This document shows, piece by piece, positions 1 to 64,000 of a stretch of 64,000 bases of DNA. The notes under the pieces were generated by a model. That model ran no database searches, was not told the DNA's origin, and was given only the letters and a program-made list of their open reading frames with translations. The stretch is from positions 12,152,001-12,216,000 of the forward strand of contig OZ281494.1 of assembly GCA_965637545.1 (NCBI GenBank). The letters are read 5' to 3'. The position numbers and the translations under genes are program-made. Position 1 is the first letter of the stretch. Every line of letters begins with the position of its first letter. The stretch is from Phallusia mammillata. Its lineage: Eukaryota.

Positions 1-1426
1 GTATATTAGATTACAATGGAATAATGTCACACGAGCGTCACATTATTGACATATTCATTTCTCCACATGTAATACAGAGCACGGACCTAGATCTATGTAG
101 TTAATTTATTCATTGACACAGCCCAGTACGGCTAAAATAATAAGCATTTTAGAAACAGAGTTAGGGCCTTTTAATAATTGACATATTTGCCATGCTTTCT
201 GGTAAGTGCTAAAATATAACCACTTTATCATCTTTCGTTTTTTTGCAAGGCTGGATTGAGCTCTACAAATCAAAAGCACGTCCGACTGAATTAACAGGTG
301 GATAGGTGTAAAGTGTCGATGTTGTCGAACAAGTTGGGTGTCACTGTCAATTTTCACTTATATAATCTAAACACGCTCCAAGAAAGCTGTGTACTGACAC
401 GGCGAACAATATTTCAGCAGGCCCCCTTTAATTTGTTGACTACCTAGAATTTAATTTGACTATATGACTAAGATTATACAGTTTGAGATTTGCATGGAAG
501 CAGAACAGAAATTTCCCATATGTTGAAAGCACGACAAACACTCCTTGTAATGTATGTAGGCAATGTAGGTTATTGTGAAATGCACATGTTTATTAAAAAG
601 AAACAACGCGCGCCAAATTGTACTTAGACGTAAAATATTAAAGGCATGGCATTATGTTTAAACTTGTCCTAGGTAAATTACGTGAACGTGCTTTATTTTC
701 TGTGCTTTCCAGCATATGACTAGGTATAATATTTCATGGCATTTGGTAACACGTGATGTATTTTTAATTGTGACTTCACTAGAAAGAAACATTTATAGGA
801 GTCCGCCCCATAGACTATCAGGGATTAGCTCTAATGGGCAAGTGATGTCACTTTATGTAACTTTTAGTGGTGTCACCTGATCTATACAAATGCTTGCTGG
901 GTTTTAAATTTCACTCCTTGTGTCTGAAATAAAAGGTATTTGCTAAAATACTTTACCAATCTTAATTAGTATCAACGTAGAAGAAGAAAAAACAAACAGC
1001 CAACATATGGACAAAAAAGCTTTGATGTTGTTTTGTGATGTCCTTGTCTTTTTTTCACATTTTAAAACTCTAAAGCCGACATGTCAACTTTGACTAAATA
1101 TATGCCTGACGTAAGGAAATAAGATTTTTCTTTTAACATCCCCTCTATTCACCAAACGATTTCGTAATCGGTCAAAACAATACGCGCCCAAAACATTTTT
1201 CATCCCAGTCCATTAAATGGACTAAATTTTAGACCAGCTTAATCTTAAAATAAACCGCGGTTTAATGCCAAAAAAACTGCAATTAGCTGCTATAAGATTG
1301 CACAACGTTCTCATGAATGCCATGCTACAATTTAAATGAATCAAGCCAAACTACGTCCGATATCCTTTAAAATTTTGTAGTTAAAACTTTGACTTCAAAG
1401 GCACCCATTGTATTTGTATTTTCTAG

Positions 1427-1597
1427 GAAGAGTGTCATTAATAAAGACGACACCATCCTCAACTTTTTTATCGGCGTCTCTTTCGGTAAGAAACCTAACG
1501 TTAGATGATGCTGGTTCATACAGATGTCTGCAGTCCGTGCTTGGTTCAAAGCAAGGATTCGAAAGACATGAGAACTTGGTTGAACTCATTGTAACAA
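1427..1597 (+). CDS. Gene A exon: C-terminal half of Ig1
   Basis: ttttctag|...ACA A|gtaagt, phase 1-1; GRVSL...LSVRNLTLDDAGSYRC...VELIVT; same position and phase as gene B exon 39551-39694. Confidence 0.8.
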
Positions 1598-4500
1598 GTA
1601 AGTCAAAGTTTCGCCTGCATGTATTGCCAAGAATACTGTACGCAAGCTTATATTGGAGCTTTAACCGCAGTCATAGAGTTGCAAGCTGGCCCGAAATTCG
1701 AGAAAGTATAAGCCGAAGCCTGGCCCGTACCAGAATCGTTTAGGCACAAACGTTTGATTGGCAGGCCTATAATAAAGAAAACATACACAACAGGCAATAA
1801 AAGACAATGGTCTACACCAGTGCTCTTCAACCTTTTTTGGTTTGGTGAACCCTTAAAGATGTTGTGACGAACTCATGCACCCTGTTTGCTTAAATGTAAA
1901 CTTAGGTAGTAAGCGTTATGAAAAATCATTATTCATATCATCATGTCAATTAAACCGTGCGAAGCTCTTAAAAAATGCTTGATTTTCTACCAATCCAAGC
2001 ATATTTTCGCAAATTTTCTACGAAACATCGGCGAAAAAGCCAACACTCGATATCCTAATATAACCAAAATATAACAAAGACACTATGAAACTTGACAAGG
2101 GGATACAACTTTGACAAAAAGTTTACTTGGATTATACATCAGTTGAAACCTACATCTTTTTTCTAGTATCCTGAAAATCAAATATTAATTGTTTATTAAA
2201 AGTTTGTGATTCACCCTTATACCTTTTCAGACTGGTGCACCCCATGCATATTTTGATGCACCCTAGGGTGCACCGAGCACACCGGTTAAAGAGCACTGGT
2301 CTACACAAGGCGTGTTGGCAACTAGCTATTTAGCTAGCTGATTTATTTTTTTAATTTGAAAACAGAATATGAAGTCAGGCCCGAATCAAGTTTGTTAAAA
2401 AAATCCTAAGCCCGAACCCGGCCCGACTAATAACTCTAAGCCTTCAATTAATTAAACGATAAAGATAAATGTACTTTTAGGAAGTACGGAATTGTGGGTG
2501 CTTAGAAATTAAGTGTTATAATTCCAATTCAAAGTGTTCTGAAGTCATTGCGTGATAATGGTAAAACGCTGTAACCGACAGTGGGAACATATTTGATTTG
2601 TTTACATTGTGGAGCCCTCTTGACTGCTGGGGAAATAATCGTACGTTTGTAGTGCCCAAAGTGGGTGCAATCAAGCAGAACAACAGTAAGGTCCCGATTT
2701 GTTATTTGTTGACACAAAATGGTCTGTGTAGTGTTAAAACTAGAATTGACAACGTGTTGCGGGATGTAAATGGTAACTGCTCTAGTCTACATATGTGACT
2801 AAATTTTATGGTATTATGTTACACTCCATCAAGGTTTCTTGGAATGGTTAATATTGTGTACAATGGTGTTTTGATTTGTATTTCATACCTAATTCACTGT
2901 TATGCAAGCAAAACGTTTTTTGTCTTCCTTGCAAAACGCTTGGACCGATCAAAAGCAAAAGCCAGCAGAGAGGTGTTTTCAGTTTTTTCATTTTAGCGCC
3001 TAATCTGTGTGTGAATCAAACCATCAGACAAAAAATCTCTTTAAAGCTAAGATGAAGTGCGCAACACGTACTGTTGTTGAAGCTTCCATATCCCTTTCCT
3101 GCGGTTGGCACTTTATGAAATTCTGTAACACTAGAGTGCGCTAGAGTCACTCTGAGGTAAAAATCGATTTGTGCGTCGTCGTTGATTCACACCAGCATAG
3201 ACATACTAAATATGTTTATAGGTTTATGTATCAGCTTAAAACACTTTTACGTGTCTCCTTGCTTTTAATTTTGGTCGTAAATAGCCTGAAAGGTATCGCA
3301 ATGAACATGCTGAAGGATATCTTACCACGTCACTGTCTAGTATTTACTGATTTATACAACTAACATATTTATTTGGTGACAAATACATTTCATCTGTAAC
3401 ATACGTTTGCGACAACCCTTAACTAAGGGTTATATTAGCGTAAAAAATGTTTTCTAAAAAAGCACCCACAGGTTGGTTGGTGGTGTGCAAAATCGTTCGG
3501 TCGACAAAAAATGTAAAACTTAGCATTGTAAATACTAGTATGTCAGTAAACCTACTAAGATTACTTCGTAATGTTGACTGGCGAATCGCATTTGACCTCA
3601 AACCACCCAGGATGACTCATAGTTTGTTTTGCAGCATAGGCCGCAAATATCCGCATTTATTTACGCTAATTCGAACTTGCACGGCAGCAGATTAATACAT
3701 CGCAAATACTTATGAATTCGGACAAAATTTCCTTATTTGCTCATGCGCCGAATTGCTACGAATTTTTGCTTTTCACCAATTAAACCCTGTTTATCACACA
3801 ACTTTAAAAGGCTTGCAAATTATAATTTTGCGTTTTACCGCGATCATGTCCAACTTCAAGATTTCTTAAGGACACAAGTTAGTTTTTCTGCCCACCTATT
3901 TAGAAGTTTACCCTAAAATATATACAACTTAAAATGCTCTTGTCATAGTTAATTGCAGTCGTTCTCGACCAAGACTTAAATTGCGTTTACTCGCGTACCA
4001 CAAGCTGCGAACCACTGATTTATCGAATAATTAAAACGCGAAATAACTCAATTGAATTCATAAAACGTCTCGCCTTTTTATAACCTCTTCATAGAACAAA
4101 TCTATCACTCACTGGTCCGCTGTGCAATCAACCGTGGAAGCACGGATTGTAGTAGTCAATGCAGCGGTGACGTGTGCGCAGTGATGCGTGTCGGACAATG
4201 GTGAGGAATTCCGGAGATTCGTGCTTCGACAAGGCGACGTATTTTCTCCGTTGCCGGGGCGGATGTTCGTTGTTTCTTGTGTGATGTGGGACGTGTGAAA
4301 AGTGGGCTATTTCTGCTGCCGGCGCGATTTGAAGTCGCATTTCACGAATTGTACGTGGTTGAGGCTATTTTTGTAGCGGAAGTTACTCTGCTTGGTACAG
4401 GTGTAAGGATGTTTTTGCGCTCTATGGAAGTTAGAAATAGTTTATAATTTGAAACGTGATAAAGTATAAGTTTAGTTGTTTTTCGGGAGATCGTTAAGGT

Positions 4501-7500
4501 AAAATATAATTGGTATATACTGTAGGATACTTGGTTTGTCAATTTTGTAAAACGAGGAAACTCTGAAAAACGTTTTTAAAAGGTTGCTAATTAAAAAATG
4601 TAATCCTTAAATTGGCTGGCACGAAGCTGTAATACTTTGAATAAACATGAGATGATCTTTTTTGTGTAATTGATTTACCCTTTAAGAACTTTCAATTTAA
4701 GTCAATTCGATTTTGACTTAAATTTTTGAATTGCAGTTTTTCGTTAAATTCGCAAAAGTCTTGAACATAAAATTCGTACCGCATGAAAATTTATTTTTGA
4801 CAGTTGTAACTACGGTTAAGAAGAACACATAACAACTATTGTGCTAGGTTTCGCTGTGCTAATTAAGCTAAGTACACATGTCGCCTTTTGGGAAAAAGCC
4901 TTCACATCGACTTTGGCGAGGTCATTAATCACGTGATAAATTGCAACGGTCGCGTAATTGTGTCGATTTAGCACCTGCCACGGGCACTGGTAAAACGTAC
5001 GAGCTTCCTATTCTCGAAGGAGTCGTAAATATCTACTAATAAGTTAAAGGTTGTGTCATAGCTTGAAATGCGAGCCATTTAAGCAAATTACCTTCGATCC
5101 ACGATCTCTGGCAGAAGTTAACTGGCGCAGCAGTGGATGGACCATTGGGCATTTACTGAATGCAGCAAGTTGCATTATTTATTCATGCTTTGCGTGCGTA
5201 TAAATAGGCGGCCAAGCCAAGCTCCGTATTATCGCTGCGCTGTTAGTTTAAATGCGACGATACTTTGTTTAATGGCCATGACGTCATCGTTGCAGAAATT
5301 TGTTATTGACGCCAGGGCGTTTTTGCGAGAGTCTATATTGCTTTAGGACACACAGTAATTTAAGGAAGCTTATGTTGAACGTAAGTTGTATAAATTTCGT
5401 AAACTTGTTCTGATATTTTATTGGACTGTTAGTTGGATTTAGTTGACGGCAAAACTATACCTTTAATGTACCTTAATTATTTTTGTTTTTTGGAGTCAAG
5501 TAATTTTTCACTTATTTTCTGAAAGGTCAGAGTTCGACGTGCTTGAGTGACTTTCGTGTAGCAACCAATAGAGAGGTCAAAGATAACTTGTTTGAGTTCA
5601 AGCCAGAGTGAATTGTTGTTTTAAGAATGCGGTTTCCCAGCCAATGTATGTGAAGCGTTTAGGCTAATTGAAGTTTAAACAGGGTTTAGTTGATTTTAGG
5701 AAGCCAGACGACTTTTGCTGTGATAAAGCAACACCTTTTGAAACGTTATTAACTCGCAAACATAAACATACCGATTCGTGTTGTAAGGTTATAAATCATT
5801 TTATAGTGTTGTTTAATTTTTGCCAAATGTTGTATTCGGACTATGGTTTGCATGCAGTTTGGGCCCAACAAGAGTTTGCGTAATTTTGTGCGTTTACGTT
5901 TCAAAATTGGACTAACTTTACAAGAGATAAAATGTTGCATAAAGAGCGTTAAGATAATGTATAGTAACACAATGAAATATTCGTGTTTTAGGACTTTAGC
6001 AAGAAATTTAGTATACCTTACATTTACATACAATTTTAGAGAGCTTTAATCTGCTGTAAACAACTTTGACCACCTGCCTCAGGCAAACGCCCCTATAGCT
6101 TGTTTATGTTAGTGCAGGTGAACACCGATCGAACATTCGTATTAAAATGTGTGAATATTTTGTCTGTATTTTGTTTCATAGCAGTCTTTGACGGTTGAAC
6201 GTTTTTAACCGTGAATTTTTTCCCCGTATGACACTCCTAGGAATTCGTATCCTGCTCCTTTTGGGATAGCCACGAGAAAACTAACGAGCGCTTACCGGAG
6301 GCGCCGACACTTTGCATTTCCTGCAGAAAGGGCGGGTGGTAACTCTCTTAGTCATTTTGAGCTAGCGGTAATTACAGTCTAATTTGAGGTTTGTAAACCG
6401 ACACATCTCACACATATCGGAACCAATTCAGTTGTTTTCAAAAATTTGTCGTTTGTGCGCAGTATATTGGTTAAAATTTGTTTGGCAAGGCCATGCAGTT
6501 TTGGTAACAGTGAGTTTTAATGCATGTCAACTGCCAGACCATTTGGCACAAGCCGCACAGATTCACGGCTGGCCTAAGGGTATTTGTATACGATCGTACA
6601 TTGTAGTTAACTTTCTTTAAGACCTTGCATGTGCCTTTACGAGTTTCCTTCGAAACTGCACTTGGTATGTTTGCAATTCACTAGCTGTTCAACGAAGAGA
6701 AATGATATAGCTGATTGTCAATAGTAACGCTTCACCACAGAGCCTTTGCGGTATATTTGCGCAAATAATTGGTTAGTTTGATTTTTAAATTTAATGTAAT
6801 TTAGTCGTCAAAACCTAGTTCAAAATGGCTTTTAGTTTTCGGATGTTGAACGAGGGCTTTGAAGTACAAAAAAGAGTATAATTCATACCTAAAATAGATT
6901 TCAAAATTGCAAGAGATTGGTTTAAACTTTAAAGGCTACAGCTTTTACTGTATCTGCGATGTAAGGTTTAAGGTGTTAGACATGCTGTTTTTCTCTAAGC
7001 GGGTCTGTTACATCTTACATGCACAGTAGTGCTTGCTGACATTTGTACCAAGGCATTCATTTGACCTCAGTCTAAAAACATACCGATTTTGCAGCTTGCG
7101 TGGCACCGTGAGAAAAAAGGTAAAAGGCAAATCGAGAATGACGTAAGAGCAAAAGTCAATCGACCTGATCAAGGCTTTTTAGCGACTGATAGCCGTCAAC
7201 CCTTGAGCGAACAGATCGGTGATTCTTATAAGACGGGCGGAAAGGCTTGATACATTAGATCTGCCTTTGACAAAAACTGGACTGTCAAGAAATATGTTTG
7301 TGTTGAGTTACTAGAGCGATTGCGATGAGACAAATTTGCAAGGTTTGTAGATAGTGGGATAAATTAAGATACACCTTTATTCGGAATCGGAAGTATTAGC
7401 GTTGGTGCGCCAGGGTTTGACATGTTTCGAAACGTATTGCCGGTGTAAATCGGAGCAATATTTAATGAAACGCTGATTTTCTTGTCACTTTGTTTGACAT

Positions 7501-10500
7501 TTTGGGATTCTAATGCATATGTAAGCAACAGTTGAACTGAAATCTTGTCCTGTATAACAATACGAATAAAAACGTTAGATAATAAAAATATTTTAAACCT
7601 GGGTCAAATTTGTTGGGCGTGTGTTGCATATCTGTTTTGGAATGATTTGTTTGGGTTTGACTCTTGCACGTAAACAGTTTGCACTTGTGTGTCAACTTTA
7701 AGTCCGAGTCGACACCCACTCAATTTAGAACTGCTGGCGAACAGTCAACATAAATTATATATTCCTTGCGCAGTTAAACGCAACAGCAATGGTATAGCTC
7801 GCCTTTACGGGCTTTGTTTGGAACATAAACTAGTAATGTTTGGCGCAACACTGTGGCAGAGGAGCTGGAAACGCAGATGGCCTGCTGCTGGCCTTTTGCT
7901 GTTGTTTATGTTGGCGACAAGACAAGCGCTTGGTGTTAAGAATGGAGGTAAGTGCTGTCCGGTGTTTTTAAAAGTAAACAAACGTATGTTTATTTGATTG
8001 CGAGACCACCTTGTATATGCGAGTGTTGCGATTTGTTTATATTTTAAAGGGTTTGAACAGTTTTAGAGCGAAATCACTTCAAAACTACCGTTCGCAATGT
8101 GTGCTGCAATAATACGTTTTGTCACTAAAACATTATGGAACAACATTTTGTTGGGGCTTTGAACTGAGTATAAAACTGTTTTCTGTAAATGTATAAGATG
8201 TATAAAAGTGTTTTTCACGCAAAACCATCTCGCATTATATTCAACTTTGAAACCGCGCGTACGTTTCAGGTTTAACCAAGACATAAAATATTAATGACGC
8301 AGCGCTCTGCAAGTTTATTGGAACAAATTATCCGAAATGACATGCATTGTTACGTCAGTGCAAGCGAAAATCTAGATATATGGGCTTTAATTAAAATTCG
8401 AATTCTCCCATTGTCTGTTTCTATTGATGTCCGTTCAATGTTGCTAGGTTTGTGTAACTGTGTGTTTGCTTTTGTGTAACTGTGTGTATGTCTTCGCGTT
8501 ATAACTTATAAGGGCACAAGTTCAACCATAACTGTTTGTAGTATATATGGTTTTCGCTAAAGGTATAATTTTGTAAAGACTGCCAGAAATGATTAAATAC
8601 AGTTTAATAAAATATGTCTGGAATTATTTACTGCTCTTAGCCTTCACAACAAGTATACGATTTCTTAAGCAAAGCTTGTTTAATTCCCTGTAATCTAGTA
8701 ACATACTCAACTAGTGCATTAATGACATAAACCTTTCGCGTTTCTCCGTCAATAATGATTGGCGAGCGTTTGTCTTGGGCTAGAGTTAAGCACACCATTT
8801 AATCGAATTAGTTTTTATTAAAATTGATTGCAGTCAAGCCAGAATTGATTTGTGGCTTCCCTGGGCACCGATAAATTCTATGTAAGCCCCGGATTATTTC
8901 CTCAAAAACAGTATGTGTGGCCAATACATGGCTCCATACGCTGCATTTTGCAATTGTATAATGGACTGAATGTTAATTGAATTCTGAAAAAAGGCCATGT
9001 GTTATATGTTAGAGATAATCTTGTGATGGTATGAGAATATTTTTAAACCTGTCTGCCAAAGACCTTACTATTTGCGTGTTTCTTTTCTTGGAAAAATGTT
9101 AATGTTACTTGACGAAATAATGATTGGAAGCGACATTTATTGTTAAATTTAAACCACATGGGCGGCAGTGCCCCAAGAATAACAAAACAGATCCGAATTT
9201 AATGTGTTTGTCCAACATTTTTTGTTGGTGTCACTAAAATAATGTCGATTTTGGGTAAACTACTACTTCTAAGTAAACTGTGTATAAATTAAATATTTTT
9301 TGTGGTTGTTTTAAACTTTCGTGTTTCGCTTGTATGTGGTACATTTCTATCTTCGATTTCGGTTTATACCTGACTCGGTTGCTACCAGCAGTGCGGTAAA
9401 AATCAATATGTGACACAGAAATAAATGTCAAATCAAGGTCAAAGGTGACTTATGAATAAAAAATGGTAACTGCTGCGCGTTTCTGCAAATCAAAATCTAA
9501 ACGATCGACTCTTTTTCCCAGGTTATCTCATATTTGTTTAAAAAGTGTGGAAAAAAGTTAAACCCCTTAGTGTTTATCGCGAAAACAAAAAAGTTTTACT
9601 GGTTTTAGGTTTTTATTATCAATCTTTGCAAAACAACCGTTTCGAAAAATGCCGTTTCAGTCTAATCTCGTTCCCGCCCAAGTTCAAAACGTTGTGACGT
9701 AACAAGTACCCGGCGAACTGCCAACTGTGATGTAAAACAGATGTTCTGTTTTTACACATCATTGGGCTCGGTTTAGACTTTGTTGTTTTTCAAATTTGCC
9801 AGGTACTTGAATCAAAACATGTTTGCATGGGCTCTTAAATGCTTTTAAACACCACGCGTTGACTTTTCAGCCTTATCGGTTTTGTTTTGTTTTGCCGTAA
9901 AAATTAAAGCTTTATAATTCTTTTAGGTTTTTAGGCACGGGTTATAAGAGCAACTCCGGACAAAAAAAGTACCTACAAATTTTTTAAGTTGAAGTCTTAT
10001 CAAGATGGTCCAACACAACTGTAGCATAGAAACGTTAAAAGCGTGGTCTGCGGATAAGCTCATGTTTATCTTGATCATCTAAAAAGATTACAACATCACA
10101 ACCTAAATCGATTCTTCAACGAAATCTCTTGTCCAAATTTGGATATGATCATTCACCTCATCTCAATTTATAATTATTGTTTGATGTATATCACAACATA
10201 CATCTACAAATGGATTTTATGTTATAGTTAGGCTTAATGGAGTGGTCTTGCTAAAAACTGCATGAATGCCGCTAAAACTATTGCAGCTACTGCTTTAGTA
10301 CAACGTTTAAAACAGATTTTGAGGTGAAATTAAACCCTGTTGTTTAAGTAAATGTGGTAAAGATTATTTTTATTAAAGATATGATTAGATTTTGGATTGG
10401 ATTTAAATTTATGACATCTTATATCTTACTGGTCATGCATTTCACAATGCTAAAAAAAACTTGGTCTTTAAATTGGATTTCCAAACTAGAGTTCTTGAGT

Positions 10501-13500
10501 ATTTATTCAATTTCCAACTTACTTAAAGTTAACTAAACCATACTCAAACAAGTTTAAACACAAAATCAAACAAGCTTTTCTTGAGGAAAATTTCGATTTT
10601 GTTGGCTAAACACGTTTTTGGCGAGGAATAATCCACCCTTTGCACGTTACAAGATTAACAAATGTATACTGGACTGCTTTCAAGTCGGTTGGTAGATGGG
10701 TGATGGACGAGTTTCGTTTAGTTTCAAAGTGTTGAGGGCTCGTGCTCAGCAAGATGGAACTGTTTGTTGTGTGGTTTTTCCGACCATTTCTGTATTTTTG
10801 CGGCTACATTTTTCTTAACTTTTGGCTTAGTGATTTGAGTTTAGACGATGTTGGTGGTGTAAAAAGGCGACTTGAATATGGACGTTTAGACATGTACATC
10901 AGGCAAAAATGCTTTGTATGAAGCCTGCTACCATTTTGTGACTTTATTTTGTCAATTTACCTACTAATTTGCTATATATTTGATGTTTATTAAAGTCACG
11001 ATTTTTATGTTACTAATTTGGCTTTTTTACAGTGGAAATGTAAGTACATAGATAATCGCAAAGTCCAATGTTGTGTATTTGTTTAATTAAATGTTGCCAA
11101 ACACACAGTTGACGAAAATGTATTTTTGGTCTTTATGGTTTTGGAATGGCTTATATAAAGTTTTAATTAAAGCATCTGTAAAGTTATTACATTGCAATTC
11201 ATTTACTATCCAAAATTACAAAAACATCAGCGAACCGAAGGGCAGAACCGTTCCGCATATACATATGCAATAACGAACAGCTATACTGAATACGTTCGAT
11301 AAATAGATTTCCTTCGTTTCAATCTACCCGCTCGTTTATTTGAGCATCGACAAACCGGTGACGTTTAATAACAGTTTGAGCTATAGCAATACTTTGACGT
11401 CTCCATTGGGAGTTTGGTCAGTTCTCAAACGAAATGAAAGCTGTCAATAGCATAACGAAGTCTCAATATTAGTTTTGGTCCTTTTTCAATCGTTGAAAGG
11501 TTTACAACCTTGGAAAGGGGGAGAAATTATTACAGAAAAAACGGTTGGAAGGTGAAAAACATCAAGCCGTATGCAGAAGTCGTCTAGTCACAAGTCTAAT
11601 TGAAAATACACGCTGCCTTTTGTATGTGCTGTCAATGTCCGATTTTACAAACCTAAAGGATCGTCAGTTTGACCTTTGTAAACGACTAAAAATACATATG
11701 CAAAAGCATTGGGATATACAGTAGTAAACCTTGACACAACGCTTCTTCCTCTTATTGCAGCACCCCCGACTTTTACCAGACCACTGCCAGCACGTTACAG
11801 CGCCAGGGTGGGCCAACCGCTCCTGCTTCGATGTCACGCAAGGGGAGTCCCCGTTCCGACAATCACATGGACCAAGGGCGGACGAAGATTAAGCTCGGTA
11901 CAGATGTGATAAACATAAGGGCGCTATTTCATAGGCATATTTTTACAGGAAATGTGTAATACACGTTTGAAACCCGAGTACATACTTACACTTTAGCTCT
12001 AGAACATTCAAAATATCCATAAAAAGCCGGTTTTACATTTAGTATCTAAACATGGAGTGTGCAGTCAAATATGGCGGTTGGGGCATATTTGCGACATCGG
12101 TTATGCTCTAGTGAGCAAATGGGCATGCGGTTTGATTTGAACATAAACATGACCTTGACACCTCACACTTGAGATTGCTCCTCTGCGGATGTAGTTATGA
12201 CGTAAAGTTGACGCGTGACTGCGTTTGCCCTGGAATGCGTGTTGTCTAATGGGTGCCATACAACGTGCGGAATTTAGAAAACGTAGTTTTTGCCGTTTTT
12301 TTTGTTTTTACGTTTAGATTTACATCCAAAGATGTCAATTGGAGCACATCCAAAGATGTCAATTGGTACAATCTGTATATCTGTCAAAAATATAGTGACA
12401 ACTCGCTGGTTCCTTAAAATGTCTGTTTTTCTTACAGCTTTTAAAATAAGTTGCGTCAGCGTTTAGGAACCAGCGTATATCCTCGTATTGATCTTTTACT
12501 AATGCTTTGACATTTTCGTAATGGACTCCATCAAACAACACAACACCACATACTAATCCTTCGCTGATCTCTGTCACGTAATGAATGTCACACGCCCTCG
12601 GATTTGCCTTCTTATGACGTCATAACCATTACGTCATGTTAGAGTCTTAATTTTGGCCGCAAAGAATAACATACAAAAATGTATTTTGAAAATATAACGA
12701 AGTTCCTAACTGCAACCGAATAGGATATAAAGTAACAGAAACAGCACTCTTTGCATTTACGGACTAGAAGACAAATGCTAGATCTTACAACCGTAAACTT
12801 ACCAAAAAACAACAGTTTTTTGGATGATGTATTCCAAAATCAAACCACACACTTGATTTTGTGGCAACAACAATTTAGAGTTAAACTTTTCACTAAATGT
12901 TGAGCGGGACATACAATTCCTAGAAAACTGTTGGCCACACAGAATATAAATTTACAAGCTTTGATAATTTAGGCTTTAATCCTGTCTTCAAGTGCGATAA
13001 TCCTGTTTAGCCAATGCAGGAAGGTTACGTACGTCACGGTAAAGCAAATTCCAAAAAGTCTTGTCTTTAAAAATTCGCCGAAGGGCAAAACAAGGTTGAA
13101 CTGTTTCAGGAATTTCACCAAACCCTCATATTTCGGTAACGGTTACTGAATTTTTGCATTTTATCAATTAAGTAATAACGGATGTATCAGTGGCCACAAC
13201 TTGACCACAGCAAAAGTTTGCTAAAATGGAATTATAGCGATTTCGTTGGCTTACATTTTTTTCAGGTAAGCACATTAAGCTTGAACAAGTTACAGATATC
13301 AGCCCACCTGTCTCGCTCAAATTTCGTGATCTTGGTGTGGCCTAGATTTAATTCCTTTATCCATTTTTATGGCAATTTTTGAATATTTTGATCAAAGCAT
13401 CAGTCAAGTTGTGATGTTGAACCACTAACTTTTAGAACGTTATAACATGCTAAATACTCTTTTCTTGTTTTGTAGAGTGGGATAACAGTTAGCGACGGAA

Positions 13501-16500
13501 CCTTGCGAATCGCTTCATTGCAACGGAGCGACGCTGGCAAATACACTTGTAGGGCTGGGAGTGTAGAAGGTTCAGTTGAACAAAGCACTCATGTTTTTGT
13601 GACCGGTAAGATTTAATTGCTTAAAAACTTTGCATATTGGTGAAATTTTTGAATCCACATTTTTATTGTTAAGACGGCTGTAATATATTACTTCCATAGC
13701 TGTTTGTGAAATAGTATAGCTTAAAAATTAATTTTTGTGTTATGGTTTGTAGCTCCGCCACAGTTTGTTGAATCACCTCAAGACGCCACAGAACGCGAGG
13801 GTGAAAATGTTTTGTTTAAATGCAAAGCAGATGGATACCCGACAAACATTACTTACAGGTATGTTATGCTACAACAATTAATATGCAATAAACACGAAAA
13901 ATTTGAGCAAGAGTGTTTAATGGTACAACTGCTTTTTTAAATCCAGTAAGATAATTAATTTAGCTCTTTTACAAACTTACAAAAATCACAAAAAGTAAAA
14001 TTTTTACCATTTTTATCTATAGTTGGTTTCACAATGGGGTTCTTGTCACCGGGAATTCCCCGCGTAAGAAGATCCCACAATCAGGAACTTTGGTCATATG
14101 GAATCTGAAATCAGTGGACCGTGGTCAGATCACGTGCCAAGCGAGCAACGGTTACGGTCGAGCGCCCTCCGTGACTGCTTCACTGACAGTGCTATGTGAG
14201 TAACATAAATTTGTAACTCAGTCATGCAAGTGCGATATTCCCATTGTGGTCTACGCACCGTTATGTTGACTTTATTTGGTAAAATATCACCGATTCTAAT
14301 CGTGGGTGTTTTTTGCTTAGCGTTTCAGGTAAACTAATTTTATTCGTTCTGTGTAGATACAAGAGTACTAATTTGACAATCTATAAACGAGAGCCAGCCT
14401 ATTGTGTCCGTTTTCCTATGAAACGTGGGACTAAATTATTTCTGAGTAGCTCTCAGATTCTAATTTTAACAAGGTTACCCATAAAACACTCCCATGACTA
14501 ACAAACCCATCAACCTCTACAGAGTCATTTTAATATGTTACTACGTTTCTGAAACGAAAGACTTCTGCATAACTTTGCATGTTGAAACAATTTTCCTTTT
14601 GCCAACTTTTATTTCAATGATACAAACCGGTTACAGCGTTTGCTTGATTCTTTTCCGGCTTTCCAGTCAAAAGTCAATTCCTATCCATAACGTTTTCCGA
14701 TCAATATACGCTTCTGAGGGCGCAGAGCGGTATTTTACAATCAAGCGACTTATGACGTCACAATCAGCGTTGATTGCAACAAACGTCATCTAAATCCCAA
14801 ACGACTGCCTTGTGGGAAACATAAAACGTTTAATTATAATAAAGGGATAGCGGGATTTTCTTCACACAAAGGGCGAAAGATTTTTATTAAAGTCTCAAGG
14901 AATATGTGTGCTTGGAATATGTCATTTGGAAAAGTGCATGTTTTGAAAAAAATAGCTATCAATATATTAATTTATTAACCAGTTTAGTTGAATTTTAATA
15001 ATGGTGCTTTGTTAGTACGTTATCCTCGTAGGACAAGATTTGCAAAAATGGTTGAACTTTAAAGTAGAATAGGTCACGTGGAACGAAAACTTGATTGCGT
15101 AATCCCGGCTGCATTTAAATCTCATACCAGTGGTAAAACCTGTCATACCGAAGGCAACTCGTAAACAAACACGTTAAGCGTAATGATGTTGTGATAACAT
15201 AAGATCGTGTATCTACGCCAACAGCTACTGTACCATAAGTCGATGTGGCTGCCGCTTTTAAGCTATAGCGAATTCTGAAATCCCGGTAGAATGCAGATAA
15301 TCCGCCCACGCCGGGTGACAATTGACGAGTTTAATAAACTTTAATTAGTTGCGCCGTGCTTTTCTCTTTAGCGACCACGTGGATTTTAAGCGCAGAAGGG
15401 TTCAATTAAGAAACGTTATGTTCTTTATTCTTAAACAGCAACCACATTCTTGTATTTGGCTGACGTTATGGATACATAAAGTCGTTGTACGAGTTATTTT
15501 TTAATTTTCATTTTTGAAAACCGAAAACTTGAAATAATTTTAAAGTTTAACACAAGCCTGTTGGATAAGTAGGCTACAACCTTTTTTGCTGGAAATTGAC
15601 TCCAGCTAAAATGACAAACAGCAAGTATTAATGACAAAAATGTTACAGAAACCAATATTTGGCTTCACGTTTAGGTGTAGGCCTACACTTTATATTTGTT
15701 TTTTTATATAGATGCTGCTCGGGTTGTTCGCATGCCACGAAGAGTTTTCGGTGGGATTTCTATGCCTCTAACCCTTCATTGCCCTGCAGTAGCAGATCCA
15801 CCCGTTACTAGGGTGATTTGGAAGAAAAATGGCCGAAACATTAGAATACAACAGGTGAGTAAACCGCTGGTGACAATTTATTTACATCTTTGACTTAAAT
15901 ACCAAATGGTCAAAAACCACGAATGTTGCCGAAGTACATGCAGAGGAGATTTGTTTAAGTCAAGGTTACCTAAATTGTTGTTTTAAGTTTTTCTCGAATA
16001 TCTAAGATCATTAATCTAATCATTTAGTCACAAGTTTAATGTTTTTAATCGAATAAAGAAAAGTATTCGTAATATACGACACAAAACATCATTATAAAAA
16101 CAACCCGAACTTAATAATTGACTTTATTGGAAAACTACATCAAAAAACTTCAGAACCACTGGGAAAATTCAAACTTGGTGATTAACTTTAGTGGAAACTA
16201 CACCGAAACGGTTCAGAACCACTGCACTAAAGAGATGAAATTAATAGTTTTTATGCATTTTTAGGATCCAAGGTTATCCACTGACGGCAATGGAAGTCTC
16301 ATTATCCACAACATCAGATCCAGTGACTCAGGCCCCTACACTTGCACCCCCTATAATCTTATCGGAACCCATGGGGAATCACCCGTGGTGCGCATGGTCA
16401 TCAGAGACCCACCCCGCTTCGTGGTCAGTCCCAAGAAGAAATATCGTGCAGCGGTGGGTGAAACCTTGGTAGCTCCTTGTGCTGGAATCGGCGATCCCCT

Positions 16501-19500
16501 GCCAACGGTCACTTGGCGAAAGGTGAGTGTTGCTATGGCAGTAACCACGTTAATATTATTTAGAAAAAAATGTTATAGTGAATAATCTTACAAAGTAGTT
16601 TCTTGACAGAATGTCTAGAAATTGTCTTTTTTGTTTCGTTGTTTTGTATTGTAAGGTTTCGTGCGACGATTTTTTAGTTTGGTAAACGATGTAAATTGCA
16701 TTTCCCTAACGTTTTAGCTTAAGAATGTAACAAACCGTATTGTGCGTATTAAAACATACATGTACAGTGTTAACTGGAAAAACAATTTTCGCACCGGCAT
16801 CTCAATTTCTGTTTTCGGCAGCTTCACGGTAAAACGACCGACTACTCCTACTGCATTGAGGGTGGCAACCTGAGCATTGTGTCAACCCGCAAGGAACATC
16901 ACGGCATCTGGCAGTGTGTGCTCTCCAATGCCGTCGGTGACGTCACTCGTGACGTTATGGTTGTCGTCACACGTACGTGTTTTCCTTTTTAAACTTTGAC
17001 TTGCTTAAGACAGGCTGTTAGAAATATATTAAGCTTCGTTAAACTGTACAACTCCTTTTATCGATTGCACAGGGCCTGTTTGGTGCTTCTTTGGTTATTT
17101 TCTGGCAAAGATCAATTGTTTTATTTTGGCGAAGAACGTTGTATTCCATTAGCAAACAAAAATATATTTAACGTACGTAATTCTTTACAGACACAACACC
17201 GCACGTGGTTCAGAATCTGACAGCCGAGGTTGTCGATGATTCGTCATTTCGTGTCACGTGGGAACCAAACTTCGACGGAGGTTTTCCTCAACACTTCATG
17301 ATTTGGTTAGTTTCGCAAAAAAATACTGTTGTCCAGTATCAGTTCTCAATGTAAATTTTGTCACAAACTTTTCACAGGTACAAGGAGGTGAACCAGGGCG
17401 ACAACATGTGGCGATCGGAATACAGGGGAGGTGACCAGAAGGTGGCGCTCCTCCCACAGTTAAAACCGAATACGTTTTACCAAGTTTCTGTGATGCCTGA
17501 AAACAAATTAGGAAAAGGTGCCTTTAGTCCAACTGTCACCGTCAAAACAAATGGTAAGTTATTTTTCTATTATTTTATAAGTTTATCGGTCAATGTTGTG
17601 ATTGTATATGTATGGTGGTCACAAAAATGACACACTCATATGACTATCGCACCTGGATGTAATACCCCAAGACGTACTTACGTCTATAATGATTTGATTA
17701 ATAAACGGAGAAGATTCGAACCACTAAATATTGGTTGTGATGTTACACTAAAAAATATGGGCCAAGAGGCAGTATTTAAAACCGAAATTTGAATAAACCC
17801 GCATTTGCATTTTGCAACCATAACGTTCTTGCGACAATGTTAAAATGTTCATGGCTAAAGTTACCATTAAAATTAAAATCAAGTTGTCGAATTGATGTTC
17901 CTTTTACATTTATTTTTGAACTTCAAATGGTGGGTAAGCTAACACACAATTTATTTTATATGCAGCAAGGGTAATACCTCAGTCCACTCCCTCACCTACT
18001 CTTCCATCACCATCCGGTTTGATGTCGACCACTGACGAACGCGGCCAGGTGGCGCTAGAGTGGCAACCTCTACGCAATGCTCACACCTTGCTTGGTTATG
18101 TGATCGAGTACAGGAGGATCGGTGGTGACGACACAAAGGAGGATGTGACGTCATTGAAACCGGTGCCTGCCTGGGCACAAAAAGAAACAAACAACGGTTC
18201 ACAAGGTTTGCAAATATTATAAGTGGTTGACAGGTATGAATTGAAATCCACACTCTTGCCTTAGAAAGTGGGTAACTGTTTAATTAAATGTATAAAAAAA
18301 GGTTGGTGCAAAAGCCTATCACAATTATGGTAGCAGTGGTTCCCAACTTTTTCGACGAATTCCACCTTTAACCATTCACAACATTTTTATTCCCCCTAAT
18401 ATAACACATAGCAGATGGTAAACCATACAAATATCATTTAAAATTGGGTAATTTATCAACTTCACTTGTCATTCTATTTACAAACCAAATGTAAAATTAA
18501 ATTTCTCCCTTGGGAACCACTGCAGTAGTGTTTGTTTCACTAAGCAATAACGCCATTATTTTAAACTCAAATTAATGGCATTATTAAACCATCATATCAA
18601 CACGCATTCCAGGGAATATGAAAATTAGTAACGCATGGACACTAATTGACACAATACGGGTCCCTTGAAAAATTCTGTTCATTTTCTTGTAGCGGCTACA
18701 TCGCGCACACGGAGAAGCGTCGTGGATTCGAGATGGGAAAGATTAGACACGACCCCGTTCAACGTCACTAGTTACGTCATCAAGCCAGAACAAATGTACC
18801 GTGATCAGATTTATGAATTTCATGTGTTGGCTGCCACTCGACTGGAGTACACTTTGCCGAGTGAACCCTTAAGACTATCGACTAAAGGTAAGGTAGTTTA
18901 AAATAGTTCATACAAACAACATTTTACTGCTGTTTATGTGAAAATGTTTGCACACGAAAAAGTTGTTGCAATATTAAACACCTTAGAAATTAAGGTGCTA
19001 TATACTCACGAGATTATCAATTAACTTTGCACTTAGCTGCAGACAGCACACTGTTTTGACCTATAAGGTCCCATCAGTGCAGCTGGTGACAAGACATTGG
19101 CCTTTCGAGCTAGTGGAACCAGACTGCGGCACTCCAGTTTGAACTTACGTGGTGAGAGCCATGCCTTACCACACCTCGTCTGCAGTTAACTTATCATTGT
19201 ATCGATACATTGCTTTTAACTTTTATCAATAAAAAAAATATTATCAATAATAATTATAATATCAATTATTATCAGTAAAAAACGTCCTATGCTTTTCAGG
19301 ACTTGCTGCCTACCCTTGTTTTGTGGAGAAATACACTGTTTTGCGCCACCCAGTGGTAATAGGTGTAATTACCGGATCGTTTGCAATGCTCGCTATTGTT
19401 GCGCTGATTGTTTTGTGGAGATGCCGACACAAACTTGCAAACTTAAAAAGACGAAACTCAAACAAAGAACGAAGTAAGTCTTAAATGAAAATGCTAAATG

Positions 19501-22500
19501 ATTTGTGACCAACTATAATTGAAAATTACATTAGTTTCATTTAATTTGTTGTTACATGTAAGTCATGGGCGCTGCTTATTATGGAGGCTACTGACACATA
19601 TTGTGAACTTATAGATTAAAAACTACTTTTATTTATTACAGATACTCAAAACGTTAACTCTTTCATTTCTGACGACGAAAAAAGGTGGTAAGTAAAATTA
19701 TTCGGTCGCATAGTTAACTGAAATATTAACAATGTAAGAGGTATTTCATGCAACCAATGGCCAAAAAAGCTTCGGTACACAATTCTCGGTTTAAAAAATC
19801 GTAATCAGAAACAAACCAGCCAGTAAATTAGAAAAATAATAATATACGTATTTGCTTTCAGTTGCAATGAGAGAGATCCTGTAGATCCGGACGACCATAT
19901 TATCATCAATGACGGTTTTTCTTCTCTGTCGTGCCTTGCTAGACAACAGGTCACTGTGACGTCAAAAGATAGTGACGTAATTGCTTTTGAGAAAAATACC
20001 GAGTTTTCGGAAGGTAAATGACGTTAGTATATGTTTATGCCCGTTTTGTTTAAGTTTTAAGGGCTATATTTATAATAGTCAATTACTAAAAGGGTAAATA
20101 AACGTAGTTGGAAACGTTGCAATTAATGAACCTTAAGACATGTTTTGACTTAAATACTCAATGAATACATTACCGAGCCAAGTGTGACATAAAACTGTTG
20201 TGCTGCGCAGTATTACAATAATGCACATTTAAATGGATGGGGGTCCTTAGCTTAAAACGCTACTTCGTGATCATGTACATTTACAGGCAACCGCACTAAA
20301 CAACAAGTAACGATAAATTATAATGGGACTAGTTATAAAATTTCAAAGATTTAAAGCTGTTAACTATTTGTTGCTTGTTACAAATGCCGTGTCTCCCTTT
20401 GTCCGTACTTTAACCCATAAATATTAAGTAGTTTTTACCTTTTTGTTTAGGGGAAGATTATAATGTTTTGCCTTCCCATCCCTCATCCGACAAATACATG
20501 GAAGCGGCAGGAGTAGGATTTAAAAGGAGGAGTGTGGATGAGGAGTCTGTTCGGAGGAGGAGAGAGACGGCGGCGCGGGTTCTTCAAGCTCAACAAGCGA
20601 GAAGATCACGAATTATTTCTTCATCCAGAGATGGTGAGATCTGCTTCGTAGTGTCCCTGCTTGTTTGGACAAACACACGTAGAAATGTGTTGACAACTTT
20701 ATTGCCTAAATATAATGTATTTGACTGCAGTGATTTTGCGCTACCTTGTTGCGGTTAAAAGCAAGATTGCTTCGGATGGCTACTTGTGCAAAATTTCAAG
20801 TGGTCAAATTTTCGTTTTAACATTGTTTGGTGGTGAATGGCATCAACGTAAAAAGTTTAACTTTACCAAGGGTATCTGGTAGTAAAAGCCTTCATATACC
20901 ACCAGCTTTTAACCTTAAACCAAAAATGTATTTATTTCTGTTTAGGTGCATTTCAAAGCACACCTTGCTCTGTTGAAACATCACGACCCTTGCGATTATT
21001 TCCGGTAACAAGCTCACAACTCACGAGCGCCCCCGTGAGGTTTCTCACACTTGATGATCGCCGCGACATGATGTCACCAACATGTGACCAAAACGATTCT
21101 TGCTTTGGCGTGATTTCGAGTTTTTCACCGGAATTCTCTGCGATGGACGACGACGTCATCGCAAGTTGCCACGCAACCAGCCACGTAGCCGAGCTGACGT
21201 CACAACAAGTCCCGCTCCTCGCATCTTCGCCCAATGTCAACGATGACACAGTAGTGACGTCACACACGTTGATGCATGACGCGAATTTAAGGCGACCGCG
21301 ATCACGTGCTAGTTACAGTTTTGAGCATTTTCGAGGAAGACAGCGCGCAGGCAATACGGGATCAACTTTCAATCGAAGTTTCGGTGGTGTGAAGGGTGTG
21401 TTTGATGCACCCTCGTTCGAGATTGACTGCAGTAACAGCGATATTGAAGTGAGGTACATTAGATCGACAGCCCCGCGTCCAGATGCTGGTGAAACAACGA
21501 ACAGAGATTCGATTTGCAAGATTGGTAAGATAAATAATGGAAATTTTGGCTTCACTCTCTTGCAACGTTAACAAATATAATATGTGTACTTGTAACATGT
21601 ATTTAAAATAGTGAATGTTTTACAAAACTAATAGTAAAGTGTATGTGATTAGAAACCATACGTAGTTTGTTTTTACAAGGATCAAATCTTGTGGATAAAA
21701 GTTCCGGACGGCGCTCAACTCCCAGAGTAGCTGAAATAGAGGTGAGGCAACGATAATGCTTTGTGTGTGTGCTGAGTATTTATAGGAAATTTAATTGAAA
21801 CAGATTGAAACAAGTTACCACCAATGTAGTAAATCCAGAGAAATCTCTTTAATCCACTTTGGATGTAAGATATTGTATGCAGGTTCGTTAAGACAAGACT
21901 ATACGTGTGAATAAAAGGGTTTGTTCGACTTTGCAGACTCGAATGCGAAACAAGAAACGGAATTGGAATGAAGCAGAACGCCAGAAGCGGATATCACTGG
22001 AGGCGCTATTGAGTCCTACTCATCAACAACCTCCGCAAAGATTTTCCCGGGAATTCCCCTCAAATGATACCCTGCCCAAGACCGCAATAGGATTTGCAAC
22101 GGAAATACCAGAGAGACCAAAAGAGCGCAATGAAAATATTTCGGCTTTAAATACAACATATGATGTGACTTCAAATGACGGTAATGACGTTAGTTACGGG
22201 GCAGTCCCGAAACCAACTGTGATTTCTATTTCTGATATTGCTTGGAACACCGTGCGCGAGAGCGACACTATGCGGTCGTTTGCAACACCAACGTCATCCC
22301 TATCGCCCAATCACAGCCCGGAAAAATTGACCAAAACTATTTCGCCGTCAAAACAACCTGCGTCATCGGAACCTTGGGGAAGCCTTGGGCGGCCTGCCAG
22401 ACTGAAAAACCTTTCGTTGCCTGTGACCTCTGTAGCGTCGTCACGTGACAAAGCGGGCGAGCAGAGGAGTTTGTCTTTTTCCCAGTCAAATCGTTCCGAT

Positions 22501-25277
22501 CATCCGACCAACATGTTTTTTCTACCCTCCCGGCAAGGCCGACGATCGTTGCCATCTTCGCCCACAAAAGCATTGCGTTCGCTGGATGACGTAACGCGGC
22601 AGCGGCGGTCACGTGTTCTGTCCTGTTCGGACAATGAGTCACGTGACCCAAGAAAAAATGCAAACCAACCAAAAAATCTTTCGCCTAAAGGTAAAATGAC
22701 ACAAAAGTAAATTCTTCCCTTAATTTAAATCATATCACAGCCCATTTTACGTTCTCCCCAAAAGGGTTTAACACAGTGGTTCTCAAACTTTTTCATTATT
22801 TTTTCAAAACGGTCCCATTGCCATTGTTTTGAGGGCTTGCGGTCCTTAAGCCTAAATGTGTATTTTAGAAAAACGAAAGTTGATTGCAGAATTTTAACTA
22901 GTTATGTAAAATTACGCGTAAGAATGATCTAAAGCAGGGGTGTCCAACCTTTTTGGCCAAAGGGCCACATACGGTTTACGAATGATTGCGCGGGCCACTT
23001 GAGTGTTTACTGCTAATTTGTAATCTTAAAATGGCTGTCCACATGTCCACTTTTCTTAGTATATTCTGTTAGCGTTACTTGCTTTTCGTTTCTTATTTGG
23101 CATAATCTATATCACTGCAGAGTGCGTAAGATATTTTACTGCTGAATGCGTTTTGCGCGAGTGTTTGATATCAGATGTACAACAATGAAGCAAGAAATAT
23201 TGACAGACTCTTGAAGCAAGAGTAAGATTGTGACGTAACAATGCAGAAATTGTGATGCGTAACAATATGCATTGTGGTGCAATAAAAGTAACTTGAACAG
23301 TTGTGTATTACTCTATTAACAAAGAAATAAAGCAAAACAATAAATGCCAATCCTCGGAATGTAAGATCGCCATAAATTGGGCAGGCGTTAAAGTTCATAA
23401 TATAAGTCATTTCGAAAAATACCGCGCGGGCCACGGGTTGGACACCCCTGATCTAAAGACAGTTTGTGACATCGCAGACAAGACAAAAATCATTACGATT
23501 GTGCGCAAACAATTGCTTTTTTTGTTGGTTGTCACGCAATAAAGGCTTTTGTTTAACAATTGAGAAAGTCCATCTTCAATTTTCCTGTGATTTACACTTA
23601 TCCTGTAGCACAAACTAACTGTAAATTAGATCATAGAAGTACGTCAACCTTCTCGCGGTCCCCGCAAAATTGCTTCACGGACCCCTAAAGGACCGCGGAC
23701 CCCAGTTTGAGAACCGCTGGTTTAACACCAGCATTCCAACAATCTATGTTTGTTTCACAGAAAAACAAAATCGACATTCGTTTTTCGCCTCATCATCGTC
23801 ACCGCGGCTGACATCACCATCGTTTCGACGTCATCGTTCGCACGGCGAGTCGCTCAGCAGTGGTTACGTCACACAAGATACCACAGGCCAGTTGTCACCG
23901 GGTGGCGCTAAAGGTCATGCGGATAGGTAAGAAGTGATATCCAGTGACCTAGAATTCAGCAACTACAAACTGTGTCTGAGTTTAGCTCATATAAAAAAAA
24001 ACTGAATTAAACGATAGTCAATACATCCTGTTGCTATCGGTTATGTCCTGCATTGAAAACAAGAACTCTGGCAGTTTTGGTCAAGCTTTTTTTTCGTTAT
24101 TATCTAGTGTTTGTTAGATTTTGATCTTGTTTAACTAACAAAAATGAACAGCAAGCACGTTTATTGCCACATACGAAGCTAAAGCAGGTGAAATCACACA
24201 AGTATTTTGGATTGTATTTTCTCGTAAACCTGGCGTCCCGTGATCCTTTTAAGGAACTTGTGTTTAGAAATGTTTGTTAAAATGTTTCTTGTCTTTTTAT
24301 AGAAGAGCTCGCGACAATTCTTCGATCGAAGACAATTACGAGTGGGATTCCGAGTTTGCCATGGAATCGGAAATCTTGGAAGCTTTGAGGAATTTCGAAA
24401 GCACGAAAAGCACATCATCAATGTCCGCGGTAAGCCTACTTTAACTGAGACTAAAAAGTCAAATATGATATTTTTTGTCGTTTCAGAGGAGATTGACTGT
24501 GTCTGTATTTATTTTGTTGATGCATTTCGGTTTTATGACCAATAATATTTGCAGGAACTTCGGGACGAGTTATTAAAATTTGCTGGAGACGCCAACAGCC
24601 GCAGAACTGCCTCAGCCAGTCGGTTATCACCACGTAGCCCAACCATGGCTGGCAAATCGATGTCACCAACTCGACAGGTAAAACTTTAATATCTTAAGCA
24701 GAAAAATACATGCATTCTTAAGCAAAACCTAATGTATTCATTGTGTATTGGGCAGAGACCTGAAAGTTCAATGGAAGAAACTGAACACACAAAGCAAGAT
24801 ATCGAACGCAGGTGATTGATTGTTTACTAACGGAAATTTTAAACGATTATTTATTATCACTTGCATCTTCAAATCAGAAGAAACCGTGAAACCTTTGGTT
24901 TGGTAAATGGGTGTCTTTGCAAATGTAACCTTACATCAAAGACATATACAGCCGCAAACGCCGCCGATTTGCCTATATTTGCGCCGTCTTGTAAATTACT
25001 GCGATGGGTCACAGGCCTAAGAAGCGACGAACAAAAAATTTCATAGAAAATGCGAAACAAATTGCAAGTAGATTCTCAGAAATGGTATAGTTTTGTGACA
25101 CAACCTGAAATCAGACACGGTTTTTCAATGTGTCGAACAAATTGCAAAAAATCGAACTGCAAACAACTTTTTGTGCGTAGGTGTGCTGCCTTACGACAGG
25201 AATTCCTTCATTTTCGCCTTCTGCAGGAGCAAGCAGATTTTGTGCAACAAAAACCAAGTGATGTTGAACCGAAATAA
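1427..25277 (+). CDS. IGSF9: Gene A: Turtle/IGSF9 (Dasm1)-like Ig-superfamily receptor, 5' partial (first exons upstream of window); Ig1(half)-Ig2-5, 2 FN3, TM, long tail
   Basis: 25 GT-AG exons with closing phases: 1427-1597, alt 7836-7947, 11761-11897, 13476-13605, 13753-13858, 14023-14195, 15712-15854, 16265-16522, 16822-16972, 17191-17305, 17378-17553, 17966-18205, 18693-18887, 19300-19473, 19642-19687, 19862-20013, 20451-20633, 20946-21524, 21680-21741, 21937-22690, 23761-23926, 24303-24429, 24555-24677, 24756-24811, 25181-25277. The isoform from 7836 is 4455 nt = 1484 aa. Domain order and tail motifs NYEWDSEF and RCAALRQEF match IGSF9 motifs as I recall them (not database-checked). Confidence 0.9.
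1674..2438. mobile_element. Older hAT-like element hosting the 1818-2298 MITE
   Basis: Ends tagagtt.../...aactcta; GCCCG(A/T) subterminal repeats at both ends (about 1690-1730 and 2375-2430); flanking 8-mers match 5/8. Confidence 0.45.
1818..2298. mobile_element. Non-autonomous hAT (Charlie-type) MITE, 481 bp
   Basis: TIRs cagtgctcttcaacc / ggttaaagagcactg (14/15); perfect 8-bp TSD GTCTACAC at 1810-1817 and 2299-2306. Confidence 0.92.
5199..5386 (+). promoter_or_regulatory. Putative internal promoter and non-coding first exon of the gene A short isoform
   Basis: TATAAATA at 5199-5206, CRE at 5279, otherwise unexplained GTAAGT donor at 5381; matching acceptor ttccttgcgcag| at 7773. Confidence 0.4.
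7836..7947 (+). CDS. Gene A alternative first coding exon (signal peptide)
   Basis: MFGATLWQRSWKRRWPAAGLLLLFMLATRQALGVKNG then G|gtaagt; phase 1 fits the Ig2 acceptor at 11761. Confidence 0.8.
11761..11897 (+). CDS. Gene A exon: Ig2 N-half
   Basis: cttattgcag|; APPTFTRPLPARYSARVGQPLLLRCHARGVPVPTITWTKGG; donor gtacag is weak, but phase 0 matches gene B. Confidence 0.88.
13476..13605 (+). CDS. Gene A exon: Ig2 C-half
   Basis: SGITVSDGTLRIASLQRSDAGKYTCRAGSVEG; 130 nt, the same length as gene B 48276-48405. Confidence 0.93.
13753..13858 (+). CDS. Gene A exon: Ig3 N-half
   Basis: APPQFVESPQDATEREGENVLFKCKADGYPTNITY; 106 nt as in gene B. Confidence 0.93.
14023..14195 (+). CDS. Gene A exon: Ig3 C-half
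   Basis: WFHNG...GTLVIWNLKSVDRGQITCQASNGYGRAPSVTASLTVL; phase 2-1. Confidence 0.93.
15712..15854 (+). CDS. Gene A exon: Ig4 N-half
   Basis: YAARVVRMP...LHCPAVADPPVTRVIWKKNG; 143 nt as in gene B. Confidence 0.93.
16265..16522 (+). CDS. Gene A exon: Ig4 C-half + Ig5 N-half
   Basis: DSGPYTCTPYNLIGT...PCAGIGDPLPTVTWRK; 258 nt as in gene B. Confidence 0.94.
16822..16972 (+). CDS. Gene A exon: Ig5 C-half
   Basis: GNLSIVSTRKEHHGIWQCVLSNAVGDVT; phase 0-1. Confidence 0.92.
17191..17305 (+). CDS. Gene A exon: FN3-1 N-half
   Basis: TTPHVVQNL...VTWEPNFDGGFPQHFMIW; phase 1-2. Confidence 0.93.
17378..17553 (+). CDS. Gene A exon: FN3-1 C-half
   Basis: LKPNTFYQVSVMPENKLGKGAFS; 176 nt as in gene B. Confidence 0.93.
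17966..18205 (+). CDS. Gene A exon: FN3-2 N-part plus start of loop insert
   Basis: VALEWQP...LGYVIEYRR; donor AAG|gtttgc (an alternative same-phase donor ends the exon at 18196). Confidence 0.85.
18334..18522. mobile_element. Small hAT-type MITE, 189 bp
   Basis: Perfect 13-bp TIR cagtggttcccaa / ttgggaaccactg; no clear TSD. Confidence 0.75.
18693..18887 (+). CDS. Gene A exon: loop with RTRR plus FN3-2 C-part
   Basis: AATSRTRRSVVDSRWERL...YEFHVLAATRLEYTLPSEP; phase 1-1. Confidence 0.92.
19036..19190 (-). mobile_element. Candidate short interspersed repeat (degraded tRNA-type SINE or small MITE)
   Basis: GC-richer island; minus strand has a B-box-like GTTCAAAC; ends form a short inverted repeat ctgcagac/gtctgcag. 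Single copy in the window. Confidence 0.3.
19300..19473 (+). CDS. Gene A exon: transmembrane segment
   Basis: HPVVIGVITGSFAMLAIVALIVLW followed by basic RCRHK...KRR stop-transfer residues. Confidence 0.93.
19642..19687 (+). CDS. Gene A cytoplasmic micro-exon
   Basis: ttattacag|...TG|gtaagt; NTQNVNSFISDDEKR; phase 1-2; tandem donor 3 nt upstream. Confidence 0.8.
19862..20013 (+). CDS. Gene A cytoplasmic exon
   Basis: gctttcag|; open in phase 2-1; CNERDPVDPDD...EFSE. Confidence 0.8.
20451..20633 (+). CDS. Gene A cytoplasmic exon
   Basis: tttgtttag|...GAT G|gtgaga; ends RIISSSRD, continuing GAF, which resembles the IGSF9 RGPDGRF-type motif. Confidence 0.85.
20946..21524 (+). CDS. Gene A cytoplasmic exon (contains EIDCSNSDIEVRY)
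   Basis: Long open frame, phase 1-1; motif shared with gene B. Confidence 0.9.
21680..21741 (+). CDS. Gene A cytoplasmic micro-exon
   Basis: ttttacaag|...GAG|gtgagg; required to convert phase 1 to phase 0. Confidence 0.8.
21937..22690 (+). CDS. Gene A cytoplasmic S/P-rich exon
   Basis: ttgcag|ACT...AAA G|gtaaaa; open 251 codons. Confidence 0.9.
22774..23719. mobile_element. hAT (Charlie-type) MITE, outer element of a nested pair
   Basis: TIRs cagtggttctcaaact / agtttgagaaccgctg (15/16); perfect TSD GTTTAACA at 22766-22773 and 23720-23727. Confidence 0.92.
22935..23450. mobile_element. hAT (Charlie-type) MITE nested in 22774-23719, 516 bp
   Basis: Perfect 15-bp TIR caggggtgtccaacc / ggttggacacccctg; perfect TSD ATCTAAAG at 22927-22934 and 23451-23458. 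Confidence 0.94.
23761..23926 (+). CDS. Gene A cytoplasmic exon (SSGYVTQDT)
   Basis: gtttcacag|...AG|gtaaga; phase 1-2. Confidence 0.88.
24303..24429 (+). CDS. Gene A exon with conserved YEWDSE motif
   Basis: RDNSSIEDNYEWDSEFAMESEILEALRNF, nearly identical to gene B. Confidence 0.92.
24555..24677 (+). CDS. Gene A cytoplasmic exon
   Basis: ELRDELLKF...; phase 0-0; counterpart DLLKELLKL in gene B. Confidence 0.85.
24756..24811 (+). CDS. Gene A penultimate exon
   Basis: 56 nt ending IER-AG|gtgatt; same length and phase as gene B 62949-63004. Confidence 0.85.
25181..25277 (+). CDS. Gene A last coding exon
   Basis: RCAALRQEFLHFR...DVEPK*; AATAAA at 25273, 25508 and 25592. Confidence 0.9.
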
Positions 25278-26347
25278 ACAAATCCAGGGATATACGATTT
25301 TACCTTTAAGGTCTTTCGGATGTATTTTATTTTTTTTTGCAAAAAAATGATTAATTCATGAACATTTTTGACACTGATAAGAGTTAATAATAATGTAGGA
25401 TACACATAAAGTTGCATTTAATCACATAGATGCTGCTGCTTTTTTATGCTGTTTCTTGTTTTTTCACGTTGAGATTTTCCATTAAGTTCCCAACAGTGTT
25501 CCCCTTTAATAAAGATGTATTATGTTTTTTGTTTTTTTAAAGCTGCTTTAGTGTCGGTTACACCTCTATACGCCCCAACATTCTCAAGTTGAATAAAACT
25601 GTTAAGAAGTATAATCTCTTAAACATTTTTTCCAAGTGTCAAAGGAGAGCAAAATAAAATTTACTTGTTCAGCGCTCAGTAACGACATTTAAAACTTTTG
25701 TTTCGATATGATGGTATATTTTGTTGATGTTCTGAATATCAGCATATTAAAGTGTACGTTTTTGAAAATGATTGCAGAAACAACTTTTTTTTACTTAAAA
25801 ATCTTAATGTCCTGTATTCGTCCATAGTCCTTTGAAATTGTCAAGTGTTGCGTTTTCTTAATTGTCTCGATTTCGTAATTTTCAAAATAAAAACTGAATA
25901 CCTTTAACGGTGTTATTTTTGCGATATTAATTTGTGCAAATTTTGCCGCAGTCATTTACCAAATCAGTCCACCTATTTCCACCTGTTGTCTTTTGTTAAA
26001 ACAGGGCCTCAACAGACACACTTTCGATCAAAAACGTTTTTACAAACGTCGCTATAAATTGCCTAAACGTTTGAACAAGGTTATTAAAATAGACTTACTC
26101 TCAGTTTTACCCGAGTATCGATGACGTTTGACATTCGTATGACTCACCTGACTCTCGCATTTTTCCGCCAATCATCGCGTGATAATAATTTATTCATAAC
26201 ATAAGCCAATTGAGAAGCGCGAGAAAAGTAGCGCGATGTTCCGTGAGATAGTCGCATCACGAAATAATATTCATGGAAATCGTTCACAGCGCAAAAGATG
26301 TAAATTATTTATCTACCCTTGTATGTAATATCTTGCAAATTTCACGA

Positions 26348-26556
26348 GTCGGTTATTGGCTGAGATACAGTGTAACGATTTTACTGCATAATGTCAAATA
26401 GGATATCAATATGCTTTTACCCCGTGGAAAACGTGAATTAAACATGACAAGACAAAACTACTATTCTTTTAATTTTCGTTTAAATTTATGGTGTCGGGTT
26501 TTGGCCTAGATACAGTGCAATAATTAACCTGCATAATGGCAAAAAACGGATATTAT
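26348..26556. repeat. Degenerate direct repeat pair (about 63 bp)
   Basis: 26348-26410 resembles 26493-26556 (shared agatacagtg, ctgcataatg and ggatat blocks). Confidence 0.55.
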
Positions 26557-26829
26557 TAAAATAAACAAAAGTTGTTCAAAATGCTTCTTAATCTGGGCTG
26601 TTCTCCTCACTTTTGGGCGTTTTGTGAAACAAGTAGGTTAAACGATTCATACTATACATCAGATAAATTTTGTGGGCAAAATGTTTTTTTTTAATTATTA
26701 TCAATTGTAGTAAACATGGGCGGTTGAGTAATGAGGTTACAAACACCTTTGTCCAAACTTTTGCGATGGAAACAAACTTAATTCGGACAGCCCATTCTCA
26801 AAATAAATTTCTTTGTCGTCTGGGGGAAT

Positions 26830-27288
26830 ACCATAATGCAAACATAAAAAAGTTAGGCATAAGTGAAAGCCATGCATTTTTTATGCTAAAACTTCTACAA
26901 CTTAACACGCCATTGTCTGTAAATTTACGTTCCAACAGTCAAATGACTTAAGATGAACCGTTTTGAAAACGAATCATAGCACATCAAGCCCATTGAAGGC
27001 GTAATACCAAAACAAACCGGTGTCCCAAACATTCCCATATGGCTAGGTACAGACTAAATAAATTAAGGCTGATCCTAATATGAATGTATGTACATCTTAG
27101 CATTTTAAAAATAAGTTTTGCACGCAAACTTTTTCAGCTTTAACCAGTGCCAACCTTCTTACTGTCACAATCCATCTGAAGTCACAACTCAAAATATGTT
27201 TTTTGTTGTCTTCAGTAAAACTATAATGCAAAAACCAAGAAGTTGGGCATGTGTGAAATATTTGAATCTTTTATGCTAAAACTTTATA
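26830..27288. repeat. Degenerate direct repeat pair (about 69 bp)
   Basis: 26830-26898 resembles 27220-27288 (shared ataatgcaaa, aagtt.ggcat, gtgaaa and ttttatgctaaaactt blocks). Confidence 0.55.
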
Positions 27289-27309
27289 TACTTTTACCAT
27301 GATTAGATG

Positions 27310-27579
27310 GCGGGCCGCACCTTTATATAACACAAGGTGATTTTACTTCGTTGCAGACCAAATATGCCTATGTTGAGGTAACACGTAAATCTCGCATCTA
27401 ATTCTAGCCGCATTATTGTCAGGTCGTAGTAAAATACCGCCAGGCGCATTGATCTGTTCAAAAATAGATAATAATTAGACTATTTTTTAGTACATTTGAA
27501 ATCCAAGCGTCTCTGTGGGCCGCACTACCTTTAAGTAATTTCCGTATTTGGGCCGCGGGCCGCAGGTTGCACACGCCTG
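27310..27579. mobile_element. hAT-type element fragment (right end)
   Basis: GGGCCGC subterminal repeats and the terminus ggttgcacacgcctg followed by ctttagac; left end unclear (possibly about 27145). Confidence 0.55.
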
Positions 27580-29328
27580 CTTTAGACAGTTTGCGGTCAC
27601 AAATCAAAGTCACAATCCGCACGATGTCGCTAGGCGTAGTATCGATTGGGTAAGAATCCGGATCGTGTTGGGCTCACGTCCAACAAGGGAGCGATAATTC
27701 TCTTGCGTTTGTGATCAATAATAACTTAATCGTCGCTACCGCGCAATAAACACTTACCATAATGAAGTGAGATTTACTCCGTATGCCTTTCCTTTGTTAA
27801 CGCGCTATGACATCATAATCTGTCAATGCGTCGCACATGGCAGCAATACCGTGTAGATCTGTGCACAAAAAGCATTAGTAATCAGTTAAGGTAATACAGT
27901 ACGCAAGGGTCCAAATACTTCCATAGGGGAGTCATAGCAGTATCGTTGAGTGGAATAACTTTCAAAACGTCACTTATTCCATTTTTGTCACTGACATTGG
28001 GCGTTGCAGTCACTGAAAAATGACATAGGACACATAAAATTATTAATGGTAAAGGCACCCACACAGTATTGCAAAAGACTTAGATAATTTTCAATTGTAA
28101 TCCGTCAGCTGTAAAAGCAGGTGACAATACCTTTCTGGGCAAGATTAGCCAGATGCTCAATTACGAAAACATCTTTAACCAAATGACTATTCTACGCAGA
28201 TCTTACATCATGCCAGCTTTTTACCACCATGTCCACCATGCACCTAGTTGCTAAATTTTCCGTGATTTACAAGGCTATAAACCACAGGCAAAATACGAAA
28301 AATCCATTCAGGCCACCATAAAATCGCTGCCTTCTTCTTTTTTCCCCGGCGCGTGTGACGCAATAAAGCGATTGCGCTTGGAGAGAGCCTTGGCTGTTTA
28401 CCGACTGAGCTAAGGATTTATTCTCGAACGAAGCTTCATTTCGAATAAGCGCATGTTGAATAAGATAGCACTCGAAAAGGCAGCTTCGGTCAGGTCAGGG
28501 CTAGTCGATTTATAAACATAACTGGACTGTCCAAGATTATTACCAGTTTAAAACGTTTTTGCAAGTCATTTAGGTAAATGAAAGGCGAAAAACAAAGTAC
28601 AAGCTTTAGCACGTGAGTCTTGCGTGATTAAACGGTCTTCTAAGCGTATTTCGTGAAGCCATGTAGCCCACTTAGGATATTAAACATTTTATAGAAACAA
28701 ACTTAAAAAACGTCAAATTGTTATATACTACAGGGTATCAATAATATTTTGGCCATAAGCAATAGTTTTTGCGCTTCAAACCAGCTTCAATGACAGTACA
28801 CATTCGTGAAAGTGATCCATATTTCGCACCTACCCGAAACACGTCTTGAAAGATAATTACGTTGAAAGGCAGCCTGCATCTGACATGTTTAATCCAGAGG
28901 CCTGTCACTAAAATGTGTGAGGTGTACAACATGGGATTAACACCTCATTGATAAGGTTGCCAGGTTGACAAACGGCAGTTCTGTCGTCGCACTGTCTGTA
29001 CGAACGAGTCACTCTGAGTCTGAAAGGAATAGGGAATAAGATGTCTTGAAACGACAGGTCAAGCACTAAAGTTGATTGTTTTTTACCGACACGATACAGA
29101 ATATATCGTAATCGTAACGATTTCGCAACATATTTCACTGCCCACAGTTAGTTTTGGCAGCTTGCCTTTGAAAACAAATTGAGCGAACAATGGTTAATAT
29201 GATTAGTATTGGTTCGCAATGCATTTAATGAAGCAAACTGATTCAGCACAGTAACAGTTAAAACGAATAAACGAAAGGAAGCGATGTTGGAAGTGCAAAG
29301 TGCAATAAATAATCATTAAATTGCACAC

Positions 29329-29400
29329 TATATAAGCGTGGCGGTGCATTGAACTGTTCATTTGTACGTTAACTGTCTTTATGACTCTTTATATGTGAGT
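29329..29400 (+). promoter_or_regulatory. Putative TATA/Inr core promoter and 35-nt non-coding exon 1 of gene B
   Basis: TATATAAG at 29329; Inr-like TTCATTT with A at 29360 (31 nt downstream); GTGAGT donor at 29395; acceptor caattccccag| at 29672. Confidence 0.5.
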
Positions 29401-29768
29401 TTACAGCTGGTTATTTTAATTTAGCTAGTTATTGGTTGTGATTTTCCATAGCTTAATGCTTTTAGTTGTGTGTTCCACTTTTTAGCCAAAGTTACGACTA
29501 AACAAACGGTGTAAATTTCTTGCCAACTTGAACGCAATTTACTACTGCCTTGTTTTAAAACTCCACGCTAAGCGCATCTTTTAAATTTTAAATGATCACA
29601 TAGTTATACGTCCAAACCAACACTTTGATGACCTCCCGCATGGACTTTCCAATCTGTTTGTCAATTCCCCAGGCTCTTGTAGTATCATGTGGATCACTTA
29701 AGGCGGTATTAAACTTATTCGAGAATGATACTATTGATCACTGTGACGTGGCAAGCATAAACTTTGGG

Positions 29769-29820
29769 ATGTATTCCTGTCCAAGATTTCTGCTCATAGG
29801 ATTTGGACTCGCCAATTTCG
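29769..29820 (+). CDS. Gene B first coding exon (signal peptide)
   Basis: MYSCPRFLLIGFGLANF + G|gtaagt splices to VHCLTG..., giving the signal peptide MYSCPRFLLIGFGLANFVHC; in-frame upstream ATG at 29640 is an alternative start. Confidence 0.78.
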
Positions 29821-32800
29821 GTAAGTTTTTTCTTCCAATTTTATTGTTGGTTAAGTAAATTTATTCAAGAGATGGTGTTTTAACGCAGCTGCCGTTTCGT
29901 CATTTAGTCCAAACGTTGTTTTGATACACAGCCTCGCCTTTTCACCGAACAATAAAGTTCGAATTTGTTGCGCGGTTTAGTTGTATCTTACCAAAGTGAA
30001 GTGATAATCAAACTCATATCTACTGGTTTGTGACCAACGTATTAGGAACTTTACTGTTACAATTTCAAAAAAACGAGCCCATGACAACGCTTTACATTTT
30101 TACATTTATACAAAGTCATTGTGGTCAAAAATAGTATATTTATTGGTTTTAAAGATAAAACGTTTATTAAACTTTAGAACTTTAGGTTTCTATTACCAGG
30201 ACTGGAAAAACACGTTATACTGGAATGCTGGCATTCCAAACGTTTGTATACTTCGAGGGAATGCTTTCGCTTTATACTTTGTGGTTTACTTGGTACGTTA
30301 CCTAGAACAGGAATTGGTTGGTTGAAACCAGCTTTCTGTTTACGCAAGTACGCTGTGACGTGTATTCGTTGTATGTGTAGAAGTGAACGTGCGATTAACT
30401 GGGTTAAACATTAAACCGGAGTTCTTTATGTGAAGACTGGTTGTCGGGCAAAAACGGCTTGGTTTGATCAGAGTTGTAAATATGTGTATTACATCACATA
30501 GAGATAAGTCTAAAACGATGGAACATCATTGTGACCCAAAACATCAGTTTTGCTCGGCTAAGAACTGGATTGTTTTTATTTTTCAAAATGTAACATGGCA
30601 TTTTAAAGATCATTGTGAACAGTCCTATTTTGAAAAAAAAAACTTTAACTTTGATGCACAAAGATTTGTCGTTGACGCAGAATGACTTATTCAAACATTT
30701 TGCTTGAATTGTCCGAACAAGCGCACGTTTATAGCGTCATTGATAGTTCACATGTTAACTTCTGTTTTTGGGTCAGAGTGATGGCACACATCATCTTCCT
30801 ATATTTTTGAACAAAATTAAGACAAAAAAACGCGATCCTTCCTAGTGTGTTGATTGCCTTTTCGTTTTAACACCCGTTGACAAATCGCAAATCAATTAAG
30901 TTGATGGGACGATGGCAATGCCCACGGGTCTGACACTACACAAGCCCAATGCGTACAAATACGTAACTGGTAGCAGGCATTGTATGAACACACAAAGTCA
31001 TTCTCGCTGATGAAGCCGTTCCCCCGTTTCTCCCGCGGGGCCTGTTGATCATCCTGCGCCTTCTGTTCTGTGGAACGTTCATGCAGTAGTTGCTTATCTG
31101 GTTCCTGACCTTTACTTGTGCCAATACATTGTTCTGGAAAGAGCTAAATATGTCGTGACATTTTTTGAGTTTTGGGTGGACGTGCTCGTCCTAGAACTTT
31201 TGCCCCGCAATTGACTTGCACCCTTTTATGGATAATGTTGAGCGCTTCGATCGATATTTTGCCTTGCCTGCAAAAATTTATTCGAGGTTGACCACACAAA
31301 ACTCTACTTGGTGTCTGTATTCCCAACAACGAATGGCACTAATAATTCCATATCTTCATCGGGATTTTACTCGCATTAGAGTGGGAGCACGTTTTCAAAT
31401 AACATACTATTGTTGAAATTAACGATACATTTGTAACGGTTTTATGATCAATGTGACTTCGTCTGAAGATTTAGACCTTCGCGAAAACGTATTCATCACA
31501 TAAATATTTAATTACTCCCGATACATTTCCTATACTTAGTCTTGGACCGTTGCATTTCCAATGGGTAGAAAATTCACGCTACTTTATAAACGCCTAAACG
31601 ATTTTGCGCTTTTGCCATCAAACGATGCTATCAAGGTCGCCGATATTGTAATTCCATCGTAAGCTTTTCAGTTGGCCTTGTTAAAAGGTTTGACATCATC
31701 TTTGTCATTTGAATATTAAATTCGTTCTCTCGGCGGCAGACGTAATCTGCAAAAATATCCAATGTAAGACCTATGTAATACATTTGCGCTAATTGCTTTC
31801 CAAAATGTTAACAACTACACTTTTTATTAGGGTACTTTTTTAAGTAAGATTACAGCGCTATTTCTAAAGTCTCGTTAGTCAACAAACCGAAGTATTTTAA
31901 TCAGGATCATTTTTCGGAGTCTTTCAATGCTACTGGATTGTAAACGTTTTATTTTAATTGATATCACAAATCAAATCATCCTATTGGTTGTGACATCACC
32001 CACCTGTAAATACCAGGCTATAATTGTTTCAACCCAGCATTTATAAATGCCTTAAAATTGAGAAGTTGTTTTGGCAATATAATTGTTTCTTTGCGAAATA
32101 CTCCTGAATGGGCATGAATGACTTGGTACCCCGTAGTGATTTTATATCATCATTGGATGTAGTTTAATATAGGTCACTGCGTGAGACAGCAAATCTAATT
32201 GTCCTTGTACTTAATTATTCCCTAGTTCAAATTTACGCGTCATGTAGAATTTCATTTGCATTTGCGATTTATGGCAACGCGAATACACTGATTTTCCGGT
32301 TTTAATACGCTAGTGGTAACTCATTTTGTATAATTTGTCTAACACTATAGACGTTACCAGCAGTTGAAGTTTTTCTGCATATTAAATGTTTTGGAGGAAG
32401 AAAGGGTCGTTAATGGCTGCAGTACTTATTTTTACGGCAAAGGGCAGGGCTCGAGGTCAATGTCTCCTCCCACATGATCAATTGCATGTGAATTGAAACA
32501 TTATCCTCGGTAAGCGAGATAAATCGATTTGTTGGTCGATCAAAGCCAATCAGTTGATCTCAAATGCATCCGCTTTTAAATGTTCTCCATTTCCAATCAC
32601 CCATATGCAGGTTTATATTTACAACGTTAAAAAGGTTAGATACTCGAAATGAACGTTTTTTTGGCCAACGTTTCAGTTGAGGTCTTTTACAATATACTGT
32701 CGCGCGGGGAAAGAAGGGTTTTTGATGTCTTATGGTCTGTATTTATCGTTCGTGATAGGTTTCAAAATTATGTTTGGCCCACTTTCGCCAATTTGGAAAC

Positions 32801-35800
32801 CTTATAATTCTATAAGCTAATGTTTTCGTGATGTGAATGATTATTTTAAGGACTGTTGTTTCTTGAACTGAACAACTCTTATAAACGTATATTTTCGACA
32901 ATTGCTTCAAATTAGTGAACCCAAATCGTTTGGTCAGCATTTGGCCTCTTTTCGCTGACCACATTAGCACATGAGTGCAAATCCCCAACCCTGAATAGAA
33001 TACAGCAGATATGCCCAATACATTGTGTCATAGTCGTTGTTAACGTTTAACGGAAACAACTTCAAAGAACCAAAGCAAATCTCCGTTTATTATGGGGACT
33101 GAATGACTTCACAAACAACCACCCGCTATGTTCTAAGTTCTTTGATTGTCTTAAGCCACGCCAATTTGTTCGCTGGCAATTTGGTTTTGTTTCGCGAGCC
33201 ATTATGGCATTAGCTTTCAGTCGTTTAAGACCATTACGGCAGCGTTTGAAGTAAATTAGATCCATAATTAGTAAATACTGTATGGAAAGGACACACACGG
33301 ATTTGTTCGTTTCAAGCATGTTTTGGATCAGATGGCTTCCATTTCTTAGTGGAGAAGAGCATTTTTCAAGGACTAAACACACTAAACGCTACAGTTACTT
33401 ACGTACACACTGCAGAACGTGCTATCTTGTTTAAACGCGACTTAGAGATAAGCACGAAAAGATACCTTCCGAGCGTTACACACCAAGAAACATTAACTTA
33501 AGCAGCACAAGCAGGCAAACTTTAACATTACGGTTGTGTACCTATCCACTTAATGTTCGTGGGCAATCGTAGACAGGGACGAACTAAAGGATAAAATAAA
33601 TATTGACTTTGCCTCGTTGTGTTGACTTAATTATTGACCGCACACGCGTTGTTCAATGGTCAGCAGCACCTATAACTTACCATCGGCGCTTTCGCAATTC
33701 GTTTAGTTTGTTTTTCACGCTTTGTAATGTTTGTTTGCCCCTGGTGGTGCCAGCATGCAAAATAAAGGGGAAAAGTTGATTAATTTGTTGCGAAAGAATG
33801 TGTTCTGTGGCTGGAATTGTAATTTTACAGCAGTGTGCCACAGGACCTCCTGGATTTGACTTCCGTACACGTTTTTGCATCATTTTCAAAGGTTTTGCAA
33901 TGAGGTTTGACCAATGACCTGCGCAAACAAAACACAAACCTTTGATTTGTTTAAACGTTTTATTTCAACTTGATGTGTAGTATTCTATAAAACCACAAGA
34001 ACACGTGTAAACTCAAGCTACCCCAACACAGGTGCCCAAAGACCATTCAAATCCACTCATCTCACATCTTGCCACAAATTAGACGTTCGGCAAACGGTTT
34101 ACCCACACTCCGATTCGGTCGCTTCGGCTGTGGTCATTATGCGACACTTTCATTAAACGATGTGACAATAGACAAAGTGTTTCCTCTGTTGGTCAGTGAT
34201 GTGCGTGAAGTGCTGCTCAACTAAGATACGAGTGTCTTGAGAATCTATGTCAACTAGTTTACTCCATGCACTGCGTCGCCGGATTGACGAGTTCTTGCTC
34301 TTGTGGGTTAAAAGATCTACCCTCTAATTGGCGTTCTGGTTCGTTTACAAGTGGAGAATTTGTGTTGTTGTTTCGATAATAACGGCCACATAAGAATTTC
34401 GTGGTGGAAAGTGGCTAAGAGTACAATAGTTTAATTTGGTTCGATTTGCTTCAAATGTTAATCACATCATGCTGTCACAGAACAACACAAGACGCCACAA
34501 TAATAACGAAGTCACTGTTGCGATTTGGTTTGTATTAAGTCACTAGAAAAGTATGTGAATCGTAATGTCCGTGTTATCAATATTACAGCGCAACCAATAG
34601 CGTAGTATAAACAACGACCCTGGAAAACAGCTAATTTCCGGCGCCTGTGTAATGTATCGGTGATCATGCCAGGCCCCCGCATTAGGCCTATACTGCGCAA
34701 TCTTTGTTTTTCTACGATATTGCCTGTTTTCATTGGCACACCCCGCGTTTTTGAAACAGGCAGTCCCCCTAACAAATAGTACGCCAGGCCTATTGTGGGA
34801 ATCTATTATCACTACAAACCGTCCGCAAGTGGTTTTCTGTGAAACGTACTCACACGTGGAGCGTGTGCCATTCTCTATTCGGGTTTAATCTGGCGTAGCG
34901 GGCTGTCGTCGCTTCAAAATACGATTGTCTCAGGTTTTGCTCATCCAATATCCACTCCTAAGTGTTTAAATACCAAGTCACGAATTTTTCGATAAAATTC
35001 AGTTTCGACAAAAACGTAATTCAAACTTATATGAAATGATAGAAACAGTTTGGATACATAGTACATTTAAAACTGGTGTGTCAGCCAAACAAACTTCCAT
35101 TTATACGTATTGGTATATCTTACGTACAGCAATTTTACATGGATCATGCAGTTCCATCGCCAAGTGGGAATTTTTTACGTTTAACCTTTCGTTGTTGCCC
35201 TTAAACTTTTCATTGGGTTATTTCCGTTTTGTATATCGATTTGCTTGAATGTTGCGGTTGTTAAGATTGTGTGGCTGCATGGAACAGTTTGTTTCCTTAT
35301 CGAATTGTTGTTGCTTCAAGTTTAATAGAAAGTCTGTCTGTTCATGTTTTTGTTTTTGATTTGATTTTTGAAAAGCTAAAAAAAATCGGAGCAAAAAAAT
35401 CAGAGCTAGTATATTTGTGCAGAACATGACTACGTTTCGACAAGTGCTATTGTCATCATCAGGTTGTACGAAATAAAACCGACAGAAGGCATGCAACTAA
35501 GTGACGCACAAACCTCTGATTTTTGCTTAGATTATTCACAACCGTGAATAGTGTACCAACGTCAATGAAAAGTTTGAACAGAAACAGCTAGGACATCACC
35601 CGTTGGCTTAGCATCGCTGTGGACGTTGACAAATCCGAAACCGATTTTTCGTTCGTTTGGGACGTTGACCCAATTATACCCTGGCAACCAACCAACGGAA
35701 CCAGACAAGGTTTACTAACACCTGTCGAGCCGCCAGGGCACCAGGCACACAATTTTATACATGTTTACAAATTACATAATTTTAAAGAAAGGGCGACACA

Positions 35801-38800
35801 CGTTTTTTACAAGGGTCCAACCACACGGTTTCCGATTAGGACACTGCCCATTACAAAAGTGTAAGCGCCACTGAACAGGCTAAGCACCCATCTGCTTTCA
35901 CTTTCAACAGAGGACGATGTGTTGTTCCGCCAAAGCTCTATTCAACGGATCTCGCACGGGTATTGTGTGACGAGGGATCGGAGCTTGCGTTACCGTCTAA
36001 CGGGCTTTTATTTCGCGCTCCGCCGCCTTCATTGTCCCCAGTTATCCGGGTTTAAAAGTACAACAAAACGCGGTGTCTTGCCTGGAGTGGTTAAGGGCGT
36101 GGGCTCGTTCCTGGCTGCGTATTTTTCTCTTCCTGCCAAAATCGAAAACTGCATCTGCTGTACTTGGTGTATGCTATTTGCCCCCTCCCTTCATGCATCT
36201 GCTACCCTGGTGTAATGGATCGGCGATAATGTAAAAAGTCTCTTAAATAACTTAAAATTAAGCGTGTTTTTATAGTTGCTCCTAAGTCTAACAAGTCATG
36301 CTGCTATATTTATCATATTGGCGGCAGAGCCAAGCACCGCCTGGTTTTTATGTTGGCGAACTTTTTGCAGTCGCATAACGTTTTAGCAGACAATAGTATG
36401 CCAAAACTATACTAGTATGTCAACAAAATTCTAATTTTCCACTGCAAAAACCACGAAACTGGAAATTCGATTTGAAAATGTAAGACCTGCGTTAACGCGT
36501 TTTTGTATTATAACAAAACATTCTTGCACGTTGATAAAGACGCCTCGTGTAGGACACATCGAAACGTCGGTTGACTTATAAAATGTCGGCATATATTTTC
36601 ATTTGAAATTTCGGTTTATCAAGATTGGGTGTTGAATTGTATGTTGCTATGTTAAAGCACAGGATTCCAACACAACAAACAAAAGTTACTGTAAGTCGTC
36701 AGTGTCATATGCATACTGGGCGAATCCCGGAGTTCAGTGGTCAGTGTGCGGTTGGTGATCTGTCCTGTGACGTGTTAGGCAAACCGAGCGGTTTCAAGAA
36801 CAATTTTTGACGTCGAAAGGCGGATAATCATGGGGGGATTAAACCGCTCCTCCACTTGCTGCAAAATATTTTTTTTAATCCGACTGCGTGTGACCTTATG
36901 CACTGAAAGACATGCGTGATGTCAAAGTTAAGTGTTTTCCAATGCAGCCAGAAGCCACAGCAATCCCGCTTGCGACTCTAGCAGACAGACTGTCCATGAT
37001 TTATGCATGGGAAGTCTCGTGCGGCTACGGGTTGCTTATGGTGGCAACGCAAGCCAACTTGTCAGGCCTACTCGTATAACTTTGCATGGTTCTTCAATTA
37101 TATTTCTCCCTGCCCGCCAGTTTGGTATTGATTGATTCGAAAGAACCATTAGGAACATTTGATGGCCGTTGAAGAATTAAGGCACCTTTGCTGGATATGT
37201 TTTCCTTTGTTTGTAGTTCGTTTTACTTTTAAAAGCAACACTAAAAGCTTCGGATGAAAATAATGCGTTTCCCTTTAATGCTGCACCTAAGTCATCACTT
37301 CAATTGGTTAACTGTTTCAATTTTTTTTTCAACTGAGTTTTGAGTCAAATTGTGGCATGGTTAATTAAGAAACATTGCAACTTTATTAACCGTTTTATTG
37401 CGGCTGTGTTTAATGTAGTTGTTGTAATGGGGAAAATCGTGGTTAAGATGAAGGTTTTGGCAATTATTATCCGAAACAGAGTAAAGTTAACGAGTTTGTT
37501 AATCAAATGCAAGTCAGTTTCAAACTGCGTTTGCTCGCATTGGAACTCTGGAAAGCATGCATTAATCCTGTATCGGTTCATTAGCGCTACCTACCGGCCA
37601 CAGCCTGTTAGTGTTACAACAATGTCACTGATATCATTTGACTTTTTTAGACTTTAAAGACAGGATTGGACAAAATATGACAAAAAATAATGAAAAGGGC
37701 ACAGGCACTGAAACCTTTTCCGTGATTTATTGGTGGCTCATAGCAAACACTTACGTTTTATATTTATTTTTTTAGTTCATTGCCTCACCGGACTTACAGT
37801 TCTGGTTGGAAAATCTGCACTACTTCCGTGTGACGTGGCACCAAGCACTGACGACGCATCACCCTACGTCATTCAGTGGTTACGTCAGACTCAAGAAGTA
37901 CCCGTTTTTATGAAAATTGGAAAGAATCCGGTTATTATAAGTCCGCATTTTAAAGGTACGTTTTTTGTCGTGTTTTTCCCAATTCTGCTCTAAAATACAA
38001 TTCTCTTGCGAAAAATTTTACCTGTTTGTTGACCGCCACGTAATATTTTGTGCTTACGTGGTTCAAACCAATTAAACAGCGTACATCAAGCGTCCCTATA
38101 GTGGAACACAACAAAAATAAAAATACCAAAACACATTTTAGAGACAAAAATATTCCCACACTTTGTTTGTCACGAACCCAAAACCCAACTTTTTCCTGTT
38201 CGATAAAACCTGACGTTTTTTGGTTATTTGTCAAACAACTGTTTTACAATTATCTTTCCACTTTCGCTTGCCTATTCCCGGATAGCTTTGGAGTCAGTTG
38301 TCAAAATAGTGACAGCAAACGCAATCAACGAAGGTAGGTGTGACGTCATGTGCTGTGTTGTGACGTCAAAACTGTTGTGCTTTCGCTTATAGCATAAATT
38401 GTTAAGAATTTAAGACATACGCTCAAATTTTATCGTATACGTCAGGCATGTACAAAGGTTTTGTATCAAATCAAGTTTTCAAAATACAATATAAGTAGTT
38501 TTCTGGAATTTTGAGTGAATGTCGGAATTAGGCAAAGCGTTTGTTTGAGATTTATCGATTTTATCTGTTAAGAGCAGATTAATGTGAAGTAATTGACAGT
38601 GACGCTACAAATTAATGTTGTGTTTATTTTGTCTGTGGAATTGTCATGAGTGGTTGTTTTTAGTTCATCAACCTAAACACATCTAAATAGAAAACTGTCA
38701 ACCACGACAAAATGCAAATCATTATTTCACGTCTAGTTCAGGACTTTCCCGAAATTGTTTTTTTTTTTCATTTATCTTTATTGCAACAACATGCGCAATG

Positions 38801-41800
38801 TATAGCTTTCGCAACGGAAGAAGGGTATTTTATCCTGTCAATATTTGATGTGTGCAATATTGCTTGTCTGCCAAGCAAGGAGCGGAAGCCACTTCGCCAT
38901 CTCACTCAAATTCCCGTATCAGATAATGGTTCACCATGAATATTTCATCGCAAGGCAAAAATACCTGACGGATAACGGTCTTACATGGAGAAAGGTTTTA
39001 TCTGATCTCCTGAAGGTTTAAACGAAAATTTTTCATCCTGCTGGTTGACAGTTGATTGAAAATTCTTGCCTTAATACAAACATTGGATGTTTGAAAGGGA
39101 TTTACGCTTTATACTTTTCAATATGACCACTTATATGCCAGGTCTTGATCCGGTTGTCTCATTTTATACACTCCCCTTGGCTTAAACCTTTACATGGAAC
39201 CAAACGATGTACTGCTTACAAAATTGTGACATTAATGTTTTGGTCAGTTGTCTAAATTAATTACCTTACTGTTTAAGCAACTACAAAACCGTATTATTTT
39301 GACCGTTTCAACGAATAAGTTTTGTCATCCAATTATCGCACATTCACCTTGCTACTAAAAACACTGGGTTGTTTGTGAATGAATTTCGATGCAACCTGTA
39401 CAATGTGTTTTTAACTCTTGCGTTTGTACTCACTGTTCAAATGTTTTTCTATGTATATTTTGTTTTTTCACCGGGTATATGTCTGTATGTGGGTCAGACG
39501 CGTTGGAACATTCGGCCAAGTTCTTGCCCTAACGCTATGTTCAATCTCAGGTCGTCTGACTCTGCTGAGCAACAGCGCTACCCTACGGATATCAGATTTA
39601 CAATTATCAGACGAGGGGTGGTATCAATGCAAGATTCTGTATCTCGACGAACGGCCAATCAATAACGGGACGCTCACACATCTTGTAGTGGACGGTGAGT
39701 AAAGTAGCTTTTGTGACAATTCCTCAAAATTTGTTTTTCGTTAGAACCGAAACCTAAGGTTTCGAGTTTTTCAATAAGAATAAATAGTCTAACGTGGAAA
39801 AAGACATCCTGTATGATGATGTTCACGCACAGTGCATGTAAATTTTAAATTATCTGAACAATATTCAATCCAAACCCCAATAATGTGCATTCACAAACTG
39901 AACCACTTAGCAGAAGACAATATGGGTGCGCCAAAGCGAAAACCATTTCTAAAATTGTCAGTCATACTCTTATTGACATAATTAACTCCGATTGGTGACT
40001 GTCTGTGTATATCGAGCGTACAAGTGCGACACGAATCGATGTGACAATCGGCAAAATTGCGTGTATTCGTTTAGGGTTCTTAAAGGTACTTCAGTTAAGA
40101 GCTGGAGGGACATTGTTGTGTCACAATAAGCACTCAAACTCTATTCGATTGGAGAGTGGTGAAAGTTATGTGTAGTAAGTTTGCCAGTAAAAAGTCTTGC
40201 CATGATTGGTATTGATTCTAAACAATTTGGAATAGAATAATAGAAACCGTTTTACTCTTGAGGTAGACAGAGTTTTGCAACAAGCGTTGTGCAGTCGTAT
40301 ATAAAATATGTTCTATGAAAAATTCAAGCATAAAACTTAATGAAAATAACGCCCTAACAAGTAGGCCTAACAATAATTTTGAAAATGATATATTTTACGT
40401 TGGGTGATGCGCAAAACATAACGAAACCATGCGAATTTAAAAGCAGTACCGAAACTACCAAACATTTCCCAGAGAAACCCAGTCCATGTATAATGCTGTG
40501 ACGTGATGTAATATCGAGCAGAATTAAGTCCTTAATAAAGGTTGCAATATGCAGACGTACTACGCAGTCTCGAACGCAATAATCCAAGGACGCGCTCTGG
40601 GCGGAGCGAATGCAATTAAACGTTTTTCTGCGCATGGTTCACGGCTCTATACGCGACAGATGTTAAGCCCTGGGTCAAGTGCTACTCTACGCTTCATATA
40701 ATGGACTATGACATGAATATACTTGAATAAGAGTACAGTATAAGTGTATAAATTTGTCAGCAGTGTTGCATATTACTGTGTGTTGCTAAAAAGGTTTAAC
40801 ATGATTCGGAGACTTGAGTTTCGACTAAAATGATATCAACTGTATTAGGGAATTATGGTCGTGAAACAGTACTGAGCGATATAGAAGTTTAGTCTAAAAC
40901 TTTGGAATGTTATAACTGGTTGTGTACATTGCAATACGGTTTGTTTTATGCAAGCAGTAAAACGTTACTAACTGTACTATTTTTCCATGCTAAGGCCGAA
41001 TAGTACAAAGATGCTATAATCTGGTTGTTACTTGTATTTTGCATTTTTTCATTCAGTGTTATTTATGAAGTGACAAAGGCTGTAGTATATGCCCACCTGA
41101 GTTTACACGATACAGTTCTGTAGGAAAAAGTATGAGTACAAAGCCTTAGTGACGAAACAACTTATGACAAATAGTCAACTTGGTCAGCAAAGTTACACTG
41201 TTTACGAGAAGCTGATATAGCAATCGATCACGTGCATCGACGACTTGGCCTGCACTCATAAACAAAAAAGAAAACAATGTCTTGGAATAATGCTGTGCAT
41301 TGTACGCTGTTGTCGATTAAAATTCGTCTAGTGTCTTGGGATGTTTAGAAAATTGTCGGTGGCTATTGTGGGTGCAGTCTAGGTAGAATGTTGTTGGAAA
41401 ACTTTATTTCCTACACCCGCTAGTATTTTTACAGCAAACTTGGTTGTCAACTATGAAGCGACGTGTAAGGAACCTAAGAGTAAATAATAAAGCTATCTTC
41501 TGTAAATCGAAAAATCTGCGAAAAAATGGATTGTAAAGTGCTGATGTCATAAAAGCTTGATCTATCGGATTTTAACACTTTTTTCGCACATTTTGTTCCT
41601 AATCCACTTTTCAGTGAAGTTTTGATAGACATGTACATTTAGTTTGGCTCAGAGTCTCAAAATATCATTGTAAGTTTTCATATATGCAAGCATCGCGGAA
41701 TCGATAAGATAGATCTCGTCGGTTTCAATTGGGTTTAAAACGATTTTAAATTCATTGCAATATGTTGAAAGAAAAAGTGGAAATTTTGCTGTCTGTTTTA

Positions 41801-44800
41801 ATTATGTGGCACACCACTGACGTTCAAGTATGTTAAAGAAATGAAAATGTTGAATTCGTTCCAATGCCTTATATAATAATTGTAATGCGTAGATTTTTTC
41901 AAGCTTAATGGACTAGTAACAGCAGTTTTCATCAAGCATATGTTGCGGAAGAAATACATGTAACTGACATTTTAAGAAAGAAAGAAACTGTTAAAGCAAA
42001 GTGTGGATACAATTTGTTTTGCCTGGAAATTTGCCTGAGTTTGTTATGTTCGTAGTAGTTTTTGAACACAGGTGTTGCTTAGTATAGTAGCCCATCGCTT
42101 TAGTTGGAGTACAAAGAGTGTGTAGCAATTAACGCAAGTGCTTCAAACCTCCTCTCCACAACACGATGCTAGTGAAAGCAAAGTGGATCAGTGAACAAGA
42201 AAAAGCCCCATTGAGCCTTAGTTAGTTAGCTATGTAGCTAATTGCGCGCTAAACAACAAAAATGTTTCTTTTGTTGCGTGAAGACTTAAAGGTGTCGTTT
42301 AGCGAGCCCCGTTGCTTTGTCCGTTAACTCTTATCCCAAGTTGGTCCCTCAGTCGTTTGATTCATTATTCAGAGTGCAGTACTTAGTACAGGTTAATGCT
42401 GTCTTTCAGTGGCGTTGGAAAACGGTTTAAAAGGCGATTAAAATGTTGTCTGTAAGATTGCTAGGCATATGTTACACCCTGAGTTAATGGTTTATTCATT
42501 GATATTCTCGCCTGATTATATCATAATCGGTTTTGCAGGTCATCGCTGGATCATCACAGCTATAGTAGAAAAGTGGTCGGTTGCATTTGTGCTTGTGCCT
42601 TCGTTACATGGTGTTATGTGATTATTTTGTGTTCGATGTGGAGAAATCTTAGGCTTGGTATAGCGGTTTTGAAAGTTATGATAACTTTAGTGACGAGGTT
42701 TTTCGCCGTTAGCCTGTGTTGTCAACATGAGTTTAAACTCTATACAAACGAACTATAACTTGCTAACCAACGTTTTTGCACTTTAATACATGCTTATTTA
42801 GTTTCACTGTTCATTGGATAAGATGTTTGGAAATTGATTATTTTTTAAATATTTAAAATGGCCTGCGTTTATCCTTCTTATCTTGTCTATGTTATTTCAA
42901 CGAGCTCTACCTTGTAGGCCATGTTTAGCTTTATCGTACAACAACATGAACAAAACGTCGGCAGAAAAGCAGGTTTTTCGTGCAATACTTGCACAAAAAG
43001 ATAAATTTAACGTTCAATTAAGTTCAAACAGGGGAAGGGGGTTAGCTATTTTGTTCTTTATTGGCCTTTTCTCACGGGACTCGGTCCGACAAAAACAATA
43101 ATAAAACCCAATTAAGGTCGATTAAACAGCTGTGTTATTTCAACATACATTATAAAAATATCGAGTAGTAAAAAGGTGTGCGAAAAAGACCGAGTAGTAA
43201 ATTGATATTTTGCATTTTAAAACTTATTGAAACAAGTCCGATGCGTTTTGAAGACTTGAACCTTTGGAAAGTAAACATGTTTTGTTACTGTTATGTGTTT
43301 TTTAGAGTTTTGTTGCAAATTAAACTAAGAGCATATTTTGTTCAGACAGCGTCATAGTTTGTTTTAAGATTGTCAAAATTTAGCAACTTGAAAAAACAAA
43401 CGCCATTTTGTACCACATTACATCATATTGTGAGTCATATTTGAAGCAAAAAGTCCCGTATTTCGTCATGCAGACGTAACTATGATTACTTAAAGCTAAA
43501 CCATCACGCCCAGCAATGAATCAATAAACTTTCTCTAGGATGCAAACGTAGTCGAATCAGAATTTTACCTAAATCGCCCAGCTCCGCCGCTAAAACCCAT
43601 TTCAATTTATGTCAGGCCCGGCCAACGACAGATAATCCACACTTGAAGTGGAAATACTCACAATCGATCGACATTTGGTCGTTATTAGGTCCACCCGCCA
43701 CTTGCTCCTTTTTTCGGTCTCTTGTGTGCGCCAGGCTCGATTGCTCAGGTGAACTGAAAAGTGCTCGTTCTGTCTTACTTGTGGTAGTTTTGATGAGTTG
43801 TCAAGGTCTGATATGTGTAGGTTTTATTGAGTTTGTTTTGATTGGAGCTGTGAGTTTAGGATGCGCATCAAGGAAATATTAAAGTCCCCCAAAGAACGCA
43901 TCAGCAGAATTGATTTGATTAAAATTTATATGAGGGTTCTTCAACAATGTCGCTTGTTGTACGATAATTCAATTCGTAGGAAAGTTAAACCGATGTTCTA
44001 TCAGTGCAGTATCTGTAATGGTAGTCAAAAACACGTAAGCGTATTTAAAAAATCCGTTCTGACTGTGAGAAGAAGTAGTCAACACCATAGTAAATTTTAA
44101 AAAAATCTTACACTGTATGATATGTTTGGTACAGTAGTGATAGATAACTTTATGTGGTGTAACTGTCGCCTGTAAGTGTCTTTATTGTTCTGTATTTTTT
44201 GTTCTTGAGCTATTTTAGGGTTAAAAGCATGACAAAATGGTGCGGCGTCTACGCAGTTGACATTTAATACTATTTATATTAAAAAACGTTGGATATTTTA
44301 TCCTCTGTTAATTTTACATGTTGAGCAAAAAAGTAGAAAGTTTGCACGCTTAAAGCATACCGGAGTTCTATAGCCGAACTGTTCCCGCAAAAGTTTATCT
44401 CTTTATCTCAAACGCTATTCGATGTCGTGTCAAGATAATTACAAACTGAACGGTAAATAAATAAGAATATTCACGATACAACGAACTAGAAGTTTGTCAG
44501 CAAGTGCTTAAAAAAGAATTACGCCCTCTCCCGTAGATAAGTCCGTCCGCGAATAAATAATAAATGAAGTTAAATGGTACCGGTGACTTGTGCAGGATGC
44601 CGTTTCAAGCGGTTCCTTTATGTGTCACATAAACTTTAGATGGAATTGAATATTAATTCCGTGCGTGTTATGTAATCCTTTGTTTAGACCCTTTTAAAGT
44701 CTTTTGGAGTTGTTTTATATTTTTGCGACGAGCCAGCATTTTTTGTTGGATAAGTTAGGTTTCTGAACATTTATGCTTCTGATAGAATAGTCTCCTTGTG

Positions 44801-56800: not shown

Positions 56801-59800
56801 CAAAGGTACCCGCGCAACAGATGGTTGTTCTTGTCTTCGTAGGTTTATTATTACTAGCTGAGAGCCGCTATTGGCCTTACCGCGCTGATTCAATTTGACT
56901 GAAAAATCGATTTTTTGGACCGTTTTTTGATAGACAGTTATTCGCTCGCTATTTAAAGGCGCGTTGGTCTGTGGGCGCCCGTTGTGCAAGGTTATTGGCT
57001 GGAGGTGGTGAATTGATTTGAGCAACGATGTAATAACTTGCGTGGCCTGTGTGCTGCTGAGTTTAGTCTGTGTTTTGAAAGCGTATGTTTGTGAGGTGGC
57101 ACGAAGCATTTGACTGAAAATGCTAGTGAATAGTAGATGAATGGTAAATGGACTTGTGTATAGTAAAACCAGTTGACTAAAATTTTCTGGCCGTGGAAAT
57201 TGAAAAGTGATAAAGTCAAACTTCAAAAAAATTCTGATAATATTCGGTTATCTAATGTTGTATTGCATTTAAATAAACTTCTGTATTAAATGTCGTGCCA
57301 ATGCAATTAGCTCAGAGTTTGTAATACACTACAATATATGATTTTGCCAGTTTAACGTTGACCTGCCAAAACAAATGGAGTTGTGTTCAAAATATGCACA
57401 TTTTCTATAACATATGTTTCAACTGGTATTGTTTCATAGTATGTTTTAGCACGTTTAGTACCAAGTGACTTATTCAATGCGCGCTATTCATCTTAACACA
57501 ACTGATGAAGCGTTAAAAGCAAATTGCCGAGTTCACACTAACAGACCTAGTTGCCTGGAGCTTTGCTTGTGCTGCGTTGTATTGACTTAAAAGACCAACG
57601 TGTTTGCTCTGTCAAGATTGCGAAGCAGTGTTATCAGCCTCGCGCTAATTAATCCCCGATTACTTGCAGTTGGACTTGAGTCTTTGTAGGCCGAACAAAT
57701 TATCCCCAAACTGAAAAAGGTTTTTGTTTTTAGTGACTGGACAAAAGTGAAGTGATAATTTAAAAGCAGACAGATTGTCAAAGATTTAAATTGTTTTAGG
57801 TAGTGTTGTAAGGAGGTTTATACAAAGTTTTGAGTTGTTGAAAAATTAGTTTAATTCAGTAAGATGGCTACAGCAATACGAAAACTAAAAAGGCAAGTTT
57901 TTCAACCCCACTTTTGTGTGATTTTAGAACATTTTTCTGTGCGTTCTATTATGGCAGTCTGTAAATTTATGTGCCTAAGGGATGTTTTATAGGTAGCATA
58001 TTTTGTAAAATGTTGTGTTAAATAGTTAAACACACTGTTATCATGATTTTTTTAGCCGTGCCATCTGATTTGGTCTTGAGCTGCAAAAACATTTGCTTTT
58101 AAAAAATATTTGTACTTTAGGCAAATGTATGGTTATTTAGTGTTTTGTAGCAATTAGAGTTGACAATCCTTTGATCATGCGTAATACGTTCCATTTTTCT
58201 TTTGCAGTTTTCTTGCGATTCACAAATCCAACAGTGACGTCACCAAGCAAAATTCACCACGTCACAATGCTGAGTCATCACATTTGCAAGGTATGGAATT
58301 TTGCCTTTGCAAAGAGTTTTTTTATTGTTTGTAAGTCCAGAAGGGAAACTTTTATGTGCGAAAAACCTTTGCTTTGTATTTCTAATTTTTTCTGCATTAA
58401 ATGCGTTGTATCTAGTACTTTGGAAACCGCGCCTAAACTTAACAAAAAATCGATGCATTTTTATGTTAACCCCTAATAGGAAATTCCCAAGTGAATACGG
58501 AAATGGGAAATCGATGTGTGACGTTACCGCACTGTTTAATTAGGAAGTCAAATTCGATTATCGGTAGCTTGGCGTAAATCGATTTTCTGTACATGACAGT
58601 GTTATCTAACCTTTAACACAGGCCGGTTGATTGTTAAACTATCTTTGCTCTCCACAAAGCAGTTTTTTTACAGTATAACGCATTTAAAGTTAAGAATTGC
58701 CAAAATACAGTAATGTATTGTTTTTTAACATTCGCTTACTTTTGTTTTTACTTGGTATAGTTTTGTAACAGCGAGAGTATGAACTAAGTTTTACTTTTAG
58801 TTTCTTTCGTTAAATCTCCGGCCAAACTGGAAGAAGATTCAAAGAAACCGAAAGATGGTATGCTGAGAAAAATTAAATCCAAACTGGGACGGAATAAAAG
58901 TTTTTCGGGTGAAAATCGAAAATCTTTTATATTAGTCAAACGAACACAAAGTTTATCACACGGTAAGTTAAATTACGTTTAAATCCATTTACCCTCTAGA
59001 GCAGTGTTTTTCAACCTTTTTTGAGCCACGGAACACTGTACGCATTAAAATAATTTTGCGGAACACCAAACTAATTTTGATGTATTGAAACAACTAGGCT
59101 CTGACATTAAAGCGCTAAATCGCTGAAAACGCTAAATCACACATCAAGTTATCAGTAATCACTGAAACTGATAAAACGCTTACATATAGCGCTATTAAAG
59201 TTAGGGGGAGGTTTTGTGAAAACGTAACGTTAAAACTAGTATTGTACCTCAATACAATATTCGCCTAATACTGGCTGTTCCGTGATTCAGCATTTTCCGC
59301 GCAAACAATTTTGCTAAACGTCAGAAAACTTGTTCAATCTCGTTTCGGCTCAGACAGGGTATACGAATGTTACATATTTCTTAAAGCTCACCCGAAGTTA
59401 AATTGCACTATCCGTCAGCAATTTAACCGCGATTCAGCTATTTTATTATTAGACAACGAGTCTTATTATTAAACAACAATAAATGGAGCCAATCACTATA
59501 GAACAAAGTCGTGACGGAAATACTTTCGCTGGCGGAAATACTTTTGTAAATGGAAAGCCATTTTCGTCCATCGAGTTAGACCAGTGATTTTGGGCCGGTG
59601 TCGACATGAAACACTAGTTGATGGCGAACCGCCTTATAGTCCAAACGTCGTTCGTCTATATTCTACATAAGCTTATGCCGTGTCACTTAAACATGATAAG
59701 TTTGTTGCAGCTCCCACGTTGCTGCTTATCCATAAAACGTGTTTACAACAATGTACTTCATAAAATCCAGCTTTCAATAAAATGTTTTATTTCATGTATA

Positions 59801-62800
59801 GGAAGTCATGAGTCAAAACCTGTTACCCCAATACGGCGTTCAGCCGACGGAAAATTTCGCATTGAAGAATCCTACGCCATGACATCCGGCAATGCGCGCC
59901 GCAGCGACACCATGCGCTCAAATCCTCCGACTAACTCCTCCAGCTCGATGGCGCCTCGAAAACTTCGCCCGGTTAGCGACTCGTTTATCCCGCGGGAGAT
60001 GAACCGATTCACAAGGCCGAGAATTCAAGAAATACCAGAAGAAGATGAAAGCGATGGCCCAGCTTTGGAAATCGACTGTAGCAGAAGCGATATCGAGGTC
60101 CGCTACCTTCCCAATCAGTCGGATTTAACAACATCCAGCAACCGGACTCTTTCTCCCAGAAGAAGCGACATCGGATCCACGTCCTCACAGATATACAGAC
60201 CCATGTCGGCCAACACACTTCCCTACAGGAACATGCGCGCGACATCATTTTGCGAGACTCCTCCAAGACAGAGAGTAAAAAACGCGTATCCCACATCTAT
60301 TTATGATCCCTCATTCAGACCTGCATCCGCATCTTTCACCAACACTCCTCCTCAATCAGTGTATCCTCCAGCCGAGTATGTTTATTTGAAAGATCTTGGA
60401 CTCCCGTGTCCTGAAACTCCGAGCGAAGGTCCTGGATCAAGATGCTTCAGTCCAGCTTTTCCTCTTGATCCGATGATGTCTTCCCATAATCCCACTCCCG
60501 CTGCTCCTCCTAAAGATAAATATCATCAGCACTCGACTCTTCCTGGTGGACATTATCACCTTTCTCCACGCGAGAGTGTAGCCGAGCACCCTGACAGTCA
60601 TCCTAAGTCGCGTTGGCGGGAGGAACCCTTTCCCACGTCCCCATCACCAACCTCGTCCCCTGCCAAAAATGACAATCAAACTCCGGAGCAGAAAAACAAA
60701 CTTCTATCGCCAACATCTTCTTCATCTTCTAAAAATACGAATTCCAACAAAAAACGTCCCTCAAATTTGCAGACCAATACCGCGCAAAAACGAGTTACTC
60801 GATTTCACTCGCTACCCGATTTTAACTCGCACTCTTGCTCAATGCCCTCCTTGTCTCCGAAGCGGATGTCGGAAGACCTCAAGGAGAAGAGAAGCGCCTC
60901 CGAAGATCTTTTGACACCTTGTGAAGAAGATTTAGATCGCGAACGAAGATGCAGTTTCACATCCGGAAGTGCAAGTACAGTTAGAAGACTTCCATCAAGG
61001 GATAGCAACTTATGCTCTGCAGTTGAAAGTACAGGTTTGTTTCTTTTATATACAACAAGGTACTGCACTTTACCGCATTTTAATCTTTCATGGAACTTGC
61101 CCATAGTAGTAAGAATCTTTAAGGGTTAATAGAAACACCGGTAAACATCTAATATTCTTTCCAGTGTCCCTAGATAAGACTCCGCCGGCTCGGGACTGCA
61201 TCGAGTCTACTTCCTCTGACGTCAGCGCCTCGACCGAGAACCAAACTCCCCGGCCACTGGAGGCGCTCGCGGAAACTTCGAGCGGGTACGAAAGCCAAAA
61301 CACGTCGTCGGACATTTCACCATTTGCACATCATGCGCTGGTCACCGATCACGGGCATGATGCGCGCTATCACGATACCTCATTCTTTCATCATGTGAAT
61401 AACCCTTGTGATCACGTGAGCGGTCTGAGGGCCAGCAACGCTTCATCAACTGAATCTAGGTTCGATGTGTGATCATGTTTTTGTGTTTCCTGCGAATGGC
61501 TTTCATGGCTTCTGTATCGCTCTTTGCTTATTCCTTTTCACAGCACCATGCTTTAGCTATGCTTCGGCTTTCTGTGTCGGTAGATCAGTAAAGGAGCAAT
61601 CCAATTATGCAATATGTCATTGGGTTGCAGCCAAGCGGCCGATAAACGAAGAAATTTTATGAAGCATGCATACGTTGGTTTACTTTTATGTTTTAATATT
61701 TGGGACATTAAAAAAAACGTTTTGCATGCTGATTTCACCTTTCTTCTTATTTACATACAATATTATCACAAGTTTTATAAGTAAAAAAACGATTGCGAGC
61801 TGATTAATGCATTAAATGCGCAACTGTCATTCGCGCTAATTCACGCATTTTAACTGTTTTTCTAACCATGTCAATCATACAATCGTAAACTGAACGCTTC
61901 TTACTGCTAGTTATAAATTTACCAACTTAAAGCGTGACTGGTTTGACAAGATTTTTTTCTATTTACGGTTTTGGGTTGAGTTTAAAAAAATGAAGTTGGT
62001 TATAAGACGATCATGGATAGAACCGATGGACTTATTTTTACATATTTATTCAGCAGATCTCGTCGAGACAATTCCTCAGTGGACGAGAAGTACGAATGGG
62101 ATTCAGAATCAGCAATGGAATCCGAAATCTTAGAAGCGTTAAAACATTTCGGCAACCACAAAAGATCTGGACCAGTTTCTCAGGTTTGAATTGAATCTTT
62201 CTGTAATGAAAAGTTAACAACACTAACCCTTCGGCATCATGCGTGTTAACGCATTTAGCGCACAAAACAGTCTTTGTTGCGCATAATACATCTGATTGTG
62301 CTCGGTGTAATCAAGAAGCTTTTGTGTATGCTCTCAACTATCAACTATGAAAAAGATACTAAAGCCACTTTTTAATGAATTTGCTTCGTTTGATAAATTT
62401 AGTTCAACTTATGAATTTCGTGCAGCGAACATGCCAAGATGAATCACATTCTTGAGATTAGAAATACAGCCTGCGCATTTATTTTGTTATTGCTTTGTAC
62501 TATGAAACTTAAATGTAAAACGACAAAAACTACAAATACTTTTCAGTGACCACTATCAGCAACAAGTATGCACGTTGCTTTCGTTTAACCTTGGAAAGTC
62601 CCAGAAAGTCCTTTAGCTGCTACATAAACCTAAATGAATAGTTAAGGGTTAGTGTTTTGCTTAAATCAGTATTGGTTAAACTTGTTTCAGGATCTGTTAA
62701 AAGAATTACTAAAGCTTGGAGTGAATCCAGAGACGCTTAGTCTAACGAATGCCGATATAGAACTCCTAAGGCTTGCCAAAGACGACTCTACAAGTTCGAG

Positions 62801-63547
62801 TTTGCTGCAGGTATAATACATTAAGCGTATAATGTTCACGTTTATTGTCGCAAAAGTAACATTGGTAAGCAAATTTGCATGAGAGTAAATTGGTAAAATT
62901 AAATAAGCTTAAAATATAGTCTTTTGACCCTTGAATATTTTTGAACAGGACTCAAATTTGCTCCAAGTTCCGACCTCCATAAGCAAACAAAGCATTGAAA
63001 AGAGGTAAGTTCATATTCTGTTTGTGTTTCGCTGTTTGAGTTATGTTGACCCTGTATTAAAAACATTTCTGTACTTGCAATATGGTTTGTAATAAACCGC
63101 CCCAATCTTGTGTTTATATTTACTTCTAACCTGTAACAAAAACATATTAACGTGGAAACATAAAATGTCACCCAATCCAAAAAAGTAAAAATAAATTTAT
63201 ATCAATCCAAAAAGTTGATGTAGTATGTATATAACTTATATGGATCCAGGGTTTGTTATTGAAATAAGTTAACCCAATTATGTGACAAAATAGGTTAACC
63301 CAGTTATGTGACCAATGTTGATACTCGTCAAATAAATTGATATTATCCGCCAATTTATAATGTTGTAACTTCATAAGATTCTCTATTTGCACAATAGCAA
63401 ACGTTTTGTTTTTCGCATTTGTAAGTGAGCATAGCATAGACTTTTGTTACTTATCATTGTCTGCTTGTTAGATGCGCCGCTCTGAAGGAAGAATACATGG
63501 AGTATCAACGGCGGCGAAACGTCACAAGCGATACTGAGAATTTATGA
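29769..63547 (+). CDS. IGSF9B: Gene B: complete Turtle/IGSF9(B)-like receptor paralogue, 1604 aa (SP, 5 Ig, 2 FN3, TM, long tail)
   Basis: 23 coding exons: 29769-29820, 37776-37955, 39551-39694, 48020-48162, 48276-48405, 48660-48765, 48903-49084, 50531-50673, 50990-51247, 51340-51493, 51940-52051, 52539-52714, 54565-55248, 55430-55582, 56011-56053, 58208-58290, 58801-58962, 59802-61034, 61165-61459, 62054-62183, 62691-62810, 62949-63004, 63472-63547 (sum 4815 nt). Alternative first exon 46837-46909. The symbol marks family similarity, not proven 1:1 orthology. Confidence 0.9.
37776..37955 (+). CDS. Gene B exon: Ig1 N-half
   Basis: GKSALLPCDV...PYVIQWLRQ...PVFMKIGKNPVIISPHFK; phase 1-1. Confidence 0.92.
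39551..39694 (+). CDS. Gene B exon: Ig1 C-half
   Basis: GRLTLLSNSATLRISDLQLSDEGWYQCKILYLD...HLVVD; CTAAC branch-point match upstream of the acceptor. Confidence 0.93.
46837..46909 (+). CDS. Gene B alternative first coding exon (signal peptide)
   Basis: MRKMIANVHGMSAILTSLLLCVTA + G|gtaagt; phase 1 joins the Ig2 exon (ESPAF...). Confidence 0.75.
47342..47372. promoter_or_regulatory. CRE-CRE-E-box cluster, candidate enhancer
   Basis: TGACGTCA at 47342 and 47353 plus CACGTG at 47367; a similar CRE pair lies at 38341/38361. Confidence 0.35.
48020..48162 (+). CDS. Gene B exon: Ig2 N-half
   Basis: SPAFRSTSPP...LHCRVVGKPKPDVTWSKDG; phase 1-0. Confidence 0.93.
48276..48405 (+). CDS. Gene B exon: Ig2 C-half
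   Basis: IEIRSLTKAHRGSYTCRGNNSHG; 130 nt. Confidence 0.93.
48660..48765 (+). CDS. Gene B exon: Ig3 N-half
   Basis: APPEINVAPKNVTVKEGQDAFFSCKASGYP; 106 nt. Confidence 0.94.
48903..49084 (+). CDS. Gene B exon: Ig3 C-half
   Basis: WSFNG...RGNVTCEADNGYGLAPTASAHLIVQ. Confidence 0.94.
49114..49255. repeat. Short copy of a Helentron/HINE-like repeat
   Basis: gtccccttccctgacggggacacgtattgtttt hairpin head, T tract and one partial unit; matches 52805 onward. Confidence 0.6.
50531..50673 (+). CDS. Gene B exon: Ig4 N-half
   Basis: YAAYVRAMP...LHCNAAAEPPVNTVTWRKDG; 143 nt. Confidence 0.94.
50990..51247 (+). CDS. Gene B exon: Ig4 C-half + Ig5 N-half
   Basis: DEGLYTCTPYNILGTAG...SCIGMGDPPPTVSWRK; 258 nt. 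Confidence 0.94.
51340..51493 (+). CDS. Gene B exon: Ig5 C-half
   Basis: GNITISSITKDDFGLWQCVVSNAVADVT. Confidence 0.93.
51940..52051 (+). CDS. Gene B exon: FN3-1 N-half
   Basis: TTPHSVKNV...LAWIPGYDGGYPQHFMIW. Confidence 0.93.
52539..52714 (+). CDS. Gene B exon: FN3-1 C-half
   Basis: LDPDTVYQFAILPENVLGSGPFS; 176 nt. Confidence 0.94.
52805..53220. repeat. Helentron/HINE-like repeat with about 2.2 tandem 157-bp units
   Basis: Hairpin head GTCCCC...GGGGAC and (CTTTTTT)n tract; cggttcacccacaggcccccgaaacgtaaa recurs at 53004 and 53161. Confidence 0.65.
54565..55248 (+). CDS. Gene B exon: whole FN3-2 with 124-aa loop insert
   Basis: LSWQPP...GYLVEYR-[insert with RKKR and RKRR]-RWKIL...YQFRVLTVSPTAYSAPS; phase 1-1, no stops. 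Confidence 0.9.
55430..55582 (+). CDS. Gene B exon: transmembrane segment
   Basis: AGAIAGIVLGLLLVAVLLSITAIVC; donor G|gtagga. Confidence 0.93.
55712..55785. ncRNA. Pre-miRNA-like hairpin (or tiny foldback element) in a gene B intron
   Basis: Perfect 19-bp inverted repeat 55719-55737 / 55760-55778, extendable to about 26 bp with one mismatch and one G-U pair. Confidence 0.35.
56011..56053 (+). CDS. Gene B cytoplasmic micro-exon
   Basis: aaaacag|...AG|gtgatg; 43 nt, phase 1-2, mirrors gene A 19642. Confidence 0.78.
58208..58290 (+). CDS. Gene B cytoplasmic exon
   Basis: ttcttttgcag|...CAA G|gtatgg; the best phase 2-1 exon I found between its neighbours. Confidence 0.75.
58801..58962 (+). CDS. 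Gene B cytoplasmic basic exon
   Basis: ttacttttag|...CAC G|gtaagt; VSFVKSPAKLEEDSKKPKDGMLRKIKSKLGRNKSFS. Confidence 0.85.
59002..59200. mobile_element. Truncated hAT (Charlie-type) element, left end
   Basis: cagtgtttttcaaccttttttgagccacgg preceded by CTCTAGAG; no right TIR found, so the end coordinate is approximate. Confidence 0.6.
59802..61034 (+). CDS. Gene B large S/P-rich cytoplasmic exon
   Basis: 1233 nt open; contains PIRRSADGKF and EIDCSRSDIEVRY. Confidence 0.92.
61165..61459 (+). CDS. Gene B cytoplasmic exon (SSGYESQNT)
   Basis: ctttccag|; phase-2 donor AG|gttcga is weak but is needed to reach the next exon. Confidence 0.82.
62054..62183 (+). CDS. Gene B exon with conserved YEWDSE motif
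   Basis: RDNSSVDEKYEWDSESAMESEILEALKHF. Confidence 0.92.
62691..62810 (+). CDS. Gene B cytoplasmic exon
   Basis: DLLKELLKLGV...; phase 0-0. Confidence 0.85.
62949..63004 (+). CDS. Gene B penultimate exon
   Basis: 56 nt ending IEK-AG|gtaagt. Confidence 0.88.
63472..63547 (+). CDS. Gene B last coding exon
   Basis: RCAALKEEYMEYQRRRNVTSDTENL*; AATAAA at 63643 and 63792. Confidence 0.9.
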
Positions 63548-64000
63548 TGTCTATGCGACGTTCCCATTGTCGTGTTTTTCTTCAAACAAGTTTCTTACTG
63601 TCCGCCTGTGTGATATGCAATGCGTTGCTACAGTTATTTTTTAATAAAAACAACAACAACCGTTTTTTTTGTAGATATATCTTATAAACAAAACAGGTGC
63701 AGTTATATTTGATGACACTGGACCAACTTATAAACAATCAATCTTTCACTCAAATTGTTTTTGAAGAGTCAAACAGAAAGTCTGCCAACGAAATAAAACA
63801 CAGATTTAAAACAGCTTTAACGAACCGAGAAAAACGTAATTATTGAAGTTTTTCATGGATTATAAACTGTCAATTGCAAATCACGAGTTTGAAAGGATGC
63901 AAAATAGAAATGTTTTATTCGAATGAGCAAATAAAGAAATAAAAAGAGTTGACCCTGTTTACCCAATGCATGTTTAGGCTTTGAATAACGCTAAATACCA

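Follow-up and report, generated by a model that had tools for sequence, protein, structure and literature searches.

A second first coding exon in an ascidian IgSF9/Turtle-type receptor gene gives a short mRNA without the outermost Ig domain

Introduction

IGSF9 (Dasm1), IGSF9B and Drosophila Turtle are homophilic adhesion receptors of neurons, and receptors of this family shape dendrites, axon tiling and inhibitory synapses via homophilic binding. A Protein Data Bank search returned no structure for the IgSF9/Turtle family. A gene of this type, here called gene A, lies in the window, a 64-kb stretch of Phallusia mammillata DNA that also contains a related gene B. The 10-kb intron between the Ig1 and Ig2 exons of gene A holds what resembles a second signal-peptide exon. 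Does gene A produce a second mRNA that starts in this intron and lacks Ig1, and if so, how does that mRNA acquire its 5' end?

Results

The gene A exons in the window matched CAB3262900.1 (P0032, Phallusia mammillata) with 93-100% identity, including 93.5% for the Ig1b exon at 1427-1597 in a tblastn search. Pfam analysis of the exon translations identified a V-set-like Ig1, Ig2 to Ig5 and two FN3 domains, and the Pfam set of P0032 was identical. A membrane span, VVIGVITGSFAMLAIVALIVLW, lies within the ORF at 19260-19481. The IgSF9/Turtle/Dasm1 receptor consists of five Ig domains, two FN3 domains and one membrane span in that order (PMC3678166). With giant multi-Ig proteins set aside, the best named matches were vertebrate 'protein turtle homolog A' (IGSF9), with 30-36% identity over the ectodomain (E about 1e-118), and a Ptychodera 'turtle homolog B-like' protein was also among the relatives. 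These giant proteins dominated the protein search with the Ig4b-Ig5a exon, for which the useful rows were P0032, P0145 and P0149.

In the tree, Phallusia gene A and the Ciona protein were sisters (100/100), gene B branched outside that pair, and the tunicate clade (100/100) stood beside a hemichordate and vertebrate IGSF9/9B clade; the tree contained no outgroup from another IgSF family. Inspection by eye found an obvious class I PDZ-binding motif in none of the three C-termini (P0032, KPSDVEPK; Ciona, RLQQDEF; Styela, APTNT). These comparisons identify gene A as the ortholog, in Phallusia, of Ciona LOC100184924 and as an IgSF9/Turtle-type receptor whose five Ig and two FN3 domains are followed by a membrane span and a long tail. 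The Phallusia protein cluster contained the long form only.

The sequence features named in the initial annotation were all located where it had placed them, to within one base. The exons and splice sites around the intron, and those of the exon within it, are as follows.

250..297, + strand: Ig1 microexon of gene A, 16 codons (WIELYKSKARPTELT), from AG/GT borders and translation; residues also in P0032; long isoform only
1427..1597, + strand: Ig1b exon (second half of the V-set-like Ig1), phase 1 to phase 1, from Pfam V-set/ig and tblastn of P0032; donor joined to 11761 in the long isoform
7757..7773, + strand: AG acceptor with its pyrimidine-rich tract (tatattccttgcgcag), at the 5' border of the alternative exon; each of the four contigs starts within 7772-7776; probable spliced-leader acceptor
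7774..7947, + strand: alternative first coding exon of gene A, from RNA contigs of four runs and its frame; passed a crude signal-peptide test
7948..7953, + strand: GTAAGT donor, phase 1, from sequence and the GT..AG joint in contigs
11761..11897, + strand: Ig2a exon, common to both isoforms, accepting 1597 or 7947; Pfam Ig_3/I-set, profile positions 1-44; contig joints and unaligned ends
13476..13605, + strand: Ig2b exon, next in both isoforms, from splice borders; unaligned letters 3' of 11897 map to 13476 in four of four runs

The acceptor AG occupies 7772-7773, which places the exon start at 7774. A 5' UTR (7774-7835), with a minimal uORF (ATG GTA TAG) at 7789, precedes the ATG at 7836-7838, and the coding part (7836-7947) comprises 37 codons plus one base in an open frame that reads MFGATLWQRSWKRRWPAAGLLLLFMLATRQALGVKNG. 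The exon ends in phase 1 at 7947, immediately before GTAAGT, and the split codon g/ca across 7947/11761 leads into APPTFTRP. The frame remains open from the ATG at 7836 through Ig2a and Ig2b.

Transcription of this exon was assessed in contigs from four runs of three studies, X1 and X2 from one study and X5 and X9 from two others. Assembled contigs were used rather than raw reads, and some of their ends may stem from branches in the graph. In each of the four runs, depth was confined to the 200-base bins 7750-7949 and 11750-11949, which hold exon 7774-7947 and Ig2a, indicating that these runs behave as RNA. The exon boundaries fell at exactly 7774 and 7947 in every run. Contigs of X5 (4523 nt) and X9 (4929 nt) aligned from 7776 and 7774, respectively, to 7945 and then to 11759-11897, with a GT..AG joint that skipped 3813 bases, and both continued into the Ig2b exon at 13476. 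The predicted junction 7947>11761 was thus recovered in two independent studies. In the third study (X1 and X2), the alternative exon was present as stand-alone contigs of 180 and 178 nt aligned to 7772-7947. The Ig2 contig of these two runs was joined to the end of Ig1b, its unaligned letters 5' of 11761 corresponding to window positions 1568-1597, and 1597>11761 was the dominant form in that study. No contig among the four runs carried both joints. Since 7947>11761 was found in two studies and 1597>11761 in the third, both isoforms exist. The contig joints and the open frame together supported the proposal that a second start exon in the Ig1-Ig2 intron feeds an mRNA whose frame runs from its own ATG directly into Ig2, with Ig1 absent.

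The initial annotation had also assigned the short form a promoter and a non-coding first exon further upstream.

5199..5380, + strand: proposed TATA box and non-coding first exon; motifs present, at chance frequency; unsupported as promoter or exon

The motifs are real (TATAAATA at 5199 and GTAAGT at 5381), but their reading as a promoter and first exon found no support in the contigs. A TATAAA with a GTAAGT 60-400 nt downstream of it is found at three places on the + strand of the window and at one on the - strand, making the pairing unremarkable. The junction 5380>7774 was present in none of the contigs of X1, X2, X5 or X9, all four of which stopped at the 7774 acceptor. The X1 and X2 contigs started at 7772 with three and one extra non-genomic letters, respectively, before an AG that matched without mismatch, whereas an exon 5199-5380 would end in AC. 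The X5 and X9 contigs ended at 7776 and 7774. Across the four runs (contig starts 7772, 7774 and 7776), the 5' border of the mRNA therefore coincides with the AG acceptor. A CRE at 5279 was considered as a promoter mark and rejected; it is a perfect palindrome, but the window contains 19 of these where 1.1 are expected.

Spliced-leader trans-splicing is known for Ciona, where the leader ATTCTATTTGAATAAG ends in AG and the reaction needs an acceptor with no donor upstream of it in the transcript (PMC1488885). The AG with one to three non-genomic letters in X1 and X2 is compatible with the AATAAG end of the Ciona leader, a match far too short to serve as proof. The Ciona leader sequence has no copy in the 64-kb window. 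The acceptor-to-ATG distance is 62 nt in gene A and 60 nt in gene B, and the trans-splice acceptor of Ciona troponin I lies 64 nt before the ATG (PMC3074122). The letters before 7774 fit an ascidian spliced leader rather than the 5380 donor; a cis-spliced upstream exon ending in AG could also supply them. Because trans-splicing needs an acceptor without an upstream donor (PMC1488885), an internal transcription start is likely for the short form.

The start peptides were compared with signal peptides by a crude hydrophobicity and -3/-1 rule, which looked for a basic n-region followed by a hydrophobic h-region (8-15 residues) and by small residues at positions -3 and -1. The gene A peptide has a net charge of +4, the h-region AAGLLLLFMLA and the site ALG/VKN, and the gene B peptide has a net charge of +2 and the h-region MSAILTSLLLCVTA. 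By this rule, the h-region scores of both were similar to those of canonical signal peptides. The 37-residue start of gene A is a predicted signal peptide, with cleavage likely after ALG at residue 33. An equally crude filter for an ATG, a signal-peptide-like peptide and then a GTRAGT donor returned four matches on both strands of the window. Two of the four are the alternative exons of genes A and B, both in phase 1, and these start exons are more than chance.

The counterpart in gene B, which the initial annotation had described as the same arrangement, does agree with gene A in position, phase and rarity, as read from the genome alone.

46777..46909, + strand: candidate alternative first coding exon of gene B, sequence only; ATG at 46837, MRKMIANVHGMSAILTSLLLCVTA, phase-1 GTAAGT donor
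48020..48162, + strand: Ig2a exon of gene B, in phase with 46909, from sequence

The candidate exon is preceded by an acceptor at 46775-46776 and contains a minimal uORF (ATG AAT TGA) at 46805. Its length of 133 nt and the stops in its phase-1 frame rule out use as a cassette exon.

Similar starts were present in the gene models of two other ascidians, both automatic (Gnomon) RefSeq models. In Ciona intestinalis LOC100184924, isoform X3 (XP_026689413.1) reads GARAGLNG/APPTLVV where isoform X1 (XP_018666826.1) reads VRLVVE/APPTLVV. As in gene A, the X3 start, 45 residues and hydrophobic, is joined at the first Ig2 residue and replaces both the signal peptide and Ig1, and the exon ends are alike (AGLNG/ in Ciona, GVKNG/ in Phallusia gene A). 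Unlike gene A, Ciona X3 has a long n-region of 24 residues; the comparison with this model was made at the protein level. In Styela clava LOC120330818, isoform X3 (XP_039253697.2) reads MAQWINLFYLLFLINNFVSTLAAKS/SPPVLTS. Its start exon, with the ATG at L001 30501 and a GTAAGT donor in phase 1, lies within the 17-kb Ig1b-Ig2a intron, 2.7 kb before the Ig2 exon, and AG acceptors are found 154-185 nt before the ATG. It resembles that of gene A in being a separate exon with its own classic signal peptide. It differs in coming from another ascidian order, in an exon and flanks without sequence similarity to those of Phallusia, and in the RefSeq name 'roundabout homolog 1-like'.

The exon regions of gene A, gene B and Styela showed no nucleotide similarity, and exon homology among the three is thus argued from position and phase only. 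The arrangement recurs in gene B (predicted), Ciona and Styela; the two-start design therefore predates the divergence of the ascidian orders and is probably functional. These results indicated that a short mRNA with its own signal-peptide-like start and without the outermost Ig domain is real and conserved in ascidians. The arrangement had been put forward as undescribed for chordate IGSF9 genes. Literature searches found no paper on it, nor any that discusses the Ciona Ig1-less isoform, but the claim of novelty is weakened because XP_026689413.1 and XP_039253697.2 already show an Ig1-less start.

Discussion

The best explanation of these data, in which we have considerable confidence, is that gene A makes two mRNAs and that the short one depends on an intronic start and a spliced-leader acceptor. 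In the long form, the upstream exons (the first signal peptide and the Ig1 exons up to 1597) are joined to 11761. The short form begins with exon 7774-7947 in the 10-kb Ig1-Ig2 intron, with an open frame from the ATG at 7836 and its donor joined to 11761, and its predicted product is a 4-Ig receptor that begins at the first Ig2 residue and is otherwise identical to the long form. The primary transcript would arise from a promoter in the intron, somewhere from 1598 to 7773 and probably no more than a few hundred bases from 7774. Such a promoter is most likely, given that the exon begins at a 3' splice site and is preceded by AG and non-genomic letters. The acceptor at 7773 would then receive the 16-base ascidian spliced leader, and the TATA box at 5199 would be unnecessary.

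That TATA box could instead start a non-coding exon, 5199-5380, whose GTAAGT donor at 5381 would be cis-spliced to the 7773 acceptor. Its motifs are in place, but we consider this unlikely: the AC end expected of such an exon is not the AG seen in X1 and X2, the contigs of X5 (depth 23) and X9 (depth 32) break off at 7776 and 7774, respectively, without continuing into a 180-nt exon, and neither the TATAAA..GTAAGT pairs, which occur at chance level, nor the CRE at 5279 distinguishes the site. Still less likely is a cassette exon between Ig1b and Ig2 that adds 58 in-frame residues and keeps Ig1. The length of 174 nt, the phase 1 to phase 1 borders, the frame open throughout and the working acceptor would all permit it. 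However, no contig contains a 1597>7774 joint, Ig1b ends in AA where the letters before 7774 are AG, and a hydrophobic stretch would sit between two Ig domains. Moreover, the gene B exon, with its length and stops, and the Ciona and Styela models are usable as first coding exons only.

The short mRNA may also be real but poorly or not translated, through the uORF or decay, leaving an Ig1-less protein without a role. The two-codon uORF, 47 nt before the ATG and in a strong context (G at -3 and G at +4), is consistent with this account, to which we give little credence. At the Ig2 junction, the contigs of two of the three studies carry the short form, and an in-phase signal-peptide-like exon has been retained by two paralogues and across three species although the exon sequences are otherwise unrelated. 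A conserved design with unrelated sequence is the pattern expected under selection on the protein.

As to its meaning, the initial annotation had suggested that loss of the distal Ig domain may switch adhesion specificity or yield a dominant-negative form. We offer tentatively, as a proposal that may well prove wrong, that the arrangement is an ancient selected switch, in which an intronic promoter feeds a spliced-leader acceptor and cells choose between 5-Ig and 4-Ig receptors. Both paralogues and both ascidian orders would have retained it over hundreds of millions of years while the exon sequence turned over fully, and the 4-Ig form would have a binding role of its own, with another partner or as a cis-acting blocker of the 5-Ig form. 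If true, this would be the first case of internal spliced-leader trans-splicing that swaps the outermost domain of an adhesion receptor. A naturally occurring and conserved Ig1-less form is a ready experiment on the role of Ig1, in an animal with embryos open to electroporation and a small, mapped set of neurons. Protein isoforms may be missed by ascidian gene models in which internal acceptors are ignored.

An Ig1-less start exon is no new principle, as alternative first exons are common and other receptors are known in forms with and without an outermost Ig domain. Vertebrate IGSF9 and IGSF9B and Drosophila Turtle belong to the same family as gene A by best matches and domain order, and no second signal-peptide exon comparable to that of gene A was found for them. 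Mammalian Ig1-less models (Rousettus XP_036091189.1 and beluga) have starts that resemble read-in from the intron just before Ig2, and some mammalian IGSF9 models skip the Ig1b exon instead. A chordate-wide Ig1-less IGSF9 form was considered and rejected; a search with the bat start gave one further model, that of beluga, which is of low quality and whose start is not hydrophobic.

Neuroplastin (Np65/Np55) and FGFR1 (alpha/beta) are made with or without their outermost Ig domain, which alters binding. Unlike gene A, these receptors skip an internal exon behind one shared signal peptide and have no second start exon. The forms Np55 and Np65 are named in PMC8830789. At the 5' end, the likeness is to Ciona troponin I, which shares with genes A and B an unpaired AG acceptor about 60 nt before the ATG and discards an outron a few hundred bases long (PMC3074122). 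The troponin I acceptor is the only start of its gene, whereas that of gene A would lie inside an intron of a longer unit.

Identity and domain order of the receptor genes

Exon translations of gene A, one of two IgSF9/Turtle-type receptor paralogues in the window, were compared with Ig and FN3 profiles and gave the order Ig1 (V-set-like), Ig2-Ig5, FN3, FN3. When protein representatives were searched with the Ig4b-Ig5a exon, most matches were giant multi-Ig proteins, but P0032 (CAB3262900.1 / A0A6F9DIP6), a Phallusia mammillata protein, was also recovered; it has 93-100% identity to the exons of gene A between 1426 and 25274. The window accordingly derives from this species or one very closely related to it. 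P0032 represents the long, five-Ig form, with signal peptide 1 and Ig1, and its Ig2 starts at about residue 158. Hemicentin- and titin-like giants aside, its best relatives were the vertebrate "protein turtle homolog A" (IGSF9; E ~1e-118) and a Styela clava protein. A PDB search with the first 560 residues revealed no family member among the 60 matches listed of 98 (E up to 1e-10). In an ectodomain tree, in which the gene B row was an approximate join of tblastn pieces, the tunicate proteins formed one clade (100/100) adjoining a hemichordate and vertebrate IGSF9/IGSF9B clade. Gene A was sister to Ciona LOC100184924 (100/100) and gene B branched outside that pair, which indicates on the tree topology that the A/B duplication predates the Ciona-Phallusia split.

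Within Ig1 of gene A lies a 16-codon microexon, WIELYKSKARPTELT (250-297), that is included in P0032. At the same place in Ig1, a 16-residue Styela exon (ALTYESLAKRVNAMAK, 15566-15616 of the Styela locus L001) distinguishes Styela isoform X1 from X2, and thus a small alternative insert varies Ig1 itself. The Ciona protein P0155 (MetaClust, 1906 aa) has the neighbouring gene LOC108949332 (436 aa) fused ahead of LOC100184924. The fusion may be a read-through model; otherwise it hints at an operon-like pairing upstream of the receptor gene.

Sequence features of the alternative exons

The initial annotation described a second start inside the Ig1-Ig2 intron of gene A, and the same arrangement in gene B. 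All of the sequence features that it listed were found in the window, with positions right to within one base, and at the sequence level gene B has the same exon design as gene A (ATG, signal-peptide-like start, phase-1 GTAAGT, Ig2 exon).

Features of the alternative starts in genes A and B
5199, forward strand: start of a TATA-type motif, TATAAATA
5381, forward strand: GTAAGT downstream of the 5199 motif
7772-7773, forward strand: AG acceptor closing a pyrimidine-rich tract; possible exon start at 7774
7836-7838, forward strand: ATG of the gene A alternative exon, opening the reading frame MFGATLWQRSWKRRWPAAGLLLLFMLATRQALGVKNG
directly after 7947, forward strand: phase-1 GTAAGT donor of the gene A alternative exon; 7947 is one extra base beyond the last codon
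11761, forward strand: start of the gene A Ig2 exon, preceded by ...ttattgcag; split codon g/ca (Ala), frame continuing APPTFTRPLP...
46777-46909, forward strand: candidate alternative exon of gene B, with ATG at 46837, peptide MRKMIANVHGMSAILTSLLLCVTA and a phase-1 GTAAGT donor
48020, forward strand: start of the gene B Ig2 exon

The donor of the gene A exon is in phase 1 because a single base follows the last codon ahead of GTAAGT, and the spliced frame from the ATG at 7836 through Ig2a to Ig2b is open. A crude filter (ATG, open frame of 15-45 codons, basic n-region, uncharged hydrophobic core, small -3/-1 residues, then GTRAGT) was applied to both strands (128 kb) and gave only four matches. 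Two were the gene A and gene B alternative exons, both in phase 1, and the remaining two were weaker; in-phase matches by chance therefore amount to roughly 0.05-0.07 in an intron of such size. The hydrophobic cores of the four alternative starts (gene A, gene B, Ciona and Styela) were as strong as those of canonical signal peptides.

The Ig1-Ig2 introns of both genes have positive GC skew on the + strand and negative AT skew. In 2-kb bins, GC skew was 0.17/0.11 across 4001-8000 and 0.14/0.08 across 40001-44000, which exceeded most other bins of the window and was matched only by 56001-58000 (0.116).

RNA support for both isoforms

The 174-base exon of gene A was present in 14 runs from one organism and four studies. 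Contigs of four runs from three studies (X1 and X2 from P1, X5 from P2, X9 from P3) were aligned to 5950-11949. In all four, depth was found only in the 200-base bins 7750-7949 and 11750-11949 and was zero in the other 28 bins. Since depth was confined to the two bins that hold exons, these runs, for which the record type is not stated, behave as RNA.

In X5 and X9, a single contig (4523 and 4929 nt) covered 7776-7945 and 7774-7945, respectively, together with 11759-11897. The joint is GT..AG and skips 3813 bases; allowing for two ambiguous letters, it matches the predicted 7947>11761 junction. Beyond Ig2a, the next letters of both contigs match the Ig2b exon at 13476. The junction on which the initial annotation staked its short, four-Ig form is present in two studies. 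In X1 and X2, the letters upstream of the Ig2 exon were the end of Ig1b (1568-1597), and the alternative exon formed a separate contig (180 and 178 nt) aligned to 7772-7947. The presence of 7947>11761 in X5 and X9, and of 1597>11761 in X1 and X2, demonstrates that both the short and the long isoform exist; the one retained by the assembler at the Ig2 junction differed between studies.

Conservation of the two-start design

Among the sequences that cluster with the Ciona protein at 90% is isoform X3 (XP_026689413.1, 1445 aa), which opens with 45 residues, MLYSSKINATSCRAKSQCTAWLNTTIAYVIVVNLIIRGARAGLNG, before APPTLVVTPPP...; Ciona isoform X1 has a signal peptide and Ig1 (129 residues) ahead of the same APPTLVV. 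Styela clava isoform X3 (XP_039253697.2) starts with MAQWINLFYLLFLINNFVSTLAAKS and continues SPPVLTSAPP..., and its isoform X1 reads ...KLVVT followed by APPVLTS. In the Styela locus, the X3 start is a separate exon (ATG at 30501, phase-1 GTAAGT after 30576) inside the 17-kb intron from Ig1b (15981-16175) to Ig2a (33262), and AG acceptors precede the ATG by 154 and 185 nt. No nucleotide similarity was found among the alternative start exons, a common situation for signal peptides. The same intron, phase and separate signal peptide in two paralogues, three species and two ascidian orders suggest that the two-start design has been kept, and it probably dates back to the ancestor of ascidians and is subject to selection.

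Two Ig1-less IGSF9 models were found in mammals (bat and beluga). They were rejected as the same form, as their starts look like intron read-in just before Ig2, and the beluga model is poor with a start that is not hydrophobic. In the lemur and bat IGSF9 models P0203, P0206 and P0207, ...DPDYV is joined straight to APPQF..., so that the exon coding for the latter half of Ig1 is skipped and half a domain is left; these may be artefacts or a real exon-skipped form.

The 5' end of the alternative exon

Upstream extension beyond the acceptor at 7773 was at most five letters in all four contigs. X9 begins at 7774 and X5 at 7776, and X1 and X2 align without mismatch from 7772, so the letters directly before 7774 are AG. 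Beyond the AG, X1 has three further letters and X2 has one, and these do not match the genome. The initial annotation had placed a first exon at 5199-5380, spliced to 7774. That exon would end in AC, and the end of Ig1b is AA; the contigs show neither, which argues against the proposed exon. The pairing of TATA at 5199 with GTAAGT at 5381 was also not distinctive, as the window has four cases of TATAAA with a GTAAGT 60-400 nt downstream.

A perfect CRE at 5279 was likewise considered as a promoter mark, but it is one of 19 in the window and so does not single out 5199. No other 8-base palindrome is as frequent in the window as this one, TGACGTCA, whose 19 copies are spread across 5279-61224, compared to 1.1 +/- 1.05 copies in dinucleotide-preserving shuffles. 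Sites are both exonic (codons GAC GTC, Asp-Val) and intronic and have unrelated flanks, some lie close together (e.g. 38341+38361, 47342+47353, 51459+51471), and extra TGACG half-sites often lie nearby.

On paper, the alternative exon could instead be a cassette inserted between Ig1b and Ig2, since in gene A its 174 nt are open in phase 1. Such use is contradicted by the AG before 7774, where Ig1b would leave AA; it is impossible for the gene B exon, and it differs from the Ciona and Styela models. It is also conceivable that the transcript yields no protein, given that a two-codon uORF precedes the ATG in both Phallusia exons, yet a conserved in-phase exon with a signal-peptide-like start favours a protein product. 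The uORFs are minimal (start, one codon, stop), lie at 7789-7797 (ATG GTA TAG) and 46805-46813 (ATG AAT TGA), and start 47 nt (gene A) and 32 nt (gene B) upstream of the main ATG. Short uORFs are also present in the Styela exon region, and uORFs of this kind may be a translational brake that these exons share, or chance.

For the separate start, the 16-base spliced leader of ascidians offers a source of the 5' end. The Ciona leader is ATTCTATTTGAATAAG, and trans-splicing is restricted to acceptors that lack an upstream donor in the same transcript (PMC1488885). In Ciona troponin I, whose outron measures 459 nt, 64 nt separate the trans-splice acceptor from the ATG (PMC3074122), compared to 62 nt in the gene A and 60 nt in the gene B alternative exon. 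The AG, with non-genomic letters further upstream, tips the balance modestly towards a spliced leader at 7774. An intronic promoter after 1597 would then produce a transcript with an unpaired acceptor at 7773, to which the leader would be added at 7774. Because trans-spliced acceptors have no upstream donor, a leader at this position would imply that transcription starts inside the intron, after 1597. The internal promoter of the initial annotation would then stand, but probably at a site other than 5199.

An A/T-rich block, ataacaatacgaataaaaacgttagataataaaaatatttta, occupies 7553-7599 and is followed by 60 bases (7600-7659) with G+T of 0.75-0.85, which end 115 nt upstream of the acceptor at 7773. 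G+T-rich start regions were reported for Ciona trans-spliced genes (PMC4691747), and 7553-7659 resembles them; speculatively, it might serve as a candidate promoter and outron.

Relation to known receptors

In the literature on IGSF9 and alternative promoters, no paper dealing with an Ig1-less start was found, and none of the Turtle and IgSF9b papers that were checked refers to a form lacking Ig1. RefSeq, however, already lists the form among the predicted isoforms for Ciona and Styela, two ascidians, and the suggestion that it was undescribed for chordate IGSF9 genes agrees with the papers found but not with the database models. Of some interest are the conservation of the design across ascidians and the probable spliced-leader 5' end of the exon. 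The initial annotation hypothesized that loss of Ig1 switches adhesion specificity or creates a dominant-negative form. Receptors that come in forms both containing and lacking the outermost Ig domain are known, as in neuroplastin (Np55/Np65) and FGFR1 (alpha/beta).
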